Shown: piece after piece, positions 1 through 64,000 of the stretch | Numbering within the stretch: the stretch's first letter is position 1 | Layout of the letters: the number at the start of each line of letters is the position of its first letter | Source: a virus | DNA: 64,000 nt | IMG/VR virus record: IMGVR_UViG_3300008050_007409 | Reading direction: 5' to 3' (one strand) | Program-made: the position numbers and the translations under genes | The notes under the pieces: generated by a model | Told to the model about the DNA's origin: nothing | The model's database searches: none | Seen by the model: only the letters and a program-made list of their open reading frames with translations

Positions 1-1815
1 GGTCCAGTACTCGGCGCCACCGTAGAGCCGGTTCCCTGGCTTCAGGTTCGGATCGCTGGTCAGATCCCCAGAGACCTCGCAGGAGTTGCTGTCGATGGTG
101 TAGTTGCCGCTGGAGACCGAGACGTAGTCCACCAGGTAGGTCACCACGCCATCGGGGCTGAACCGGAAGTCGGGGCCGACGAAGAAGTTGACCGGGTCCT
201 TGAAGTAGATCCGCACGGTGCCGGTGGCCTTGGTGCTGGCGTCACCACCCTCGAAGGCGGTCAGGGCCTTCATGGTCAGGATGTTGGCCAGAGGGATCGT
301 GTCTCCGGTCTCCGTGAGGTCCAGGGAGTCCAGGAAGGCCACGCTCTTGACCCGCACCAGGGGGAGCTCCAGGTTGGCGTCGGCGATGTTCTCGGTGACC
401 TTGACGTAGTCGCCGTCGCCGTCGGTGTAGGCCGTGAGGTCCGCGCTGCCGGGGATGACGAAGACCACATCGTCGTCGTCGTCGGTGACCACGCTGCCGT
501 CGCTCTCGGCGACCAGGTTCCAGAGCGGGACCGTGAGGAGGTAGGCCTTCCCGTCGTTGTGGACTGACCGATCCACGTAGGTCACGATCTCGTAGGTCTG
601 CTCGGACAGGGCGGGATCGATGGAGGAGGCCAGCGTCAGGGTGGTCGCGGTCCTGCTGTTGATCTCGATCACCTCCTCCCCCAGCTTGAGGAAGTCGCCT
701 CCGGAGACGCCTCGGGAGGAGAACCGGCCGTACTCGTCCCGGAACGTCGTCGTCGGTCCAGATCCGGGGTTCGTGTAGCCGTGCGTCCCGGCCCAGACCC
801 TGAGCCCCTGGTCGGTCACGTTCTCGATGTCCAGGGACTCCTCGGTGGGGGTCGTGGTGAACAGCCAGATGTCGGTCTTGCCACCGATGTGGACGGTCTG
901 GCCGGACCCGACCAGGCTCGGGTCCGCGCCGACGTAGCCGCCGGGGATGCCGGAGATGTCGACGGGGCCTGTGATCACGTCCCGGAGCATGAGGCTGTCG
1001 CCCATGCCCACGATCTCGATGTCGTCGATCGAGCTGAACTCCGCCTGCAGGACGGTCCTGCAGCCACGCAGGACGGCCAGGTTCCGGATCGTGATCGACT
1101 CCTTTGCCCTGGTGATGCCCTCCAGCTTGGTCTCGTCGTCGTCGCCGGCGGTCGCGGCGGACTTGTTGGTGACCCGGACGACTCCTGCGATCCCCTGCAC
1201 GGAGATGATGGACCCCTTGTCCACGTTGTAGGACTCGCCGGCGGCCTCGGCCTCCAGGGTCACGTCGAAGTAGTAGAGCGAGCCCTCCTGGTTGAAGCTC
1301 ATCGACGTGCTGGTGATCGTCTGGGTCTGGGTCGGGAAGAAGTTCAGACCGCTGCCGGTCGAGAACTGGCTCAGGGCTGTCACCACCACGGTCTGCGCGG
1401 AGGTGAAGTACATGCGCGCCGTGACCGTGGCCTTCTCGCCGACCTTGAGCTCGGTGAAGAAGTTGGCCAGCAGGGAGTTGACCTCCGGACGCGTCATGGC
1501 CTCGTAGTTGTCCAGGGACGCTGCGACCTTGATCCCGGCGAGCTCGCGCTTGTAGGGCTCCATGCCCACGGTCAGAGGCCGGGCGATCAGGTCTCTGGTC
1601 CCCGAGCCCTCACCCACGTCGATGCCGTCGATGTTCTCCTCGAGGTGGGCGGCGACGAGCAGCTCGACATCTGTGGCGAGGGGGTCATCTCCGATCCGCT
1701 TCATCAGCGGGGTGATCACCTTGGTGTAGAAGGCGGACCCGCTCGACGTGTCGATGGAGCTGTCGTAGTCGGACACCAGCTCTTGGATCAGCTCGATCAT
1801 GGTCGTGTCGGCCAT
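1..1815 (-). CDS. Baseplate J-like (wedge) protein, 3'-partial
   Basis: Absent from the ORF track because it runs off the window. Manual translation from ATG 1815: MADTTMIELIQELVSDYDSSIDTSSGSAF...EKATVTARMYF...DVTLEAEAAGESYNVDKGSI...VRVTNKSAATAGDDDET, typical baseplate J motifs; lies next to a gp25-like gene. Confidence 0.85.
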   Translation of the reverse strand, partial: MADTTMIELIQELVSDYDSSIDTSSGSAFYTKVITPLMKRIGDDPLATDVELLVAAHLEENIDGIDVGEGSGTRDLIARPLTVGMEPYKRELAGIKVAASLDNYEAMTRPEVNSLLANFFTELKVGEKATVTARMYFTSAQTVVVTALSQFSTGSGLNFFPTQTQTITSTSMSFNQEGSLYYFDVTLEAEAAGESYNVDKGSIISVQGIAGVVRVTNKSAATAGDDDETKLEGITRAKESITIRNLAVLRGCRTVLQAEFSSIDDIEIVGMGDSLMLRDVITGPVDISGIPGGYVGADPSLVGSGQTVHIGGKTDIWLFTTTPTEESLDIENVTDQGLRVWAGTHGYTNPGSGPTTTFRDEYGRFSSRGVSGGDFLKLGEEVIEINSRTATTLTLASSIDPALSEQTYEIVTYVDRSVHNDGKAYLLTVPLWNLVAESDGSVVTDDDDDVVFVIPGSADLTAYTDGDGDYVKVTENIADANLELPLVRVKSVAFLDSLDLTETGDTIPLANILTMKALTAFEGGDASTKATGTVRIYFKDPVNFFVGPDFRFSPDGVVTYLVDYVSVSSGNYTIDSNSCEVSGDLTSDPNLKPGNRLYGGAEYWT

Positions 1816-1824
1816 CAGAATTCC

Positions 1825-2487
1825 TCAGAGCACCAGGGGCACGGAGACTGCCTGCCCTGCGTAGGTGGTCACGCTCAGGTAGGCCACAGCCTGCTGGCTC
1901 TCCGGGTTGAAGGATACCCGAGTGAACGTGAAGGACAGCAGCCTCTCAGACGGCGGGAGAGCCCTGCCAGCCTGGGCTGCGATGAACTGGGTCTCCGTCC
2001 GGGACGCCGCCTCCGTGAAGACGGCGGCGAGCTGGGCCTTGGAGCTGGGATCCAGGGTCAGGCCCAGGGCCCGGAGAACGTCTCCGCCCTCTGCCCTGTT
2101 GAACCGGTTCGAGCCCGAGTTGGAGAGCATCGACTTGACCAGCTGCTGGATCAGCTTCTGGACGCCCGTGACCTTGGTGATGTTGAAGGTCGGGGTGAAG
2201 ACCAGGCGCACCCGGTTCCCAGAGGTCCACCTGGACGACACGATGGTGATCGCCATCTGACTGGTCGTGGTGTCCTCGAAGCTGTCGCCAGGGAACACCA
2301 GCAGGGTGCGGTCTGACACCGCCGAGAAGTCCGTGATGTCCAGGCCGTTGATGCTGACGGTCTTGGCGTAGCGGACGTCCCCGTCACAGACGAGGCGTAC
2401 AGCTCGCGGGTCCGAGTCCAGAACCTCGGAGGCGGACAGAACCCGGATGTCGTCTGCGATGGACAGGAACTGGATGTCGAAGCTCAC
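1825..2487 (-). CDS. Baseplate wedge protein (Ig-like N-terminus, gp25-like C-terminus)
   Basis: 220 aa; VTGVQKLIQQLVKSMLSNSGSNRFNRAEGG...LPPSERLL resembles gp25/lysozyme-like wedge; directly upstream of baseplate J. Confidence 0.65.
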   Translation of the reverse strand: MSFDIQFLSIADDIRVLSASEVLDSDPRAVRLVCDGDVRYAKTVSINGLDITDFSAVSDRTLLVFPGDSFEDTTTSQMAITIVSSRWTSGNRVRLVFTPTFNITKVTGVQKLIQQLVKSMLSNSGSNRFNRAEGGDVLRALGLTLDPSSKAQLAAVFTEAASRTETQFIAAQAGRALPPSERLLSFTFTRVSFNPESQQAVAYLSVTTYAGQAVSVPLVL

Positions 2488-5400
2488 TCGCCCTCCACCG
2501 TCTCGAATTCATCAGGGTTCTCGATCATGTAGTCGAGGGCAGCGTCGGCCGCTTCCTTCGTCTCGATGATCCTGTCCTTCTTCGACCCGGAGACAGCGAT
2601 CCACGGGAGGGTGGGATCAGTGTCGGTGATGAGATCGCTCTCCACCTCTCCGTTGAGCTCGAAGATGGCACGAGAGAGGGCCTCGTCCAAGCCCATCTCC
2701 GCAGCCTCGTAGGTTCTGGTCTCCGCTGCCAGGTACTCGGCCAGGTCGGCCAGGGCGATGCGGATCTCCACCTCTTCCGGGACCGTGGTGGACGTGTTGG
2801 TCCCGGAGTAGTCCGAGGAGGTGGACTCGTCGGGGTTCTCCCCTGCGACGTTGCTGCTGGCCGCGGAGCTCCCTGACGACGTTCCCGACAGGGCGGTGGA
2901 CTGGCCCAGTGTGTTGACGGCCACCGCGGCCGACGCGGAGTAGGAGCTGTCCCCGGCCGACATCTCCGACAGGGCCTCGAGGTCTCCGGCCTTGATGGCG
3001 TCGACCGCCTTGTCCATGCTGAGCTGCTCGAACAGCGCGGTAACCGCGGAGGTCTCGCTGTTGGCCGGTACCTCGAAGGCAGTGGCCACGTCCTGGATGG
3101 CCTCGATCTGGGAGTAGAGACCGTCGCTCTCGTTGAAGATCTCGTCCAGGACGTAGGAGACGCTGTTCCGGACGATGCTGTAGGTCGTGACGGTCTGACT
3201 CGACTCGAACTCGTGGTACAGCGTGAGGGCGCTGTACGTGGGGTCTGAGTGATCCACGGTCTCCACGTAGGAGAAGACCTCCCCGTCGTCGGAGAGCGTC
3301 ATGTAGACCTGATCTCCGGCCTGGATGTCCGCCTCCTTGGTCACGTGGAGGGTCGGAGTGGTGTCGTCGGCGTCGGAGTCGTCCTCCAGCGTGGCCGTCC
3401 CTCCCGGTGATGCGACGATCTCGACCTTGGCCTCGCCGCCGAAGTCGGCAATCACCTCGGCCAGATGGAGCTTCAGGTCGTCCAGGTCCTCGTCCAGGTC
3501 CAGCTGCTCGAGCAAGTAGCGGAGCAGGAGGAAGCGGCCCCAGGCCTGTGCCCCGTTGCGGGTGATGACGAAGGTCTGGTCCGTCAGCCCAGCGGAGATG
3601 CGCGGGTTGAGCTCCACCGTCCCGGCGCCGGCGTCGACCTCCTCGATCTCGTAGACCTCGGATCGGCCCCAGACCGTGAGCAGGTCCCCGGCCTCGACCA
3701 GGCTGAGGTCGATGGGTGAGCCCTCGGTGTCGTCACCTGGTGTGAAGGTGACGGTCTTCATCTCCTCGAAGTCCAGCACCTTGTAGGAGACGGGCCCCTT
3801 GGACAGCGGCATCCCCTTGTCGATGATCACAGCCTCAGCAATGCCATCGCCGTCGAGGTCGCTGACCCCCACGACCTTCGCCTTGATCATCTGACTGCCC
3901 ATGACGTGCACGGTGGAGCCCTCGACCCAGTCGTCGGGGACGGAGCCGGTACCGAAGCCCCCGTCCGCGAGGAAGGCCGCGTCCCGGTCCACCAGGTAGG
4001 TCGTGTCGAGATTGGTGCCGGGGAGCACCACGAACCAGGTGAGGTCCTTCCCGACCGAGGCTGGGAGGGAGGTCCGGAGCTTGAGGACGTGCTCGTCGGC
4101 GATGTCCACGATCTGGACTCGGCGGGAGCCCGTCACCAGCTCCATCCCCGGCTTGACCGTGTCGAAGATGGCGTAGCTCAGACCCGACTGCCCGGCGTCG
4201 AGCTGTGCAGAGACCTTCACCTCGCTGGCGCTGATCACCTCGATGATGATCACGTCCTGCTGATCGGGGCCGTTGGGGTCCAGCCGGATGATGTCGCCCA
4301 GGGCAGAGCTGCCAAAGGGGCTGTTCACGGTGTCGGTGAACACGTCCGTGGTCAGGCCTCTCCAGATCTCCCAGTCCTGCCAGGGGGTCTCCAGCACGTC
4401 CACCCGGTCCTTGATGCGGATCGTGTACGCCGGCGACGTGGAATCGTAGGGATCTTCCCGCACGGCGAAGTAGACCTGGTAGGCGTTCCCGTCGTGCACC
4501 AGGTAGCAGGCGTCGCGAGAGCCGTCGTAGGTGATCGTTCCCGCGACGCTGTTGTCGTCCCCGTTGTCGTCGGTGAAGTCCAGGAAGTCGATCTTGCTCC
4601 CGTAGCTGTCGCTGAAGGCGAAGAGCCAGGTCTTGTCGTCCTGGGGCGACACGTGCCAACCCGTGTAGAAGGCCGGGTTGTCGGCGTCGTTGGGGAGCGA
4701 GTCGTCCAGCTCCAGCCAGTAGAGGCCGATCTCCGGATAGGCGTTGCGGTCGTCTGGGTTGTACTTCAGGTTGTAGTCGCCCTCGTGGGACGACATGGCT
4801 GAGGCGGTGATCACCAGCTTGTAGCCAGGGCTCTCTGCCAGGGTGTCCTTCAACAGCCCGGCGTAGACGATCACGTCCTGGCTGTTGAAGAAGTACGTGC
4901 TGTCCGGGGAGATGTGCCAGGTGATCTGGGTCGAGTGCTCCGTGAAGGGGGTGTCGACCTTGAGGTAGTTCTGACCCACCACCTCGGAGATGGTGTGCGC
5001 CTCTCCTCCTATGCCGATGGGCGTGCCCGTACCGGAGCCCTCGTGGAGGTAGAGCTTGTCGCCGGCGACGATGCCCTTGGTGAGGAACTCCCCGTCCGGA
5101 TCGTAGAACAGGTCCGTGTAGTCCTCAGGGTGGAAGTAGACCTCGACCTGGGAGTCCTCGAATCCTGAGAACACTCCATCGATCTGCACGATGTTGTCGG
5201 AGATCAAGGCTGTGATCTCGTAATCGCCTTCGGCGTCCCCTCCGGTGTAGACCCTGGCCACGTCCCCGACCTGCACCAGGGCATCGAAGAAGCTCCCCGC
5301 GGTGTAGATGTAGTCCGGTCCGATCGTGCTCGTATCCGTGACGCTGGCCCCGTTGTAGACGATGCAGAAGACGTCTGTCTCGTAGCTGGCGATCGTGCTG

Positions 5401-7250
5401 TCCAGCATGATGCGGTCTTCGGAGATCACCGAGTCCACCTGGAACAGCTCCCGGTAGTCGCCGTCCACGGACTTGAGGTAGACGTAGTCGCCGATGGCGA
5501 CGCTGTCGGTGACGAAGGTGGCCGTGCTGTCGTAGACGACGTAGTTCGAGCAGCGGGCCTTGACCTTCCAGTTCTTCCCGGAGAGAGCTGGCATGGATCG
5601 AGCGGACTCATCCACGGTGAACCAGGTCGAGACGATGCCGTCGATCCTCCAGTAGACAGCGTCGGCAGAGACGCCAGAGATCTCCAGTAGATCGCCTACT
5701 GACACGCCGAGAGCGGTGAAGTCAGCGACGTTGGTGTCGAACCAGCGGTTGCTCGCGCTCTGGCCGGAGGAGGTGAATTGATCGTGAGTGGAGGGGTAGG
5801 TCCCGGCCTCGGCGTTCGCCACGCCGCTCTTGCCCAGAGGCTTCCCTCCGAGCTGACCGTCGACCGGCTTCATCTTGAAGGGCCACTTTGTCCCGGACTT
5901 CTGCCCCGTGAGGGCATGGTCAGACGTGACCACCGAGCTCTGCCGCAGCTTCTTGCTGTTCAGGCCGTTGGTCGAGCCGTCGTCGTCCTCCAGGCGTCGA
6001 TCCGTGAGGAAGATGCCGCCGCCTCCGGAGACCACCACGTTGGAGCCAGTCGCGCCGTCGCTGTACTCGGTCCAGAAGCTCTCGCCGGTGTCCTTGAAGT
6101 AGGTCCCGAGCATGTCCTCGAGGACCAAGTACCTGTCGTCCGAGGTGATGTCGTTCGGGATCTCAGGGGTGGTCGTGAGCTCCGTCGCCGTGACCGTCAG
6201 GATCCGGTAGCACTGAGCGGTGTGCACCAGGAACAGGAAGTGGTCTGGCTTCACGCCGTCCACTACGAAGGCGGCCCCGGAGTCCCGGAAGGTGTCGGTG
6301 AGGATGTCGCCGTCGCCGTCGTCTACGGCCTCTCCATGCCCACCTGCTAGAGGGTCCAGGTGGATGCGGCCGCCAGTCCCGAATCGAGCCCCAGAAGGCA
6401 GATCCACCACACTGATCGGCTCTGGTACGCCCTTGCCCTGCCGCTGGAGGTAGTCCTTCGGCGTGGAGCCCTCGATGGCCGGGACGACCATCTTGGTCCC
6501 GGTGTAGTCCGGCGCGGTCTGGATGATCTTCAGGACTGCCCGGCTGGCTGCCAGGTCGATGAGGACCTGCTCCGCCAGGGCGGCCTGCTCGCTGGAGTTC
6601 GCCCCCTCCAGGTCCTTGATGGTCTGGGCGAGCTGCTTCCGGATCGCAAGGATCAGCTCGGAGGCGACCTTGGACTTCAGGTCGACCTCGAGGAAGGCAT
6701 CGACCTGGGCGAGGAGGTCGTCCTTCTTGGCAAGCACGTCCAGCCACAGCGGCTCGAGTCCGGCGTAGACTGCCTTGGCCTCGTCCCTGATCACCACCCG
6801 GTTGCGGTTGGTGACGTTGGGCATCACCTCGTCGGCGACGAAGTCCTCCAGGTCGCCCGTGAAGCCGTCCAGGTAGTTGTCGCTGAGAGTCCCCTCGGCG
6901 ACGGAGCCGGAGAGCTGGGAGAGCTTCGTCCGGGCGCTGCGCAGCTTGGTGAAGTCGCTGATGAAGTAGGGGGCCTCGTCCCGGAGCGACAGCAGCAGAT
7001 CGTCGCTGGCGAGCTTGGCCATTGCGTCGAGGATGCTCTGCAGGTCCTCGCCCCACGACGTGACCGCCATCGACAGCGGGTAGAAGGGCGCCTCGATGTC
7101 CATGAGCATCGACGTGCGGGCGATCTGAAGCGCCCTCTCGACGACCTTCTCCTGGTCGAGAGCCCCGGTGTCTGCATCACGGGAGACCTCGAGCGTCCTC
7201 GGGAGGAACTTCTCGACGGCCGCCTGTACCTGTTCCGCTGTGATCGCCAT
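2484..7250 (-). CDS. Large acidic virion (baseplate/tail) protein with repeated beta modules
   Basis: 1588 aa, D/E-rich, helical termini, repeated F-x-D...F....V..GD-x-L-x-I modules; translationally coupled to the wedge gene. Confidence 0.7.
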   Translation of the reverse strand: MAITAEQVQAAVEKFLPRTLEVSRDADTGALDQEKVVERALQIARTSMLMDIEAPFYPLSMAVTSWGEDLQSILDAMAKLASDDLLLSLRDEAPYFISDFTKLRSARTKLSQLSGSVAEGTLSDNYLDGFTGDLEDFVADEVMPNVTNRNRVVIRDEAKAVYAGLEPLWLDVLAKKDDLLAQVDAFLEVDLKSKVASELILAIRKQLAQTIKDLEGANSSEQAALAEQVLIDLAASRAVLKIIQTAPDYTGTKMVVPAIEGSTPKDYLQRQGKGVPEPISVVDLPSGARFGTGGRIHLDPLAGGHGEAVDDGDGDILTDTFRDSGAAFVVDGVKPDHFLFLVHTAQCYRILTVTATELTTTPEIPNDITSDDRYLVLEDMLGTYFKDTGESFWTEYSDGATGSNVVVSGGGGIFLTDRRLEDDDGSTNGLNSKKLRQSSVVTSDHALTGQKSGTKWPFKMKPVDGQLGGKPLGKSGVANAEAGTYPSTHDQFTSSGQSASNRWFDTNVADFTALGVSVGDLLEISGVSADAVYWRIDGIVSTWFTVDESARSMPALSGKNWKVKARCSNYVVYDSTATFVTDSVAIGDYVYLKSVDGDYRELFQVDSVISEDRIMLDSTIASYETDVFCIVYNGASVTDTSTIGPDYIYTAGSFFDALVQVGDVARVYTGGDAEGDYEITALISDNIVQIDGVFSGFEDSQVEVYFHPEDYTDLFYDPDGEFLTKGIVAGDKLYLHEGSGTGTPIGIGGEAHTISEVVGQNYLKVDTPFTEHSTQITWHISPDSTYFFNSQDVIVYAGLLKDTLAESPGYKLVITASAMSSHEGDYNLKYNPDDRNAYPEIGLYWLELDDSLPNDADNPAFYTGWHVSPQDDKTWLFAFSDSYGSKIDFLDFTDDNGDDNSVAGTITYDGSRDACYLVHDGNAYQVYFAVREDPYDSTSPAYTIRIKDRVDVLETPWQDWEIWRGLTTDVFTDTVNSPFGSSALGDIIRLDPNGPDQQDVIIIEVISASEVKVSAQLDAGQSGLSYAIFDTVKPGMELVTGSRRVQIVDIADEHVLKLRTSLPASVGKDLTWFVVLPGTNLDTTYLVDRDAAFLADGGFGTGSVPDDWVEGSTVHVMGSQMIKAKVVGVSDLDGDGIAEAVIIDKGMPLSKGPVSYKVLDFEEMKTVTFTPGDDTEGSPIDLSLVEAGDLLTVWGRSEVYEIEEVDAGAGTVELNPRISAGLTDQTFVITRNGAQAWGRFLLLRYLLEQLDLDEDLDDLKLHLAEVIADFGGEAKVEIVASPGGTATLEDDSDADDTTPTLHVTKEADIQAGDQVYMTLSDDGEVFSYVETVDHSDPTYSALTLYHEFESSQTVTTYSIVRNSVSYVLDEIFNESDGLYSQIEAIQDVATAFEVPANSETSAVTALFEQLSMDKAVDAIKAGDLEALSEMSAGDSSYSASAAVAVNTLGQSTALSGTSSGSSAASSNVAGENPDESTSSDYSGTNTSTTVPEEVEIRIALADLAEYLAAETRTYEAAEMGLDEALSRAIFELNGEVESDLITDTDPTLPWIAVSGSKKDRIIETKEAADAALDYMIENPDEFETVEGE

Positions 7251-7256
7251 GAAGCC

Positions 7257-7262
7257 AGTCTA
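7257..7262 (-). promoter_or_regulatory. Sigma70-like -10 hexamer (TAGACT), probable leaderless transcript
   Basis: TAGACT lies 6 nt upstream of ATG 7250 with no SD sequence. Confidence 0.4.
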
Positions 7263-7273
7263 TCGGTTCTCGA

Positions 7274-8329
7274 CTACGCCAGCATGAGCGCTCCGTAGAT
7301 GCGCCTCCTCTGTGCCGGCGACATCTGGTCCAGGTGGCCCTTTCCGGTGAGATCCTCGGACATCGACATGAACGCCCCGGAGCCGGGGAGATGGCTATCA
7401 GATTCGATCCCCTTGGACTTGGCGAGTCTGTGGATCTGAGCCGGAGAGGGTCCGGAGCCCGGTCCCCGCTTCTCCACCCCAGCTCCTACAGCCATGCCAG
7501 CTCCAGGCATCATCAAGGCCAGCGTCAGCTTGCCCTTCTTGAAGTACTCGTGCCGGCCTCCGTCTCCCTTGATGCCGGCGGCCTCACGCTGCAGACGGGA
7601 CGCCCTCTCCGACCCTCTCGAAGCTGGGAAGCCGCCCTTCGGGGCGATCTTCACAGAAGAGATCGGAGATGCTCGAACCTCCTCTCCTGGGAGCTCCTTG
7701 AAGCCTTTGGAGAGGACCTGATCGATCTTCTTCGTCCGGTAGAAGTCTGCCTGCCAAGCCCCACGCTTCCTGGCCATGAGCTGGGCCTTCACCACCTTCG
7801 GGTCCTTCCTCATGTGGACGAAGACGTCGAAGCTACCGGGATCGGCTTCGGCGAGCATGTGGGTCTGCTCGTAGACTCCGGGCTTGACCTGCTTGCGTGA
7901 GAGGGTTGAGATCTGCTGCGCAGTCATGTTCGGCTTGTCGTAGTGGAAGACCCTCGTACCGGCTTGCTCCGCCAGGGCCTTGGCCGTGGTGCTCTTGCCC
8001 GTACCTCCGGTACCCGAGACTGCGATCCGAGACTTCTTCGGATCCACTCCTGCGTCCTTGAGCGCCTTCAAGATCCGGGCAGCCTCGTCCTTCGCTCCTT
8101 GAGGTAGGGGTCGAGCTGCATCCACCTTCCGAGAACCTCCCTTGCCGACTCCCTTGATCATGGCCCGGAGATTGGCCCGAGTGCCCGGAAGTCGACTGAG
8201 GCCCAGAGCCGTTCCCGCCGCGGCTCCGATGGCGACCCCTCTCCAGGGGAACTTCCGCCTCTTCCGAGAGGCTCCCAGCTTCTCGATCTCGTCCCAGAAG
8301 TAGGTCGCTGACGTGGTGGAGATGTTCAT
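7274..8329 (-). CDS. Basic tagged protein with P-loop (NMP-kinase-like) domain, putative virion cargo
   Basis: N-terminal FWDEIEKLG; Walker A IAVSGTGGTGKST; Gly-rich hydrophobic segments on both sides. Confidence 0.6.
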   Translation of the reverse strand: MNISTTSATYFWDEIEKLGASRKRRKFPWRGVAIGAAAGTALGLSRLPGTRANLRAMIKGVGKGGSRKVDAARPLPQGAKDEAARILKALKDAGVDPKKSRIAVSGTGGTGKSTTAKALAEQAGTRVFHYDKPNMTAQQISTLSRKQVKPGVYEQTHMLAEADPGSFDVFVHMRKDPKVVKAQLMARKRGAWQADFYRTKKIDQVLSKGFKELPGEEVRASPISSVKIAPKGGFPASRGSERASRLQREAAGIKGDGGRHEYFKKGKLTLALMMPGAGMAVGAGVEKRGPGSGPSPAQIHRLAKSKGIESDSHLPGSGAFMSMSEDLTGKGHLDQMSPAQRRRIYGALMLA

Positions 8330-9000
8330 CAGGACACCGTGACCGTGATGGTGGGGAGGGTGATCGTCGGGTGCTGGAGCCTCTCGATCACGTCGCCATC
8401 AGGCTCCTGGTACTCGTTGACCTCGTCGGTGTCGACCTCGGTGATCTCGATGGTGACGGTCCCGGCCTTGAGGGCGCGGAAGGACAGGTTGGCCACCTGC
8501 ACCACCACCGTCTCGTCGCTGATCTCAATCTCCAAGGCCCCCTGCACGGAGCTCCCCGCCTCCTCGCCGTTGGAAAGGGTGGTCGTGATGTCCAGGGTGA
8601 ACTGCTCCTCGACCTCGGCCTCATAGTCATCGCCGTCGTCGAACTCGATCTCGGTGATGTAGGGGAAGATGAGCGCCACCAGGTCGATGGAGCTCTCCTC
8701 TGGGACCACGACGGTTCGGACCAGGTCCGATTCCCTGCCTGGGATCTCGATCCTGACCGTAGCGCCCTGGTAGAGGTCGAACTCGACGTAGCCGTCGCCG
8801 TCCGACTTGGCGGTCTGGTGCTCGTTGAGGATCAGCGTGTTCGAGCTCACCGCTGCCGGGATGTGGATGTTCCGCACCGTGAGCTTCTCGCTCACCAGAG
8901 CGTCGCCGTGCAGGTCCTTCAAGTAGCCGGACACCCGACACATGTCTGCGTCGGGTTCGCCGCTGCCGGAGATCGCTGTGCCTGTGACCGTGTACCCCAT
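8329..9000 (-). CDS. Acidic virion protein, Ig-like/beta-sandwich
   Basis: 223 aa beta-rich; ALKAGTVTI Big-like motif; coupled start/stop. Confidence 0.55.
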   Translation of the reverse strand: MGYTVTGTAISGSGEPDADMCRVSGYLKDLHGDALVSEKLTVRNIHIPAAVSSNTLILNEHQTAKSDGDGYVEFDLYQGATVRIEIPGRESDLVRTVVVPEESSIDLVALIFPYITEIEFDDGDDYEAEVEEQFTLDITTTLSNGEEAGSSVQGALEIEISDETVVVQVANLSFRALKAGTVTIEITEVDTDEVNEYQEPDGDVIERLQHPTITLPTITVTVS

Positions 9001-9797
9001 CAGGATCCTCCTCGGGCCTTGCCTGTCCAGTAGGCCTGTCCAGGCCCGCTGACGTGTCGCTTCCCGTCTGGGGTGAAGCTGTAGGACACGTTGTCCTTCC
9101 CGAGGACCTCGGACATCTGACCCTCTGCTGTCATCCTCGAGGGGACCTTCACCACGCGCTTCTCCCCGATGGGGACGTCGCGAGCCGCCTTCCCACCCCA
9201 GGGGACGTGCTTCCGGGCCTTCCTCGCCCTGTCCAGGTAGAGGTCGAAGCTGTGGGACTTCTTCTGGCTGCGCAGGCGCTCCAGGACGGCCTCGGCCTCC
9301 CTGTGGCCCTTCAGCGTCTGCTCCAGGTCGTGCGCTACCTGGAGCTGCTCTGTGGAGCGGCCAACGCCCTTGACCTGCCCCTGGGCCTCCCGCAACTGCT
9401 TGATCCTCGCCCCGGAGCCAGAGACGTTGGACTTCTGCTTCCGGATGGCGATGTCCAGGGGCTTGAAGATCCTCTGGAAGGCCTCTCGGCTGAGTCTGGC
9501 GTCCCTGGCGGTGAGATGCTTGCGTCGGATCGCGGAGGCCCCCAGACTCAGCGCAGCGGCTCCAGATCCACCCATGACGGCTGCCTTGCCCAGGCGCTTG
9601 AGGAAGTCCTGCTTCTCGCTCTTGGAGAGGTCCCTGCCGTAGATCTGACCGTTCTGGAGCCAGTAGCGGGGCTCCTTCGTCTGGAAGGTCTTGGTGGCGA
9701 GGAAGCCTCCAGCGCCGCCCCCCACGACCAGGCCGGCCAGAGCTTCCAGAGCTCTGGCCTTGGCAGGCGTCATGGCGGCAGTCTTGATCTGAGGCAT
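9000..9797 (-). CDS. Basic Gly-rich protein (K-x-A tag), putative virion cargo
   Basis: MPQIKTAA start; two Gly-rich hydrophobic helices; K/R-rich. Confidence 0.55.
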   Translation of the reverse strand: MPQIKTAAMTPAKARALEALAGLVVGGGAGGFLATKTFQTKEPRYWLQNGQIYGRDLSKSEKQDFLKRLGKAAVMGGSGAAALSLGASAIRRKHLTARDARLSREAFQRIFKPLDIAIRKQKSNVSGSGARIKQLREAQGQVKGVGRSTEQLQVAHDLEQTLKGHREAEAVLERLRSQKKSHSFDLYLDRARKARKHVPWGGKAARDVPIGEKRVVKVPSRMTAEGQMSEVLGKDNVSYSFTPDGKRHVSGPGQAYWTGKARGGS

Positions 9798-10627
9798 CAG
9801 CTGATCGTCAGGGAGAGGCTGGAGGAGGTGAGGTACTCGCCCTCGTTGTCGGGATCATCCTTCTTTACCCGAACGGTAGCCGGTGAGTCCAGCTCCTCGG
9901 GCACGACGAAGATGAGCACCGTGCCGTCGTCGGAGACCGCCTCGGGCGTGACCTCCTCACCACCGATGGTGACGATGGGGTTGTCCCCGTTGAAGTACGA
10001 GCCCTTGATCGCCACAGAGTCGCCTTCGGAGGCGGTGCTGGGGAGGAGCTCGGAGATGACCGGCGTGACGTTCTCCCAGGCCAGCACGACCACGCTGGTG
10101 GGGTTCTCCTCGGAGAAGTCGTAGCCGCTCTTGGAGAAGCGGGCGTAGTAGCTCCCGGTGGGCAGGTCGAAGGAGACCTCGCCCGACGAGTCCGTGAGCG
10201 CCTTGCCGACCAGGCCGGAGCCGGTGCTGGTGAGGAGCCGGACCAGGACGCCCTCGATGGGGTTCTCCGAAGCATCCTCCACCGTGATCTCCAGAGTGCC
10301 CTCAGCGCCGTAGAGGGTCTGCCCGATCAGGTCCTGGGACTCGTGAGCGACCTGCAGGTGGATCTCGTGGGTGTCGTTGTCCACCAGGCGGAGGTAGGTC
10401 AGGCCAACCTCCGAGGGGGTCACGACGAGCTCGTAGTACCCGGGGAGATCCGAGTCATCGACTTCGGCCAGGGTCAGCGAGAGGTCTGTCTCTGGGTCCG
10501 AGCTCAGGGCGCCAGCAACCGCGGCGGAGATGGTGAAGTCTCCGATCACCAAGCCGGTCGTGTCCGACGAATCGATGATGGGGATGCGGAGCTGCCGTCC
10601 CTTGACGGCCTGGTAGATGTTCGGCAT
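9797..10627 (-). CDS. Virion protein with carboxypeptidase-regulatory-like and IPT/TIG domains
   Basis: PIEGVLVRL...TDSSGEVSFDLPTGSYYARFSKSGY followed by PVISELLPSTASEGDSVAIKGSYF. Confidence 0.7.
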   Translation of the reverse strand: MPNIYQAVKGRQLRIPIIDSSDTTGLVIGDFTISAAVAGALSSDPETDLSLTLAEVDDSDLPGYYELVVTPSEVGLTYLRLVDNDTHEIHLQVAHESQDLIGQTLYGAEGTLEITVEDASENPIEGVLVRLLTSTGSGLVGKALTDSSGEVSFDLPTGSYYARFSKSGYDFSEENPTSVVVLAWENVTPVISELLPSTASEGDSVAIKGSYFNGDNPIVTIGGEEVTPEAVSDDGTVLIFVVPEELDSPATVRVKKDDPDNEGEYLTSSSLSLTIS

Positions 10628-10630
10628 GGA

Positions 10631-10783
10631 TCAACCGGCCTTGACGACGGCGAAGGCATCCTTCTTGTCGCCCACGAGGGTGAGGAGGTTGGCCGAGGGC
10701 TGCTTGGGCAGGACCCCTCCGCCGTCCTGGTAGCTGTCGAGGGCTGAACCTCCGCCTGCGCTGCTTCCGCTGATCTGATCCAT
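10631..10783 (-). CDS. Small hypothetical protein (50 aa)
   Basis: ATG 10783 overlaps the upstream stop: MDQISGSSAGGG...AVVKAG. Confidence 0.5.
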   Translation of the reverse strand: MDQISGSSAGGGSALDSYQDGGGVLPKQPSANLLTLVGDKKDAFAVVKAG

Positions 10784-10983
10784 CAGACATCCACTCCCAA
10801 CGTGGCGAGGTAGTCGTTGGCCTCGTCTATGGCCTGCTGGGTGGTGTTCTCGCTGGCCTCCGTCGACGCGGTCTTGATGCGCTGGAGCTGCTCGACCCGT
10901 GAGTCGACCTCGGCGCACTTGGCGTCGAAGACCTCCTTGACCGCGTCCTTGACCGCCTGAGCCTGAGTCGCCACGTCGCTCAT
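10783..10983 (-). CDS. Small coiled-coil hypothetical protein
   Basis: 66 aa, ATGA coupling. Confidence 0.6.
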   Translation of the reverse strand: MSDVATQAQAVKDAVKEVFDAKCAEVDSRVEQLQRIKTASTEASENTTQQAIDEANDYLATLGVDV

Positions 10984-11732
10984 GTCAGACCTCGCTTCTT
11001 CATCTTGTCGTCGATGCTCTTGCGGAGCCGGCTCACCTTCGGGCCCGAGACGTTCATCCGCCTGGCGATATCCTTGGCCGGGAGCTTGGGCTTGCCGTTG
11101 ACGCCCAGGGTGTACTCGTAGACCACGCGCTCCTGCATGGTCAGATCATGGTAGATGTAGCGCAGGATGTCCCGCTCCTCGCTCTCGAACAACGAGGGAA
11201 GCTGATCAGGCTCCGGCGTCATGGAGGCGATCCGGTCCTGGCGGAGCTCGGTCTCCATGCGACCCACCTCGGCCACGCTCCAGGTGTACTTCGGGTTGTG
11301 GGCCTGCAGCGCCTCCGACAGGGTTACAGCGTCCGGAGGATGGCCGAGCTGTTCGGTCAGATCCGCCCTGACTTCCTTGAAGGGGGTGATCTGGAGGGCA
11401 CGGCCTTCGGGGATCCGCCCGAAGTTCTGGTGCTCGATGGTGAAGGACCGGAGCTTGCGCAGCTGCCAGTTCACCCAGGTGCGCACTCCGGCGCCCTTCT
11501 CGTTGTCCGGGTCGTAGGTCTGGAGACCCTTGAGGGCCAGCATCCGACCCTTGGATCGAAGCGCCTGCTCCGGGACCACGAAGTTCTTGGTCTTCGAGAA
11601 CTCGCTGACCTTCCAGTCGACGTCCGGCTCGAACTCCTTCAGGAGAGGCTCGAGGTTCGCCTCCGTCGGATCTGCTTGCCAGGTCTTCCAGAGTTCGAGC
11701 TGCCTCTCCGCATCTGGATTGCGGCGAGCCAT
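10980..11732 (-). CDS. Phage-encoded sigma-70 family RNA polymerase sigma factor
   Basis: Region-2-like LKGLQTYDPDNEKGAGVRTWVNWQL, region-3-like LTEQLGHPPDAVTLSEAL, region-4 HTH LTMQERVV...AKDIARRMNVSGPKVSRL. Confidence 0.85.
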   Translation of the reverse strand: MARRNPDAERQLELWKTWQADPTEANLEPLLKEFEPDVDWKVSEFSKTKNFVVPEQALRSKGRMLALKGLQTYDPDNEKGAGVRTWVNWQLRKLRSFTIEHQNFGRIPEGRALQITPFKEVRADLTEQLGHPPDAVTLSEALQAHNPKYTWSVAEVGRMETELRQDRIASMTPEPDQLPSLFESEERDILRYIYHDLTMQERVVYEYTLGVNGKPKLPAKDIARRMNVSGPKVSRLRKSIDDKMKKRGLT

Positions 11733-11735
11733 TGA

Positions 11736-12278
11736 TCAGTACCCCGGACCGCTGCTTCCGCCACCGTAGCCCTGCTTCTTGTTCTTCTGGATGTCGTAGA
11801 CGCGCTTCCCACCGACAGCGGCTCCCGTGAGGCCGAGGCCGGCGGCGGTGCCGATGGCTACACGGCGGAGGGTGGAGGATCCGCCCTTCTTGTTGGTGGT
11901 GTTGGGGAGATCCACATGGGTGGGCGACTTCCGAGCGGGCTTCCCTTCCAGGATCCGGAGGGCGGAGTCCTGGTTCCCCCGTCCGGTACGGATCGCCTTC
12001 TTGGCCGCATCCCTCTCCACCTGGATCTGGGCCGTGGCCTTGCTGCGGGCCGCCTTCGCTCTGAGCCTGGATGCGTCAGCCATTCGGTGATCATCCGTGA
12101 AGGGCATGAACTTCTTCCACCCTCCCCAGCCAGTCGCGTTCCCTACTCGTTGGTGTTGCTTGGCGGCTCTGTTCGCCTGGGAAACCAGGCGATGTGCCTG
12201 ACGGCTGTAGGCGATCTTCTCCATCTCGGTCCAGAAGGCCTGGGCGATGGCGCGTCCGCGGGTGTCGAAGCTGTTCAT
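11736..12278 (-). CDS. Basic tagged protein, putative virion cargo
   Basis: AFWTEMEKIA; C-terminal Gly-zipper helix RRVAIGTAAGLGLTGAAVGG. Confidence 0.6.
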   Translation of the reverse strand: MNSFDTRGRAIAQAFWTEMEKIAYSRQAHRLVSQANRAAKQHQRVGNATGWGGWKKFMPFTDDHRMADASRLRAKAARSKATAQIQVERDAAKKAIRTGRGNQDSALRILEGKPARKSPTHVDLPNTTNKKGGSSTLRRVAIGTAAGLGLTGAAVGGKRVYDIQKNKKQGYGGGSSGPGY

Positions 12279-12284
12279 GTTGAT

Positions 12285-13430
12285 CTACCTGTAGACGACG
12301 GTGGTTTTGTTGCCAGCTGCCAGACCAGCGCCGCCTGCCAGCATGGTGCCGGCACCGCCCATCGCCCCCATGACGTTGGTGCGCTGATGCCTATTGAGGC
12401 CTCCCCACCACATCCCCATACGGGACTGACCCTGCTGCATGGGACCTTGGATGGGGGCTCCTCCCAACCCGAAATGGCGCTGGGCCCACGGCTGCTCTGC
12501 GGCGACTGGCGGTGCTCCTGTCGGAGCAACAGGACGACCTGCGGTTGCAGCGGGGTTGACCGGCTGAGCCGGCGCTCCCCCAACCACCGGCTGAGTAGCC
12601 GTGGGGGTCGGAGTCGGCTGAGCTGCCGTGGTGGGGGCAGCCGCGGGCTTGGCTGCGGCCTGCCTGCGAGCGAGCTCGGCTTCGATCTTCTTCTTCCGAT
12701 CTGCCTTCCGCTGACTCTTGGTCATCTGAGGCTTCTTGGGAGTGGCAGCCTGCGTAGGGGCGGGAGCAGTAGGACGTGCGGCAGTAGGAGTGCCGACGAC
12801 CTTGGGCTGACTCAGGGCAGCCGATGCCGGTCCACGTGATCGGTCGGCGAGCGCAACGGATGCCGGACCCTTCCGCGCTCCGGCCTGGGCTCCCCCGGGA
12901 ACCTGGACCCGTGCTCCAGGTCCGGGACCGGACGGAGGCTTCGGCATCTCGATACGAGCGCGAGGGGTACTGGACAGCGGAGCGGGCTTGGCACCGGTGA
13001 GGTCGATGGTGGGCTTCCGAATCTTGCTGGGGCTCACCCCGCGGTAGGCCGACTGGAACTGAACAGAGGCGTTGTCAGCGACAGCCCGAGCTTTGTTCTG
13101 CACGGTTCGCTTGGCTCGGCCGGCCGCGGCCTGGGCACTGCGTCCGAGGTTCTGAGCACTGCGTCCGGCACCAACCACACCAGTTCCGAGGCCTTCGAGT
13201 CCAGCGGCAGCTCCACGACCTACGGCCCGGCCTCCTCGCGCCAGGTGGCCGAGTCCTCTGGCTACAGTACCTACGAAGGCGATCTTCTCGATCTCATCGT
13301 TGAAGGAGGCCACGGCGAGGTACTCGTTGGCCCCTGCGCGTGCCAACGCCTCGTCAGCAGCCCGGCGGAAGGATGCTGCGGATCCTCGGTGGTCCTGCGC
13401 GATCTTGTTCAGGGCTGAGGCGTGGGTCAT
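12285..13430 (-). CDS. Basic Pro/Ala-rich tagged protein, putative virion cargo
   Basis: ALNKIA and SFNDEIEKIA; long P/A/T low-complexity region; C-terminal Gly-rich helix. Confidence 0.6.
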   Translation of the reverse strand: MTHASALNKIAQDHRGSAASFRRAADEALARAGANEYLAVASFNDEIEKIAFVGTVARGLGHLARGGRAVGRGAAAGLEGLGTGVVGAGRSAQNLGRSAQAAAGRAKRTVQNKARAVADNASVQFQSAYRGVSPSKIRKPTIDLTGAKPAPLSSTPRARIEMPKPPSGPGPGARVQVPGGAQAGARKGPASVALADRSRGPASAALSQPKVVGTPTAARPTAPAPTQAATPKKPQMTKSQRKADRKKKIEAELARRQAAAKPAAAPTTAAQPTPTPTATQPVVGGAPAQPVNPAATAGRPVAPTGAPPVAAEQPWAQRHFGLGGAPIQGPMQQGQSRMGMWWGGLNRHQRTNVMGAMGGAGTMLAGGAGLAAGNKTTVVYR

Positions 13431-15262
13431 GATCTCATCCTATCCGATGGGGGCGTACCCTTCTCGCGGGTAGGCCTCGATCGAAGGATCTTAGCCGCGA
13501 GGGCACCTGTAGCGAAAGGTGCAGCGTATGTCGACCCTGCCGCCAGGAGGCGAGCTGCGGCCCTCCCGAGCTGTCGGTTGCTCGCTCCCATCCGCTTCAT
13601 GTACTGCAGGCCCTTGGCCGTTGCAGTCGCTTCTTCCGCCAGCAGGGGAGCTCCAAGCAGTAGGGAGACCCCTCCGATGCGCTCCGCGAACTTCGCCTTG
13701 GCTTCGATCTCCTCCTTGGTGTGGAAGGATCGATCCGAGGCGCTGTCCAGGACGATCAGGGGAATCACCACAGCAGGGATGCGTGCGATCTCCCCGGCCT
13801 TCCGGGCGGCGGGGGACGCGATGGTCTTGCGGCGGAGCTCCCCGGCAGTCGCATGCCCAAGCTCGTGGGCCAGGTCGGAGGCCCTGGAGGCGGACACGAC
13901 GCCCTTGACCTTCCCTCCCTTGATCTTCTTCGCCAGGGCTCTGGCCTTGGCCTGCGCCTCCGGACTGGCCTCGCTGTGGGTGGACAGCAGCTCAGCGGCC
14001 TCTCCAGACAGGTCTGAGGGGTCGAAGCCTCGGTAGTAGGCCGAGGGCTTCTTGCCGAAGTGGATGCTGTCTCCGGACGAGCCGGCGTTGATCCTCTCCA
14101 GGCCACGATCGGCAGACATCTGATCCAAGGCATCCTGGAGGACCAGGTCCTTTTCCTTGGCCTTCATCGGACTGATGCCCAGCTCCCAGACCAGGGAAGG
14201 GGCTGCGATCACGGCTGCAGCTGCAGCCGTGTGGGCGATGGAGGTGCCCTTCATCATCGGAGGATGGGTCTGGTGCCGCACTTGCTCCCTGGGCACCGGC
14301 AGGCCTCGTGTCCTGAGCTCGTCGTTGACCGCGTAGGTCACGGCCCGTCGAGAGGGGGTCCTCTCCGGATCCGGCCGTTGCTTGAGGAAGCTCTGAAGCC
14401 CCTGGTCAGACACGCCCCGCGCCTGGGATCGGGTGCTCGCGTAGAGCTGCCCGGCAGAGGATGCGGCAGTCAGCTGAGGTTGAGGCTGGTACTCCGAGGA
14501 CTTCTTGGTCATCATCCGAGCTGCCTCGGAGATGGCGACCGCGCCGATCACTCCAGCAGCGGCACGTCCGGCAGCGGCGCCACCGATCCCCCTCAAAGCC
14601 TTCCCGGCGTTGGGCCCCTTCAACGACTTCAGGGTCTTCTTGGCCCCGTCCTCGACGACCTTCTCGATGGCTCCCTTGGGGGCTCCGATCCCTGCTCCGA
14701 TCAAGGCCGGCACTGCTACCCGGTCCTTCCAAGAGAGCTTCTTGCCCTTCTTCTGTGCCTTGGCGATGGATCTGGCGGTGATGGCTGCGGACCCCAGGCC
14801 GATGATGCCTCGAGTCCCTCCGATCTTCTTGGCGAGGTCCTTGATCTGAGTGGAGGTGAGCCCCCGACCTCGGTTCTTGATCCCGGCTTCGAGCCCGCCC
14901 TTGATGCCGGAGTAGGCCCCTCCCGCGGCGAGGACCTTGGCTGTCCCTTCCCTCTGACGCCCTTCCTTGAGGTCCTTGATCCCCGAGTAGAACAGAGGCG
15001 TGGTGAGGACGGACGCACCGAGGCGTCCCGAGGCCCTGCCGAAGCCGGACTTCCATGCCTTGGCCTTGACCGCAGGCTTCAGGCCCTTGGAGACCGCGAC
15101 CTCGACCTTCTTGTCGACCCACCCCTTCGGGAAGTCAGCCGCAGACGTAGCGACGGCCACGGGGGCCGCAGCAAGCATCTGCGCCCCGTAGTTCCGCTTC
15201 TTCGACTTCTCCTGAGCGATCTTGCAGAGCTCGTAGGAGAAGGCCAGTCGCTCCAGGTCCAT
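13427..15262 (-). CDS. Tagged multi-helix protein with C-terminal HExxH zinc metallopeptidase domain
   Basis: AFSYELCKIA; multiple Gly-zipper helices; LAHELGHA...LLAEEATATAKGL...LAAGSTYAA resembles the neutral zinc metallopeptidase family. Confidence 0.7.
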   Translation of the reverse strand: MDLERLAFSYELCKIAQEKSKKRNYGAQMLAAAPVAVATSAADFPKGWVDKKVEVAVSKGLKPAVKAKAWKSGFGRASGRLGASVLTTPLFYSGIKDLKEGRQREGTAKVLAAGGAYSGIKGGLEAGIKNRGRGLTSTQIKDLAKKIGGTRGIIGLGSAAITARSIAKAQKKGKKLSWKDRVAVPALIGAGIGAPKGAIEKVVEDGAKKTLKSLKGPNAGKALRGIGGAAAGRAAAGVIGAVAISEAARMMTKKSSEYQPQPQLTAASSAGQLYASTRSQARGVSDQGLQSFLKQRPDPERTPSRRAVTYAVNDELRTRGLPVPREQVRHQTHPPMMKGTSIAHTAAAAAVIAAPSLVWELGISPMKAKEKDLVLQDALDQMSADRGLERINAGSSGDSIHFGKKPSAYYRGFDPSDLSGEAAELLSTHSEASPEAQAKARALAKKIKGGKVKGVVSASRASDLAHELGHATAGELRRKTIASPAARKAGEIARIPAVVIPLIVLDSASDRSFHTKEEIEAKAKFAERIGGVSLLLGAPLLAEEATATAKGLQYMKRMGASNRQLGRAAARLLAAGSTYAAPFATGALAAKILRSRPTREKGTPPSDRMRS

Positions 15263-15289
15263 GTCCCTACCTCCTGGGAGGAGGCGAGA

Positions 15290-15952
15290 TCAGGCCTCCG
15301 AAACGACGTTGTTCCGGTTCATCAGGGCGACGTTGTCCGCGCCGGCGGCGACGCTCTCCATGTGCGGGGAGGCCGAGTTCTCGTCGATGATGAACGAGCA
15401 GACGTGGGCCCAGGCGGTGACGCCATCGTGCACGGAGTCGGAGGCCTCCAGGGCCGCCTGGATCTCGGTGCTCGACAGGTGCGAGGTCTCGTCCTCGTAG
15501 TCCGTGCTGTCGCCGTTCACGATCAGGACGAGCAGGGCAGCGCCGTCGTCGTCTTCGTCCGCGTCACCGGCTCCATCGCTGTTGCACACGATGAGGGTGC
15601 AGTAGGCGGTCTCGTCCGTGCTGAGCGACAGGGCCGTCGCGGCCGTGCCGTCCTCGTAGATGGCTGCTCCCACGCTGCCGCTGGTGGCCAGGAGGTCGGT
15701 GTTGGTCAGAGCGGAGATCGTCTGCATCAGGCGCCCGCCCAGCATGCAGCGCAGGGCGGTCATGTCGGCGCTGAAGGTGCCCGCCGCGATCGAGGAGCCC
15801 TCGGTGACCACGCCGCCCTCGAGAACCTCGCTCCGCTCACGGAAGGCGTTCACGATCTTCTGGCGGATCAGCTTGAGCTCGTAGCCCCAGCCCTTGCGGG
15901 GGGTCCAGTTGAACAGCTTCTGGAGGGCGTTCTTGCCGGTGGCGAGGCTCAT
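15290..15952 (-). CDS. Acidic virion structural protein (possible head decoration)
   Basis: 220 aa, strong SD AGGAG, own putative promoter; function inferred from context only. Confidence 0.5.
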   Translation of the reverse strand: MSLATGKNALQKLFNWTPRKGWGYELKLIRQKIVNAFRERSEVLEGGVVTEGSSIAAGTFSADMTALRCMLGGRLMQTISALTNTDLLATSGSVGAAIYEDGTAATALSLSTDETAYCTLIVCNSDGAGDADEDDDGAALLVLIVNGDSTDYEDETSHLSSTEIQAALEASDSVHDGVTAWAHVCSFIIDENSASPHMESVAAGADNVALMNRNNVVSEA

Positions 15953-15957
15953 GCGGG

Positions 15958-16025
15958 TGCTCCTGCGGTAGGGTCTTGGCCTTCAGGGGTGATCCCTGTC
16001 CGGACCAGGTTGCCCGAGGAGCATA
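15958..16025 (-). promoter_or_regulatory. Structured leader with -10-like TATGCT and an SD-sequestering stem
   Basis: Minus-strand TGCTCCTCGG pairs with CCG(C)AGGAGCA containing the SD; TATGCT at 16025-16020 overlaps the 5' arm. Confidence 0.45.
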
Positions 16026-16031
16026 GCACTT

Positions 16032-17297
16032 TCACTTCTCCTTGCCCAGGAAGGCGTTGACCAGGCGGAGGCGCTTGGCGCTCCGGATCCGGTGGACCGG
16101 GTTGAGTCCCCGCTTCCGAGGCTTCCTGGGCTTCTCAGCTGCTGTTCTGACCATCCCTCGCTGCTGAGGTACCGGCTTCTTGGGCTTCATCCACTTGTTG
16201 ACCTTGACTGCCCCGTAGGTGCCCGCGCCCAGGACACTCAACCCTCCTGCAGCTCGGAGGGCGTTCATGGGCTGGGCCTTGATGCCTTGGATGATCTGCT
16301 TGACGGCGCTCTCCTTGTCCATGTCGCTGGCCGCTGAGTTCTTGCCTCCGGTGCCCTCCTCCTCGTCCTCGTTCTCCTCCGGCGTCTTGATCCGGTTCTT
16401 CTTGGACTTGGGTGCCTTCTGAGTGATGATCTGCTTGGCCCCACACTTCCGGCAGTGGTTGTCGTCCTCCTGGCAGACGGCTCCGCACTCGAGGCAGTTC
16501 TTCCGGCCTTCTTCGCTGAGGAGATCCTCCGTCTGGATCGTCCCCTCATCGGAGTCGTCAGCGGGGAGACGGGAAGACGCGGCCTTGGACTTCCCCTTCT
16601 TCAGTCGAGACTGGAACTCCTTCTCAGCATCCCGACCCTTCTGGTACTGGACGTGAGCACCTCCCGCACCGATGGCTCCACCCAGCCCCAACTGTGCGTA
16701 CCCGCCCGCCAGCTCCTTCCTGGCACCAGGTAGAACCTGCTTGGCTTGATCTTGGGAGATCCTGTTGGAGCTTGACGTCCTGAGAGGACTGCCGGCCTTC
16801 AGGGCCTTCTCGGCTTGGTCACGTGCCGCGTCGACACTGGCGTTGTCAGACATGTAGCGGAGGTTCTTCTTCTGGGCCTTGGTCAGGCTGACCCCGCCAG
16901 TGGTCTTGGCTGCACGGTTCAGAGTCTTGACAGCCTTCGTCCCTCGGTAGACAGACTCCAAGGGGTATTTCGCCCCACGAACGGCCCCCGATACAGCTCC
17001 GCGAGCCATGCCTCGGACGCCGCCACCGCTCGCCAACCCCTTCCCTGCTCCGATCAGCCCGTGAATGGCGGAAGGAACGACGACAGCCCCACCGACAACA
17101 CCACCGGCAACACCTGCCATCTGCTTCTTCCGATGCGTCTTCCTGCTGAGCCCCTTCCGCTGAGCCTCCTGCCCGTAGCGGCTGGTGTAGGCCCCAAAGG
17201 GATCGATGCCGGCCGCGAAGTCCTTCGCGTACCCTGCCGTCTTGATGATCTCGTCCATCTCCTGCAGCATGGCGAGCTCGATCATCTCAGACATCAC
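16032..17297 (-). CDS. Basic tagged protein with double zinc ribbon, putative virion cargo
   Basis: MLQEMDEIIKTA; Gly-zipper helices; CLECG...CRKCG. Confidence 0.6.
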   Translation of the reverse strand: MMSEMIELAMLQEMDEIIKTAGYAKDFAAGIDPFGAYTSRYGQEAQRKGLSRKTHRKKQMAGVAGGVVGGAVVVPSAIHGLIGAGKGLASGGGVRGMARGAVSGAVRGAKYPLESVYRGTKAVKTLNRAAKTTGGVSLTKAQKKNLRYMSDNASVDAARDQAEKALKAGSPLRTSSSNRISQDQAKQVLPGARKELAGGYAQLGLGGAIGAGGAHVQYQKGRDAEKEFQSRLKKGKSKAASSRLPADDSDEGTIQTEDLLSEEGRKNCLECGAVCQEDDNHCRKCGAKQIITQKAPKSKKNRIKTPEENEDEEEGTGGKNSAASDMDKESAVKQIIQGIKAQPMNALRAAGGLSVLGAGTYGAVKVNKWMKPKKPVPQQRGMVRTAAEKPRKPRKRGLNPVHRIRSAKRLRLVNAFLGKEK

Positions 17298-19462
17298 GGA
17301 CCTCCTCCGAACCAGCGGTACACGCGGGAGTCCCGCTTCTTCTGCTCGTGGGTATGCCTCTGCTGTAGCACATCCCGGAGCTCCCTCGTGTTCCTCGACT
17401 TCCGATCCGCAGTCATGTAGGCGTACTGACCCACGCTGCGCTCCGCCTTCTGGAACGTGATCGTCTGCCAGAAGTTCTTGGGCACGGCCGTGACGTAGCG
17501 GTTGACGATCACGCCGCGCTTGTCCAGGGGCCGATGGCTCTGCCCGCCGGCCCTGATGCCGCGGGCCGCGGCCTGGTTCATGCGCTCGGGGTTGTAGTGC
17601 GGATCAGCCAGCGCCACCATCGTCGTGTTGCCCAGGGAGAGGCCCTCGGCCCCAGCCCCGGTGATGATGATCACCTTCTTCTTCCCGGCCTTGTAGTCCT
17701 CCACGTCCTGCTGACGCCGCTCCTCGGTCATGCCCTTCATGGACTTGCCAGCGAAGACCCCGTGCTCGATGCCTCGGGCCGTCAGTCCAGCGCTGATGAC
17801 GTCGACCCCACCCTTCACCAGGTTGGTGTAGATGATCACCTTCCCGTCCGAGGTGGTCTTGAGGTGCTTCTGCACGTCGTCCATGATCCGCTTGATCTTC
17901 GGAGTCCGCTCAGCGGACTGGGCCGGGGTGAGCTTCCGGTTGACCAGGTGCATGGAGTTCGAGATCTGCTGGGCACGCTGCAGGCGGGTGAAGGCGTTCA
18001 TCTCCTCCCGCTTGTTGAGCATGATCCCCAGGCTGATCTTCCGGCGCAGAGCCGGGTCCACGCCCTTCATGGCCATCTTGTAGGCCCGGAGCTGCTCCGA
18101 GCTCATGGGCACCGCCACGTCCTTGACGTGCTTGGGCGGCTTCTCGGTGGCGTTCAGATCCTCGATGTAGTGGATGGAGCCGCCGATCCGGTTGTAGAGC
18201 TGCTCCTTGTTCTTGAGCCGCTTCTCCATGACCTTGCCACCGAAGACGCCTCGCTGGGCGGTCTGCACCCTCTGAGTGTGCTGGCGGTGGAACTGCCTCT
18301 TGGTCTTGATCGGAGCCTTTCCGCCTGTGACCAGGTTGACCAGGGGGACGGCGTCGGAAGAGTCGTTCTGGGCGATCGAGGCCGTCAGGCCCATCACGTT
18401 GGGCACCCTGGTCCGTGCGTAGGCGATGGCCTTGTGGGTGGAGCTGTCCGGGTTGCCCGCCCGGTGGAACTCGTCCGCGATGAGCGTGTCGGGCTTGTAG
18501 GCGTCGATGAAGGCCTGGGGGTTCCGTCGGAAGGCTGAGTAGGACACCACGACGTACTCGGTGTCCTGGCTGACCTTCTGGTTGGCGTTGGTGAGCATCA
18601 CGCTCTTGGATCCGGTGAACTTGCCGACGCTGTCGTGGAAGTTCTTGCGCAGCCCTGCCGGGGCGATGACCAGGGCTCGCTTGGCCTTGCCCTGACCCTT
18701 GAGCTTCTCGAAGGTGGCAATGGCCGAGACCGTCTTGCCGGTGCCCGTGCCATGGGCGGCGATGTGGCCAGAGGTCGGATCCTTCAGCACCTTCTTGGCG
18801 AAGTCCGCCTGGTGGGCCTTGAGCTTGACGAAGCCCTTGAGCCGGTTCTTCGTGACCCAGGTACGTCCGGCCTGTTCGTTGCCGAACTGGTCGTGTCCCT
18901 TCTGACCGGCCGGGAGCCGGCGCCAGTGGCCTCCTGACTCTGCGATCTTCTGGAACTCGACCTGGAAGGAGGCGAGGGCGACGTTCGACGCTGCCACCTT
19001 CCTGAGCTGGTCCGGAGGGACCAGCTTGAAGCGCATGTCGGACTTGCGGATCCTCGCCCGCACAGCGGGAGGCACATCGTGGAAGTTGTGCTTGATGACC
19101 CTCTTGAGGCTCGTCGGGGCGACGGCGTCCTTGTGGAACAGGTAGTGCTTCCCGACCCGGTGGGCGTGCAGCTTCCCCTTCCGCCAGGTGGGGGTGAACA
19201 ACCGCTCGCCAGGCAGTGGGATCGCCATGCGAGTCTTCTTGAACCCACGCTCCTTGAGGTCCCCGATCTCCTTCGCGGACACCGCCACCTGAGGGTGCGT
19301 CCAGCCTGGGTTGACCACCTGTTCGATGGCATCCAGGATCTGCTTCTCCGCCTTACCTCCATCCACGGAGATCAGCGGAACAGAGCTGTCCTTGGCGATC
19401 TTCTCCATCCCGACGAGAGCCTCGTCAGCGCGGAGTGCCTGGAACCAGCGCTGGGTGCTCAT
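17294..19462 (-). CDS. SNF2-family (SF2) helicase with tagged N-terminal extension
   Basis: AHGTGTGKT, DEFH, LTAS, GAEGLSL, NPERMNQAAARGIR; tags GMEKIA and SFQVEFQKIA. Confidence 0.85.
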   Translation of the reverse strand: MSTQRWFQALRADEALVGMEKIAKDSSVPLISVDGGKAEKQILDAIEQVVNPGWTHPQVAVSAKEIGDLKERGFKKTRMAIPLPGERLFTPTWRKGKLHAHRVGKHYLFHKDAVAPTSLKRVIKHNFHDVPPAVRARIRKSDMRFKLVPPDQLRKVAASNVALASFQVEFQKIAESGGHWRRLPAGQKGHDQFGNEQAGRTWVTKNRLKGFVKLKAHQADFAKKVLKDPTSGHIAAHGTGTGKTVSAIATFEKLKGQGKAKRALVIAPAGLRKNFHDSVGKFTGSKSVMLTNANQKVSQDTEYVVVSYSAFRRNPQAFIDAYKPDTLIADEFHRAGNPDSSTHKAIAYARTRVPNVMGLTASIAQNDSSDAVPLVNLVTGGKAPIKTKRQFHRQHTQRVQTAQRGVFGGKVMEKRLKNKEQLYNRIGGSIHYIEDLNATEKPPKHVKDVAVPMSSEQLRAYKMAMKGVDPALRRKISLGIMLNKREEMNAFTRLQRAQQISNSMHLVNRKLTPAQSAERTPKIKRIMDDVQKHLKTTSDGKVIIYTNLVKGGVDVISAGLTARGIEHGVFAGKSMKGMTEERRQQDVEDYKAGKKKVIIITGAGAEGLSLGNTTMVALADPHYNPERMNQAAARGIRAGGQSHRPLDKRGVIVNRYVTAVPKNFWQTITFQKAERSVGQYAYMTADRKSRNTRELRDVLQQRHTHEQKKRDSRVYRWFGGGP

Positions 19463-21930
19463 CCTCGAAGTCCTTGGTACAGGAGGCTCTTGGCGTAGGC
19501 CAAGGTAGCAGCCTGTCGCCTCTGAAGCAGATCACGGAGTCCGTAGTTGGTCTCCTCACTCTGCTCCACCTGGAGCGTCTTGTAGGTGGCCTCCACCGTC
19601 TTCTTCCCGATCGGGACGGATTCCGGGAGGGAGCCGTCGTCGTCGTAACTCGCGATGTTCGTCTCGTAGATGGTCTCTTCGTGCTCAGGAACGTCCACGA
19701 CCCTCCGCTGCACGGACCTGGTCGATGTGTAGCTGTCATCGACAGGGCTGCTCGGATCGACAGCTGCTGAGAAGAAGCCGTGATCCGTTCCGTAGTCTGC
19801 CAGGACCTTGGCCTGGATGGTGCTTTCGATCTCGTCCAGTGCTTCGCCTTCCCCGAAGCTCCGCCAAGAACTGGCCGTAGCCAAGCCCACGGTCTGAGCC
19901 ATGTCGGCCTTAGGACGCTGGGTGATCGACTGCGTGAACGCCTGGAGGTTCCCTTCGTTCTGGAGGATCGTCTGGTAGAGCAGCTGGAGGTAGGCGACCG
20001 ACCTCACTAGGGCCTTCGAGTCGTAGCTCGTGACCTCCTCATAGCCCCAGTAAGACTCATCGAATTCAACGTCCTTGAACTCGCCGGTGGGGATACTTTC
20101 TGTGTCCCCTGTGGCAATGTCGGTCTCAAAGAGCAAGATCTCCTCCTTCCGGGTCGCCTTGCGGGTCTTCTTGACCTTCCTCCTGGTGATGATGGGCTCG
20201 AAGGCCTGCGCCACACCTTCGGATGCCCCGCTTACCAGGTCAGCCAGATCGCCCTCGTTGACGCCGGCGATGACGTCAAACAGAGATCCGCACCCGAAGA
20301 CGGTCTGGTAGACCTCCTCCCCAATCCGCTCCCAGTCATAGCGGTCGTCCAGGAACCCGTCTGTCCCGCGGCGGGTGACCTCGTAGACGGATCTCCCTTC
20401 GTTGTCGAAGTCGGCAGCCTCGTCGTGCTGGTAGCAACCCACCATCGTGAAGTGGGTCCAGCCTCCGTTCTGATCGATGGAGTGCACCACCGTCTGGACG
20501 TTGCCCATGACGTGGCGGGTGATCAGTCCGGGGATGCCGACCCTGTCCATCACCAGACCTGGGTAGCCGGGGACCAGGTTGGGGTTGAAGGGTCCGGAGA
20601 CGTTGGTGGATCGAGTGCTGAACCGGTACTTCCAGAACAGGTAGTCGCAGAGCTTGGAGAGGTACTCCCTACGGCCGCCCTTCTGGACGTAGGCCCCGAG
20701 ATCGGACTCCCAGGTGAAGATGGGGTTGAGGCCGACGAACTCCTCGTGAGGCATGAGGATCTCAGCCATGCGGTCGAGGTGCCCACCCTCCCGGTACATG
20801 ACCTCTGCGACCTCAGAGAAGTCCGGGGCGTAGAAGCGCTCTGTGAGCCACTTGGATCGGCCCGTGAAGAACAGGCTCGTGCGGAGCATCAGACGAGTGG
20901 GCTCCGCCAAGTAGCTCCTCTGGTAGGCCAGCGAGTTGTACTGGTGCGGGAAGACGATGTTGCAGGCCGGCGGCGCCAGGAACCAGGTGTCCGGCTTGAC
21001 CACCACGTAGTTCAGGCTGGCACCTTCCCAGGGTTGATCAGATACCGTCTGCTTGGCGAGTTCGGGCGCGGCCTGCTGGATGTCGAGCCCCAGGGCCGTG
21101 CCGCCGGGATCGAGCCAGGGACAAGGCATGGTGGTCATGGAGTGCATGACCGTCCCCAGCATGGTGTTGATCATCTGACGGGCGGTCACCATCCCACCAC
21201 CGCCGCCGACCTGGTTCTTGATGAACTTCTGGAAGAAGTCCAGCTTCATCAGCTTGGCGGCGGTCTTGTCCTCCGGGATGCCCACGATCAGGTCCCCGAT
21301 CCTCCAGCGGTTGAAGGCCTGGGCGTAGAAGACGCTGGAGGCGAAGAACATCTCACGCAGGACACGCTGGGTGCCAGTGTAGATGTTGCTGTAGCTCTCG
21401 GTGTTGCCGTCGCTGTCGGTGACCTTGACCTTGGACGCACTGAGCCAGACGAACAGGTTGGAGCTCACGCCCTTGCCGATCACATCGTAGTTCTTGATCT
21501 TGTCCGCGGTGACGCCCATGAAGGCGTTCTCGAAGAACTCGACCCCGCCGTTGCGGAAGTTCAGGTAGTGCTGGCGGATGAAGTCCAGATAGTTCATCGG
21601 GCCGACACAGCTCAGGATCCCCGCCCTCTGACCGTCCTGTTTCTGCAGACGGACTGACGCCAGCTCCCCGGCGAAGAGCATCTTCCAGCGACGTGGGTCT
21701 GCAATTCCGAAGCCTGACTCACTTCCCTCCTTGAAGGTGTAGTCGGCGTCCTCGTAGTAGAACAGGTGGATCATCGACCGAGGCAGCAGGTCGAACATGT
21801 GGTCGGTGGCGATGACCTGGATGTCGGCCTGCGCATCGGCGTTGTCGGCGAAGGTACACCGCGCCCCAACGACGGGGAGCTCGACACCGTCGATGAACAA
21901 CCTGAGGTTGAGCCTTCGCGGGGTAGTCAT
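19459..21930 (-). CDS. Baseplate hub-like tail protein
   Basis: 823 aa; LRLFIDGVELPV start; GPFNPNLVPGYPGLV...VQTVVHSI hub-like C-terminal strands; downstream of tape measure. Confidence 0.6.
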   Translation of the reverse strand: MTTPRRLNLRLFIDGVELPVVGARCTFADNADAQADIQVIATDHMFDLLPRSMIHLFYYEDADYTFKEGSESGFGIADPRRWKMLFAGELASVRLQKQDGQRAGILSCVGPMNYLDFIRQHYLNFRNGGVEFFENAFMGVTADKIKNYDVIGKGVSSNLFVWLSASKVKVTDSDGNTESYSNIYTGTQRVLREMFFASSVFYAQAFNRWRIGDLIVGIPEDKTAAKLMKLDFFQKFIKNQVGGGGGMVTARQMINTMLGTVMHSMTTMPCPWLDPGGTALGLDIQQAAPELAKQTVSDQPWEGASLNYVVVKPDTWFLAPPACNIVFPHQYNSLAYQRSYLAEPTRLMLRTSLFFTGRSKWLTERFYAPDFSEVAEVMYREGGHLDRMAEILMPHEEFVGLNPIFTWESDLGAYVQKGGRREYLSKLCDYLFWKYRFSTRSTNVSGPFNPNLVPGYPGLVMDRVGIPGLITRHVMGNVQTVVHSIDQNGGWTHFTMVGCYQHDEAADFDNEGRSVYEVTRRGTDGFLDDRYDWERIGEEVYQTVFGCGSLFDVIAGVNEGDLADLVSGASEGVAQAFEPIITRRKVKKTRKATRKEEILLFETDIATGDTESIPTGEFKDVEFDESYWGYEEVTSYDSKALVRSVAYLQLLYQTILQNEGNLQAFTQSITQRPKADMAQTVGLATASSWRSFGEGEALDEIESTIQAKVLADYGTDHGFFSAAVDPSSPVDDSYTSTRSVQRRVVDVPEHEETIYETNIASYDDDGSLPESVPIGKKTVEATYKTLQVEQSEETNYGLRDLLQRRQAATLAYAKSLLYQGLRG

Positions 21931-23000
21931 CAGCCCACCGCAGGATGATCGTCGATCACGCAGGCACAGTTCGCTACGCCCGCAGAGAGGGAGCTGCTGA
22001 TCCCTGCCGAATTGGAGTCCCTCGAGGCCAGCGGGAAGGCGTCTGGATCGCTACGCCGTTGGATCTGGGCCGTGAGCTTGTCTCCGCCTTCCGTCTGCTG
22101 GACAGCCAAGTCCGTGTCGATGAACGTGAGCGCAGCGCCCGGCTCCTTCCAGAGCTTGCCGGTCGAGCTGTCCCCGATCCAAGAGGCGGTCCTAATGCTC
22201 GTCGAGGTCGCTGGTACATCCTGAGTGCTGCCAGACTCCTCGACGAGCTCCCCCGTCGCCAGGTCGATGTAGTTGTACCCTGGGTTCTTGGCTCCTCCGT
22301 ACCCAGTGCCTCCAGCGAGTGGGTACTCGGGGTGGACCTCCGAGCCTACGAGACCTGTTGCCCGTGCAGTGGTCCCGAAGCGGTTGACGTAGGAGTCGTC
22401 GCCCTCGCTGAGGTCCTTGTAGGCCGTGATCAGGAGGGAGAAGTTGAAGGGACAGACGAAGGGGTTGTCGGAGGTCTGCGTGACCGAGGTGCCCAGGATC
22501 ATCCCCTGCACCAGCACGTCGTCGAAGCCCAGGTAGACCCGAGCCCTGTACTCCACGCACTTCGTCCCGCGCAGGTACTTGCCGTAGTTGCGCAACCACT
22601 CGTTCTTCCAGTTGAAGTTCCTACTGTTGAGCAGCATCCCCTGGCACTGGAGGACGATGGGCTTCTGCCCGTAGAAGAAGGCGTAGAAGGGGCCGAAGGT
22701 CTCTACGATCTGGACCTTCTCCTGCCTGGTCTGAGACACCGCCTGCAGGATGAAGTTGTGGGTCGCGGCCGAGGTGCCCTGACTTCCGTCGTGCGCCGGC
22801 GCCGAGCTGTCCAGGACAGAGACGTGCTTGAACTCAGATCCGTCCATCCTGTAGAGGGACAGGAAAGCGTGCCGGGGGTCCTTGTGCAACAGCCCCTCGA
22901 GAGGACGGCGGACGTTGACTTCCTCGAAGGGGAGGGAGTCCTTGTCCCCCTCCATGGCTTCGACGAAGGGGTCCTTCTCCAGGAGGATCACCGGCATCAT
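21930..23000 (-). CDS. Tail-tube initiator / baseplate protein
   Basis: FILQAVSQTRQEKVQIVETFG...FYGQKPIVLQCQGML...PFNFSLLI tube-like pattern; lies between tape measure and hub. Confidence 0.6.
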   Translation of the reverse strand: MMPVILLEKDPFVEAMEGDKDSLPFEEVNVRRPLEGLLHKDPRHAFLSLYRMDGSEFKHVSVLDSSAPAHDGSQGTSAATHNFILQAVSQTRQEKVQIVETFGPFYAFFYGQKPIVLQCQGMLLNSRNFNWKNEWLRNYGKYLRGTKCVEYRARVYLGFDDVLVQGMILGTSVTQTSDNPFVCPFNFSLLITAYKDLSEGDDSYVNRFGTTARATGLVGSEVHPEYPLAGGTGYGGAKNPGYNYIDLATGELVEESGSTQDVPATSTSIRTASWIGDSSTGKLWKEPGAALTFIDTDLAVQQTEGGDKLTAQIQRRSDPDAFPLASRDSNSAGISSSLSAGVANCACVIDDHPAVG

Positions 23001-23215
23001 CCATCCTCGGCCTTGGGGTTGACCAGGAGCGTCCGGATCTCAGGACTCACTCGAGGCGTTTCATCGGGCAGTCCACCGTACTTAGCAGACGCGAAGCCTC
23101 GCAGCAGCATCTGCGTGATCCGATCAGGCCCGACCCTGTCCACCAGGGTAGCCGTGACGACACCGTCGCGGGTGACAACGGTGGACTTTCCGAGCTCAGT
23201 GGAGGTAGCCATCAC
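22997..23215 (-). CDS. Small hypothetical protein
   Basis: 72 aa, overlaps neighbours by 4 nt at each end. Confidence 0.5.
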   Translation of the reverse strand: MMATSTELGKSTVVTRDGVVTATLVDRVGPDRITQMLLRGFASAKYGGLPDETPRVSPEIRTLLVNPKAEDG

Positions 23216-26200
23216 CCGCCCTCGCCTTCCAAGAAGTTCTGATCGAGGGGCTTCCAGTCGTCGCCCAGATCTCCCTTCATGTTGCTCACGAAGCGATCGA
23301 CGGCTGCGACGAACCGGGTGTTGGCCTGGGCGTATGCCGTGCGAGTGTCCCCGATCTCCGTGCCGCTGGCGGAGCTGTAGGCCGTGGGGTCGAGGAGGTT
23401 CTTCTGCTTCAGGATCTCGATGACCTGGGCAGCCCGGGCAGTCTCATCCTGGATGCTGCCGATCATCTTGATCTCGTCTTCCGTGAAGTTGAGGCTCTCC
23501 CCTGCGGCCTTGGTCTTCGTCGCGTCTCCGGACAGGAGTCCCTGAAGGCCCGAACCCAGCCTCCCTCCACTCGCCCCGTAGACCGTCTCCAGGAGAGCTG
23601 CCTCTTCGTCAGACAGGTCACTGTCTGAGAGCAGATCATCCTCGATGAAGCGCTGTGTCATCTCCGAGTAGGTGCTGATCCCTGTGCCGCTTCGTCCCAG
23701 TTGATCCAGGCGCTTGTCGTACTTCCCGCCGGCGAAGCCCTTGGCCTCCCGCGCATTGGCCACAGCGCGGGACTGGCTACGTCCTCTGACCTCTGCGTCC
23801 GCGATCACCCCGAGCTCTTCCAGCATCCCGCCGGCGCTCTGTCGGAGTGACATCCTGTAGTTAACGTGGCTGTCAGCCTTCAGCGCGATCTTGTGGAGCT
23901 GATCGTAGGACTCCAAGCCCTGCATCGCCTCAGCGATCTCCTCTGGAGTTCCTCCCTTCTGCGCCTCCAGGTACTTGGCGAACGCCGCCCGGGCGTCCTT
24001 GTCGGACGACAGGGTCTTGCTGATGTCGTCCTCGTCGATGCCGTCGTAGATGCTCTGGTTGTCCAGGCCGGACAGGAGCTTGTTGAGGTTCTGCTCCCCC
24101 GTCTCCCGAACGCCAGAGACCGTTCCGAGCCTACGCAACGTCCCCTTCTTGGCGATTCCCGTCTCTACGAGCTTCTCGTCCTGACGCATCGTGGAGGTCA
24201 AGAGAGTCCGGTAGTTCTTGTCGGAGATGTACTTCTCGATGTCTCCGGAGCCGCGGAGGCCCGTCTTCGTGTCGCCGCTCAGGGTGTCGCTGGCTGTAGC
24301 CAACAGCCAGAGGTTCTGCTCCTCCTTGCTGAGGTCATCCCACCCTTCGGCTTGGTAGATGTCGTTGAGGCGGTCGTAGCCGAGGTCAGACCCGCCGACG
24401 ATGGTCTCTCGAGCCCGCTGGACGATGTCACCGCCACCTCCCGTGAGCCTGCTCAGGTTGGTCCTCTGGCGGTCGGTGAGCTTGGCGGACTGGGAGATCT
24501 TCAGACCCCGATTCATGTCCTCCCTGGAGATGAATCGTCCATCTCCCAGATCGACGTGATCACCTCCCTTCTTGATCGCCTCGTTGGCGCCGATGGTGTA
24601 GGCCGAGAGCTCCGTGCGCATCCGCTCTCTGGCGCCGGGAGTGCCTCCGATCAAGGGGCCGGAGTCGCTGGTGCTGACCCCCATTAGCTGGTCAACTGGA
24701 CCATACTCAAGGGCTGGGGCTACGTGCTCAAGCTGACCGTAGCGCTTCTCCCACCAGGCGGACTTGGCCAGGAGAGCTTCGCTGGCACGCTCGTAGTCCA
24801 TGTCCCTGCCAGAACCCCGTCCGTAGCGCTCGGCCAAGCGCTGATCAGACTCCCCTCCTCCGCTGTAGGTCCGGGGACGCCAGAAGGTCTCAGCGACATC
24901 CCCCCAGGAACGGCTGGCTGCTCCTCCCATGTCCTCGCCCCAGCCTCTGGCGCGAGAGAACAGCCCTCGAGTGAATCCGTAGTCGCCCGAGTTCAGGTAC
25001 CTGCTGACGCTTGCTCCGATCTTGTGGTAGTTCCGGTCCTGCTCCCAGGCTTCAGTCTGAGCGGCCTCGTACTCAGCAGACGCTTGCGCCTCCAAGAGCT
25101 CTGGCATCGCCATCGTCTGGGAGAGCATCATGTTGGCCTCGTTGACGCCCATGCCCATCGTGCCCAAGTGCCTGATGATCCCCTGCTTGTTGTACCCCCC
25201 ATGGAGCTGCTGGGACTGGGCTGCCGCGATGGAGACCATCCCCATGCCTGCGTACTGCATGGCGTTCTCGCGGGCCTCCGCTGTGCCGGCACGGTGGAGG
25301 GTTCCCAGACCCCGATTGGAGGCGCCCGTGACCATGGACTCGAGGGACTTGTCGCCCGACAGGAAGCTGTTGACCCGTCCCATGTCCATCTCGTTGCCTT
25401 CGCCGAGCATGTTGGCGATCATCACCCGGCCGCGAGAGGAGCTGAGGAAGCGCATCTGACGTGCCGCCATCCCTGCACCGACCTGGCCGACTCCGCCGGC
25501 CTCCATGACGTCCTCCTCGCTGAGGTAGCCCTGCCGCATGGCGTAGGCGACGCCAGCAGTCTGCTGCTGGGCGAAGTCGGATCCGTGACGTCCCTTCATC
25601 CCAAGCTGCCTGGCGTACTGGGTGCCGAAGCGCCCGGCGTTGACCATGTCCCCGGTGCTGAGGCCGGACATGATCTCTCGAGCTGTCTGGCGTAGGGAGG
25701 CGGCCTTGATGTCCGAGGTCGTGTAGAAGCCCTGAGTGCGGAGCTCCCCCACCATCTTCAGCGCGTCGTCCACGCTGGTCTGCATGGTGGAGGCGACCTC
25801 CTTCACCGTGTCCATGATCTTGGTGAAGCGCTCCTTGAACTCCTTCACGTCCCGAGTGGTCTGGAACAGCTTCATGGAGTCCATCTCGCGGACCATGTCC
25901 GCCATCTGACCCACGCCCTTGCCGATGTCCCTCCCCTGATCTGCCAGGAGCTTGCCGACATTGGCTCCGTGGTGCTGGTTTCCTCCGAACTGACCGCCGA
26001 TGCTGGCCATCAGACCCTTGCCCACCATCCCCTGGTGGGCTCCGTGGAAGACCTGTTCACCTGTCTGGATCATCCCCTCTGTGATCGCCAGACCTGCGGC
26101 GATGGGAGCAGCGGCCGCTGCGAGTCCCACAGCGCCTGCGCCGGCGACGCCCATGGCGGCTCGACCGAGACTGAGGCTCGCCCTACCGACCCCTGCCGCG

Positions 26201-26616
26201 GTCTTGGCTCCGGTGAACCCTCCCCAGGCAGTCTTCATGGCCCCGAGAGCACCTCGGCCAGCTGCCCAGGAACCGCCGCCTCCGAAGGCGAAGCCAGCTC
26301 GAGCTGCAGGAGCGACGTAGCTGAAGGGCTCCAGCGCCATCATGGTGCTGCCCAGCATGCGCGGGGCCAGGCTCTGGGCCCCGGCCATCATCGGAGCAGC
26401 GACCATCGCCGCCATCATCCCGCCGTGGACAGCCACGGGGGTGACGGTGTTCCCGAAGAAGTCTCCGGCCTGGGAGCCGGCCTGAGCCTGGGAGAGCTGT
26501 CCGTACTGGTTGACCTGGGAGAAGGTCGTCCCGTACTGGGCCCCCATCCCCGCCCCCATTGCCAGGGAGTGGGAAAGGCCTGGCGGTGAGACGTTGGGAG
26601 GTCCCTGGCCCTGCAT
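23212..26616 (-). CDS. Tail tape-measure-like protein
   Basis: 1134 aa, helical and rich in Ala/Gly/Met/Gln with a hydrophobic N-terminal segment; precedes tube-initiator and hub genes. Confidence 0.7.
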   Translation of the reverse strand: MQGQGPPNVSPPGLSHSLAMGAGMGAQYGTTFSQVNQYGQLSQAQAGSQAGDFFGNTVTPVAVHGGMMAAMVAAPMMAGAQSLAPRMLGSTMMALEPFSYVAPAARAGFAFGGGGSWAAGRGALGAMKTAWGGFTGAKTAAGVGRASLSLGRAAMGVAGAGAVGLAAAAAPIAAGLAITEGMIQTGEQVFHGAHQGMVGKGLMASIGGQFGGNQHHGANVGKLLADQGRDIGKGVGQMADMVREMDSMKLFQTTRDVKEFKERFTKIMDTVKEVASTMQTSVDDALKMVGELRTQGFYTTSDIKAASLRQTAREIMSGLSTGDMVNAGRFGTQYARQLGMKGRHGSDFAQQQTAGVAYAMRQGYLSEEDVMEAGGVGQVGAGMAARQMRFLSSSRGRVMIANMLGEGNEMDMGRVNSFLSGDKSLESMVTGASNRGLGTLHRAGTAEARENAMQYAGMGMVSIAAAQSQQLHGGYNKQGIIRHLGTMGMGVNEANMMLSQTMAMPELLEAQASAEYEAAQTEAWEQDRNYHKIGASVSRYLNSGDYGFTRGLFSRARGWGEDMGGAASRSWGDVAETFWRPRTYSGGGESDQRLAERYGRGSGRDMDYERASEALLAKSAWWEKRYGQLEHVAPALEYGPVDQLMGVSTSDSGPLIGGTPGARERMRTELSAYTIGANEAIKKGGDHVDLGDGRFISREDMNRGLKISQSAKLTDRQRTNLSRLTGGGGDIVQRARETIVGGSDLGYDRLNDIYQAEGWDDLSKEEQNLWLLATASDTLSGDTKTGLRGSGDIEKYISDKNYRTLLTSTMRQDEKLVETGIAKKGTLRRLGTVSGVRETGEQNLNKLLSGLDNQSIYDGIDEDDISKTLSSDKDARAAFAKYLEAQKGGTPEEIAEAMQGLESYDQLHKIALKADSHVNYRMSLRQSAGGMLEELGVIADAEVRGRSQSRAVANAREAKGFAGGKYDKRLDQLGRSGTGISTYSEMTQRFIEDDLLSDSDLSDEEAALLETVYGASGGRLGSGLQGLLSGDATKTKAAGESLNFTEDEIKMIGSIQDETARAAQVIEILKQKNLLDPTAYSSASGTEIGDTRTAYAQANTRFVAAVDRFVSNMKGDLGDDWKPLDQNFLEGEGG

Positions 26617-26894
26617 CAGCTACCTCTGGGCCGTTCACTCCGCTGCCGTCGAGGATCGACGATGTGAAGGTGGAAGCCCCGACCGGTCTTGCCGTAGGCT
26701 GCCTCGAACACGCGACGGAGGCTGTTGGCGTGAACCCCCTTCCGTCCCAGGAGCTTGCCGACGTCCGGGTCTGCCACGGTGACTTCGAAGTGCGCCGAGT
26801 GGTCCGAGATGTTCTTCTCGATCTTCACGGCATCCCGATCGTCGATCAGGCTGAGGATGAGATCCGTCAGTAGTTGATCGAGGGGCGGGTTCAC
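26616..26894 (-). CDS. khpA: KH-domain RNA-binding protein, KhpA-like
   Basis: 92 aa; LILSLIDDRDAVKI...VADPDVGKLLGRKGVHANSLR (KH GxxG loop). Confidence 0.8.
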   Translation of the reverse strand: MNPPLDQLLTDLILSLIDDRDAVKIEKNISDHSAHFEVTVADPDVGKLLGRKGVHANSLRRVFEAAYGKTGRGFHLHIVDPRRQRSERPRGS

Positions 26895-27226
26895 TTCGGG
26901 GACTCCAGATCAGGCAAGACTGCGAGGCGTGCACCAGCACGGAGGGATTCTACACCCTCACCGTATCTGACGCGCACTCGTTCAGCGAACATCAGCCAGT
27001 CCTCAGACTCGTAGCGTCTGGCCTCGGCGTCGTCGAAGACCTTGATGCTCTCACCGACCGCGACCTGGTGCAAGGAGCCATCCCGGTCCTTGACGGTCGA
27101 GGGCTCCACGATCTGGTAGACGCCCTGCTGGCTGGAGCCGGGCTTGTACCGCCCGCGAGCCTTCGGCTTCTTCCGGAACTTCTCGGTCTCTGCGTCGGAC
27201 GCGAATTCCCACTCGACGGCCTTCAT
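26891..27226 (-). CDS. Hypothetical protein
   Basis: 111 aa, SD GGAGG, coupled. Confidence 0.65.
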   Translation of the reverse strand: MKAVEWEFASDAETEKFRKKPKARGRYKPGSSQQGVYQIVEPSTVKDRDGSLHQVAVGESIKVFDDAEARRYESEDWLMFAERVRVRYGEGVESLRAGARLAVLPDLESPK

Positions 27227-27438
27227 GACTCCTCCTTCAGCTTGAACCAGAGGTAGGCCCGGAGGACCTCCTTCTCGTACCCAGCCAGGGGGCCGCCGCC
27301 AGCGCGCTCAGCGAAGTAGGCACCGAAGCGCTCGATCTCGGGATCGACCACCTGCTGCAGGATCTCTTGGGCCGCCTCAGGGAACTGTGTCCCCTCCGGC
27401 GCCTCCATCGTCGTCTTCAGGAGGATCTTCTCCGCCAC
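27223..27438 (-). CDS. Hypothetical protein
   Basis: GTG start, (M)AEKILLKTTMEAPEG... Confidence 0.6.
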   Translation of the reverse strand: MAEKILLKTTMEAPEGTQFPEAAQEILQQVVDPEIERFGAYFAERAGGGPLAGYEKEVLRAYLWFKLKEES

Positions 27439-27676
27439 GTTCCACCTTCCAGTCCAGGATCTTCTTCCGCGCTGCTTCCAGCCCATCGATCTGGGCCTGC
27501 AGTACATCTCGTACCTCGTCGATGTACCCCTCGTCCACGAACTCCTCGGTGGAGTTGTAGATCGGGATCTTCGCATCCTCCTCTGTGAGCTTGTTCAGGT
27601 GCCCCACGAGCTCGGCGAACACACCCAGCAGGTGATCCTTCTCTTGGAGCTCGAGCAGGGCTTCCGACAGGTTCAT
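27377..27676 (-). CDS. Hypothetical coiled-coil protein
   Basis: MNLSEALLELQEK..., ATGA coupling. Confidence 0.6.
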   Translation of the reverse strand: MNLSEALLELQEKDHLLGVFAELVGHLNKLTEEDAKIPIYNSTEEFVDEGYIDEVRDVLQAQIDGLEAARKKILDWKVERGGEDPPEDDDGGAGGDTVP

Positions 27677-28218
27677 CGACCGCCCTTCTTGGCGTTGACG
27701 TCGCCGCGGCGCACCGTCTTGGACCAGGGATCCCACTTGAAGTTGTCGGTCAGAAGGCGGTCGATGTCCCGGAGGCAGGGGAACAGCTTGTCCATGTCCG
27801 ACCGGCCGGAGGAGACCGACCCGGAGGAGCGCTTCTGCTTGATCTTCAGGCGAGGGGCCTTCACGATGATGGTGGCGCCCCCGAACCTGTCGTAGAGGCG
27901 GAGGGCCTCGTCCATCGCCCAGGAGATCCACTTCCCCTGATCTGCGCGGAACTTGACCGGGTCCATGAACATCACCTCGGTCTGGTTGTTCAAGTCCTCC
28001 TGCAGGGCCTGGAGCTCCTCGGTGTCGACCGTCATGGGGTTGACGGCCAGGTCGATGGAGTTGTTGCGGAAGACGCAGATGGCTCCGCACTTCACGCCGT
28101 TCTTCGGTGATCTACTGAGGATGATCTCGATCTTGTAGACCGACTGCAGCCCGGTGGCTTCCGCCAGGCTGTTGTCCAGCATGTTGACCAGCTTGGCCTT
28201 GTCTCCGGGGGCTGACAT
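27673..28218 (-). CDS. Hypothetical protein (FGG-ATIIVK motif)
   Basis: 181 aa with SD; motif shared with 42848..43483. Confidence 0.65.
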   Translation of the reverse strand: MSAPGDKAKLVNMLDNSLAEATGLQSVYKIEIILSRSPKNGVKCGAICVFRNNSIDLAVNPMTVDTEELQALQEDLNNQTEVMFMDPVKFRADQGKWISWAMDEALRLYDRFGGATIIVKAPRLKIKQKRSSGSVSSGRSDMDKLFPCLRDIDRLLTDNFKWDPWSKTVRRGDVNAKKGGR

Positions 28219-28396
28219 CAGATCCTCTCCTCATCCACGCTGTAGTGCACGCCGCGCACCGGAAGTAGCCTTGATCCATCGAACGCTCAACCTCTCGTTG
28301 AGAGATCCTGAACGGGTGGTTGCAGTCACAGCACTGGTACTCCCGACGCAGGTGCTCCAAGCTGAAGTCTGATCCGATCTCATCGAAGAAGCTCAC
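28112..28396 (-). CDS. Zinc-finger hypothetical protein
   Basis: CCDC...CAAC; 3' end overlaps the next gene. Confidence 0.45.
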   Translation of the reverse strand: MSFFDEIGSDFSLEHLRREYQCCDCNHPFRISQREVERSMDQGYFRCAACTTAWMRRGSDVSPRRQGQAGQHAGQQPGGSHRAAVGLQDRDHPQ

Positions 28397-28803
28397 CGCT
28401 CCACGGTGCAGTAGCTGGCGCTACAGGTCGCGCAGACGCTGGCGACGAACCCCGCCTTGTTCCGCCTGTTGCACTTGGTCAGGTAGTTGTCCTCCTCCGG
28501 CCACTCACGCGCCCGGTAGAGCTTGTGGTACTTCCTGACCACGGCCTCGAGGTGACTCTTGAGGACGGCGGTGGTGCCTCCGCCGGCCCAGTCCTCTTCC
28601 CAGGTCTTGGAGACCTTGATCCCGTTGTTGGTCTTGCTCGGGATGATGCGGATCTTGACCATGATCCGCTTGGAGGCCCTGAGGTACCAGAGCCTCCCCC
28701 AGATCTTCAGGACGCCGCGCCCAGGCTTGAGGACTGCGATCTCGTGGGAGCCTACGCAGATGCGTCGACGGTCCGCGAACTGAGCTGCGTCAAGACGACC
28801 CAT
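28393..28803 (-). CDS. Hypothetical protein, Cys-rich C-terminus
   Basis: Start MGRLDAAQF at 28803. Confidence 0.55.
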   Translation of the reverse strand: MGRLDAAQFADRRRICVGSHEIAVLKPGRGVLKIWGRLWYLRASKRIMVKIRIIPSKTNNGIKVSKTWEEDWAGGGTTAVLKSHLEAVVRKYHKLYRAREWPEEDNYLTKCNRRNKAGFVASVCATCSASYCTVER

Positions 28804-29071
28804 CAGCGACCTCGAAGAGAGACTGGCACCGGGTACAGATCCGGACCAGTCTACCCTCGAGGTGCACGGCCCCCAAGTGGGAGGCGTCAGCCTGGCACTC
28901 CTTGCACTGCACCCAGTGCCGGATGACGGCGACCTCGTCGCCCTCCGCATCACGGGCTGCTGAGTTCCGCGCCTTCAGATCCTCCCACCACGTCTCGAAG
29001 GGCGAGAGGGGGATCTCCATGCCGATCGACAGTGCGTCATGGTTCAGGGTGATCTGAAGGTTGCGGGCCAT
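28790..29071 (-). CDS. Zinc-ribbon hypothetical protein
   Basis: MARNLQITL...CKEC...CTRC. Confidence 0.6.
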   Translation of the reverse strand: MARNLQITLNHDALSIGMEIPLSPFETWWEDLKARNSAARDAEGDEVAVIRHWVQCKECQADASHLGAVHLEGRLVRICTRCQSLFEVADGSS

Positions 29072-29075
29072 GATC

Positions 29076-29717
29076 TCAGCCTTCGTCGCTGCCGAGGGAG
29101 AAGCCGCGGTCGAGCTCGTCCTCGTCATCTTCGTTGAGGGGGGCGTCGTGGGTCGCCTGGGAGACGACGCCGGGGCTGCCGACGCGGGAGTTGCGCAGCA
29201 TCTGGATGGTGATGGGGAAGAGCGGCTTGCCGTCCTCATCCGCCATGGACAGCTTCATCGCGTTGAAGACGTTGATGGCCGCCTCGGCTCCGGGCGTGGC
29301 CAGGACGATCTCGCGGAAGGCAGCCCACTGGAGGCGGTCGATGCCGTTGGGGGCGAGCTTCATCTTGCCGTCTCGACCGGCGGTGCCGTAGCGAATCCGG
29401 TAGGTCTCGCCGTCCTTCGAGGTGAACTTGGCCACGCCGAACTCGCCCTCGAGGCCGCCCTGGTTGTTCAGGGGGATCTCCAGGATGGAGCGGCGACGGG
29501 TGGGCTTCACGCCGGGGGTCATCGGAGCGTCGGGGGTGATCTCCCGAGCGAGACCGGCGTCGATCGCCGCCTGGGCGATGTCACCGCCAGAGTGGCGACG
29601 CGCCTTGCGGGTCTGACCCTTCTTCGGAGCGGCCTTGGCCTCGTGGACGGGGGTGGCCGGAGCGCCGCCACCGACTTCGGTGACGCCGGGCGTGGGCAGG
29701 TGGGAAAGGTCGGACAT
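29076..29717 (-). CDS. Hypothetical protein
   Basis: MSDLSHLPTPG start after SD GAGGAG. Confidence 0.65.
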   Translation of the reverse strand: MSDLSHLPTPGVTEVGGGAPATPVHEAKAAPKKGQTRKARRHSGGDIAQAAIDAGLAREITPDAPMTPGVKPTRRRSILEIPLNNQGGLEGEFGVAKFTSKDGETYRIRYGTAGRDGKMKLAPNGIDRLQWAAFREIVLATPGAEAAINVFNAMKLSMADEDGKPLFPITIQMLRNSRVGSPGVVSQATHDAPLNEDDEDELDRGFSLGSDEG

Positions 29718-29727
29718 GGGGAGCTCC

Positions 29728-29922
29728 TCAGTAGCTGACGCCGTCTTGCGGCCGTGTGTTCTCGATGATCTTCTTCCGCACCTCCGCGCACGTGAAGCGG
29801 CGGTGGCCACCCTTCGTGCGGTCCACAGCCTCGAGCTTCCCGGAGGATTCCCAGTTCCGGATCGTCCGAGGGGTGACCCCGCAGAGTTCGGCAACCTGGG
29901 CTGTGGTGAGGAGTTCCGCCAT
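29728..29922 (-). CDS. MerR-type/BldC-like HTH DNA-binding protein
   Basis: MAELLTTAQVAELCGVTPRTIRNWESSGKLEAVDRTKGGHRRF. Confidence 0.85.
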   Translation of the reverse strand: MAELLTTAQVAELCGVTPRTIRNWESSGKLEAVDRTKGGHRRFTCAEVRKKIIENTRPQDGVSY

Positions 29923-29940
29923 TGCGACAGCACTACCCCG

Positions 29941-29986
29941 AAGTCGGAAGAAGGTCAAGTTCCGATTTCCGAGTATAAGCACGCGA
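29941..29986. promoter_or_regulatory. Divergent promoter region with operator-like inverted repeat and TATAAG motif
   Basis: AAGTCGGAA (29941-49) / TTCCGATTT (29960-68); TATAAG-cacg-CGA at 29974. Confidence 0.45.
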
Positions 29987-30012
29987 AACCCATGAGGAGC
30001 AGGAGAGTGCCT

Positions 30013-31098
30013 ATGGATCGACACGAAGAGGCCCTGGTTCTGTCGGGGTCTGCCCCGAACGACCTGGACGTCGTTCGTCAAATGGAGCGCATGCCGACGC
30101 GCATGTCCGAGGCTCCCGAAGGGCTCCGAGAAGATCAGACCCCTGATGAGGGTGCGGCCGCCTTCGTCCAGGACATGCTGGACTTCAAGTTCGGGGACCT
30201 GATCCAGCAGGAGCTGGGACTCCAGGTCCGGGAGCTGCCCGAGTACATGATCGCTGTGGGGCTGATCGGCGGGCTGGACTGGATTGCACTGTGCGGCTGG
30301 TGGGCCTGGACCTACACCGGCATCTACCACAGCAGCGAGACCTACAAGTGGGTCTACCGCTACACCAGCTGGGACGATGAGGCGAACAAGGAGATCATCT
30401 ACGAGTTCGACCCCGACATGATCATGAAGTTCAAGGAGGATCCGGAGGAGAACGCCTTCGAGGAGCGCTTCACGGATCCGGGCCTGACCGACAAGGAGCG
30501 GAGCGAGGCCGTCCAGTTCCTGATCCACGACGTCTACAGGGCGATGGACCTGGAGCCGCCTCCCAAGCTGCTGGTGGAGCTGATCCTCTACTGCACCTTC
30601 ATGTGGGTGCTCAGCGACAACGGCCGGGAGTGGCTCTGCGAGATCGACCCGGTCTGGTCCTGCGTGGACGACTTCGGGGTCGCCTTCCTCGAGCAGTGGG
30701 AGAACATGCTCCTGGACCCGCGGAACATGGAGTGCACCCAGCGCGGGCTCGGCACCTGTGCCTTCTGCAAGGAGAACCTCCACTGCGTCGTCGGCGCCAC
30801 TATCAACGACGACTGGTTCATGGTCTGCAACGACTGCATGTGCGTTGCCATGGACCAGGGCCACGAGGTGGATCAGATGGACAACCGGATCGCAGAGCCT
30901 CTCTGCCCGTTCCGAGGAGGCCGGTGCCTGAACACCGAGTGCCCGCACAACCCACTCACGGAGGAGGATGTGGTCGAGGCGATGCAGGAGCACGGCACCC
31001 GCCGACTGAACCAGTGGCGAGGCAACCGCCTCGAGTCGAACGAACCTCGGAAGCTGGCCGGTAGGACCGTCGACGAGATCATCGACTTCTTCCGATGA
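30013..31098 (+). CDS. Hypothetical protein with Cys-rich C-terminal metal-binding region
   Basis: MDRHEE start after AGGAG; CAFC...CNDC...C..C...CPH. Confidence 0.7.
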   Translation: MDRHEEALVLSGSAPNDLDVVRQMERMPTRMSEAPEGLREDQTPDEGAAAFVQDMLDFKFGDLIQQELGLQVRELPEYMIAVGLIGGLDWIALCGWWAWTYTGIYHSSETYKWVYRYTSWDDEANKEIIYEFDPDMIMKFKEDPEENAFEERFTDPGLTDKERSEAVQFLIHDVYRAMDLEPPPKLLVELILYCTFMWVLSDNGREWLCEIDPVWSCVDDFGVAFLEQWENMLLDPRNMECTQRGLGTCAFCKENLHCVVGATINDDWFMVCNDCMCVAMDQGHEVDQMDNRIAEPLCPFRGGRCLNTECPHNPLTEEDVVEAMQEHGTRRLNQWRGNRLESNEPRKLAGRTVDEIIDFFR

Positions 31099-31104
31099 GG
31101 GGCA

Positions 31105-31240
31105 ACCGACCGACGCTCTTCGCGGGGCGTCGGTCGGTCGCAGCTGAACTACCCTTCGTTCGCATCCAGACTCTATGGGCGGCGATCTGGACTGTCAACT
31201 CCAGAGGTGACAAGTCTCGATCCTGTCACCTCTGGAGTTG
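31105..31240. terminator. Hairpin cluster between convergent genes
   Basis: Stem 31105-31138; perfect 17-bp inverted repeat CAACTCCAGAGGTGACA at 31196-31212 / 31224-31240. Confidence 0.6.
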
Positions 31241-31245
31241 GCGAG

Positions 31246-31516
31246 TCAGTTGTCGACCTCCTCCTCGGAGTTCTGCTTGGCCATCATCTCGAAGAGCTTG
31301 TCGGCGGCCACCTGCTTCGGATCGGTGATGGCCAGGGGCTTCGGCAGGGACTCAGGGTTCATGGCAGCTCGGCGGAGCTCCCCCAGGATCACGTTGAACA
31401 TGTTGACCACGTCGACCGGACTCATCCACATGGCGATGACGGTCGTGCCGTCGTTCTTGCGGATCTCGAAGTGGAACTTCTTCTCCTGGGGGGATCCAGA
31501 GGAACTTGAGCTGCAT
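31246..31516 (-). CDS. Hypothetical protein interrupted by a frameshift in a C6 run
   Basis: ATG 31516 MQLKFLWIP joins QEKKFHFEIRK... only if one C of the run at 31488-31493 is skipped. Confidence 0.5.
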
Positions 31517-31519
31517 GGT

Positions 31520-31858
31520 CTACTTCCGGTGCTTGGTGAGGTCGAGGACGACCTGGGTGGAGTCTGAGAGCGGATGCACGTACTCATCCAGGCTCCAGTC
31601 CACTCCGTTGACGATGTCGCGGACGACCTGCTCTTCGAGGCCCTTCAGGCCGAGGACGAGCCGGAGCTTCTCGATGTCCGACTTGCTGTAGAGCCCTGCG
31701 CGGCCGCGGCCGCCGGCGCCCTGGGACGGAGTCACGATCCCCCGCTCGCGGAGGTACTGGACCTGGCGGGAGGAGCAGCCCAGGAGGTCGGCCACCTGGC
31801 TCAGCTTCAGGGCCTGGGAGGAGGTCTCCTCTCCAGCGCCCGGGCGAGACTCGTCCAA
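31520..31858 (-). CDS. MerR-family HTH regulator (start uncertain)
   Basis: LKLSQVADLLGCSSRQVQYLRERGIVTPS...LYSKSDIEKLRLV. Confidence 0.75.
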   Translation of the reverse strand: MDESRPGAGEETSSQALKLSQVADLLGCSSRQVQYLRERGIVTPSQGAGGRGRAGLYSKSDIEKLRLVLGLKGLEEQVVRDIVNGVDWSLDEYVHPLSDSTQVVLDLTKHRK

Positions 31859-32007
31859 GCCGCCACGACCTTCTTGGCGGAGCTCTTCAGGCTGCTGATG
31901 CTGTCCAGGATCTCGCACGTGTCGTTCTTGAAGGCCCTGCAGCTCTGGTTGCAGGGCCTCTCCTTGTCGATGAAGCAGGTCAGAGGGAGCGGAGCTTGTC
32001 CAGCCAC
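31807..32007 (-). CDS. Small Cys-containing hypothetical protein
   Basis: CF.....C...C.AF....C pattern. Confidence 0.5.
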   Translation of the reverse strand: MAGQAPLPLTCFIDKERPCNQSCRAFKNDTCEILDSISSLKSSAKKVVAAWTSLARALERRPPPRP

Positions 32008-32234
32008 GTCGGCTCCAGGTGCTCCTCGGGGTTCTTCTGGACCCGTGCCCGGATGACGCCGAGCTCGTGGTCAGTGAGCAGCAGGGTCTCCAGCTCCCCG
32101 TCTTCGTCCTTCACCAGGACGCGGTTGTAGACCCAGACGGCACCCATCTTGGGGTCGTTGTTCGTCGTCTTGTGGATCTTGCCGTAGGCCTTGTCGCCCG
32201 CGGTTGGTGCGGTTGTAGGGAGCTGGTTTGCCAT
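31980..32234 (-). CDS. Hypothetical protein
   Basis: 84 aa, coupled. Confidence 0.6.
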   Translation of the reverse strand: MANQLPTTAPTAGDKAYGKIHKTTNNDPKMGAVWVYNRVLVKDEDGELETLLLTDHELGVIRARVQKNPEEHLEPTWLDKLRSL

Positions 32235-32881
32235 CAGAGCCTCATCAGAGCCTGGAATTCGTCGAGCTGATGCTTCGCGTCCTCCAAGGCGTTGTGTTTG
32301 GTCCCCTCCACCATCGGGTCGATCCCCAAGGCTTCCTCGAGGTCGGACTCAGGGAAGCCGTAGTCCAGGCCCAGCTTGCCCATCGCCAGGGAGCTGATCT
32401 CGATGAACTCGTAGTGGAAGGGGTTCTCCAGTCCGCAGTGGGCGAAGGCCCTGGTGACGAAGCCCCAGTCCAGCCCGCCGCAGTAGCAGACCATCACGGC
32501 CTGGACCTCTGCCAAGGCGGAGTCCGCTGCCCTCAGCTTGAAGCCGCCCTCAGGCTTGGGCTCCGGCGTCGAGACAGCGGCCATCCGCCGTTGCTGGACC
32601 CAGGTGTGCATCTTCTGGACCTGGGCGAAGAAGATGCCGTTGATCCCTCGACGCCTCACGTGCACCGGCGCAAAGGCGTAGGAGTAGGCCCTCCAGCAGT
32701 CCTCGAGCAGCTCCTGGAGGTTCTCCCGGACCCAGTCGCTCGTCTTCGAGGTGTTCTTGACCGGGAAGACGAGCTCGAGCTCCGAACCATCTTCAGCAAC
32801 CAGGCCCACCTGCATGAGCCGGCCGTGGACCGGATCCGTGTCAGTGACCTCGACGTCGACGCTGATGAAGACCTGGCTCAT
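32234..32881 (-). CDS. DEDDh 3'-5' exonuclease
   Basis: ISVDVEVTD, LDWGF, HNALEDA. Confidence 0.8.
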   Translation of the reverse strand: MSQVFISVDVEVTDTDPVHGRLMQVGLVAEDGSELELVFPVKNTSKTSDWVRENLQELLEDCWRAYSYAFAPVHVRRRGINGIFFAQVQKMHTWVQQRRMAAVSTPEPKPEGGFKLRAADSALAEVQAVMVCYCGGLDWGFVTRAFAHCGLENPFHYEFIEISSLAMGKLGLDYGFPESDLEEALGIDPMVEGTKHNALEDAKHQLDEFQALMRL

Positions 32882-33225
32882 TGGATCTGCCTCGACGCAC
32901 CCACGTCAACCCATGCCTGGGACCACCCTTCTGGACTATCGTAGACCTTCAGAACTCCCTTCATGTAGACCTGGAGATTCTCCCCTCTGAAGGCGGCGTT
33001 GAGCTTGCCCTCAAGCTCGGCCCTCGCTTCGTCCGAAGAGCGCTTCCGATCTGAGGCGAAGGTGTGGAGAGGGATGAAGGCACGCCGAGTCCTCCGCTTC
33101 CAGCCATCCAGAGTGAAGATCTCCAAGGCTCCGTCGAACTCGATCATGTACCCGATGGAGTTCACCTCCACGTTGCGAGTGCACTCCCCGATGGCCAGCT
33201 TCCTTGCGCCCTCCAACACCTTCAC
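32878..33225 (-). CDS. Hypothetical protein
   Basis: GTG start (M)KVLEGARKL coupled to the upstream stop. Confidence 0.5.
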   Translation of the reverse strand: MKVLEGARKLAIGECTRNVEVNSIGYMIEFDGALEIFTLDGWKRRTRRAFIPLHTFASDRKRSSDEARAELEGKLNAAFRGENLQVYMKGVLKVYDSPEGWSQAWVDVGASRQIQ

Positions 33226-33593
33226 AGCACACCGCCTCGGAACTCGACGTGACCCAGGGCGAAGCTGAGGTCGACGCGGGACTTCTCGATCTCGTCGATG
33301 AAGACCACCTTGCTCTTCGAGGGGTGGCTGGTGACGTGCACCCGCAGGAAGGTCTCGAAGTCCTTGTAGGAGGTCTCCGTGCTCATCGGCGGACGCCACT
33401 TGGCGGTGACGGAACCGTCCTGCCAGATGACGGCCTCGAGGACGCGGCCGGTGCCGGAGACACCCGTCTCGTCCTCCACCCGCTCCAGGAAGAAGCGCAC
33501 CGCCGGCTTCGAGTCGTAGTGGACCTTGGTGTCCATGAGGTGTCGTTCCACGTTGTTCCGCTCCAGGTCAGGTCTGTAGTTGTAGTTGCTCAC
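33222..33593 (-). CDS. Conserved phage hypothetical protein
   Basis: FFLERVEDETGVSGTGRVLEAVIWQDGSVTAKW, a motif recalled from small phage proteins. Confidence 0.6.
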   Translation of the reverse strand: MSNYNYRPDLERNNVERHLMDTKVHYDSKPAVRFFLERVEDETGVSGTGRVLEAVIWQDGSVTAKWRPPMSTETSYKDFETFLRVHVTSHPSKSKVVFIDEIEKSRVDLSFALGHVEFRGGVL

Positions 33594-33598
33594 GGTGC

Positions 33599-34426
33599 TC
33601 AGGCAGCCCACCACTCCACGAAGCCGTGGAGGTCCCGCTTCTTCCGGGTGTAGGAGCGGACGCCGTTGCTGACGTTGCCCTCGATGGTGGTCACGGTGCC
33701 GTCGCCGTTGTCGCAGACGACCATGCCGACGTGACCGGCCTTGGCCGTCTGGGCCGGGTCGGAGTTCGAGCCGCCGCGGGCCATCGTGAAGACGCTGGCG
33801 GGCTCGGCCAGCTCGGTCTCCTCGGCGTAGCAGCCCTTGTCGTAGCCCCAGGCCTCGTACTGGCTGGCTCCACCGAAGAACTTCTTCATGGGCGTACCGC
33901 CCCAGTTCATCTCGGCCGACCGGGTGCCGAGGCCCATTCCCAGAGCGATCCAGGAGCTGCAGGCCATCGCACACCAGGCCATGCGGCCGTACTTGGCGGT
34001 GTCGACACCCCAGTACTCGTTGTAGCCCTCGACCAGGTGCATGATCTCGTCGCCCCAGTTGGAGCCGTCGGGGACCTCGTCAGCGCCCAGGTCCCGAATG
34101 GCAGACTCGAGGACCAGGCGGCGGACGCCGCTGATGTCATCGGGGATCTTGTCGATGAGCGCCTGCTCTGCGGACTTGCGGGCGTCGTCGTCCCCGATGT
34201 CCACGGCCCGGCTGGTCGAGGCGCCCTCGAGGTAGCCCCAGGTGGTCGGGCCGACGATGCCATCGGCCTTGATGTTCCGGCTGGCCTGGAACTGTCGGAC
34301 CGCGTCGTAGGTTCGAGCTCCGAAGTCGCCGTCGATGGAGACCTGGGCACCGTGGTGCCGGAGGCGCTCCTGGGCGTACTTGACGTCGACGCCCTTGCTT
34401 CCCTTCCTGATCGTAGATCGAGCCAT
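33599..34426 (-). CDS. Endolysin: PG-binding domain plus CHAP domain
   Basis: IDGDFGARTYDAVRQFQ...ADGIVGPTTW; AWCAM...GHVGMV...TIEGN. Confidence 0.9.
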   Translation of the reverse strand: MARSTIRKGSKGVDVKYAQERLRHHGAQVSIDGDFGARTYDAVRQFQASRNIKADGIVGPTTWGYLEGASTSRAVDIGDDDARKSAEQALIDKIPDDISGVRRLVLESAIRDLGADEVPDGSNWGDEIMHLVEGYNEYWGVDTAKYGRMAWCAMACSSWIALGMGLGTRSAEMNWGGTPMKKFFGGASQYEAWGYDKGCYAEETELAEPASVFTMARGGSNSDPAQTAKAGHVGMVVCDNGDGTVTTIEGNVSNGVRSYTRKKRDLHGFVEWWAA

Positions 34427-34467
34427 GTCGTGTTCCTCTGAGTGGTCGCAACGAACCTACCGAGCGC

Positions 34468-34491
34468 TGCCGGGGCGGCGTGTCCCGGCAG
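34468..34491. terminator. GC-rich intergenic hairpin
   Basis: TGCCGGG...CCCGGCA with no U-tract. Confidence 0.35.
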
Positions 34492-34501
34492 CCTCTGTAG
34501 A

Positions 34502-34867
34502 TCAGCTGCGGAGCTTGCGGAGCGCCTTCTTCAGGAGCTTGCGGCTGCCGCGCTTGCCGTGCTTCTCCTGGAGGGTCATGCCCCAGTAGACCCACTCGAC
34601 CAGGCCGTAGAGCATCCGGTCGCGCTGCTCCTCGGAGAGGTCACCCCACTCGGGGATCTCGTCGAGCTTCTCGTCGATGAGATCGGCCGCCGCCTCGACG
34701 GTGACCTTGGCCTTGTCGCTGCCGCTGGCGCTCTCGTCCTTGAGGACCCGGATGACGTCTGCGATCTCGGGGATGAGGTCCAGCAGGAAGGTGAAGACAG
34801 ACGCCGGGATCTGGCTGCCGGTCAGGGCAGAGAGCATCGGAGCGAGGAAGGAGAGGGTGGCAGCCAA
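34502..34867 (-). CDS. Small protein upstream of endolysin, possible holin-like
   Basis: TTG start with GGAGG; hydrophobic N-terminus, SGSDKAK amphipathic helices, basic tail. Confidence 0.45.
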   Translation of the reverse strand: MAATLSFLAPMLSALTGSQIPASVFTFLLDLIPEIADVIRVLKDESASGSDKAKVTVEAAADLIDEKLDEIPEWGDLSEEQRDRMLYGLVEWVYWGMTLQEKHGKRGSRKLLKKALRKLRS

Positions 34868-34935
34868 CGTGGCCTCCAGGGTGGTGAGCGAGTACCATAG
34901 TCGGAACCGATGATCGGTTCAAGGAGAGCGAGTCT

Positions 34936-35259
34936 ATGTTCAAGCCCCTGGTCATCACCGAAGGAGGCCTCATCCGGCTGCTCCGCCGCTACGGCAAGCA
35001 CATGGGCCAGTCCGACGTCATGAGCAACGCCACGGCTCAGGTCTTCCTGCAGGTCGACGAGGGAGCTCAGCGATGGGACCTCTGGCTCCGGAACAACTGC
35101 GGACGCTGTGTCCACTCTCCAGACGCCTGCCGGATGTTCCACCCGACCGAAGATCAGTGCCAGGGCGACCTGACTCCGCAGAAGCTGAGGGACGCACACC
35201 TCCTGGTGATCGAGACCGGGAGGGTGACCGAGTGCCCTCTTAGATCAGAATCTGGGTAG
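34936..35259 (+). CDS. Hypothetical Cys-containing protein
   Basis: 107 aa, SD AGGAG. Confidence 0.6.
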   Translation: MFKPLVITEGGLIRLLRRYGKHMGQSDVMSNATAQVFLQVDEGAQRWDLWLRNNCGRCVHSPDACRMFHPTEDQCQGDLTPQKLRDAHLLVIETGRVTECPLRSESG

Positions 35260-35499
35260 ATCAGAATCCGACGTGCGTGTAGAGGCGCTTCCCTGATTCT
35301 CAATCCGAAACCAGAAACACTAATGGGTAGAGTTCACTGTACTAACCAAAAAACTTACCCATTATATGAAGATTAGAAGAAGGAGGAATAAAGGTAGAGG
35401 GCATCTACGCATCTACCGGATCTGTTGGATCTCCTGATCAGCTTGTCAACTCAGGAAGTGACAAAAGCTGGCATAAGGATCTGATCACCAACAGATCAC
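35241..35499. other. AT-rich repeat region, candidate replication origin/control region
   Basis: TAGATCAGAATC x2, TAATGGGTA/TACCCATTA inverted repeat, GCATCTAC x2, repeated GTAGA; near the strand switch. Confidence 0.5.
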
Positions 35500-36429
35500 A
35501 TGGAGAACCCACAGAACATGAGCACTCAGCAGATCCTCCGGACCCCGGCCTCTGACCTGGTCCCAGATCCCAAGACCCCCTTCGTCGACGTGAACGGCGT
35601 CTTCGACGACGCCCTCGACTACATCGTCCCCGGAGACATCCCGGTCCAGAACCTCCTCTTCAACAGCAAGCACGGCCTGGGCAAGACCCTGCTCTGCGCC
35701 CACCTGATCAAGAAGCTGGGCGAGAAGCTGGGGCTGGCCGTGCCCCTGGTCACCTTCGACTGCTCCGAGGACACTCGGGAGTGGGACCTCATCGGCATGC
35801 CGACCGTCCTGCCCGACGGCTCCACGGCCTTCCAGCTCGGACCCTTCCCGCTCGCCATCGACCTGGCCAACGAGGTCGGCTGCGCGGCGCTGCTCCTGGA
35901 AGAGATCAGCGCCCTGCCTCCCGGAGCGCAGAAGGTCTGCAACCGGATGACCGACTGGCGGAACGGCATCTACGTGGCACCGGTCGGTCAGATGTTCCGG
36001 CTCAACTCCGGTGCGACCCTGATCGTCCTGGCCACCATGAACCCCTCGGCCTACGGCGGCGTCTACTCGCTGAACCAGGACCTCCGCTCCCGCTTCGGCG
36101 AGGAGAAGCTGGACCCGCCCACCCGAGCCCAGATGGAGAAGATCCTCAAGAAGGTCTGCCCCTGGGCCAAGCCGGCGCTCGTCAAGCAGGTCGCCCAGCT
36201 CAGTGAGGAGACCCAGGCGGAGTCGCTCGAGTACAGCCTCAGCACCCGCGACATGGTCCAGCTCCTCCAGAAGATCCAGCGCAAGAAGGGCAAGCTGGAG
36301 TCGCCCCTCCGCCAGGTCATGCACAAGTTCGAGGGCACCGAGATGAACACCGTCGCCGACCGAATCGACGGCATCTTCGCCACGCGCCTCAAGTCGAACG
36401 TGCCTGGGCGTCGGGCCTCCCATGTCTGA
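35500..36429 (+). CDS. MoxR/CbbQ/NorQ-like AAA+ ATPase
   Basis: SKHGLGKT, DCSEDTREWDLIG, LLLEEI, ATMNP, LNQDLRSRF, STRD. Confidence 0.85.
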   Translation: MENPQNMSTQQILRTPASDLVPDPKTPFVDVNGVFDDALDYIVPGDIPVQNLLFNSKHGLGKTLLCAHLIKKLGEKLGLAVPLVTFDCSEDTREWDLIGMPTVLPDGSTAFQLGPFPLAIDLANEVGCAALLLEEISALPPGAQKVCNRMTDWRNGIYVAPVGQMFRLNSGATLIVLATMNPSAYGGVYSLNQDLRSRFGEEKLDPPTRAQMEKILKKVCPWAKPALVKQVAQLSEETQAESLEYSLSTRDMVQLLQKIQRKKGKLESPLRQVMHKFEGTEMNTVADRIDGIFATRLKSNVPGRRASHV

Positions 36430-38503
36430 CTCGAAGCAGAAGGTCTACGTCCCTCCGATCAAGCCGGGGAACAAGGGCCCGACTCGGAACGACCGGACCC
36501 TGAAGTGGCCGAAGATGATGGAGGACGGCAAGTTCACCGCGGCCTACCGGGCCTTCAGCGAGGACATGTCCGTCTGCTACGACCTGGTCGACATCGGGAG
36601 CTACATCGTCGGACGTCGCCTCGTCCTCGTCGCCGGCGGACCCCGCCAGGGCATCACGAAGGCGGCGACGGACGGCACCAAGATCTTCCTCCCCAAGATG
36701 CACCCGGCCCGTCGAGTGGCCACCAAGCACGAGCTCTCCCACATCTTCTTCAAGTCGAACCTGGCCCTGCGGCTGGCCTTCGTCCGAGGGATGATCAAGA
36801 AGTTCGAGGAGGACCGTGGACGGCCTCTGGCCCTTCACCTGAAGGGGCAGATGACCGACGACCTGTGCTTCTTCATCAACATCCTGGACGACTGGCGGGT
36901 CAACAGCCTGTGGGGATTGATCTACCCAGGCGACGGCCGGGACATGGACGAGCACTACGTCGACAAGATCGGCCCGGCCATGATGAAGAAGGCGCAGAAG
37001 ATCTTCAAGAACGGGGACGTCGACCACCTGTTCACCTACGCCATCCTGCTCTGCCTGGACCAGCCGGCGCAGAGCTCGAAGTGGGGTGAGTTCGAGGACG
37101 ACATCATCCAGACCCGCGACGACGTGCTCTGGACCAGCTTCCCCTCCTGCCTGGTGGCCTGCCGCCACCTGGTGGAGAAGATCCTCAAGAAGGTCGCCGA
37201 GGACATGGAGGAGGCCCCGCAGCCCCAGCCTGACCCGCTCAACGGCCTGCAGGCCGACCCCAAGCAGGCGGGGAAGGACCTGGGCGACGCCGACGACAGC
37301 GGCCAGGACCTCTCCCAGACCGGCCCCAACCAGTCCATCGAGGACGACATCAAGGCCAAGCAGAGGGAGAAGGCCGCGGCCGCAGCTGCCGACAAGGCGC
37401 TGCAGGAGCTGTTCAAGGGCAAGAAGCCCTCGGCCATCGAGTTCCGCTCCGACAACGCGGGCTTCGACGACAACCACCAGATCCCAGAGCGGAAGGTCAC
37501 CGATCCGATCATCACCAGCCAGGTCCTCAAGCTGCTCAAGATCGACCCCAAGGACGCTGGCTCCGTCCAGGACTTCCTGGACCGGGCTGGCGACGCCGGA
37601 GCTCAGCAGGCTCAGCAGATCAAGAAGAAGCTGGACGCACGAGCTCGCGACCCGCTCATCCAGAAGAGCGACTACCTGAAGAAGGCCGTGAAGGCGGACC
37701 TCCAGATCATCAAGGTGAAGAGGGAGCGACTCCGTGCCGCTGCCCTGTCTCCGGAGGATCTGGAGGTCGCCGAGAAGTGGCGGAAGCAGGTGATCCGAGC
37801 GATGGGTGCTCTGCAGAACCGGATGGTCCACCAGGGAGGCCGCCTGTCGGTCCCGGACCTGATCCGCGCCCAGCAGAGCGGGATGCCCATCCCCTGCTTC
37901 CGGCGAGAGGTCACCGGCCGCGGGTTCGAGGTCATCATCTCGGTGGACATGAGCGGTTCGATGGCCGGGAGCCTGTTCGCTGAGGTCGAGCGGCTGGTGC
38001 TCATCCTCCGCCGAGCTCTGGACTTCCCCTTCGTCAAGATGCGGGTCCAGGGCTGGGCCAGCAAGGAGGACGGCGGCGTCACGCTCTACGACTACCCGGT
38101 CTGCACGGGGAACGAGGGCCTGGTCTCTCCCGAGAGCCGCGCCGGCGGCGTCACGCCGTTGAGCTTCGCGGTCCAGCTCGCTGGCCAGAGCCTCCGGAAC
38201 TCCCGCAACGAGCGCCACGTCTTCCTGCTCAGCGACGGCTTCCCGGTCTACCGGCTCAAGAACAAGAGCCAGTACATGCAGACCGGCGCCCTGCAGGAGT
38301 GGACCCGAGACGCGGTGCAGGAGCTCCGCAAGCAGCGCATCCGGTGCTGGTGCTGGATGATCGGCCGCCACGTCCCCCGCGATGGTGCGATGGACCAGAT
38401 GTTCGGCCCTCGGAACTGGCGAAAGATCAACGTCGAGCAGCTCTACCAGGACGGCTTCGACTTCCTCACCCAACAGTTCCTCGCCTACCTCCGGAGTCGT
38501 TGA
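36422..38503 (+). CDS. vWA-domain partner (CobT/NorD-like) with N-terminal HExxH domain
   Basis: AATDG...HELSH...NILDDWRVN; MIDAS VDMSGSM, GVTP, LLSDGFP. Confidence 0.85.
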   Translation: MSDSKQKVYVPPIKPGNKGPTRNDRTLKWPKMMEDGKFTAAYRAFSEDMSVCYDLVDIGSYIVGRRLVLVAGGPRQGITKAATDGTKIFLPKMHPARRVATKHELSHIFFKSNLALRLAFVRGMIKKFEEDRGRPLALHLKGQMTDDLCFFINILDDWRVNSLWGLIYPGDGRDMDEHYVDKIGPAMMKKAQKIFKNGDVDHLFTYAILLCLDQPAQSSKWGEFEDDIIQTRDDVLWTSFPSCLVACRHLVEKILKKVAEDMEEAPQPQPDPLNGLQADPKQAGKDLGDADDSGQDLSQTGPNQSIEDDIKAKQREKAAAAAADKALQELFKGKKPSAIEFRSDNAGFDDNHQIPERKVTDPIITSQVLKLLKIDPKDAGSVQDFLDRAGDAGAQQAQQIKKKLDARARDPLIQKSDYLKKAVKADLQIIKVKRERLRAAALSPEDLEVAEKWRKQVIRAMGALQNRMVHQGGRLSVPDLIRAQQSGMPIPCFRREVTGRGFEVIISVDMSGSMAGSLFAEVERLVLILRRALDFPFVKMRVQGWASKEDGGVTLYDYPVCTGNEGLVSPESRAGGVTPLSFAVQLAGQSLRNSRNERHVFLLSDGFPVYRLKNKSQYMQTGALQEWTRDAVQELRKQRIRCWCWMIGRHVPRDGAMDQMFGPRNWRKINVEQLYQDGFDFLTQQFLAYLRSR

Positions 38504-38967
38504 TGCTCGAAGACCACCCCGTGATCAAGGAGTTCCTGAAGTGGCTCTACGATCCGCAACCTCATGGCTGGCCCACCTACGCCTCCTACACCGGCCTCGA
38601 GGGGTTGGAGTTCCGTCGCAGTCTGGAGGGGGAGCATCCCCACGTCGTCGAGACCTGGAAGCCCGGCGATGAGGAGGCTTGCGGGCAGATCTGCCTCGAC
38701 TGCGGTTGCTCCAACCACCAGCCCTGCGGTGAGGGCAACTGTCCCCACTGCGGGCCCTGGGCCTCCGGTCGCCAGATCGGCTGGATCCCCCAGAAGACCT
38801 GGGGGTTCCGCTGCGATGCCCAGACCCTCGAAGGTGACTGCCACTGGAGTCACCTCTCCGAAGGCGGCGATCCCCCCAACCCCTGCGGCGAGGCCAAGAA
38901 GTGCCTCAAGGGCAGGGACGACTACTACGGCTGCGCCGGGAAGGAGCTCAAGACGACATGCACCTGA
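38503..38967 (+). CDS. Cys-rich hypothetical protein
   Basis: MLEDHPVIK start coupled to the upstream stop. Confidence 0.55.
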   Translation: MLEDHPVIKEFLKWLYDPQPHGWPTYASYTGLEGLEFRRSLEGEHPHVVETWKPGDEEACGQICLDCGCSNHQPCGEGNCPHCGPWASGRQIGWIPQKTWGFRCDAQTLEGDCHWSHLSEGGDPPNPCGEAKKCLKGRDDYYGCAGKELKTTCT

Positions 38968-39704
38968 ACCGACTCGAATTCGACAGGAAGTTCCCTGGCC
39001 CGGTCCTGGGTCTCGATGAGGTGGGGACCGGAGCCATCGCCGGCCCGATCACCGTCTGCGGCCTGGTCCTGCCGGGCGACCCCGAGGTCGAGGAGCTGCT
39101 CTACAAGGCAGGGGCTCGGGACTCGAAGCAGCTCAGCCCCTCTCGAAGGGAGGCCATCGCCGAGCTGGTCCACGATCACTACGTCTGGCACTACATCGTC
39201 CAGGTCGAGGCCGTGGACTACAAGAAGGGCTGGATGGCCAGGCACCTGGACGACCTGTTCCGGCAGGTGTTGAACGAGGCCCTGGCTCGAGGCCCCGCGG
39301 TGAAGACCATCATCATCGACGGGGACCAGGACCGGGACCTCAGGGGCTACCACTTCCGGGCGATCCCCAAGGCCGACGACAAGTCCCTGACGGTCGCCTG
39401 CGCCTCCATCATGGCCAAGGTCCACCGGGACCGGCAGATGGCGGCCCTGGAGGGAGATCACCCCGGCTACGGCTTCGCCCAGCACAACGGCTACTGCACC
39501 AAGCAGCACAAGGAGGCTCTCCTCCGCCTGGGCACCGTCGACGGCGTGCACCGCGACAACAAGGTCACCAGACGGGTCAGCGCCTCTCGATCAGCGCTCC
39601 CGGAGGCGGAGCGGGACGGGGCTTGGACCTCGCGACTGCGCCGGAGGGAGTCTTCCGTCGCAGACGCTCGACGATTCCGTCCTGGTAGCGGAAGATTCCG
39701 TTGA
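38958..39704 (+). CDS. rnhB: Ribonuclease HII
   Basis: GLDEVGTGAIAGP, RDSKQLS, IIIDG, KADDKSLTVACASIMAKVHRD, YGFAQHNGY. Confidence 0.9.
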   Translation: MHLNRLEFDRKFPGPVLGLDEVGTGAIAGPITVCGLVLPGDPEVEELLYKAGARDSKQLSPSRREAIAELVHDHYVWHYIVQVEAVDYKKGWMARHLDDLFRQVLNEALARGPAVKTIIIDGDQDRDLRGYHFRAIPKADDKSLTVACASIMAKVHRDRQMAALEGDHPGYGFAQHNGYCTKQHKEALLRLGTVDGVHRDNKVTRRVSASRSALPEAERDGAWTSRLRRRESSVADARRFRPGSGRFR

Positions 39705-40035
39705 GGGCAGCGATCCTCGTCACCCGCCGGACAGAGCCGTCCGGCAACTCCACCTGCTCTCCTGGGCCGAAGATCAGCGTGTAGCGTTGGTCTTCGGCCT
39801 GGAGTGTCCTGGCGATTTCATTCTCCCGTAGACTCAGCTTCTGAGCAGCCAGGGAGGCTGTGCGCGCTTCGGCCACGAGCTCGTAGATGAGCACCTGCCG
39901 TCCCTTCCGCTTGGTCCAGACGCCCTTCTTCATGTTGAGCTGCTGGATCCGGGGACTGGCCCCGATCTTGGAGCCGACCTCGACGTAGAGCACGGTCGAG
40001 GCGAAGCGTCTGAGCAGGCTGTGGATCGGGTACAT
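39577..40035 (-). CDS. Hypothetical protein
   Basis: 152 aa; -10-like TACGAT 7 nt upstream; 3' end overlaps rnhB. Confidence 0.55.
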   Translation of the reverse strand: MYPIHSLLRRFASTVLYVEVGSKIGASPRIQQLNMKKGVWTKRKGRQVLIYELVAEARTASLAAQKLSLRENEIARTLQAEDQRYTLIFGPGEQVELPDGSVRRVTRIAALNGIFRYQDGIVERLRRKTPSGAVARSKPRPAPPPGALIERR

Positions 40036-40107
40036 GGTCTACATCGTAAGCGAGAGCAGACGCACGCGCCCCGGCCACGCCTTGCGACGCAGCCGGGGGT
40101 TGTACGA

Positions 40108-41439
40108 TCAGGGCTGTGCGTTCAGGACCTGCTGGGCGGTCACCTGGGTCTGCAGGACGTGGAGCAGGCTCCTCATGAGGACCGGGGTGTCCTTCCGGAC
40201 CCGGACCCCCTTCGGAGTCGACGCCGGCCGCTGACGCGGCTTCGCCTGGGGACGGGCACGTGCCCGGCTCACGGGCACGTTGCTCAAGTCCATGCGGAAG
40301 GTCAGAGGCTCTCGCTCGAGCTGACGACCGGCGACCTTGCGAGCCGCGTAGACGCCTTCCTCCTCCCAGCCGTAGATCTGGCCGACCAGGCGGTCGAAGG
40401 CCTTCGTGAAGCGCTCACCGTCCCGGCTGCGGGTGCTGCGCATGAGCTTCTGCGCGTGGCCGACATCGGTGAACTTGCCGTCCTTCACCAGGTACTCGGC
40501 AGCCTCCTTCGAGCTCTGGGCGCTGATCAACGCCTTGACGGTGACCAGGATGCCCCGGTACTCGGTCATGTTGAAGCGCTGTCTCCAGAAGGCGATGATC
40601 GCTCCAGCCTGCCGAGAGTCCTCCTCGATGCGCTGCTTCTCGGCCTCCTTCTCGGCCTCGTCCGCGATCCGAGCCTCCTCAGCCTCCTTCGCGGCCTGCA
40701 CCTCGTCCGCGATCTGGGCCTTCAGGATCTCGTAGGCCCCGATGGCCTGACCGTACTCCTCGTCCAGCGGCCCCTTCAGCTCCTGGAAGATGTCCTGGTT
40801 CGCCTCGAGGAGCGCCGTGAGGCCGTCGTGAGCGGCAACGACACCGACGACGTCCTCCTTGTCGACGCACTTCCGCATCTCGGAGATGAGGGCACGTCCG
40901 GACTCGATGGCCTGGGCGATCCGCATCTCGTCCTGGTGCTGGTTCGAGAGCTCGAAGAGGTCCTTCGCCCCTCGGTAGAGTTCGTCCAGGACAGAGACGT
41001 TGTAGTCCACACGACAGGTCTCGGTCGTCATCACCCGGTCCAGCTCCTTCCAGACCTCGTCGAAGGCCACCTTGGCAGTACCAAAGTCGGACTCACCTTC
41101 GTAGGCCAGCACCAGGGCCTCAGAGGTCTCCTGCACCTTCTGGGTCAGCTTCTGGGTGTTCTTGGCCTGGGCGATGGCCCTCTCCCGCTCCATGATCCAC
41201 AGCTCGGCGTCCAGGTGCGCCAGGATCTTCTCCGCGGTCTTGGCGCCGACCTTGTGGAGGTCGGTGAGCAGCCCGTCGACCTTGATGGCCTTCGACTTCA
41301 CCTTCGCTGCGATGTTCTCCGCGTTCTTCCCCTTGAAGGGGAACTTGCCCCCGATCTCGATGCCCTGCAGTGCGGTGACGAGCTCTCCAGTGCTCATCAT
41401 GTCGATCATCCGAAGATGGTCGCGGTGGTTGGTGTCCAT
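40108..41439 (-). CDS. Coiled-coil hypothetical protein with HhH-like motif
   Basis: 443 aa; LHKVGAKTAEKIL; SD AGGAGG. Confidence 0.7.
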   Translation of the reverse strand: MDTNHRDHLRMIDMMSTGELVTALQGIEIGGKFPFKGKNAENIAAKVKSKAIKVDGLLTDLHKVGAKTAEKILAHLDAELWIMERERAIAQAKNTQKLTQKVQETSEALVLAYEGESDFGTAKVAFDEVWKELDRVMTTETCRVDYNVSVLDELYRGAKDLFELSNQHQDEMRIAQAIESGRALISEMRKCVDKEDVVGVVAAHDGLTALLEANQDIFQELKGPLDEEYGQAIGAYEILKAQIADEVQAAKEAEEARIADEAEKEAEKQRIEEDSRQAGAIIAFWRQRFNMTEYRGILVTVKALISAQSSKEAAEYLVKDGKFTDVGHAQKLMRSTRSRDGERFTKAFDRLVGQIYGWEEEGVYAARKVAGRQLEREPLTFRMDLSNVPVSRARARPQAKPRQRPASTPKGVRVRKDTPVLMRSLLHVLQTQVTAQQVLNAQP

Positions 41440-41476
41440 GAACCCTCCTGTTGTGTTGGGGATCGTTCCCCTTGGG

Positions 41477-41547
41477 TCAGGTTCTTATGCGTGGATCAAC
41501 CTCCTCATTACGCGTAGATACGTCCCGATTCTTGGATAAGAAGCCGA
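41477..41547. promoter_or_regulatory. Back-to-back ATAAG-N4-YGA promoter-like motifs
   Basis: CATAAG on minus strand (41489-41484) and GATAAG on plus strand (41535-41540) between divergent genes. Confidence 0.6.
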
Positions 41548-41563
41548 ACCCCCAACCAAGGAG

Positions 41564-42190
41564 ATGCACCTGGACTCAGAGCATCACACTGGCGTGTACC
41601 AATCAGAGTTCTACCTCCAATGGGCACTGGAGGATCTGGACTCCTTCGACAACATGGAACTCACCTACATGCACTCCGTCGAGCCCGTCATGCGGATCGT
41701 GGAGAAGGGTCGAGGCGGCGGCATCAAGAGGCTCATCGCACGGGAGAGATTCCGGAAGCACCAGGAGACCTCGGACTACACGATCCACGCCGACTACGAG
41801 GACTTCGACGACGTAGACCACGGCTTCGACATGCTCATGGCAGACCACCAGTGCTGGGCGATCTACTTCGACGGGCCCGGACTTGAGTGGGTACCTGAGA
41901 TCGAAGACTGTATGGATGCCCTGGAGGCCATCCTCGCCCGCGAAGAGAACACTCTGGTGGTCTTGATCGACGTGCACGGTGGCAACACCTACGTGGTCCG
42001 TTCCCCATACATCGCTGAGGGTCGATTCCACCCTGACGCTGGTTACTACGCTTTCGACGAGGTCGTGTCGTTCGGAGAGCACCCAGGACACAACACCCAC
42101 GAGGCCTACGCGCTCACGCCCGAAATCCTCGAAGCTGCAGCAGAAATACAGAAGACCCTGGAGGGCTACGAGAATGAACATGCAGGTTGA
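41564..42190 (+). CDS. Hypothetical protein (likely paralog of next gene)
   Basis: 208 aa, SD AAGGAG. Confidence 0.7.
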   Translation: MHLDSEHHTGVYQSEFYLQWALEDLDSFDNMELTYMHSVEPVMRIVEKGRGGGIKRLIARERFRKHQETSDYTIHADYEDFDDVDHGFDMLMADHQCWAIYFDGPGLEWVPEIEDCMDALEAILAREENTLVVLIDVHGGNTYVVRSPYIAEGRFHPDAGYYAFDEVVSFGEHPGHNTHEAYALTPEILEAAAEIQKTLEGYENEHAG

Positions 42191-42863
42191 GGACCTCCCT
42201 CAGCGCGGAGTCTACCCAGCCACAGAGTCCGTGATCGACTGGCTCTCCCACAAGTTCGAGGCCATCGATCAGGGAGTCTTCGTCCACTTCCGAGGCCTCC
42301 GCAAGATCGTCAAGTCCGTGGACAGAGCGGAAGGTGGATCTGTGATCCATCGTCTCAAGGCCAGGTCCGCCCTGCGCGAATACAACGAGACCCACGAGAC
42401 TGATGTCCGCTGGACCGACGTGAAGCACAGAACCACCAATTACGTCCCGGCCTTCGCCGGCGACTGGGTGGCCTTCACCGACAACTCCAAGTCCATCCTG
42501 GAGGACCCGGAAGACGGCTCGAACTACTACATCGAGGACGCCCTCTACGGGGCTCCGATGGACGTCCGCTGGGCGATCATCTGGGATCCGATGGAGTGCA
42601 TCATCGTGGTCTACCGGTCCCCGGTCCTCAAGGACTGCCTGGACATCGACCAGGAGCAGCTCCTCTCCTGCGGCATGACCCAAGGAGACCGGCTGTCCTT
42701 CGTCCTCCCCTCGGAGATCGAGGGAGCCATCCGACAGGACGTGGACAGGATGGAGAACGACAACCAGCCCTCCGGAGTCATCTCGGAGCACGCGCTGATG
42801 AATCCCCCCGCACGCGTCGAGAACATCAGCATCACGGAGTTCCTCTCATGGGCGAAGTGGTAG
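42174..42863 (+). CDS. Hypothetical protein (likely paralog of previous gene)
   Basis: MNMQVEDL start; shares RL.AR...R...ET and RSP motifs. Confidence 0.7.
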   Translation: MNMQVEDLPQRGVYPATESVIDWLSHKFEAIDQGVFVHFRGLRKIVKSVDRAEGGSVIHRLKARSALREYNETHETDVRWTDVKHRTTNYVPAFAGDWVAFTDNSKSILEDPEDGSNYYIEDALYGAPMDVRWAIIWDPMECIIVVYRSPVLKDCLDIDQEQLLSCGMTQGDRLSFVLPSEIEGAIRQDVDRMENDNQPSGVISEHALMNPPARVENISITEFLSWAKW

Positions 42864-43483
42864 ATCCACGAATCGAGAAGCGGTGGGAGGGAGTCCCTCT
42901 CAACGCCAGGCCTGGAGGGTGGCAGAAGTGGGACGGCCTCCAGGTCCGTCGCTGGAAGGAGGCGGCGCAGAAGCGATACCGCAAGAAGCTTCAGTGGATG
43001 AAGAAGATCACCGAGCTGGCCAGCCGCGAGAGGAAGGGTCCGGTCTCCATCCGTGTCGCGGACGGCGGACTGCCGGTGATCGTCGAGGCCACCTACGGAC
43101 CCCTCTCGGGCCGCCCGAGCTTCATCATCACGGTCCGGGAGGAGAACCCCCTGGCTGAGGGGATCAACGAGGCCGGGATGCGCATGTCCTACTTCGACGG
43201 GTGCAAGCAGCTCCCCTTCCACGCCATCCCCCACAGGCTCTCGGAGCTCCCCGCGGTCTTCACCGACCTGACCACCGAGCACAAGATCATCGGCCCGCGC
43301 CGCTTCCTCACGAAGCTGTTCGAGGTCATCGGATACTTCGGCGGCAACGCCACCGTCATCATCAAGCCCAGCAACCTCACCTTCACGGTGGATCCGGAGC
43401 AGTTCCGACGCTGGGCAGAGAAGCCGGAGGAGATGCTCTCCTTGCTGGCTGGTCAGATGAAATCTCTGGAGGATCACGGATAA
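42848..43483 (+). CDS. Hypothetical protein (FGGNATVIIK motif)
   Basis: MGEVVDPR start. Confidence 0.65.
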   Translation: MGEVVDPRIEKRWEGVPLNARPGGWQKWDGLQVRRWKEAAQKRYRKKLQWMKKITELASRERKGPVSIRVADGGLPVIVEATYGPLSGRPSFIITVREENPLAEGINEAGMRMSYFDGCKQLPFHAIPHRLSELPAVFTDLTTEHKIIGPRRFLTKLFEVIGYFGGNATVIIKPSNLTFTVDPEQFRRWAEKPEEMLSLLAGQMKSLEDHG

Positions 43484-43930
43484 GTGAGCGACACCAAGGA
43501 CACGCTGGCGGGGATTCGCAAGAAGTTCTCCCGCACGGCAATCGAGCAGATCATGAAGACCAAGACCCTGGACGCCGACAAGCAGCGACGGCTCTGGGCC
43601 CGCGCCAGTGCGGGCAAGCGGTTCATCCTCACCCTCCTGGCGCCAGAGCTCTTGGAGCTGCGAGCTCGTCACGATGCTCTGGAGATGTTCGTCCTGGACT
43701 TCATCGAGCCTCGGCTGGGTGAAGAGACAGCCGAGAGCCTTCAGGAACGGCTGGAGACCTACCGCAGGAAGGCCTTGGCTGACCTGCCTGAGAACGACCA
43801 GCTCAAGCACTTCGCCGACCCGGCCATCCAGAAGGAGATCTGGAAGGGCATCGAGGATGGGATGAAGCGCAGCGTCGAGAAGAGCCAGCGCAAGAAGCTC
43901 CTCAGCAGCGCTGGCGTCGAGGAGCAGTGA
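43484..43930 (+). CDS. Hypothetical protein
   Basis: 148 aa, helical. Confidence 0.65.
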   Translation: MSDTKDTLAGIRKKFSRTAIEQIMKTKTLDADKQRRLWARASAGKRFILTLLAPELLELRARHDALEMFVLDFIEPRLGEETAESLQERLETYRRKALADLPENDQLKHFADPAIQKEIWKGIEDGMKRSVEKSQRKKLLSSAGVEEQ

Positions 43931-44181
43931 AGCCAAGTTTCCTCGTACCCTTTCTGTTCGGTCAGAAGGTCGAGGTGATTCGGGAAACCAGAGTGATCTT
44001 CGCAGGCGTGGAGTTCTGGATTCCTATGGGGTCGAAGGGTCGGGTGGTGCGAACTACTGCCGGATCCTCCTCGACCTTGGTACAGCTGGAGGACGAACAC
44101 CGACACCTCCAAATCCCCAACCTGAATCTCCTCCCGATCAACGTGGAGGAGCGCATCAAGACGAGGTTCAAGCGCAGATGA
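43927..44181 (+). CDS. Hypothetical protein
   Basis: 84 aa, coupled. Confidence 0.5.
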   Translation: MKPSFLVPFLFGQKVEVIRETRVIFAGVEFWIPMGSKGRVVRTTAGSSSTLVQLEDEHRHLQIPNLNLLPINVEERIKTRFKRR

Positions 44182-44492
44182 GCGTACAGATCACCATCCG
44201 GTTCGAGGACGGCACCCTCGAGACCGTGAGTACCGAAGCCTTCGTGCTGACCTCCTTCGAGGCCGAAGACGGCAACGAGGAAGGCCAGCTCTCCCCCAAG
44301 ACCTACGAATTCCCTCCCGGCAAGGGCTGGCCGGTCTTCGAGGCCATCGCCATCCTGGGCGAGCGCCTGATGCAGGAGCAGGGTCCGGTCATGCAGTCCA
44401 TCGGGATGGCCGTGCACAAGACCATGGAGGCCGGTCGCAAGATGATCGCCTCCGCCAACGAGGAGCTTCGGAAGTCGCAGGCAGACGGCTGA
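44178..44492 (+). CDS. Hypothetical protein
   Basis: 104 aa, coupled. Confidence 0.65.
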   Translation: MSVQITIRFEDGTLETVSTEAFVLTSFEAEDGNEEGQLSPKTYEFPPGKGWPVFEAIAILGERLMQEQGPVMQSIGMAVHKTMEAGRKMIASANEELRKSQADG

Positions 44493-44770
44493 GGACCTTC
44501 TACGTCTGGAGCGGCTCCCTTCTGGGAGAAGCCGTACAGGCTGAGAACCACTGGAGCGCGGTCGAGACGGCCGTACACCAGCAGGTCGACCGCCATGAGC
44601 ACTGCGTACTGGGTCCAGTTACCCGAGTAACTCTGCTCTCCCGAGGTGAGTCGGATGACGATGAGTGGATGGCGCCTCCCTACGAGGAGCACTTCCCTGG
44701 CCTCTTCATGGACGAAGATGGCCCCCTCGACGAGAACGATCTCGTCTTCACAGTGGCCTCCCTTGAGTAG
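44489..44770 (+). CDS. Hidden 93-aa ORF with CTG start
   Basis: CTGA overlap with upstream stop; (M)RTFYVWSGSLLGEAVQAENHWSAVETAV...VASLE*. Confidence 0.45.
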   Translation: MRTFYVWSGSLLGEAVQAENHWSAVETAVHQQVDRHEHCVLGPVTRVTLLSRGESDDDEWMAPPYEEHFPGLFMDEDGPLDENDLVFTVASLE

Positions 44771-44834
44771 TACTGTGAGTACCCCTCCGCCGGCCGATCG
44801 TGGCTGGCTACCCTTCGACAATCCGCAAAGCAGA

Positions 44835-44864
44835 CCCCCGGCGCCTACGACAGGTGCTGGGGGT
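44835..44864. terminator. GC-rich hairpin
   Basis: ACCCCCGGCGCCT / AGGTGCTGGGGGT. Confidence 0.4.
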
Positions 44865-44887
44865 TCCCGCCTTGCGACTGGAGAGAA

Positions 44888-45181
44888 ATGAACAAGGAAG
44901 AGCTGCTGGCCACGTTCGGCCAGCCCCGACGAGTCTTGGACAAGGGACACATCCGCCTGGTCGACGTGATGGGCGACGACGCTGCCATCGTGCAGGCTGC
45001 CCGAGTGTCCTACGGCGAGGGCGAGGGGCTGGAATTCGATAAGCGGAAGCTGATGAGGGACCGGGCGACCGCGTTCCACATGGGTGGAGGATCCGTTCAG
45101 AACTGTCGTGGACTTGTCGTGGCCGCGCCTGTTGACCCAAGAGCCGTCCAGGCGTTCTGGAAGGCGGTGGGGGTCCTGTGA
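44888..45181 (+). pseudogene. thyX: Truncated ThyX N-terminal fragment
   Basis: [28 protein letters not shown] matches the ThyX N-terminus; similarity then lost, only 97 aa, no RHR motif. Confidence 0.7.
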
Positions 45182-45501
45182 AGCAGGCTCCCCCGACGAT
45201 GGAGGAGGCGGGGCGACCGCTCCGCTCCCCCATCACCGGCCTGTTCTGCTCAGACGACGAGTATGAGAGCGACCGGGAACACGTCATGGATCAGAGACGT
45301 AGCGACATCGCGCACGTCGAGAAGACCATCAAGGGGCTCCGAGAGCCCGATGAGCACGTCGACTGCGACGGAGACGGGATCAGCTGCGATTGCTTCGTCA
45401 GCGAGATCGTCATGCTCTCCACTGGCTACGCCGAGGTCTGGCGCGACGGCGACGTCGTGCAGTCCGGCAAGGTCGTCTACAAGGAGGATCAGGATGCCTG
45501 A
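45178..45501 (+). CDS. Hypothetical protein
   Basis: 107 aa, coupled. Confidence 0.55.
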
Positions 45502-45784
45502 GCAGACAGCTCTGGAGCACGCCAAGGCTCGCTTCGAGCACCACCTGGCCGATGGGGAGACCTGGATCGGCATCTTCGAGAACAAGGCTCTGGACAGTGC
45601 AGACGCAGGCCGCCGGATCGCCCTGTTCTACGACACGGCCCAGTGGGACAAGGCTGACATCGGAGACCGCGCCCCGGACATGCCGAGTCAGGGATTCATC
45701 GGCTGGAAGTACCAGCTGGTCCACAAGGCCAAGACAGTCGACGACGCCATCGCCAACATGAACTTCAATGCCGAATCAGCCTGA
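45494..45784 (+). CDS. Hypothetical protein
   Basis: MPEQTALEH start with SD. Confidence 0.6.
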   Translation: MPEQTALEHAKARFEHHLADGETWIGIFENKALDSADAGRRIALFYDTAQWDKADIGDRAPDMPSQGFIGWKYQLVHKAKTVDDAIANMNFNAESA

Positions 45785-45950
45785 CTTCCGCCGCCCCTGC
45801 AGTGGGTGCGGCGAGATGACGGTCTACGTCTGGTGCCAGAAGTGTTCCAGGAAGGCCAAGTGCCCTCACGGCAAGACGCCCTCGGAGTGTTCGACCTGCG
45901 ACGTGGAGTCAGATCTGGCACACGACGCGAACCGGGAGCGTGGGAGATGA
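45768..45950 (+). CDS. Small Cys-rich protein
   Basis: CxxC repeats, CPHG. Confidence 0.5.
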   Translation: MPNQPDFRRPCSGCGEMTVYVWCQKCSRKAKCPHGKTPSECSTCDVESDLAHDANRERGR

Positions 45951-46183
45951 CCGCACAGCAGCTCGACGCAGTGAAGAGCCTGGCGAAGCGGTTCGGCTCC
46001 ACCCTGGCGTTCACCGACGTGCTTCACGACCCGCAGGGCCTGCCCAAGGGCTGGGTCAGCGCCATCGTCCGCGAGCCCTACGAGATCCCCTTCGTAGGCG
46101 AGGACGGTGAGAAGCACTACCACAAGGACTCCAAGATCAAGATCACCGCCGGGGTGTCTCCGGCAGGATCTGTCCACACATGA
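45947..46183 (+). CDS. Hypothetical protein
   Basis: MTAQQLDAV, ATGA coupling. Confidence 0.55.
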   Translation: MTAQQLDAVKSLAKRFGSTLAFTDVLHDPQGLPKGWVSAIVREPYEIPFVGEDGEKHYHKDSKIKITAGVSPAGSVHT

Positions 46184-46521
46184 CCTGGTGGACCTACCTG
46201 CTGCTCACCAATACGGGCAGCTTCTACTGTGGGATCTCCAAGGACGTGAAGGCCCGCGTCGCGACGCACAACCGCGGCAAGGGTTCCAAGTACCTGCGCG
46301 GATCCAGGCTCCCCGCCGTGCTTCTGATCTCCTGGTGCTTCGAGGGGGAAGACGCACACGGTGACGCACTTCGCGCAGAACTGTGGATCAAGAACCAGAC
46401 CAGACACTTCAAGGCGCAGCTCGCTACCATGGAAGCTCGCCTCGACTCCCCTGGCTGGGCCTTCGCAGCCCGAGAGGGCTTCAGCAACAACGTGGATCAG
46501 ATCCTCAGGAGCGTGCAATGA
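46180..46521 (+). CDS. GIY-YIG nuclease family protein
   Basis: WTYLL....SFYCGISKDVKARVATHNRGKGSKYLR...ALRAELWIK. Confidence 0.85.
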   Translation: MTWWTYLLLTNTGSFYCGISKDVKARVATHNRGKGSKYLRGSRLPAVLLISWCFEGEDAHGDALRAELWIKNQTRHFKAQLATMEARLDSPGWAFAAREGFSNNVDQILRSVQ

Positions 46522-46907
46522 AGATCACCCTGTCCGTGGGAGACAAAGCCATCCACGGCAGCGTTCCCTACGAGACCTGCGAATACGTGGAGATCCCCTC
46601 CGCAGACTGTCCGCTCTGCTCCAAGCTGGTGGCCTTGGTCGACTTCCACGGCAAGACCCGGGCGTTGGCTCCCAAGGAGATGCTGGCCCAGGCACACAAG
46701 GACAACCCGGACTGCATGGAGGAGGCCTACCAGGGCCCGCTCAAGGTCCGGCTCCCGAACCCCAGCCGCGGGCACAGCACCTACTCTGGCGCTGCCGAGT
46801 GCACGCGCTGCCGCCAAAAGGTGGGGAACATGACCGTGAAGATCAACACCCTCTTCGGCCTGGAGGAGGATGACCGCGTCCTCAACGGCCGATGCCGGGT
46901 CTACTGA
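46518..46907 (+). CDS. Hypothetical Cys-containing protein
   Basis: CPLC, CTRC; TLFGLEEDDRVLNGRCRVY. Confidence 0.6.
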   Translation: MKITLSVGDKAIHGSVPYETCEYVEIPSADCPLCSKLVALVDFHGKTRALAPKEMLAQAHKDNPDCMEEAYQGPLKVRLPNPSRGHSTYSGAAECTRCRQKVGNMTVKINTLFGLEEDDRVLNGRCRVY

Positions 46908-47410
46908 TGAAGGTGCACCGACTCGACCCCGATCGAGACACCACGCCAGCTCACTGGCTCGATGCCAGTACCCCGATCTCCAAGCTGGCGAAGCTCTGCA
47001 AGATGAGCGTGAAGCAGGTCAGGGCCTTCCTGCCAATGAAGATCCCCCTCTCGGACATCAGGACCTTCGACGAAGCAGAGATCGCCCGCCACTTTGGTTG
47101 CATCACCGAACCGGAGTGGAGGGAGTTCTGCTACAAATTCCGAGACGATGGCTTCAAGATGTCCGACCTCGGAAAGGAAGACGCAGTCCGGCACGCCCAG
47201 GACAACGATCTGCCTCCACCCTTCAGCGACCGAGCTCGGAAGTTCACCACCTCGGATGGCTACGTCCTCCACCACATCCGGGAGATCGGCTGGGTGGACA
47301 ACGAGGATGAGGAGCTCCGCGACCTGGGCTTCGCCGGCGACATGAGGACCGGCCCGCTGGACCACCTCGCGGAGCCTGTCGAAGGTACCTGGGAGTGGAT
47401 TGATGCCTGA
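46907..47410 (+). CDS. Hypothetical protein
   Basis: MKVHRLDP, coupled. Confidence 0.55.
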   Translation: MKVHRLDPDRDTTPAHWLDASTPISKLAKLCKMSVKQVRAFLPMKIPLSDIRTFDEAEIARHFGCITEPEWREFCYKFRDDGFKMSDLGKEDAVRHAQDNDLPPPFSDRARKFTTSDGYVLHHIREIGWVDNEDEELRDLGFAGDMRTGPLDHLAEPVEGTWEWIDA

Positions 47411-47846
47411 GTTCCGCGACTGGTCTGACTGCACGATCCCTGATGATCTGCAGAAGACCTTCCACGACCACCTGGACGTCTGCAAGCAGTGCGAGCAGAA
47501 CCCCTTCGACCTCTGTGAGGCCGGCGCCGCCATCATGCGGAACATCTCCCACCAGATGGCCAAGCGTCCGATCAGGATCATGGACGAGGTCCTCAAGGGC
47601 GAAACGTGGCCTCAGACTCTGACCGCAGAGGCCCTCCGGGGAGTCAAGTACGATCCGCTGATCTTCTCGCAGGAGTACCTCGGCGAGCCCTTCGACCCGT
47701 TCAAGGACGACTGCACCTGCGGTCACTCCAAGGTGGCGCACACCCGCGCTCACAGTGGCCATGTCGGATCTTGTATCGGCACGGTTGAGGAGCACTGCTA
47801 CTGCAAGGACTACATCAAGAAGTCCAAGGAGAACAACACCCCATGA
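47403..47846 (+). CDS. Cys/His-rich hypothetical protein
   Basis: FHDHLDVCKQC; CTCGH. Confidence 0.55.
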   Translation: MPEFRDWSDCTIPDDLQKTFHDHLDVCKQCEQNPFDLCEAGAAIMRNISHQMAKRPIRIMDEVLKGETWPQTLTAEALRGVKYDPLIFSQEYLGEPFDPFKDDCTCGHSKVAHTRAHSGHVGSCIGTVEEHCYCKDYIKKSKENNTP

Positions 47847-48172
47847 TCAAGACGAAGGGATTCAGCTGCGGCTGGACCGGCTCCTCCAGCGGACACGTCG
47901 CTGGAGCCACTGGACAGAAGGGCAAGGGCCGTGCTGCGAGCTGCCGGTCCTACACCATCAAGGTGAAGCGGGAGTCAGACGGGCGTGAGCTCACCGAGAC
48001 CATCGGCCCTGGCTACCACCCCAAGAAGCACTGGCAGCACGAGCAGGATCAGGCCCAGCTCCGTCTTCTCTGGCGCCTGGGCTGGAAGGGCCAGTGCTGC
48101 CCCAAGGACACCGACAAGGACGGCAACTGCCCTCGGCACAGCTCTCCGGGCACGCTGAGGCACCGTCGGTGA
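47843..48172 (+). CDS. Hypothetical protein
   Basis: 109 aa, coupled. Confidence 0.5.
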   Translation: MIKTKGFSCGWTGSSSGHVAGATGQKGKGRAASCRSYTIKVKRESDGRELTETIGPGYHPKKHWQHEQDQAQLRLLWRLGWKGQCCPKDTDKDGNCPRHSSPGTLRHRR

Positions 48173-48444
48173 GCAGGAAACTGTCAGAGGCTTTGCTGGT
48201 AGATCACCTGCGAAGGAGCCTCGATCACTACATCGGTGAGCCCGAGACGGCGGAGAGCGTCCGGTCCTACCTCCAGAGGCAGATCGACCTGGTCCAGGGA
48301 ACTCTTCCTGAGATCCACAGGACGAAGATCGGGAAGGTCACCAAGGGTCCAGACGGCTCCTGGTGCGTCATGGTCGCTCCGGCCTTTCCAGCCCACAGGG
48401 TCCACATCCACACAGACGTAGACATCACTTTGGAGAAGGACTGA
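48169..48444 (+). CDS. Hypothetical protein
   Basis: GTG start, coupled. Confidence 0.5.
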   Translation: MSRKLSEALLVDHLRRSLDHYIGEPETAESVRSYLQRQIDLVQGTLPEIHRTKIGKVTKGPDGSWCVMVAPAFPAHRVHIHTDVDITLEKD

Positions 48445-48800
48445 TGCCTGACGAGACGGCGGAAACGCTTCCAGAAGCGGGGCTCGAGTGTCCCAGCTGC
48501 CAGAGCGGCACCATCGAGTACGGCGCTGGAGAGGCCAGGTGCATGGGCGAGTGTGGGGCCGTCTGGGGCCTTCCGTGCGCTCGGTCCCCTGATACCGATC
48601 CAGATGGCACGCCGGCGTGGGGCTGCGACAACGACCACACCGGCTGTCTCTGGAACGACGGCCACAACACCTGCATGCACGAAGGAGACAGCAGCTCTCC
48701 TCTGGAAGACACCTTGGAGATGGTCGTCGACATCGAGCCCGTGACTCGAAAGTTCACGGGGTCCATCTTCGACGCCAAGGTCCTGGGATCCGAAGAGTGA
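48444..48800 (+). CDS. Cys-rich hypothetical protein
   Basis: MPDETAE start; CPSC and further Cys clusters. Confidence 0.55.
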   Translation: MPDETAETLPEAGLECPSCQSGTIEYGAGEARCMGECGAVWGLPCARSPDTDPDGTPAWGCDNDHTGCLWNDGHNTCMHEGDSSSPLEDTLEMVVDIEPVTRKFTGSIFDAKVLGSEE

Positions 48801-48821
48801 CTCAACACGTACAGGAGATCA

Positions 48822-49313
48822 ATGCACGAAGAATATGCTGAGAAGTCCTGGGCCCGTGTTGACAAAACCGGCCCAGACGACTGCTGGCTCTGGGTAGGTA
48901 GCCGCCTCCCTAAGGGCTACGGACGCTTCTACCCTAAGTGGAAGATCAACGGTAAGCGATGTGGGTTCAATGCCCATAGAATCTCCTGGGAGATCAAGAA
49001 CAACCGTCCCGTACCTGAAGGCTTGGACGTTCTCCATACCTGCGACAACCCACCTTGTGTCAACCCTGCTCATCTGTTTCCCGGGACCAAGTCCGACAAC
49101 ATGCAGGACATGCTCAGGAAGGGACGTGGCGGCTATACCGGATCTCCGGGAGAGGCTCACCCTTCTGCCAAGCTCGTAGAGTCTGATGTCCTCGAGATCC
49201 GCCACCGCTGGGATGCGGGCGGGATCAGGCAGAGAGATCTGGCAGCCGAGTACGGAGTTTCCAGGGGGCTGATCGGTCAGATTGTCCGACGAGAATCCTG
49301 GAGTCACCTATGA
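48822..49313 (+). CDS. Free-standing HNH endonuclease with C-terminal HTH
   Basis: CWLWVG...AHRISW...VLHTCDNPPCVNPAHLFPGTKSDNMQD; QRDLAAEYGVSRGLI. Confidence 0.9.
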   Translation: MHEEYAEKSWARVDKTGPDDCWLWVGSRLPKGYGRFYPKWKINGKRCGFNAHRISWEIKNNRPVPEGLDVLHTCDNPPCVNPAHLFPGTKSDNMQDMLRKGRGGYTGSPGEAHPSAKLVESDVLEIRHRWDAGGIRQRDLAAEYGVSRGLIGQIVRRESWSHL

Positions 49314-50182
49314 CTCAGAGGTGGAGGGGTGGTCGAGATAGCTACCGACCTCTCGGGGAACCCATCGATACGTCGAAGTACGGCATAGAGGTGATCTATT
49401 CGGATAGGGTGGCTCGGGACTTCGTAGTTCAAGCCCATTATTCCGGTTCATACCCCGCGGCCCGCTTCCGGGTCGGGCTCTACCGGACCACCAAGTCCGG
49501 GGTCCCCGAGCTCGTCGGAGTGTGCGTGTTCGGAGTCCCTGCCCAGAACGCCTCGATCCCGAAGTGGTGCGGCATCCCCGCCGAGTGTGGGGTGGTCCTG
49601 AGCCGCTTCGTCCTGGTCGACGACGTACCTGCGAACGGCGAGACCTGGTTCCTGGCCAAGAGCTTCGCCGCCCTACTCCAGGGCCTGCCCCAGATGCTCT
49701 CGGTCCTGAGCTACAGCGACCCGGTGCCGAGGACAGCCTCGGACGGCCGGATCGTGATGCCTGGACACGTTGGGACGATCTACCAGGCCTTCAACGGCGT
49801 CTACCACGGCCGCTCCAAGAAGGAGACCCAGTGGTTCGGCCCAGACGGTCGGCTGTTCGATCGCCGCAGCTTCAGCAAGATCCGCAACGGCGAGGTCGGT
49901 GCGGTGGCGGCCTACGAACGTCTGATCGCCCGAGGAGCTCCGGCCAAGACGCCGAGCGAGAGCTGGGCCGCGTACATCCTCCGAGCCAAGGAGGTCTTCC
50001 GCAAGGTCCGTCACACAGGCAACCACGTCTACACGTGGGCGCTGGTCCCCCCTTTCGACGACCTCGGACGAGGGACTCGGAAGAAGGCTCGCCGCGCCCA
50101 CCGGGGTGCGCTTGAGTACCTGAGTCCCGCGCCGGAGCCGCCGGCGCCCTACCCCAAGATCATCGACACCGTGGAGGCTTGA
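49310..50182 (+). CDS. Mom-like DNA adenine modification enzyme (GNAT fold)
   Basis: FVVQAHYSGS, LVGVCVFG, LSRFVLVDDVPANGETWFL, LSYSDP, GHVGTIYQAFN. Confidence 0.8.
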   Translation: MTQRWRGGRDSYRPLGEPIDTSKYGIEVIYSDRVARDFVVQAHYSGSYPAARFRVGLYRTTKSGVPELVGVCVFGVPAQNASIPKWCGIPAECGVVLSRFVLVDDVPANGETWFLAKSFAALLQGLPQMLSVLSYSDPVPRTASDGRIVMPGHVGTIYQAFNGVYHGRSKKETQWFGPDGRLFDRRSFSKIRNGEVGAVAAYERLIARGAPAKTPSESWAAYILRAKEVFRKVRHTGNHVYTWALVPPFDDLGRGTRKKARRAHRGALEYLSPAPEPPAPYPKIIDTVEA

Positions 50183-50439
50183 TGGAGAAGTTCGGAGATC
50201 ACCCTGGCATCACCGGCCAGCTCGCCAAGATCGGAAGCATGACCCCGGAGGAAGCAGCTGAGGCTGTCCGAGAGGCCTACCGCACCGATCCAGTCATCCG
50301 AGCCTGTTTGGACACGGGGGCCAACTCTGACCAGATCGTCCTCGTCCTGCTCTCGCTCTACAACGAGCTGCAGGAGAAGCACTTCGATCTCATGAAGAAC
50401 GCAATGTGGCCTCAGATCATCATCCCCAAGGAGACCTGA
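50182..50439 (+). CDS. Hypothetical protein
   Basis: 85 aa. Confidence 0.55.
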   Translation: MEKFGDHPGITGQLAKIGSMTPEEAAEAVREAYRTDPVIRACLDTGANSDQIVLVLLSLYNELQEKHFDLMKNAMWPQIIIPKET

Positions 50440-50741
50440 TGACCGACCGACAGCTGCTCCAGGAGACTCTGAAGTTCCCGGTCAAGCAGAGCTGCACCTT
50501 CTGGGGCGGCGGCGTGGTGGGCTGGCTCCCGGAGAAGATCCTGACCCGCTTCGGTTGGTCCTGGGTCACCTTGCGGGACGGCGCGGAGGCTGACCACAAG
50601 AAGGTTCTGATCAAGAACTTCCCGTCCGAGGTCGAGCTGCAGCTCGAGGACGCGCCTCCCTGGCTCGGCGTCTGGCTGTTCATCATCATCGACAACACCT
50701 TCCACCTGACCATCAACCACCTGGCGTTGCTCTATCTATGA
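50439..50741 (+). CDS. Hypothetical protein with DUF3307-like C-terminal membrane segment
   Basis: PPWLGVWLFIIIDNTFHLTINHLAL. Confidence 0.5.
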   Translation: MTDRQLLQETLKFPVKQSCTFWGGGVVGWLPEKILTRFGWSWVTLRDGAEADHKKVLIKNFPSEVELQLEDAPPWLGVWLFIIIDNTFHLTINHLALLYL

Positions 50742-51022
50742 AGATCAAGATCTTGCTCATGTCCGCTGAGGGCGACTACCTGGACCACACGTTCAAGGTG
50801 GCATCCCTCGAGGGTACAGAGAACGAGTGGTCCCCAGGACACATCGCTGACGAGCTCCCCAACCACTTCAAGGGGATCTGCAAGGCGGAGGCAGAGACAG
50901 CGGATCAGGGCGTCAAGCTCATCCTGCACCTGGACCCGGCGCCGGACTCGATCCGCTGTCGCATCTTCCTGCTGTGCTTCGCTTCCTTCGTGACGACCCT
51001 CTGCGACCGGATCTGGGCGTGA
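50738..51022 (+). CDS. Hypothetical protein
   Basis: 94 aa, coupled. Confidence 0.55.
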   Translation: MKIKILLMSAEGDYLDHTFKVASLEGTENEWSPGHIADELPNHFKGICKAEAETADQGVKLILHLDPAPDSIRCRIFLLCFASFVTTLCDRIWA

Positions 51023-51879
51023 AGGAAGTCCGACTCCTGGACTGGGACATCATCTTGATCTCCGTGAGTGGAGGCAAGGACTCCCAGGTGATGCTGGATG
51101 AGATCTATGTCCAGGCCAGCGAGCTCGGAATCCTCGACCGCCTGGTCGCCGTGCATGCAGATCTCGGAAAAGACGTGGAGTGGCCCGGCACCAGCGAGCT
51201 CGTGGAAGAGCAGTGCGCCCACTACAACGTCCCCCTCCACATCGTCACCCGGATCGGAGGCATCGCTGCCAAGACCGGGAAGACCTACGAGAAGGGGGAA
51301 GAGTACGGCGACCTGACCGACTACGCGGAGCGTCGCGGCTCCTGGCCAGACAGTCAGAACCGCTGGTGCACCTCGGAATTCAAGCGGGCCCCTATCCAGA
51401 AGCTGATGACCCAGGTCGCTCGCGAATGGCGTGAGCGCACCGGTCTGAAGCGAGCCTGCCGGATCCTCGACTGCATGGGCTTCCGCTCAGAGGAGAGCCC
51501 CGCCCGGAGGAAGAGGGAGGTCTTCAGCCGCCGCACCAAGGTCTGTACAGGCCGGAAGGAGGTCTGGACCTGGCTCCCCATCCAAAAGTGGACCCTCGAC
51601 CAGGTCTGGACTCGGATCAAGGCTACCGGCGTCCGCTACCACAAGGCCTACGACCTCGGCATGCCGCGCTTGAGCTGCGTGCTCTGCATCTTCGCACCAA
51701 AGAAGGCCCTCATCCTCGCGGGCAAGCACAACCGCGAGATCCTCGACTACTACGTGCTGGTGGAGAAGGCCACAGGCCACACCTTCCGCCAGGACGTGAC
51801 CCTTGAAGAAATTCAGCGCGCCGTGATCGCCGACGAGGAAGTCGGGAAGATCGAAGACGGCGGCGACTGGAACATGTAG
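51019..51879 (+). CDS. PAPS-reductase/DndC-like PP-loop enzyme
   Basis: SVSGGKDS, RWCTSEFK, GFRSEESPAR, LPIQKWT, RLSCVLC. Confidence 0.85.
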   Translation: MKEVRLLDWDIILISVSGGKDSQVMLDEIYVQASELGILDRLVAVHADLGKDVEWPGTSELVEEQCAHYNVPLHIVTRIGGIAAKTGKTYEKGEEYGDLTDYAERRGSWPDSQNRWCTSEFKRAPIQKLMTQVAREWRERTGLKRACRILDCMGFRSEESPARRKREVFSRRTKVCTGRKEVWTWLPIQKWTLDQVWTRIKATGVRYHKAYDLGMPRLSCVLCIFAPKKALILAGKHNREILDYYVLVEKATGHTFRQDVTLEEIQRAVIADEEVGKIEDGGDWNM

Positions 51880-51886
51880 GAGATCA

Positions 51887-52270
51887 ATGAATCCACCTAT
51901 CGACTGGCTCGGAGAGACTCCTTGGGAGACCATCGCCGCGGCCTACGACGAACAGTGCCCTGACGGCTACCCGATGCAGCTGACCGGCGAGGACGCAGAG
52001 GTCGCCACGGAGGCCGTCAACCAGGGCATCGACTCTCGGCTGGAGGCTGTGACCTTCGTCGAGGAGCCGGGCTGGAGGAACACCCACCCGACGCTCGGCT
52101 TCCCCAAGCTGCACATGAAGCTGGACCGTCACGGTCTGCTGATCTTCTTGCGCCGCCTCTACGAGTACAACTACGGCGAGGCCGTCGACGAGGACGATGA
52201 GTCCCGTGGCGACCGCGCCTGCAACCTCCGAGGGGCGATCTTGCAGACCCTCGGGATCGAGGAGGACTGA
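51887..52270 (+). CDS. Hypothetical protein
   Basis: 127 aa, SD AGGAG. Confidence 0.65.
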   Translation: MNPPIDWLGETPWETIAAAYDEQCPDGYPMQLTGEDAEVATEAVNQGIDSRLEAVTFVEEPGWRNTHPTLGFPKLHMKLDRHGLLIFLRRLYEYNYGEAVDEDDESRGDRACNLRGAILQTLGIEED

Positions 52271-52647
52271 TGTCCGACTGCAGACACAACCGAGGACGCC
52301 ACCTGGTAGGACACCAGATCAAGGCTGGAGATCTACTCCTCTTCTTCGAGTGCCAAGACTGCGGCACCAACGGTTGGTACCAGCTTGAGGACTCCCATAT
52401 CGAGTGGGAGGAAGATGACCACGAGTGCGATGAGACCTGCGCTCGTCACATCTCGACCTGCGACGGGAACTGTGACCACCTGGACGGAGAGAACGCCTGC
52501 GTGAACCTGGCCCGCATGGGGCAGGAGAACATCAGCAACTGCCTCCTTGCCTACGAAGGCGTGGAGGTCCACCCCGATCACGGACCCTGCCAGATGTGCA
52601 ACGGGTCTTGCCCAGACAAGGAGCGGCTCAATGCCCGGAACGACTGA
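52270..52647 (+). CDS. Cys/His-rich hypothetical protein
   Basis: 125 aa. Confidence 0.55.
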   Translation: MSDCRHNRGRHLVGHQIKAGDLLLFFECQDCGTNGWYQLEDSHIEWEEDDHECDETCARHISTCDGNCDHLDGENACVNLARMGQENISNCLLAYEGVEVHPDHGPCQMCNGSCPDKERLNARND

Positions 52648-53074
52648 GGACTTCAAGAAGGCCCGCCTCGGATCCACTGTGATGGAGGCTTGCGAAGTCT
52701 GCAAGCTCCCTACCGGCGACACCCTGTTCAAGAAGCGGGGGAAGCCGAACGGCCCTGAGTACGTCGGCCCCATGCACCTCGTGGTCAAGGACGCTCGCTG
52801 CGAGTTCTGCCACTTCCTGGGCATGTGGATGGCTCACGAGAAGGTCGATCCGACCGAGACCGGCCTCAAGTACGGCGCCTCCAAGATCGTGACCCGCGAC
52901 CCGAAGTCGGGCGTGGACACCCTGGTGGCCTTCGTCCCCTTCAGCTCGGAGGAGGACGTGGCCAAGACCCTCGCCGACGGAACCGAGTTCTCGTTCGCCC
53001 ACGGCATGCTGCTCCGGGCGGAACGCGACGGAGAGGGCATGAAGCTCATGGAGATCCTCGAACGTGGAACTTGA
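52631..53074 (+). CDS. Hypothetical zinc-finger protein
   Basis: CEVC...CEFC. Confidence 0.55.
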   Translation: MPGTTEDFKKARLGSTVMEACEVCKLPTGDTLFKKRGKPNGPEYVGPMHLVVKDARCEFCHFLGMWMAHEKVDPTETGLKYGASKIVTRDPKSGVDTLVAFVPFSSEEDVAKTLADGTEFSFAHGMLLRAERDGEGMKLMEILERGT

Positions 53075-53519
53075 CACCAGCCAGGAGGCCCGCTGGCTCT
53101 CCTGGGACCAGATCGACCTGGTCGACGGCTACGTGGAGGCGGAGCTGGAGGACCAGAAGGCCCACCCGGAGCTCCGCGACGAGATCAAGACCGAGGAGCA
53201 GATCCGCACGGAGACCTGGGAGGACCAGGAGTTCTTCACCATGGCTTGGGAGGGGATGCTGGAGATCCTCACCGAGTGGATGGGCGACGACACCGAGTGG
53301 CACTGCGAGGTCGAGAACTTCGGCTGGCGGAGTCTGAACGGAGAGAAGGACTTCCAGGCCGACGACGGTTCGACTCTGCTCTGCGAGACCCTCCCGGATA
53401 CCAACTGCACCTTCAACATCTGGAAGGGTGAGGATCCCAAGCGGCTCCGCATCCAGAACTTCCATCACGACTCGGCGACCGGTCGGGAGTGGTACACCTT
53501 GACCGTGAGGACTGAATGA
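53064..53519 (+). CDS. Hypothetical acidic protein
   Basis: NFGWRSLNG...HHDSATGRE. Confidence 0.65.
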   Translation: MELDTSQEARWLSWDQIDLVDGYVEAELEDQKAHPELRDEIKTEEQIRTETWEDQEFFTMAWEGMLEILTEWMGDDTEWHCEVENFGWRSLNGEKDFQADDGSTLLCETLPDTNCTFNIWKGEDPKRLRIQNFHHDSATGREWYTLTVRTE

Positions 53520-53713
53520 CGGACGAACAGCTGGAGACTCTCCACAACCTGATCGAGGCGCTGAGTCACGCGGCCGTGGGGACCGTCACCTACCAGACCA
53601 TCGTGGATCACATGGGCGAGGAGGCCATCCCGGACATCCAGGAGGCCTTGGACGACCTGGCCGAGGCGACCAGCAACCCCGACCCCGCCCTCGACATCAG
53701 CGAGCTCATCTGA
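53516..53713 (+). CDS. Small hypothetical protein
   Basis: 65 aa, coupled. Confidence 0.6.
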   Translation: MTDEQLETLHNLIEALSHAAVGTVTYQTIVDHMGEEAIPDIQEALDDLAEATSNPDPALDISELI

Positions 53714-54261
53714 TGCTGATCGGACTGATCGGAGTCAAGCGGAGCGGGAAGGACACGGTCGCTGACTACCTGAAGGAGCAGTACGGCTTCTGGAAGGAGG
53801 CCTTCGCGGCCAAGCTCAAGGAGATCGCGAAGGACCTCTGGGACCTCTCCGACGAGCAGGTCAACGGGACGACCGAGCAGAAGGAGACCGTCGATCCGCG
53901 CTGGGGCAAGTCCCCTCGAGAGCTGATGCAGCAGCTGGGCACGGAAGTCGGACGGACCTGCCACGACGAGACCTGGATCTGCTACCTGATGCGCCACGTC
54001 GACGGTGCTCTGGAGATGGGCGCCAACGTGGTCATCACGGACGTGCGCTTCAAGAACGAAGCCCGTGCCGTGCTCGCCGCCGGAGGGGCTCTGGTCCGAG
54101 TCGCCCGCCCAGGATTCGACGGCGACGCCCACGCCTCCGAGCAGAAGCAGATCGCCGTCGACTTCACCCTGGCGAATGACGGAGACCTGGACCACCTGTA
54201 CCGGGAGGTGGATCGCTGTCTGCAGATCCTCCGCGACATGCCTCCAGGGGAGCGCTCTTGA
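53713..54261 (+). CDS. Deoxynucleoside monophosphate kinase (T4 gp1-like)
   Basis: IGLIGVKRSGKDT, FAAKLK, SPRELMQQLGTEVGR, ITDVRFKNE, HASE. Confidence 0.9.
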   Translation: MLIGLIGVKRSGKDTVADYLKEQYGFWKEAFAAKLKEIAKDLWDLSDEQVNGTTEQKETVDPRWGKSPRELMQQLGTEVGRTCHDETWICYLMRHVDGALEMGANVVITDVRFKNEARAVLAAGGALVRVARPGFDGDAHASEQKQIAVDFTLANDGDLDHLYREVDRCLQILRDMPPGERS

Positions 54262-56267
54262 CGCCGAACGCCAGATCCCACGTCTTCAAGGACGTCCACT
54301 TCTTCGGAGGTTCTGGGGGCGGTGGGATCGGCTTCAAGAACGGGCACGCCCGCGTCGGCCGGTCCCAGGCCCGGTTCGAGAGCATGGGCAGCATCGACGT
54401 AGACCCCATCGCCTGCAGGGACTTCGAGCAGAACGTCGGTGCGCCGGCGCACGCCGTCGACCTGTTCACCAGGGATCAGTTCCTCCGCTTCCACTCGGCC
54501 TGCAAGCGCCGCTGCCGGGTCTGCAAGGGGAAGCGCGTGCCTCCGGACGGGTGGAGGGAGCTGCAGCCCTCCGACCTCCGCCACATGTTCCGGCAGGTCT
54601 TCCCGGACGTGATCTTCTTCAGCCCGCCGTGCAAGGGCTTCAGCGCTCTGCTCAACCCGGCGACGGCGAAGGGGGTCAAGTACCAGGCGCTCAACGAGCT
54701 CGTGACCCGCGCCTTGTTCCTCGCGATGGAGGCCTGGGGCGACAACCCTCCGGCACTGATCATCATGGAGAACGTGCCGCGCATCCGGATCCGGGGCGTG
54801 CACCTTCTGGACATGGTCCGCTCCCTGCTGCACAGCTACGGCTACGCGGTCCGGGACCACGACCACAACTGTGGCGAGATCGGCGGCCTGGCCCAGAACC
54901 GGCAGCGGTTCCTCATGGTGGCCAGGCATAAGGAGAAGATCCCCCCGTTCCTGTACCAGCCGCGCAAGCAGCGGGTCCGCGGAGTCGGGGAAGCCATCGG
55001 TGAGCTGCCCATCCCCGGCTTCGGTGCCGGCGGCTCCATGCACCGTCTGCCCAACCTGGAGTGGATCACCTGGCTCCGGCTGGCCCTCATCCGGTCCGGG
55101 AAGGACTGGCGCGACCTCCACGACCTGGAGATGGACAAGGACGGCGAGTACCTGAAGAACGTCGGGATCGTGCCCATGAAGACCTGGCACAACAGCGTCC
55201 TGGGCATCAAGGACTGGGAGGAGCCCGCAGGCACCGTCACCAGTCGATCCTCGCCCACCACAGGGGCCTTCGCCGTCGCAGACCCCAGAGCCTCGACAGC
55301 CTGGGGAGGCAAGAGCAAGTACCGGATCACCCGCTTCGACGAGCCCTCGGGCACCGTCATCGCAGGGAGCTCCACCGGGAACGGTGCCTTCGCCGTCGCC
55401 GACCCCCGCATGGGGCGCATGGGCAAGTACAGCGGGAAGATGCGAGTGGCTCCCTGGGAGAAGCCCGCACGGACCGTGACGACCTCTGACCGTGTCGGCT
55501 CCGGGGCGATGTGCATCGCCGACCCCAGGACCAAGGACTACAAGAAGTTCTGCTCCCTCGGAGTCCTGCCGCTGGACAAGCCCGTAGGCACCGTCACCAG
55601 CCGAGCTGCTCACGGGTCCGGCTTCTTCTCCATCCCCGACCCGCGGCTCAACTGCGACGTCGACGACAAGAAGTCCCGACGCTTCAACAACGTCTACCGG
55701 ATCGTGCGCTTCGATCAGCCGGTCCAGGCCGTCACCTCCGGCATGACCCCGAGCGCTGGAGGACAGGCCATCGCCGACCCCCGACCGCTCTGGTCGATGA
55801 AGAAGACGGCCTTCCGGTCAGGAGGCCATTACGGGATCATCCCCTGGTTGGACCCGTCCGGTACGATCTCCGCCCACGCGAAGCTGGATCGAGGCAAGTT
55901 CTGCGTCGCCGACCCTCGGGAGCTGCCCGGACCTCGGGAGAACTGCAGGCCTCTGATCATCAGCCTGGACAACACCTGGCACCGGCCACTGACGTTGCTG
56001 GAGCTCATGGTGCTGCAGGGCTACCCGATCAACGCCGTCTTCGGCGGTGCCGCAGCCGTGGTACGTGAGCACGTTGGGAACAGCGTCCCGCCACCGGCGG
56101 CTCAGGCCATCGCGAACCGGATGCTGGAGACGTTGCTCCTGGCAGCCCTCGAGGAGACCTGCTTCATCACGGACAAGGACGTGTGGGTGCAGCCTGATCC
56201 CCTACCTGTTCTGCTGGGCTTCGCAGACCCTGATGAAGTGAAAATCGGGGTAGGATCTACTCTATAA
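54258..56267 (+). CDS. C5 cytosine DNA methyltransferase with six internal repeats
   Basis: FFGGSGG, SPPCKGFS, MENVP, QNRQRF, HRPLT..E...LQGYP, VGNSVPP. Confidence 0.9.
   Translation: MTPNARSHVFKDVHFFGGSGGGGIGFKNGHARVGRSQARFESMGSIDVDPIACRDFEQNVGAPAHAVDLFTRDQFLRFHSACKRRCRVCKGKRVPPDGWRELQPSDLRHMFRQVFPDVIFFSPPCKGFSALLNPATAKGVKYQALNELVTRALFLAMEAWGDNPPALIIMENVPRIRIRGVHLLDMVRSLLHSYGYAVRDHDHNCGEIGGLAQNRQRFLMVARHKEKIPPFLYQPRKQRVRGVGEAIGELPIPGFGAGGSMHRLPNLEWITWLRLALIRSGKDWRDLHDLEMDKDGEYLKNVGIVPMKTWHNSVLGIKDWEEPAGTVTSRSSPTTGAFAVADPRASTAWGGKSKYRITRFDEPSGTVIAGSSTGNGAFAVADPRMGRMGKYSGKMRVAPWEKPARTVTTSDRVGSGAMCIADPRTKDYKKFCSLGVLPLDKPVGTVTSRAAHGSGFFSIPDPRLNCDVDDKKSRRFNNVYRIVRFDQPVQAVTSGMTPSAGGQAIADPRPLWSMKKTAFRSGGHYGIIPWLDPSGTISAHAKLDRGKFCVADPRELPGPRENCRPLIISLDNTWHRPLTLLELMVLQGYPINAVFGGAAAVVREHVGNSVPPPAAQAIANRMLETLLLAALEETCFITDKDVWVQPDPLPVLLGFADPDEVKIGVGSTL
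55210..55920 (+). repeat. Six ~40-aa protein repeats in the methyltransferase variable region
   Basis: [WFL]..P..TV.......G....[AP]DPR x6. Confidence 0.8.
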
Positions 56268-56310
56268 GCAGGTGAGACAGGAACCCCTGTTTCCGGTCTT
56301 GGAGGACCAC

Positions 56311-56469
56311 ATGAACATCTGGATCGACATCGGTCTGGTCGGCGTCGTCATCGCCGGCATCGCTGCCCTCATCTCCGAATGGCCCCGCATCGCGGAGGTC
56401 CTGGACGAGCTGGAGGAGCGGGAGACCGCCCGGATCAAGAAGCAGATCGAGGAGGTGCCCGGTGAGTGA
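56311..56469 (+). CDS. Small membrane protein
   Basis: MNIWIDIGLVGVVIAGIAALI, SD GGAGG. Confidence 0.6.
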   Translation: MNIWIDIGLVGVVIAGIAALISEWPRIAEVLDELEERETARIKKQIEEVPGE

Positions 56470-56719
56470 GAGCAAGGCGGAGCGACTCGCCCGGTTGATC
56501 GAGCTCCCGGTGCCGCTTGCGGTGCTGGAGGTACGGCGAGCGGCGTTCGAGGCGGTCCACATGGCAGCTCACGCAGGTGAGCTGGTTGAGGTCGACGACT
56601 TCATCCAGACGGCGCTCATCCAGGGCGACGAGCACGCCCTGAAGCAGGGCTACTCCGATCGGGCGTGGGCCCTGGAGCGGGTGGCCAAGTGCGTGGCGAA
56701 GATCACCTGCTGGAACTGA
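56462..56719 (+). CDS. Hypothetical protein
   Basis: 85 aa, SD GGAGG. Confidence 0.6.
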   Translation: MSESKAERLARLIELPVPLAVLEVRRAAFEAVHMAAHAGELVEVDDFIQTALIQGDEHALKQGYSDRAWALERVAKCVAKITCWN

Positions 56720-56892
56720 CGCCGAACCTACCCGGCCGGGATGAGGGCCGGGCAGTCCTCACGGACTGACTTTCCCCGTAGATCCTCGATCCCCAGGTCG
56801 AGAAGTACAAGATCTTCCTGCCCAAGTGGGCAACCAGCAAGCTCAGCATCGCCACGGCGATCTGGTTCTTCGGGACCTTCGTCGCGTCGTCC

Positions 56893-57219
56893 ATGGAGGC
56901 TGAGGTCTTCGACGACATGCCGACCGCGTGGATCTCGAAGCTGTCCGAAGCCGCCGCCTATGGTGCGGCCGGTGCCATCGGTGCCGAGGGCTTCGACGTG
57001 GCCCTGCACGTGGTCAAGAAGCTCCTGGTCGAGGTGAACAAGCACTTCCGCGAGTACGGGCTCGAGCTCGACCAGGAGGGCAACTTCAAGCAGGTCGCCG
57101 GCCCCGTGGAGGGTCAGCTGGACCTCTCCACCCTGCAGGAGGAGCTGGCCGAGATGCGAGCCGAGATGGAGAAGATGAAGGCAGAGAACGTCGTCGAGCT
57201 CCAGACCAAGGCGGGCTGA
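56893..57219 (+). CDS. Hypothetical protein (start uncertain)
   Basis: Frame is open and coding-like from 56782; first ATG at 56893. Confidence 0.55.
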   Translation: MEAEVFDDMPTAWISKLSEAAAYGAAGAIGAEGFDVALHVVKKLLVEVNKHFREYGLELDQEGNFKQVAGPVEGQLDLSTLQEELAEMRAEMEKMKAENVVELQTKAG

Positions 57220-57341
57220 CGAGAACCGGCCCTCGGGCCGGCGGCAGGGAAACCTGCCGACTTCGCCTGTGGATCATCGCATAAGACTCTGATCGCCAAA
57301 CACTCGTGTGCAGGCTGATCGCAACCACGGAGGTGCACAAC

Positions 57342-57614
57342 ATGCACTCACTCGAATTGCTCGAACAGCGCGTCCTCAATGCGCTCGACGAGAATGTCAA
57401 GACGACCGAGAAGACAGTCCGACGCCCCCGACTCATCCCCATCGTCGTAGACGGTCAGGTCTTCTGGGCATCGCCCCAGGGGCTCAAGATCCAGAACTAC
57501 GTCGAGACCCTCCGCGGCAAGGTCGTGGTCGGTGTCAGCTACGAGATCCTCAAGGACGGTGGCGTGGACAAGGTCGAGATCTCCCTGGAGACTGGGAACA
57601 AGGCCGCAGCGTGA
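57342..57614 (+). CDS. Hypothetical protein
   Basis: SD GGAGG; CATAAG motif upstream at 57280. Confidence 0.65.
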   Translation: MHSLELLEQRVLNALDENVKTTEKTVRRPRLIPIVVDGQVFWASPQGLKIQNYVETLRGKVVVGVSYEILKDGGVDKVEISLETGNKAAA

Positions 57615-57994
57615 ATCCCTTCAAGCAGCCCGGAGGTTGGGCTGACCGCATCAGTGCGAAGATCCGCGACGCGTGCAAGCCTTCCTGCCCTTGGGTCTAC
57701 CTGGGCGCCTGCGTCGAGCTGACCGGCCCGCTCATCAACTACATCACGGACGATGAGCGGGCTCAGCGGCTGACCTTCGAGGAGTTCAAGGAAGCCGGAC
57801 CTCCGCTGGAGGACGTCGCCAACGCCTTGGGCTACAGCAACGACCTCCCGCTGAGGACGGATCGGCATGTGACCTACTGGCGCAGCCAGCTCCCGCCGAA
57901 CCACCCCCACTACCCTGGACGGGAGATCCTGTTCCTGGACCACTCGCGGATCGAATACATCTGGGTCAGACGTACCCCTGGAGGAGAGGACTGA
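57611..57994 (+). CDS. Hypothetical protein
   Basis: GTGA coupling; DRHVTYWRS...HSRIEYIW. Confidence 0.6.
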   Translation: MNPFKQPGGWADRISAKIRDACKPSCPWVYLGACVELTGPLINYITDDERAQRLTFEEFKEAGPPLEDVANALGYSNDLPLRTDRHVTYWRSQLPPNHPHYPGREILFLDHSRIEYIWVRRTPGGED

Positions 57995-58155
57995 TGTTCG
58001 GACTGGAACACCTGGTGAATTGCCATGGCGAGTGGGCGGCCCTGTTCGCCCTGTTGGGGATGATCCCCTTCATCGGCCCGTGGATTCGCTCCAAGATCAA
58101 GCACAAGGAAGGCTGCGAGCACGAGCAGCACGACCACGACGAGGAGACGCCGTGA
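57994..58155 (+). CDS. Small membrane protein with His-rich tail (53 aa)
   Basis: Manual translation MFGLEHLVNCHGEWAALFALLGMIPFIGPW...HEQHDHDEETP. Confidence 0.55.
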   Translation: MFGLEHLVNCHGEWAALFALLGMIPFIGPWIRSKIKHKEGCEHEQHDHDEETP

Positions 58156-58766
58156 ACGACCTCGAGGCCCGGCAGAAGATCCGGGAGATCATGATGCAGC
58201 TATGCACCGACCTGCTCACCCAGTTCGGGTCGATGCGGAGGGCCGCGCTGGCTGAGAATCCTCGACCTGAGGACGACATGTGCTCCGTGCTCCCTCCCGA
58301 CCTGGGGATCATCAACCTCACGGAGGAGGGCATCCAGGTCGGGCAGCTCAAGCTCATCGGAGGAGCTCAGGACAGTCGGATGTTCGAGGCGGTGCTTCGA
58401 GAGGCTTCCCGACGCCACAAGGCCGACGCCACCTACATCGTCTGCGAGGGCTTCACGCGGCCCATGACCAGCGAGGCGGAGGTGGATCAGTACCGGAAGG
58501 AGCGGGAGGCTGGTGTCAACCTGAAGGACGCCAGCGTCGGTGGAGAGCCCATCGAGACCGTCTTCGTCCGCCTCAACGGCTTCGGGATGACCTTCATGGC
58601 TCAGTCCACCTTCAAGGACGACGGGGACATCGACCAGATCCAGTTCATCGAGGACGGGATCAAGAGGGAAGGCACCCGAACCGAGTCCCGGTTCGACAAC
58701 CTCGGCGTGGATGACAAGAGCTTGCAGATCCCCGAGAAGGACCTGCCCAGCGACGGCTTCCACTGA
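58152..58766 (+). CDS. Hypothetical protein
   Basis: GTG start with SD GAGGAG. Confidence 0.65.
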   Translation: MNDLEARQKIREIMMQLCTDLLTQFGSMRRAALAENPRPEDDMCSVLPPDLGIINLTEEGIQVGQLKLIGGAQDSRMFEAVLREASRRHKADATYIVCEGFTRPMTSEAEVDQYRKEREAGVNLKDASVGGEPIETVFVRLNGFGMTFMAQSTFKDDGDIDQIQFIEDGIKREGTRTESRFDNLGVDDKSLQIPEKDLPSDGFH

Positions 58767-59824
58767 TGGCGGAGTTCCTGCGGATCTTCCGCATGGGACT
58801 CGGACGTGACTCCATCGCGGGGCTCGGCCTTCTGGAGACAGTCGGCCTGCTCTGCGGTGGAGTGCTGATCCGCCCTGAAGACATCGACATCCTGGTCTTC
58901 ACCGACACCGGCGCCGAGTGGGAGAAGACCTACCAGGCCTGGCCCTTCATCAAGGCGATCTGCGACCGACTCGGCATCAGGGCCATCGTCCAGGAGAAGC
59001 CGGAGCTCGCAGCCCAGGCTGCCTGGCTCAAGGTCCTCGCCCCGGTCCGAGAGCGTCTGGCGGCCGAGGAGTCCGGCTCCAAGGCCTACTGGTCCATCCG
59101 GGCCGAGCTGCAGCAGATGGTCCCTCCCTGGCAGGTGGACGCCAGCGGCTCCATCGAGGAGAAGGCGGCCCGCGGCTACTACCACCGGCGCGTGGCCATC
59201 TTCGAGGACTACAAGTCCAAGGAGAGCCTGATCCGCTTCAGCGACGGCGGCTGCACGGAGAACCACAAGATCCTCCCGAACCGGCGGCTCCTGGATGACC
59301 TCTCGCAGGAGCGCTGGGGCTTGAACAACACCCAGTGGGGCAACCGGGTCAAGAAGGGCCTGGCCGAGCCCCACCAGGTCCTCCTGTTCATCGCCAAGGA
59401 CGAGTCCGGCCGCTGCATCGACGACCTGAACGAGAAGCCCTTCTACGAGCGCAGCGTCTACCCGCTGGTGGAGATGGGGATCGCCAAGGCCGACGAGCAG
59501 GCAATCCTGGACCGGATGGGGCTGGGCTGGGTGCAGAAGTCCGGCTGCGTCGGCTGCAAGTACCAAGGCGTGGAGCACTTCTGGGCGCTGTCCCAGGAGG
59601 AGCCTGTCGAGTTCGACCGCATCGAGGACTACGAGGACACCGCCGCCGACAAGAACCCCAAGATGGTCATCTTCCCCAAGATGAAGGGGAGGCCTCGCAT
59701 CCGTGAGGCTATTCGGAGGTGGCGCGAGGGCAGCCCCCTGGCCACCGTGAAGGGTGTCCTGGCCCGAGACTACAAGCGAAACGATCGACGGGGCCGACCA
59801 GCCCCGAGGAGCAAAGATGGCTGA
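58766..59824 (+). CDS. PAPS-reductase-like PP-loop enzyme, paralog A
   Basis: MGLGRDS, FTDTGAEW, CTENHKI, YPLVEMGI, KSGCVGC. Confidence 0.75.
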   Translation: MAEFLRIFRMGLGRDSIAGLGLLETVGLLCGGVLIRPEDIDILVFTDTGAEWEKTYQAWPFIKAICDRLGIRAIVQEKPELAAQAAWLKVLAPVRERLAAEESGSKAYWSIRAELQQMVPPWQVDASGSIEEKAARGYYHRRVAIFEDYKSKESLIRFSDGGCTENHKILPNRRLLDDLSQERWGLNNTQWGNRVKKGLAEPHQVLLFIAKDESGRCIDDLNEKPFYERSVYPLVEMGIAKADEQAILDRMGLGWVQKSGCVGCKYQGVEHFWALSQEEPVEFDRIEDYEDTAADKNPKMVIFPKMKGRPRIREAIRRWREGSPLATVKGVLARDYKRNDRRGRPAPRSKDG

Positions 59825-60239
59825 TGACAGCTGGCCCGACCGTCCGCCCCCTGGACCCTTCTACAGCAAGCACACCTTCAGGGGCTTGATCATCGGAGAG
59901 GAGGTGACGCTTCTCGCCTGCCCGCCGGGACCCATCCTCTACGAGGGTGTGATCTGCTGGCGGGTCAACGCTCGCTCCGAGCACGGGGTCGCCGCCTACA
60001 AGCCGGGCGGGGCCTTCATCGTCAAGAAGACGGTCGAGGAGCAGGAGAAGACCCTGGTGCGCCCGGTGCAGCTGTGCTCCGGCAAGCCACCTCGAGGCGA
60101 CGCTCCCCTCCACAAGCTCCTCTCGGAGATCGTGGACTTGACCACCGCACACACGGCCGATCCTGTCGGGATGGCCAAGATCTTCGGGCTGGCCTGTGAC
60201 GCCATCGCCCTCATCCAGAACACCAAGGAGCAGCCTTGA
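59817..60239 (+). CDS. Hypothetical protein
   Basis: MADDSWPD start with SD. Confidence 0.55.
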   Translation: MADDSWPDRPPPGPFYSKHTFRGLIIGEEVTLLACPPGPILYEGVICWRVNARSEHGVAAYKPGGAFIVKKTVEEQEKTLVRPVQLCSGKPPRGDAPLHKLLSEIVDLTTAHTADPVGMAKIFGLACDAIALIQNTKEQP

Positions 60240-60583
60240 ACGAACGCATGATCCTGGAGCGCGCCTGCGAAGTGGGCCTCCGCATCACCTTCCACGTCCA
60301 GGCCCGGTCGCTGCGCGACGCCGGCGGCCTCGGCTTCCCCGCCTTCACCCTGACTGAGTACTGTGGCACCATCGACGGCTTCATGCCGATCGAGATCCCG
60401 AAGGACCAGGCCAAGGAGCTCAAGACCTCCTTCGGTCAGGACTCCTTCAGCATGATCCTCAAGCTCGATGACGGCGTCGAGCACAAGGTCACCATCCCCT
60501 ACGCCTTCGTCTCGGCCATCCAGACTGTGCACGGCGTCCAGGAGTGGACGCCGAAGGGTCAGCAGATGAGCCTGATCCCTTGA
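60236..60583 (+). CDS. Hypothetical protein
   Basis: 115 aa; VTIPYAFVSAI. Confidence 0.6.
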   Translation: MNERMILERACEVGLRITFHVQARSLRDAGGLGFPAFTLTEYCGTIDGFMPIEIPKDQAKELKTSFGQDSFSMILKLDDGVEHKVTIPYAFVSAIQTVHGVQEWTPKGQQMSLIP

Positions 60584-60816
60584 GCGATGAGAAGCCGCAG
60601 GAGGAGGTCCGCGGAGCTCGTGGACACGACCTGCATCGAAAGCTCACAGGAGGTCGAGGAGGCGGGTACGCACCCACCCGCGCCTGCCTCAACCGCATCT
60701 TCGACAAGCTGACCACCCAAGAGGCGAACGTCCTCGACGAGGTGATCCGCTACCACCTGGAGGACGCTGAGCGTGACGGTCGCCGTGCCGCAGCCAGGCA
60801 GCCCTGGCGGCGCTGA
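60580..60816 (+). CDS. Hypothetical protein
   Basis: TTGA coupling. Confidence 0.5.
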   Translation: MSDEKPQEEVRGARGHDLHRKLTGGRGGGYAPTRACLNRIFDKLTTQEANVLDEVIRYHLEDAERDGRRAAARQPWRR

Positions 60817-61207
60817 GATCCCTCCGGGGCTCCTCGCAGAAGTCCTTGAGGCGATGCCGCACATCTTCAGCGTGTCCTGTGACAACCCGGTCGGGTCCTT
60901 CTTCGAGGTGATCGGAGACACTGGAGGTCACGGCCTCTGCGACCACGCAGTCCACGAGCTCATCGAGCTGCTGGGCCGCGGAGAGCTGGTCTGGATCAGC
61001 CTCGACCCCGAGTACCGGGCTGTGATGCACCCCCGACGCCTGGAGTGCCAGATCCCGTCCGACTACCCGACTCACTACGTCGAGGACCCGGATGAGGTCT
61101 GCCAGGACCACGCCGTTGCCTACGTCGACGACTGGCTCATCGATCTGACCGCCCGGCAGTTCGATCCCAAGTTCCCCTTCCCCTTCTTCTGGAGTCCGCA
61201 CCCATGA
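60773..61207 (+). CDS. Hypothetical protein, possible papain/transglutaminase-like C-H-D triad (start uncertain)
   Basis: GLCDHA...HAVAYVDDWLIDLTARQF. Confidence 0.55.
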   Translation: MTVAVPQPGSPGGAEIPPGLLAEVLEAMPHIFSVSCDNPVGSFFEVIGDTGGHGLCDHAVHELIELLGRGELVWISLDPEYRAVMHPRRLECQIPSDYPTHYVEDPDEVCQDHAVAYVDDWLIDLTARQFDPKFPFPFFWSPHP

Positions 61208-62181
61208 GCACCCCTGAGATCCCGCTGATCGCTCTCTCCAACGGAGGAGGTCGGGACAGCGCCACCCTGTGGTGCCTGGCCAAAGACGGGGAGCTGCTGA
61301 TCGACGGCGTGAAGCATGGCGTCGACGACCTGGACGCCAACGTCTTCTCTGACCCCGGCTACGAGTGGCCGCACACCTACACCGCGCTGATGGAGCTCCG
61401 ACGCAGGAGCACGCTGGCCGGTGTCCCCTTCTACTCTCTGGACAAGCCGCCAGAGGAGGAGTGGGAGGAGTGGATCAGTGAGCCGAGGTCCGGGACCGAC
61501 ATCCCGCCCTGGCAGGCTCGCCTGACGGACGAGAACGTCGCTGATCGGGCTGCAGGAGGCTTCTACCACCGCCGTGCGCCCATCGTGCAGGACTACACCC
61601 GCAACCAGAATGTGACCCTTCGGGCCAACGCAGGTTGCACCCAGAACCACAAGAGCCGGGTGATCAACCGCTGGCTGGACGACTTCGCCAAGGAGATCTT
61701 TGGGATTGGGAACGTAGGCTGGTCCCACCGAGTTCGGAAGGGTCTGGTGAAGCCTCACATCCTGCTCATCGGGATCGCAGCAGATGAGGCCTCCCGTGCA
61801 GAGGGGGCCGAAGGGCAGCTGGGTGTAGAAGCCTACGTCACCAAGAAGTACCCCCTCCTCGAGGCGGGCATCACCAAGGCGGACGAGGAGGCCATCCTCA
61901 AGCGCCACGGCCTGAACTGGATCCGCAAGAGCGGCTGCGTGGGATGCCACTTCCAGCCAGACGGGTGGTTCTGGGCACTGCGCGAGACGGAGCCAGAGCT
62001 CTGGTCTGAGATCGTCTCCTACGAGGCCCTGGCCTTGACCAAGAACGGGAAGCGCTTCCTCCGGGGAGACAAGCCCATCGACAAGGTCGTCGAGAAGTGG
62101 CGCAGGATCAACCCGCGTGCGACCATCGACGAGGTCCTGGACAAGAGCTACCTGAGAGGATGCGGAGCCGAAGATGCCTGA
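61204..62181 (+). CDS. PAPS-reductase-like PP-loop enzyme, paralog B
   Basis: SNGGGRDS, FSDPGYEW, CTQNHK, IGIAADEASR, YPLLEAGI, KSGCVGC. Confidence 0.8.
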   Translation: MSTPEIPLIALSNGGGRDSATLWCLAKDGELLIDGVKHGVDDLDANVFSDPGYEWPHTYTALMELRRRSTLAGVPFYSLDKPPEEEWEEWISEPRSGTDIPPWQARLTDENVADRAAGGFYHRRAPIVQDYTRNQNVTLRANAGCTQNHKSRVINRWLDDFAKEIFGIGNVGWSHRVRKGLVKPHILLIGIAADEASRAEGAEGQLGVEAYVTKKYPLLEAGITKADEEAILKRHGLNWIRKSGCVGCHFQPDGWFWALRETEPELWSEIVSYEALALTKNGKRFLRGDKPIDKVVEKWRRINPRATIDEVLDKSYLRGCGAEDA

Positions 62182-62422
62182 AGATCTGAAGCCGAGTGAT
62201 GTCCGAGTGGTCCAGAGGCTGACCCCTCGCTGGGCATCCCGGATCATGCTCAACTCCCTGCCGATCGCCCGGTTCAGCCGAGCTCGGCTGTGGGCATCGT
62301 TTCGCCTGAAGGTGCACTGCGCCCTGGAGCTCCACCGAGAGGTCGTCGTGACCTACGGAGGTCAGTACTGGTGCGGCTGCCAGGACTGTGAGTTCTTTCC
62401 TGTCCCCGTCACCCAGGATTGA
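62174..62422 (+). CDS. Hypothetical protein
   Basis: 82 aa. Confidence 0.45.
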   Translation: MPEDLKPSDVRVVQRLTPRWASRIMLNSLPIARFSRARLWASFRLKVHCALELHREVVVTYGGQYWCGCQDCEFFPVPVTQD

Positions 62423-62478
62423 CCGTAGATCCTGCCTCCGGGCGGGTTCGCGGCAATCCACAGCCTGTAGAGATCTCT

Positions 62479-63192
62479 GTGGGTAAGATCAGCGTCGAGA
62501 CCGGACTGGTCTACATCAGCGAGAAGGGCAAGCGCCGTAAGGTGCTGCACATCCACCCGGCCAAGACCAACAAGGTCGTCTACTACCTGGGTCACCACCG
62601 CACCCGAGCGGAAGACGTCCAGGATGTCGTCCGGATGATCAACAAGCGCCTGGGACGGACCTCCGACTGGCTGCCTCACGACTGGAACCTGACTCAGAAC
62701 GATCAGATCCTGCACGTCTTCTCCTGCAGCGAGCGGTCCTTCGGGAAGTGGCTGGGCAACGGCACGAAGGAGTCCCCCAAGGTCTCGGGCACGAAGCTGG
62801 GAGAGACCAGCCATCAGTTCGCCCAGGCCATGCTGGCGCTGCCAGACCTCCCCCTCGTCCACCCAGGTATCGCCGGCGACATCTACGTCGGCGTCGTCTA
62901 CCACGACCCGGAGGACGAGGTGATCGTGGTCAGCGACCGCGTCGAGGCCTCTGCCGGGTCTGAGGACGGCCGCCACGCCGACGCCATGCGTCATGAACGG
63001 GAGCGCTGCCTGCAGCTCATCGAAGCCCGCTGCCAGCGCCTGCACAAGGTGATCAAGGACTACCCTTCGGATCACCCCACCCACCGCAACATCGCGGCCT
63101 CCATCGAGAACCTCCGTGCCGTCGAGAAGTGGATCTCAGGCGGGAGGACTCCGAAGGACACCACCAAGCTGAACCCTGGAGGATCGACATGA
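62479..63192 (+). CDS. Hypothetical protein (start uncertain, 62419 or 62479)
   Basis: Coding-like from GTG 62479; the upstream 60 nt form hairpins. Confidence 0.6.
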   Translation: MGKISVETGLVYISEKGKRRKVLHIHPAKTNKVVYYLGHHRTRAEDVQDVVRMINKRLGRTSDWLPHDWNLTQNDQILHVFSCSERSFGKWLGNGTKESPKVSGTKLGETSHQFAQAMLALPDLPLVHPGIAGDIYVGVVYHDPEDEVIVVSDRVEASAGSEDGRHADAMRHERERCLQLIEARCQRLHKVIKDYPSDHPTHRNIAASIENLRAVEKWISGGRTPKDTTKLNPGGST

Positions 63193-63347
63193 TCTCCGTC
63201 AAGAAGCTCCGGCACCGGATCGGAGACGCAGCCGCCATGCTGGTCATCGGTGCCGTCATGACCCCCGCGGTCATCGTCGGCGTCGGCACCGTGTGGGTCG
63301 TCGGCTACCACTACCTGGCCGTCCGTGAAGTCGTGCTCGGCAGATGA
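63189..63347 (+). CDS. Small membrane protein
   Basis: MISVKKL... hydrophobic core. Confidence 0.5.
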   Translation: MISVKKLRHRIGDAAAMLVIGAVMTPAVIVGVGTVWVVGYHYLAVREVVLGR

Positions 63348-63676
63348 GCATCCGTCGCAGTCGCTGGGTCGAGCTCACCGACACCCGCTCTGACGGCGAA
63401 GAAGTCCTGGTCCCGTTCCGAGTGAAGGCCGAGGCCCTGAGATCGAAGCTCAGGATCTGGTGCTACCGCTTCGAGAACGGACGCTGGGTCTTCCACGCCG
63501 AGTGGGGAGGCTGGCGCTCACACCCCTACGCTCGGAAGATGGACAGCCTCGACCTGGACCGGGTCGCCATCAAGGCGGCTGACACCTTCCGAGAGTGGGT
63601 GCAGGAGTTCCAGCTCGAGGACTACCAGACCATCATCAAGCACCAGGCCGACGCCTGGGAGGGAGAGGTCGGATGA
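63344..63676 (+). CDS. Hypothetical protein
   Basis: 110 aa, coupled. Confidence 0.6.
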   Translation: MSIRRSRWVELTDTRSDGEEVLVPFRVKAEALRSKLRIWCYRFENGRWVFHAEWGGWRSHPYARKMDSLDLDRVAIKAADTFREWVQEFQLEDYQTIIKHQADAWEGEVG

Positions 63677-64000
63677 TCTACATCGGCATCGACCCCGGCG
63701 TGAGCGGAGCCATCGTCGCTCTCGATCACGACCACAAGGTGAGGGTGTGCGTCCGCATGCCCGTCCTGAACATCGGGAAGAAGGGCAAGACGAAGAACAT
63801 CCTCGACGACGCCGGCGTGCTGGCCGAGCTCCGGTCGATCAAGGCGCAGGCTGAGCACCACGGAGTGGCGACCTTCGCCGTGCTGGAGAAGTCCCAGGCC
63901 ATGCCCGGCCAGGGCGTGACCAGCATGTTCAACTACGGCGGGGTCTACCACGCGCTGAAGATGGCGCTCACCGCTGTCGAGCTGCCCTTCGACGTGGTCC
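63673..64000 (+). CDS. RuvC-like Holliday junction resolvase, 3'-partial
   Basis: Manual translation MIYIGIDPGVSGAIV...AVLEKSQAMPGQGVTSMFNYG. Confidence 0.85.
   Translation, partial: MIYIGIDPGVSGAIVALDHDHKVRVCVRMPVLNIGKKGKTKNILDDAGVLAELRSIKAQAEHHGVATFAVLEKSQAMPGQGVTSMFNYGGVYHALKMALTAVELPFDVV

What the first reader, a model, noticed from the sequence alone, without database searches (positions are those of the whole stretch)
7274..19462. Family of tagged virion-cargo proteins sharing an F-x-x-E-h-x-K-I-A motif
Seen: otherwise dissimilar ORFs inside the tail module carry the same short motif: FWDEIEKLG (8329), FWTEMEKIA (12278), FNDEIEKIA plus ALNKIA (13430), FSYELCKIA (15262), GMEKIA plus FQVEFQKIA (19462), and looser EMDEIIKTA (17297) and QIKTAA (9797). 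The sequence after the motif is strongly K/R-rich, usually with Gly-zipper hydrophobic helices, whereas the interleaved structural proteins are acidic and I did not see the full motif in them. Attached domains differ: P-loop, HExxH peptidase, zinc ribbon, SNF2. Established: T4 and phiKZ load internal head proteins via propeptides cut by the prohead protease after Glu. Inference: an analogous capsid-loading and cleavage tag with different (K-x-A) specificity, delivering a modular set of effectors and membrane-active proteins into the host with the DNA. Strongest candidate for an undescribed system in this window.
Basis: partly seen in the sequence, partly recalled or inferred. Interest (0 to 1): 0.85.

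Follow-up and report, generated by a model that had tools for sequence, protein, structure and literature searches.

The report
Phage capsid-cargo leader and cleavage motif
Seven very basic proteins encoded among the tail genes of a large uncultured marine phage start with the same short peptide, which is most likely the cut site and loading label of the phage's head-maturation protease: phage T4's trick for packing proteins into the capsid, but with a different recognition code.

Summary
Every listed motif is present, near the N-terminus of seven minus-strand genes (7274-19462). All seven products have pI 10-11.8. The interleaved structural proteins have pI 4.1-5.6. The strict pattern occurs 4-5 times against 0.15 expected.

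The core is hydrophobic-x-K-x-A, usually followed by S/A/G. Orthologs keep it. In two related IMG/VR phages, E-K-[IVLT]-A is about 10-fold over-represented and concentrated in virion genes (odds ratio 12, p=2e-8). It sits at the major capsid protein N-terminus and occurs several times in acidic scaffold-like proteins.

It also brackets a conserved 230-residue domain with invariant His and Ser. The model of that domain matches the T4 gp21 capsid protease (Z 9.0) and herpesvirus proteases. Across 63 distinct related loci (GC 39-69%) there are 523 coding-strand hits against 4 on the opposite strand.

The cultured relative Salmonella phage Arash carries the helicase ortholog, a sigma factor and RNA polymerase in its virions.

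Best reading: a T4-like capsid-targeting and cleavage leader with new specificity (Ala at P1, Lys at P3) on a set of ejected enzymes. Cleavage, loading and ejection are untested.

The scan had already noted this motif in this genome's head region and in two other genomes.

The parts
7274..8329 (-). Tagged cargo gene 1: 351-aa basic protein (pI 10.5, net +32) with a Walker A P-loop. The leader motif FWDEIEKLG is at 8273-8299.
   Evidence: The G1 homolog (35% identity) starts with YAFCDELEKIA and lies elsewhere in that genome.
9000..9797 (-). Tagged cargo gene 2: 265-aa basic Gly/Ala-rich protein (pI 10.7). It has a short leader, with QIKTAA at 9774-9791.
   Evidence: The G1 protein at the same slot starts MRPYLQHLEKTAA, a canonical motif.
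11736..12278 (-). Tagged cargo gene 3: 180-aa basic protein (pI 11.2). FWTEMEKIA is at 12210-12236.
   Evidence: The slot equivalents in G3 (FFLAEMEKCAS) and G1 (FEDELEKIAR) keep the motif.
12285..13430 (-). Tagged cargo gene 4: 381-aa basic, low-complexity protein (pI 11.8). ALNKIA is at 13398-13415 and FNDEIEKIA at 13278-13304.
   Evidence: The G1 slot equivalent has GAFDGELEKIAA.
13427..15262 (-). Tagged cargo gene 5: 611-aa basic protein (pI 10.3). The N-terminal half is helical and Gly/Ala-rich. The C-terminal part has a HExxH...E zincin-like signature. FSYELCKIA is at 15215-15241.
   Evidence: 24 homologs; in the 18-sequence alignment F8 and K14 are nearly invariant and H466, H470 and E544 are conserved. 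AlphaFold model pLDDT 72. No Pfam, PDB-sequence or Foldseek match.
16032..17297 (-). Tagged cargo gene 6: 421-aa basic protein (pI 10.0) with one hydrophobic Gly-rich segment and a CxxC...CxxC zinc ribbon. EMDEIIKTA is at 17235-17261.
   Evidence: Its body recurs inside the fusion protein P0017, directly after a KVKTA site (36% identity, E 5e-26).
17294..19462 (-). Tagged cargo gene 7: 722-aa SNF2-type helicase (pI 10.4). The order is leader GMEKIA (19394-19411), a roughly 130-aa mobile N-terminal domain, a second motif FQVEFQKIA (18941-18967), then the helicase core.
   Evidence: Pfam SNF2 E 3e-15. The core is 31% identical to Arash gp217, a virion protein. G3 has DLTKVA directly before the same GHWRxLP start of the core. 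The N-domain is also fused to InPase+Hint in P0177.
8329..9000 (-). Interleaved untagged acidic Ig-like structural protein (pI 4.1). It serves as a contrast class.
9797..10627 (-). Interleaved untagged acidic Ig/TIG-domain structural protein (pI 4.1).
10980..11732 (-). Sigma-factor-like gene inside the block, untagged (pI 8.9). Its G1 and G3 orthologs match Arash gp10, which was found in virions.
15290..15952 (-). Interleaved untagged acidic conserved protein (pI 4.2).
19459..21930 (-). Conserved hub-like structural protein heading the block. It is translationally coupled to the SNF2 gene.
   Evidence: 1120 relatives at E<=1e-3.

Best explanation
The shared peptide is the recognition and cleavage site of this phage clade's prohead (head-maturation) serine protease. 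The core is hydrophobic-x-Lys-x-Ala, probably cut after Ala.

At the N-terminus of the seven basic proteins the core is extended to [F/Y]-x-x-E-h-x-K-h-A. This is an amphipathic helix (the hydrophobic residues sit at i, i+4 and i+7). It would act like the T4 capsid targeting sequence: it docks the protein into the assembling prohead core and is then clipped off.

The released basic proteins (an SNF2 helicase, a zincin-like HExxH protein, a P-loop protein, a zinc-ribbon protein and small Gly/Ala-rich proteins) stay with the DNA in the capsid. They are probably ejected into the host with it.

Shown here:
- the motif, its enrichment and its conservation;
- its position at the capsid-protein N-terminus and around the protease domain in relatives;
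- the protease fold.

Inferred: cleavage itself, the scissile bond, capsid loading and ejection.
For: 1. All seven tags are real, N-terminal, and sit only on proteins of pI 10-11.8.
2. Orthologs down to 32% identity keep the tag. Slot equivalents in G1 and G3 keep it too.
3. EK[IVLT]A counts are 25 against 2.4 expected in G1 and 36 against 3.1 in G3. In complete G3 there are 33 in virion blocks and 3 elsewhere (odds ratio 12.4, p=2e-8).
4. There are several sites per protein in acidic head-module proteins, and S/A/G follows in 40 of 60 sites.
5. The capsid protein (PHROG 2522; 28% identical to the Arash capsid protein) has K-x-A at residues 22-27 in nearly all of 45 distinct homologs.
6. A conserved domain has invariant H144 and S200 and near-invariant K40/A42 and K269/A271 at its two disordered borders. 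The model (pLDDT 80) matches T4 gp21 (Z 9.0, rmsd 2.8 A, 131 residues) and then herpesvirus proteases. Phage G gp19, called a head maturation protease in PMC12484599, matches at E 9e-11.
7. In 63 distinct loci with GC 39-69% there are 523 EK[ILVTM]A on the coding strand, 4 on the opposite strand and 12 in the reversed control.
8. The extended form is enriched at N-termini: 13 of 44 sites against 5 of 87 (p=4e-4).
9. Fusion and fission of cargo modules happens at K-x-A junctions.
10. Arash virions contain the helicase ortholog gp217 (1148 spectra), sigma factor gp10 and the RNA polymerase (PMC10585845).
Against: - There is no experimental cleavage or packaging data for any member.
- This phage's own protease and capsid genes lie outside the window and could not be fetched, so the link rests on relatives that are 32-58% identical.
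- The protease family has no sequence-level match to Pfam S77/S78 or to T4 gp21 (hhalign probability 0.1%). Only the fold and the His/Ser pair agree.
- In the window, the residue after the motif is A, Y, F, Q, Q, G, K, E or A, which is less canonical than at head-module sites.
- Arash gp217 has no leader and is reported at 100% coverage. The G1 homolog of the 421-aa body starts without a tag. A tag is therefore not always needed for virion residence.
- The capsid N-terminal segment upstream of K-x-A is itself conserved, so that site could be structural rather than a cut site.
Confidence: 0.65

Rival explanations
1. The motif is a short docking helix for a common partner (portal, scaffold, capsid interior or a chaperone) and is not cleaved. 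It marks virion-internal proteins by binding only.
For: The extended N-terminal form is predicted helical and amphipathic. The residue after the motif in the window's tags is often bulky or charged. Several Arash proteins are reported at 100% coverage.
Against: The core sits at both disordered borders of the protease domain in nearly all 52 aligned family members. It occurs 3-8 times per protein in linkers of scaffold-like proteins and of the protease's C-terminal extension. It marks fusion junctions. That pattern is typical of cut sites, as in T4, phiKZ and SPN3US (PMC9026906, PMC10052503).
Confidence: 0.15
2. The tagged proteins are cargo of the tail or baseplate, or host-membrane proteins made late (holin-like or superinfection-exclusion-like) whose N-terminal motif plus basic patch is a membrane-anchor signal. 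The likeness to head-protein sites is coincidental.
For: The genes lie in the tail/baseplate operon and are translationally coupled to it. Three of the seven have moderately hydrophobic Gly/Ala-rich segments after a basic patch.
Against: Four of the seven have no hydrophobic segment, and a cytoplasmic-type SNF2 helicase and a P-loop protein carry the same tag. The identical motif is 10-fold enriched in head genes and brackets the protease. T4 Alt-family genes also sit next to baseplate genes yet load into heads (PMC5512222).
Confidence: 0.1
3. The cutter is not the gp21-like serine protease but the conserved tagged HExxH zincin-like protein or proteins. These would process the cargo either in the capsid or after ejection, as proposed for metallopeptidase domains of polyvalent proteins.
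For: HExxH...E is invariant in 18 orthologs of the 611-aa protein. G3 has a second HExxH protein. PMC5512222 proposes autoproteolytic metallopeptidases in virion-delivered proteins.
Against: The motif brackets the Ser/His protease domain, not the HExxH domain. Capsid and scaffold processing is the classical task of the gp21/assemblin fold. The HExxH domain matched no peptidase family or structure.
Confidence: 0.07
4. The shared peptide is only inherited from a common ancestor of paralogous genes, or reflects a nucleotide-level signal. It has no function of its own.
For: Codons are similar in the window (GAG ATC GAG AAG ATC GC), as expected at 64% GC.
Against: The proteins share nothing else and carry unrelated domains. 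The motif holds in loci from 39 to 69% GC and only in the coding frame and strand (523 against 4). Residues vary within chemical classes (I/V/L/T; E/Q/C/T).
Confidence: 0.03

Closest known systems
Phage T4 capsid targeting sequence (CTS) on IPI, IPII, IPIII and Alt, removed by prohead protease gp21 (PMC9026906)
   Same: - A short N-terminal leader (10-19 aa in T4; 7-51 aa predicted here) on otherwise unrelated, mostly basic proteins.
- The leader ends in the motif that also occurs in the capsid protein, the scaffold and the protease itself.
- The protease has the same fold (Z 9.0 to PDB 5JBL).
- The cargo genes lie outside the head gene cluster.
   Different: - The motif is h-x-K-x-A (Ala at the presumed P1, Lys at P3) and not L/I-x-E.
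- There is no sequence similarity to gp21.
- The leader has a longer fixed pattern (F-x-x-E-h-x-K-h-A).
- The cargo includes large enzymes (SNF2 helicase, zincin-like protein, P-loop protein).
- Nothing has been tested experimentally.
phiKZ gp175 / SPN3US gp245 prohead proteases and their ejection or inner-body proteins (PMC10052503, PMC9026906)
   Same: A giant-phage head with many internal and ejected proteins, including an RNA polymerase. There are N-terminal propeptides of 20-24 or more than 100 residues, multiple cuts within propeptides, and self-processing of the protease.
   Different: Those proteases cut after Glu (A/S/G-x-E). Here the motif ends in Ala, with Lys two residues before. 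The lineage is different: the relatives are Arash, Vibrio phage D69 and phage G gp19.
Herpesvirus assemblin cleavage sites (consensus V/L/I-x-A then S; from my own knowledge, not checked here)
   Same: The fold is the same (Z 5.5-7.5 to VZV, PRV, HSV, HCMV, EBV and KSHV proteases). The motif likewise ends in Ala and is followed mostly by Ser, Ala or Gly.
   Different: The extra conserved Lys at P3 and the hydrophobic residue at P5. These are phage rather than animal-virus proteases. A Cys4 zinc-ribbon insert is present in the protease domain.
Polyvalent proteins of phages and conjugative elements (Iyer et al. 2017, PMC5512222); phage P1 Dar proteins
   Same: - The same domain repertoire for virion-delivered effectors: SWI2/SNF2 ATPase, zincin-like metallopeptidase.
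- The N-terminal domain of the window's helicase is fused to an InPase domain plus a Hint domain in P0177.
- Fusions such as P0025 and P0017 exist in relatives.
   Different: Here the domains are mostly separate genes, each with its own leader, or are joined through K-x-A junctions. That points to processing by the head protease rather than by built-in peptidases.
Salmonella phage Arash (OQ632216; PMC10585845)
   Same: This is the closest cultured relative. It shares the capsid protein, protease family (gp222), large terminase, hub, baseplate J, sigma factor, RNA polymerase and helicase. K-x-A sites are present in gp218, gp220, gp222, gp223, gp225 and at the capsid N-terminus. The helicase, sigma factor and RNA polymerase were found in virions.
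   Different: Identity is only 25-37%. Its helicase has no leader. The basic tagged proteins of this window have no detectable Arash homologs. No protease or processing is described in the paper.

Membership tests
T4-type capsid-targeting / prohead-protease substrate system | A prohead protease of the gp21/assemblin fold encoded in the head module | tested here: met
   Met in relatives G1, G3 and 61 further distinct loci. The model has pLDDT 80 and matches 5JBL at Z 9.0 (rmsd 2.8 A, 131 aligned residues), with herpesvirus proteases next. H144 and S200 are invariant. Not verifiable for this phage itself: the head module is outside the window and no genome is held.
T4-type capsid-targeting / prohead-protease substrate system | The same short motif in the capsid protein, scaffold-like proteins and the protease itself | tested here: met
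   Met in relatives. K-x-A is at residues 22-27 of the capsid protein in nearly all of 45 distinct homologs. There are 2-4 sites in acidic head proteins. Sites at both borders of the protease domain are nearly invariant.
T4-type capsid-targeting / prohead-protease substrate system | A short N-terminal leader ending in that motif on unrelated internal proteins | tested here: met
   Seven window proteins have the K of the first motif at residue 5-21. The extended form is enriched at N-termini (p=4e-4).
T4-type capsid-targeting / prohead-protease substrate system | The leader is cleaved off and the protein is present in mature heads and ejected | not testable with these tools
   The only data are Arash virion mass spectrometry for the helicase, sigma-factor and RNA-polymerase orthologs (PMC10585845). 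The supplement holds no peptide-level data.
T4-type capsid-targeting / prohead-protease substrate system | Cleavage after Glu in L/I-x-E (T4) or A/S/G-x-E (phiKZ, SPN3US) | tested here: not met
   The enriched motif ends in Ala, with Lys at -2. This is therefore the same kind of system with a different code, not a member of the Glu-specific group.
Pfam Peptidase_S77 / Peptidase_S78 (sequence families) | A profile match above the family cut-off | tested here: not met
   No match in G1 or G3 at E<=1. hhalign against T4 gp21 gives probability 0.1%. The ESM Atlas lists S77 (0.92) and S78 (0.90) clusters only as the nearest named neighbours.
Polyvalent proteins (PMC5512222) | Two to fifteen effector domains in one polypeptide encoded among virion or transfer genes | tested here: inconclusive
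   The helicase has two modules (N-domain plus SNF2). Relatives have fusions (P0025, P0017, P0177). Most window cargo proteins carry a single domain.
Zincin-like metallopeptidase (611-aa protein) | HExxH plus a downstream Glu in a recognisable peptidase fold | tested here: inconclusive
   The signature is invariant, but there is no Pfam, PHROG, PDB-sequence or Foldseek match.

The most novel reading that the evidence does not exclude
A large, mostly uncultured clade of big phages uses a gp21-fold protease with herpesvirus-like Ala-then-Ser specificity plus a P3 lysine. The clade has 131 IMG/VR relatives of the protease and includes cultured Arash, Vibrio D69-like phages and, distantly, phage G. 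It also uses a portable 9-residue leader, F-x-x-E-h-x-K-h-A, as a general address label. Any protein, from 80-aa basic peptides to helicases, peptidases and kinases, would be loaded into the capsid through this label. Multi-module cargo would be expressed as polyproteins cut at K-x-A junctions. That would be an 'unbundled polyvalent protein' strategy, and a ready-made tag for packing foreign proteins into phage heads.
Probability: 0.45. Interest if true: 0.75.

Novelty: new variant of a known kind. Interest (0 to 1): 0.66.

Why it matters
If confirmed, this would be a second, independent capsid-addressing code besides the Glu-specific one of T4, phiKZ and SPN3US. Its motif is simple enough to predict the internal and ejected proteome of hundreds of uncultured phages from sequence alone.

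It would assign a likely fate (packed with the DNA and delivered to the host) to a set of otherwise unannotatable basic proteins, a virion SNF2 helicase and a zincin-like protein. It suggests that modules found fused in 'polyvalent proteins' can also be delivered as separately tagged pieces.

It would also offer a short tag for loading foreign proteins into phage heads in a clade that has cultured members (Arash, Vibrio phages).

Tried and rejected
This phage's own head module could therefore not be read.
- Single-protein scans of IMG/VR with the 611-aa and hub proteins found nothing. The hub and the 611-aa protein have no match in cultured phages.
- The single metagenome scan gave only four short contigs.
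- The search for homologous proteins on the P-loop protein returned nothing, not even the protein itself, probably because Walker-A words swamped the candidates.
- Pfam and PHROGs on 20 G3 head-region proteins did not name a protease. Pfam S77 and S78 were not found in G1 or G3.
- hhalign of the protease family against T4 gp21 found nothing.
- I first suspected the 246-aa ORF upstream of the scaffold-like gene in G3 as the protease. Reading the frames showed acidic scaffold-like proteins instead.
- The full-length model of the 611-aa protein gave only helical-bundle noise in Foldseek. The PDB profile search was empty, as was the search with the P-loop protein.
- The ESM Atlas gave nothing usable for the helicase N-domain.
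- A literature search for 'ELEKIA' hit only plant names.
- The Arash supplement has sequences but no peptide lists.
- A nucleotide-level or paralogy origin of the motif was rejected by the strand, frame and GC-range test.

Full report
**Setting.** The window is 64% GC. Its first ~27 kb is a minus-strand late operon with tightly coupled genes. It includes a baseplate-J-like protein at 1-1815 (Pfam E 5e-7, PHROG 6 E 1e-14), a 1588-aa protein, Ig-like proteins, a sigma-like factor and a hub-like protein. The hub has 1120 relatives at E<=1e-3. Protein-cluster data place the window on a 165,236-bp contig with marine (Tara, GOS) relatives. No whole genome is held.

**Observation.**
- The pattern E-h-x-K-[ILTV]-[AG] occurs six times in the six-frame translation of all 64 kb, and all six lie in these genes.
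- The strict pattern [FWY]xx[ED]hxK[ILTV][AG] occurs 4 times in my gene set, 5 with one gene my caller missed, against 0.15 +/- 0.40 in shuffles.
- The K of the first motif lies at residue 5-21 in all seven proteins.
- The seven tagged products have pI 10.0-11.8 and net charge +22 to +63. Ten of the eleven untagged late products have pI 4.1-5.6; the sigma factor has pI 8.9.
- Attached domains: SNF2 is solid. The P-loop and zinc ribbon are weak Pfam hits. HExxH...E is invariant in orthologs but matches no family.
- Truly hydrophobic segments are few, so 'membrane-active' is not well founded.

**Conservation.** The 611-aa protein has 24 homologs at 32-68% identity. In the 18-sequence alignment the leader A-F-x-x-E-L-x-K-I-A is kept, with F8 and K14 nearly invariant.

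Two related IMG/VR phages were read in full: G1 (110,689 bp) and G3 (174,678 bp, direct terminal repeats, complete). The structural genes are syntenic with the window. The slots between them again hold tagged basic proteins. Examples are YLQHLEKTAA for the counterpart of 9000-9797, GAFDGELEKIAA, FEDELEKIAR and FFLAEMEKCAS.

The cargo in a slot can differ. In front of the 1588-aa gene the window has the 351-aa P-loop protein, whereas G1 has an 82-aa basic protein starting MLPSFAAALEKYA. G1's P-loop homolog, also tagged, lies elsewhere.

**The motif is much wider than the window.**
- In G1 and G3 the core E-K-[IVLT]-A is seen 25 and 36 times, against 2.4 and 3.1 in shuffles. A control read in reverse order is not enriched.
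- The logo is (E/D)-(L/A/M)-E-K-(V/L/T/I)-A-(S/A/G).
- In complete G3, 33 sites lie in virion gene blocks (25,077 aa) and 3 elsewhere (28,189 aa). The odds ratio is 12.4 and p=2e-8. Two of the three outliers are canonical N-terminal tags on small basic proteins.
- Acidic head-module proteins carry 2-4 sites each.
- The G3 capsid protein (PHROG 2522; 28% identical to the annotated capsid protein of Salmonella phage Arash, E 1e-27) has GIEKTA-A at residues 18-24. G1 has GKEKLA-A and Arash has GLVKEA-G at the same place.
- Nearly all of 45 distinct capsid homologs have K-x-A at residues 22-27.

**The protease.** Pfam and PHROGs did not name one.
- A protein conserved between terminase and capsid genes (G3 65698-67284, G1 81143-82828, Arash gp222) has a ~230-residue N-terminal domain. 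Its nearest named ESM Atlas clusters are Peptidase_S77 (0.92) and S78 (0.90).
- IMG/VR holds 131 relatives.
- In a 52-sequence alignment H144 and S200 (I-S-M-G) are invariant. Four Cys of an inserted zinc ribbon are invariant or nearly so, and K269 is invariant. K40, A42 and A271 are nearly invariant. K-x-A therefore sits at both ends of the domain.
- The AlphaFold model (pLDDT 80, pTM 0.76) is ordered from about residue 45 to 270. It is disordered exactly at the two sites.
- Its best PDB match is the T4 capsid assembly protease gp21 (Foldseek probability 0.92; VIA Z 9.0, rmsd 2.8 A, 131 of 165 residues). About 25 herpesvirus protease entries follow at Z 5.2-7.5, ahead of unrelated folds.
- The His-Ser spacing of 56 residues is close to that of gp21 as I recall it. 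I could not check the residue mapping.
- Phage G gp19, called a head maturation protease in PMC12484599, matches at E 9e-11.
- The C-terminal extensions of these proteins carry 2-6 further K-x-A sites.

**Clade-wide test.** In 63 distinct loci around this gene, with GC from 39 to 69%, EK[ILVTM]A occurs 523 times in coding-strand ORFs. It occurs 4 times in opposite-strand ORFs and 12 times in a reversed-sequence control. The extended leader pattern occurs 45, 0 and 0 times. This excludes a nucleotide-level or compositional origin.

**Two tiers.** Across the window, G1 and G3, the extended form (aromatic at K-6, acidic at K-3) makes up 13 of 44 sites in the first 70 residues but 5 of 87 internal sites (p=4e-4). 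It is mostly on net-basic proteins. The hydrophobic positions (K-6, K-2, K+1) fall on one face of a helix. In T4, the front part of the 10-residue CTS gives targeting and its last residues give processing (PMC9026906). The same split is a reasonable inference here.

**Modularity.**
- In the window's helicase the second motif (FQKIA-ESGGHWRRLP) directly precedes the core. G3 has DLTKVA-RAGHWRQLEP after a longer N-part. G1 has only a short leader (RWFQKLA). Arash gp217 starts at the core.
- The ~110-residue N-domain of the window's helicase is also found fused to an InPase domain plus a Hint domain (P0177) and to other C-terminal parts. These are typical parts of the virion-delivered 'polyvalent proteins' of PMC5512222.
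- The body of the 421-aa protein recurs inside P0017, a homolog of the 611-aa protein, right after a KVKTA site (E 5e-26). P0025 fuses the N-half of the 611-aa family to SNF2.
- Fusion and fission at K-x-A junctions fit a cut site.

**Experimental anchor.** Arash is a distant cultured relative. It shares the terminase, hub, baseplate J, sigma factor, RNA polymerase, helicase, protease family and capsid protein at 22-37% identity. Its virion mass spectrometry lists the helicase gp217 (1148 spectra), sigma factor gp10 and RNA polymerase among particle proteins (PMC10585845). That analysis lists 116 proteins and may be over-inclusive. Capsid-protein coverage of 86.6% is compatible with a lost 28-residue leader but does not show it. 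The supplement has no peptide lists.

**Mechanism proposed.**
1. Late in infection, the tagged basic proteins bind the prohead core through the leader helix.
2. The gp21-fold protease, freed by cutting at its own flanking sites, cuts after Ala of h-x-K-x-A.
3. Scaffold-like proteins are cut into pieces, and leaders and junctions are removed.
4. The basic mature parts remain with the DNA and leave with it.

*Shown:* the motif, its enrichment and conservation, its placement and the protease fold. *Inferred:* the scissile bond, loading and ejection.

**Caveats.**
- The window's own head genes were not seen.
- The residues after the motif in the window are less canonical than at head sites.
- Some homologs in relatives lack a tag.
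- The protease shows no sequence-level link to known families.

**Comparison and novelty.** The logic is that of the T4 CTS/gp21 system and of phiKZ and SPN3US (PMC9026906, PMC10052503). The recognition code differs: Ala at P1 and Lys at P3 instead of Glu at P1. In that respect it resembles herpesvirus assemblin sites (from my own knowledge). I found no paper describing this code. The Arash paper does not mention a protease or cleavage, and later citing papers are unrelated. First-stage notes and one follow-up of this scan had reached a similar reading for this genome's head region, and first-stage notes had for two other genomes. My tests were run independently of them.

Noticed in passing
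L025:6001-6900 (G3) and alignment A5: The gp21-fold protease family of this clade carries an inserted Cys4 zinc ribbon (C203, C210, C213, C224; invariant or nearly so) between the catalytic Ser strand and the last strands. It is fused to a variable 250-1200-aa C-terminal extension full of K-x-A sites.
   Followed up: partly
window 18970-19390 (aa 25-165 of the SNF2 protein): This is a conserved mobile N-terminal domain (W-x-H-P-Q-V-A, I-P-L-P-G-E, G-K-L-H-A-H, Y-L-x-H-x-D) of unknown fold. In other metagenomic proteins it is fused to InPase plus Hint, to a 944-aa protein that JGI names 'YycO', or to other parts. The ESM Atlas gave no usable neighbour.
   Followed up: partly
window 7000-7020 (about aa 77-82 of the 1588-aa protein, 2484-7250): The acidic 1588-aa structural protein has one core-like site, MAKLAS, near its N-terminus. 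It may be chance or a real processing site.
   Followed up: no
window 10980-11732: A sigma-factor-like gene sits inside the tail/cargo block. Its G1 and G3 orthologs match Arash gp10, which was detected in Arash virions together with the phage RNA polymerase.
   Followed up: partly
P0017, P0025 (homologs of 13427-15262): The helical Gly/Ala-rich N-half of the 611-aa family occurs fused to an SNF2 helicase (P0025), or with the 421-aa-type module inserted (P0017). It may therefore be a carrier or DNA-binding module rather than part of the peptidase.
   Followed up: partly
G3 (L013) 7200-7691 and G1 (L008) 2741-3253: A small acidic protein just after the protease gene carries 2-3 K-x-A sites and ends in a CxxC...CxxC zinc ribbon, preceded by a leader-like F-x-H-E-x-x-x-x-K-[IV]-A.
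   Followed up: no
window 7274-8329: the search for homologous proteins returned no hit at all for this P-loop protein, not even the protein itself. The likely cause is that common Walker-A words filled the candidate list. The only homolog seen is in G1 (35% identity).
   Followed up: no
L023 (Arash) 18849-19451, gp225: The Arash protein just upstream of the capsid gene has at least six K-x-A sites in 200 residues (LSKIA, LVKEA, FEKQA, LEKVA, LEKAA, LNKIA). This is the pattern expected of a scaffold that gets cut up.
   Followed up: partly

Follow-up and report, generated by a model that had tools for sequence, protein, structure and literature searches.

The locus described here belongs to an uncultured high-GC tailed phage with a genome of approximately 165 kb, of which a 64,000-nt stretch (hereafter the window), forming part of the accessory, replication-side arm, was analysed. 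The named genes all lie on the plus strand within 13 kb, with ORFans in between, and comprise five genes for putative nucleic-acid-modifying enzymes (a Mom-like protein, a C5 cytosine methyltransferase and three PP-loop proteins, designated PP1, PP2 and PP3) together with a dNMP kinase gene on the same strand (53713..54261; PF21448, 1.9e-19; phrog_139, 2.1e-50). An HNH endonuclease gene (48822..49313, plus strand; PF13392 HNH_3, E 1.9e-9) overlaps with its stop the start codon of the Mom-like gene, and an ORFan of 127 aa without a family match (51887..52270, plus strand) lies just 3' of PP1; a homologue of the latter (43% identity) sits 1.3 kb upstream of a PP2/PP3 homologue in a distant relative (L004/L005). 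The initial annotation of this DNA had proposed the Mom-like enzyme, the C5 methyltransferase, the dNMP kinase and three PP-loop proteins bearing CT..[FH]K and CxxC motifs; family matches and motifs confirm all six genes at the coordinates given here, and both cysteine motifs are present in the translations of the three PP-loop genes.

The Mom-like gene (49310..50182, plus strand) encodes a 290-aa protein of the Mom family of GNAT-like DNA adenine modifiers, matching PF25680 (E 3.5e-19; 69.7 bits against a Pfam cutoff of 27.1) and, in PHROGs, phrog_1384 (5.5e-22). In a pairwise alignment with Mu Mom, at 28% identity, equivalents of H58/Y59, R111, D149 and Y159 are kept, S124 is replaced by Thr, and the position of R151 falls beside an 11-residue insertion; the residues essential in Mu Mom are R111, S124, D149 and R151 (PMC13219725). 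The window protein resembles Mu Mom in exceeding the family cutoff and apparently retaining most catalytic residues, and differs from it in its low identity, the substitution at S124, greater length, extra insertions and the lack of a noted com-like regulator. By analogy with Mu Mom, which decorates adenine N6 using glycyl-tRNA, it most likely decorates adenine N6 of the phage DNA.

The C5 cytosine DNA methyltransferase (669 aa; 54258..56267, plus strand; PF00145, 2.8e-18; phrog_116, 7.7e-44) displays in its translation motifs I (FGGSGGGG), IV (PPCKGFS), VI (ENVPR), VIII (QNRQRF) and X (GNSVP). Six tandem TRD-like units (GTVTS...ADPR) are located between motifs VIII and X, and such a multi-TRD enzyme would methylate cytosine at several target sequences.

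PP1 is a canonical PAPS_reduct PP-loop protein (PF01507, 1.1e-15) encoded on the plus strand at 50974..51879 in its longest ORF, or from 51019 according to the source record, giving 286 aa. It carries the loop SGGKDS and the motifs CTSEFK and CVLC, and matches phrog_424 (1.4e-32) and, in PADLOC, BrxP (6.6e-22) followed by DndC (2e-8). Its predicted structure (AF2 model, pLDDT 94) is closest in fold to two APS reductases, 2goy, with Z 16.4 and an rmsd of 3.4 over 198 residues, and 7lhr, with Z 15.4; these reductases carry a [4Fe-4S] cluster. Stand-alone homologues of PP1 number more than 1,400, and the PP-loop and three cysteines are invariant in 24 relatives. Judged by these matches, PP1 is a member of a very large stand-alone phage PAPS_reduct family, in a CysH/BrxP-like clade.

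PP2 (352 aa; 58766..59824, plus strand; phrog_424, 5e-8; PADLOC SspD, 2.8e-9) and its paralogue PP3 (325 aa; 61204..62181, plus strand; phrog_424, 7.7e-23; PADLOC SspD, 5e-12) gave no match in Pfam or NCBIfam at E <= 0.01. They carry the loops GLGRDS and GGGRDS, the motifs CTENHK and CTQNHK, respectively, and a common KSGCVGC, and at 35% identity are placed in different deep clades. At E <= 1e-3, PP2 finds 224 cluster representatives, the closest at 64% identity; it retains all family-invariant residues, and the PP-loop and three cysteines are invariant in 20 relatives of the PP2/PP3 family. The PP3 model (AF2, pLDDT 91) matches best the [4Fe-4S] tRNA thiolase NcsA (Z 11.7), with PAPS/APS reductases at Z 10-11.4, among them 7rge at Z 11.4 (162 residues aligned, rmsd 4.0), so that the PAPS-reductase alpha/beta fold is shared by the PP1 and PP3 models. 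PP2/PP3 form a rarer family than that of PP1, distinguished by the lack of a Pfam match, the GxGRDS loop and an insertion.

The nearest named relatives of PP2/PP3 are lambda NinC and, weakly, PptA. An hhalign comparison of NinC with the profile of the PP2/PP3 family gives a probability of 96.7% (E 4e-10), with the loop, DTGxE..TY, CT..K..P, ADE..R and CxxC blocks in common; the PP1 family showed no similarity to NinC by the same method (3%). Among PDB sequences the profile matches PptA best, albeit weakly (E 0.084) and over about 100 residues spanning the ADE..R block and the CVGC/CxxC region. The entry 21fy holds PptA together with E. coli IscS, which suggests a sulfur relay; a literature search found no paper on PptA. 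Altogether, PP1, PP2 and PP3 are best read as PP-loop ATP pyrophosphatases of the PAPS-reductase superfamily, falling into two clades and including no sulfonucleotide reductase. The original description of three PAPS-reductase/DndC-like enzymes holds with regard to their PP-loop nature; the three are not of one kind, PP1 being only distantly related to PP2/PP3.

Assignment of the PP-loop proteins to CysH/APS reductase, DndC, SspD or BrxP was rejected in each case. Against the sulfonucleotide reductase models TIGR00434, TIGR02055, TIGR02057 and NF002537, PP1 scored 18-24 bits versus curated cutoffs of 154-254 (24 bits against a cutoff of 165 for TIGR00434 cysH, and 18-23 bits for the PAPS/APS reductase models), and PP2 and PP3 gave no match; a CysH or APS reductase identity was rejected accordingly. 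In CysH/APS reductases the catalytic cysteine lies at the C-terminus, in an ECG[LI]H tail. This cysteine-bearing tail is absent from the translations of all three proteins: there is no tail cysteine in PP1 after CVLC and none in PP2, and that of PP3 lies in a non-conserved RGCG missing from many relatives. The top PADLOC defence match is BrxP for PP1 and SspD for PP2 and PP3. DndC was rejected, as PP1 reached 29.8 bits over 91 residues against a TIGR03183 cutoff of 290 and PP2 and PP3 were without match; SspD, as the PP2/PP3 matches span no more than positions 111-220 of the 277-position profile (35-44 bits) and neither SspB nor SspC was found among the window ORFs tested; and BrxP, as PP1 covers only profile positions 133-353 of 779, with no DUF4007 fusion and no other Brx match among those ORFs.

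The search for partner genes ran each window ORF tested against some of four libraries (Pfam, NCBIfam, PHROGs, PADLOC), with small ORFs covered in part. Among these ORFs no match was found to sulfate-assimilation genes, dndA/D/E, ssp or brxC/Z/L, nor was a cysteine desulfurase; cysD, cysN, cysC, cysI and cysJ were not found in the window. These library searches bear out the earlier statements that no sulfate-assimilation, dndA/D/E or ssp genes were recognised in the window and that the PP-loop enzymes stand alone, since the ORFs tested included none for a partner of the Dnd, Ssp, Brx or Cys type.

In isolate phages, PP1 matches 33 of 50,697 records and PP3 five of 50,697. Among the matches listed (all but eight of those for PP1), no isolate record is common to PP1 and PP3 and each record shows one place, so that three such PP-loop genes in one phage are unusual. 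Across 30 homologue loci, no window neighbour of PP2/PP3 was found to recur, and since PP homologues are mostly single, no obligate operon is indicated. One locus (L012) encodes a protein of either type, PP1 and PP2/PP3, in separate genes at a distance of 2.7 kb. Furthermore, ArdA is found near PP1 homologues, and in phage Dolphis the PP-loop homologue gene overlaps the start of a DNA methylase gene.

The PP2/PP3 domain also occurs inside giant proteins with polyvalent hallmarks, namely InPase, ART-PolyVal, ddrB-ParB and methyltransferase domains. Five proteins unite both PP types in one polypeptide, and two of these, at 836 and 953 aa, are compact. P0083 combines InPase, Mom, PP2/PP3-type and PP1-type domains; P0126 joins a PP2/PP3 domain to a weak Mom match; and P0093 carries between its two PP domains a DUF5591, a domain of ArcS/TGT-type proteins. 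Such fusion is no proof of cooperation, because polyvalent proteins combine many unrelated domains; the routine joining of unrelated effectors has been documented (Iyer et al. 2017, PMC5512222), in a survey whose text makes no mention of PAPS, PP-loop or Mom domains.

The explanation we prefer, at about an even chance of being correct, is that these genes are independent counter-defence modules, with PP1, PP2 and PP3 probably serving as sulfur transferases that depend on ATP and an Fe-S cluster and act on nucleic acid. Each enzyme would bind ATP at its (S)GxG[KR]DS loop and, to judge by motif position only, coordinate an Fe-S cluster through its conserved cysteines (C...CxxC). Persulfide sulfur may be passed on from a host IscS-type cysteine desulfurase, and the nucleic-acid target would be adenylated and then thiolated. 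This target is most likely phage DNA, which would receive a backbone phosphorothioate or a thio-base, and the phage might thereby evade or mimic modification-dependent immunity of the Dnd, Ssp or BREX type 4 kind. In known phosphorothioation the PAPS-reductase subunit cannot do without an ATPase and a partner for DNA recognition, and BrxC is essential (PMC12914056); because no such partner was found in the window, a stand-alone PP enzyme would have to borrow host partners or perform another reaction. The layered anti-restriction system proposed at the outset survives in part: an anti-restriction role is favoured by the polyvalent fusions, the ArdA and methylase neighbours and the action against Dnd reported for a PAPS-Dam fusion from a phage, and a single system is disfavoured by the intervening ORFans, the lack of a conserved PP2/PP3 neighbour and the mostly single occurrence of homologues. 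The PP-loop enzymes represent two branches of a widespread phage family and, if this reading is true, would draw on sulfur from the host to tag nucleic acid and so evade bacterial defences.

Among the alternatives, an RNA target ranks first, though it is unlikely: the PP-loop enzymes would thiolate or otherwise modify host or phage tRNA, which could shield it from anticodon nucleases of defence systems or retune translation. NcsA as the best fold match of PP3, and TilS, TtuA, ThiI and MnmA among the PP-loop fold matches, are consistent with this, as are the DUF5591 of P0093 and the isolates Aoka and Gilgamesh, where 1-2 kb separate a PP-loop homologue from a gene whose annotation is DpdA-like or queuine tRNA-guanine transglycosylase. 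However, phage DpdA enzymes act on DNA and are not known to act on tRNA, the families nearest in sequence (BrxP, DndC and SspD) are DNA enzymes, the fusion partners and neighbours are DNA enzymes (methylases, Mom, ParB), and there is no tRNA gene in the window.

A doubtful second is a single hypermodification pathway, in which Mom would add an aminoacyl or carbamoylmethyl group to adenine and the PP-loop enzymes would adenylate and convert this group or an atom next to it, much as QueC or nitrile synthetases do with carboxylates and amides, yielding a new hypermodified base. P0083 argues for this, uniting Mom with both PP types and a pyrophosphatase that would pull adenylation forward, as do the weak Mom match of P0126 and the compact PP2/PP3-PP1 didomain proteins; the PP-loop fold matches also include QueC and a nitrile synthetase, ArtA. 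On the other hand, no Mom was detected within 10 kb of most PP2/PP3 and PP1 homologues by BLAST, a search insensitive for Mom; ORFans separate the window genes; polyvalent proteins routinely join unrelated effectors; and Mu Mom works without a helper enzyme (PMC13219725).

Lower still in probability is a decoy or inhibitor role, whereby the PP proteins would sequester IscS or DndD/E, SspB/C or BrxC partners, or compete with a host DndC-type subunit, leaving the phage DNA unmodified. The partner genes missing among the window ORFs tested, the shared PDB entry of PptA and host IscS, and the recorded anti-Dnd phenotype of a phage PAPS-domain protein would fit, but deep clades differ neither in the PP-loop nor in the CT..K lysine or any of the three cysteines, and catalysis is therefore favoured over mere binding. 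Highly improbable is an auxiliary metabolic function as CysH/APS reductases of assimilatory sulfate reduction boosting host cysteine supply, to which the Pfam name PAPS_reduct and the top APS/PAPS reductase folds of PP1 point, and against which stand the widely missed curated cutoffs, the missing C-terminal catalytic cysteine motif, the failure to find cysD, cysN, cysC, cysI or cysJ in the window, the presence of three divergent copies, and the fusion of PP domains to Mom, methylase, ParB and ART.

In comparison with known systems, the window PP proteins share superfamily, PP-loop and cysteine motifs with BrxP, DndC and SspD, which produce phosphorothioate DNA (PMC12914056), but they are shorter, score far below family level and have no DndD/E, SspB/C or BrxC/Z/L neighbours that could be found. 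Lambda NinC (lambdap64) and PHROG 424 are likewise solitary phage PP-loop proteins of an accessory region, and PP1-PP3 all match phrog_424; PP2/PP3 differ from NinC in a GxGRDS loop one residue longer, in conserved insertions (including a PPW...YHxR block) missing in NinC, and in having no Pfam match. Vibrio phage 44E38.1 p0018 is similarly a phage-borne PAPS-reductase domain, but fused to a Dam methylase, whereas the window genes are separate; when this fusion was transferred along with an adjacent gene of unknown function, the phage reportedly evaded the Dnd system of its host (bioRxiv 10.1101/2021.05.05.442762), and no other functional test of such proteins was found. Polyvalent proteins of phages and conjugative elements, finally, place PP1-type and PP2/PP3-type domains beside InPase, ART-PolyVal, ddrB-ParB and methylase, whereas the PP enzymes of the window are encoded as solo genes.

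The window, which has a G+C content of 64% and no tRNA genes in its 64,000 nt, corresponds to roughly 96.7-160.7 kb of a 165,236-bp metagenomic contig, and in the source record a primase-helicase gene lies just past its end. A long minus-strand block reaching to ~28.9 kb is taken to be the virion module, a CHAP/PG-binding lysin gene lies on the minus strand at 33599-34426, and the plus-strand accessory and replication arm begins at ~35.5 kb, with genes for an AAA_5 (MoxR-like) ATPase, a 693-aa ORFan and RNase HII following one another at 35500-39704. ORFans form the majority of the neighbouring genes, and when the 12.9-kb region was compared with 50,697 isolate phage genomes, no near-identical DNA turned up.

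The Mom-like gene named in the initial annotation (49310-50182, plus strand), whose start codon is overlapped by an HNH_3 endonuclease gene (48822-49313, plus strand), is borne out by 69.7 bits on the Pfam Mom model against a cutoff of 27.1. Relative to Mu Mom, its product keeps the equivalents of H58/Y59, R111, D149 and Y159, with Thr at S124 and an insertion adjoining R151, and the predicted protein is probably active; a sequence search against the PDB gave no significant match. The group transferred by Mu Mom is glycine from Gly-tRNA (PMC13219725). Equally clear are the dNMP kinase (53713-54261, plus strand) and the cytosine methyltransferase (54258-56267, plus strand), a 669-aa C5 methylase with all catalytic motifs that carries six tandem units of ~40-50 aa each (GTVTS...G.F..ADPR) between motifs VIII and X and, on its sequence, has the look of a multispecific enzyme whose target-recognition domains are repeated.

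The motifs ascribed to the three PP-loop (PAPS-reductase-like) proteins, CT..[FH]K and CxxC, were both found in PP1 (50974/51019-51879), PP2 (58766-59824) and PP3 (61204-62181), all encoded on the plus strand. PP1, with a PF01507 match and a canonical SGGKDS loop, is a typical member of a known but uncharacterised family of at least 1,415 database clusters, and its homologues among the matches listed are all stand-alone proteins of about 260-370 aa with PF01507. The nearest folds to its model (pLDDT 94) are the APS reductases 2goy (Z 16.4) and 7lhr (Z 15.4), which are of the [4Fe-4S]-containing type, and in a defence library its best match was BrxP, followed by DndC.

PP2 and PP3 exemplify a NinC-like subfamily that has neither a name nor a Pfam model: neither protein matched a Pfam or NCBIfam model, both matched phrog_424 and the PADLOC SspD model, and no Pfam domain is on record among the homologues listed. 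The family is smaller than that of PP1 (224 representatives at E <= 1e-3, 90 at E <= 1e-30) and is marked by an invariant G-x-G-R-D-S loop, longer than SGGxDS by one residue, by conserved insertions that include a PPW...YHxR block, and by three invariant cysteines in CTxNHK and KSGCxxC. The three proteins come from two distant branches of one superfamily, and a profile comparison links PP2/PP3 with PP1 at 96.9% probability. PP2 and PP3 are 35% identical and, because they fall in different deep clades of a tree of 132 domains, are either old paralogues or separate acquisitions; a recent tandem duplication was rejected on the same placement, the last common ancestor spanning 111 of the 132 tips.

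The initial annotation had read these genes as a layered system, and this stands only in part. The named genes do share the plus strand, but an obligate multi-gene machine is unsupported, because ORFans separate them, the genes next to PP2/PP3 homologues in 30 related loci include none of the window neighbours of PP2 or PP3, and PP1 homologues are solitary too, lying in ORFan islands (with ArdA near one of them). In locus L030, an HNH_3 gene comes after the PP1 homologue. Directly after PP1 lie two genes without family match, for a 127-aa ORFan (51887-52270, plus strand) and a very Cys- and His-rich 125-aa protein (52270-52647); the former has a 43%-identical homologue in a distant relative (L004/L005), 1.3 kb upstream of a PP2/PP3 homologue. 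The start codons of PP2 and PP3 are each overlapped by the upstream gene, no homologue of which was found beside PP2/PP3 relatives; the longest ORFs at 57308-58766 and 60773-61207 are too long compared with the source-record gene calls (57342-57614, 57611-57994, 58152-58766 and 60854-61207).

Three PP-loop genes in one genome are unusual; isolate phages carry PP1-like and PP3-like genes in separate listed records, with a single copy per record. In Pseudomonas phage Dolphis (L035:3968-6584), the PAPS-reductase gene gp103 runs into the start of the DNA methyltransferase gene gp104; a short gp105 annotated as adenylosuccinate synthase, possibly PurZ-like, follows gp104, and a MazEF pair lies upstream.

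On a different level, linkage is real. Locus L012 holds a PP1 homologue (51% identical) and a PP2/PP3 homologue 2.7 kb apart, and the PP2/PP3 domain also forms part of proteins 0.8-3.3 thousand residues long, alongside InPase, ART-PolyVal, ddrB-ParB and methyltransferase domains, hallmarks of polyvalent anti-defence proteins. Both PP types occur together in five proteins, two of them compact (836 and 953 aa), and the fusion protein P0083 has the order InPase, Mom, PP2/PP3-type, PP1-type. Counts of Mom co-occurrence are lower bounds, since a Mom HMM built from two sequences missed the Mom domain that Pfam detects in the fusion proteins. The co-residence of both PP branches with Mom is new, as are the Mom-PP-PP fusions; a 2017 survey of polyvalent proteins makes no mention of PAPS, PP-loop or Mom domains (PMC5512222).

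PP-loop enzymes adenylate a substrate oxygen, which is then passed to a nucleophile, and NcsA, TtuA, ThiI and MnmA apply this chemistry with sulfur to tRNA. DndC, SspD and BrxP apply it with sulfur to DNA (PMC12914056). For PP1-PP3, the conserved loop, the CT..K and CxxC motifs, and the presence of the phage PP-loop protein PptA and the desulfurase IscS in one solved entry point to a transfer of sulfur onto nucleic acid that depends on ATP, is assisted by Fe-S and draws on a host desulfurase. The CT..K motif occupies the position of CC..RK in APS reductases, and the alignment ends, together with the literature, suggest that CxxC corresponds in position to the ligands of the 2goy cluster. Such transfer would serve counter-defence, a purpose that fits the polyvalent-protein context, the methylase overlap in Dolphis, and the escape from Dnd conferred by a phage PAPS-Dam gene moved together with its neighbouring gene (bioRxiv 10.1101/2021.05.05.442762). 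ATP/Fe-S-dependent sulfur transferases acting on nucleic acid, with a host desulfurase and a counter-defence role, are thus the main reading, with about an even chance of being correct.

The PP3 model (pLDDT 91) has a PP-loop fold, but only ~160 of its 325 residues superpose on solved structures; NcsA, a [4Fe-4S] enzyme that thiolates tRNA, scores highest (Z 11.7), followed by PAPS and APS reductases (Z 10-11.4). Although this top match favours RNA targets, action on RNA is rather unlikely, as the polyvalent fusions carry DNA-related context such as methyltransferase domains. A Foldseek search of the PDB with PP3 brought up nothing but weak matches (TM about 0.3-0.5), with no DndC, SspD or BrxP structure among those listed. 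An undescribed DNA mark made by stand-alone PP-loop enzymes is improbable; it could arise by partner-independent sulfur insertion, with host IscS as sole helper in forming a phosphorothioate or thio-base, or by stepwise adenine hypermodification with a Mom-type enzyme, which is suggested by the InPase-Mom-PP2/PP3-PP1 fusion and the recurrent PP2/PP3-PP1 didomain proteins. A joint pathway of the PP-loop enzymes and Mom draws on the same fusions, is set against the separation of the window genes by ORFans, and is given a similarly low probability. There are also hints that tie PP-loop genes to 7-deazaguanine DNA modification: homologues gp36 of Arthrobacter phage Aoka (L032:3983-6931) and gp116 of Streptomyces phage Gilgamesh (L033:4887-7659) lie 1-2 kb from genes annotated as DpdA-like/queuine tRNA-guanine transglycosylase (gp40 and gp114, respectively), and in the fusion protein P0093 DUF5591, a domain of ArcS/TGT-type proteins, sits between two PP domains; tblastn with the two DpdA/TGT genes gave no match in the window or the 30 loci. 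A role as decoys that act in counter-defence without modifying phage DNA is improbable as well, since the conserved loop and cysteines speak for catalysis.

Annotations routinely place phage "PAPS reductases" among the sulfur-metabolism genes, we know of no biochemical activity for them, and lambda NinC has, to our knowledge, gone decades without explanation. Here, two branches of the superfamily stand side by side in one phage, accompanied by Mom and an apparently multispecific methylase, and fusion proteins connect both to Mom and polyvalent anti-defence proteins. The genes are accordingly concrete candidates, open to experiment, both for a new DNA chemistry and for countering immunity that relies on phosphorothioate, and relatives of each branch are already present in culturable phages: Aoka gp36, PotPie gp2 and NS-I on the PP2/PP3 side, Gilgamesh gp116 and Dolphis gp103 on that of PP1.

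Set against known enzymes, PP1-PP3 are not CysH (scores an order of magnitude under curated cutoffs, C-terminal catalytic cysteine motif missing), nor are they members of DndC (29.8 bits where the cutoff is 290), SspD or BrxP (partial matches, without DUF4007). The initial annotation had recognised no dndA/D/E or ssp genes, and the window ORFs tested likewise yielded neither an ATPase or DNA-recognition partner nor a desulfurase. Strict DNA phosphorothioation is counted against, because the known systems require an ATPase partner (PMC12914056). In profile comparison, lambda NinC is similar to PP2/PP3 (96.7% probability) and unlike PP1 (3%). A literature search on PptA found no relevant paper; among PDB sequences it is the one that the PP2/PP3 profile matches best (E 0.084), and PDB entry 21fy contains it together with E. 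coli IscS.
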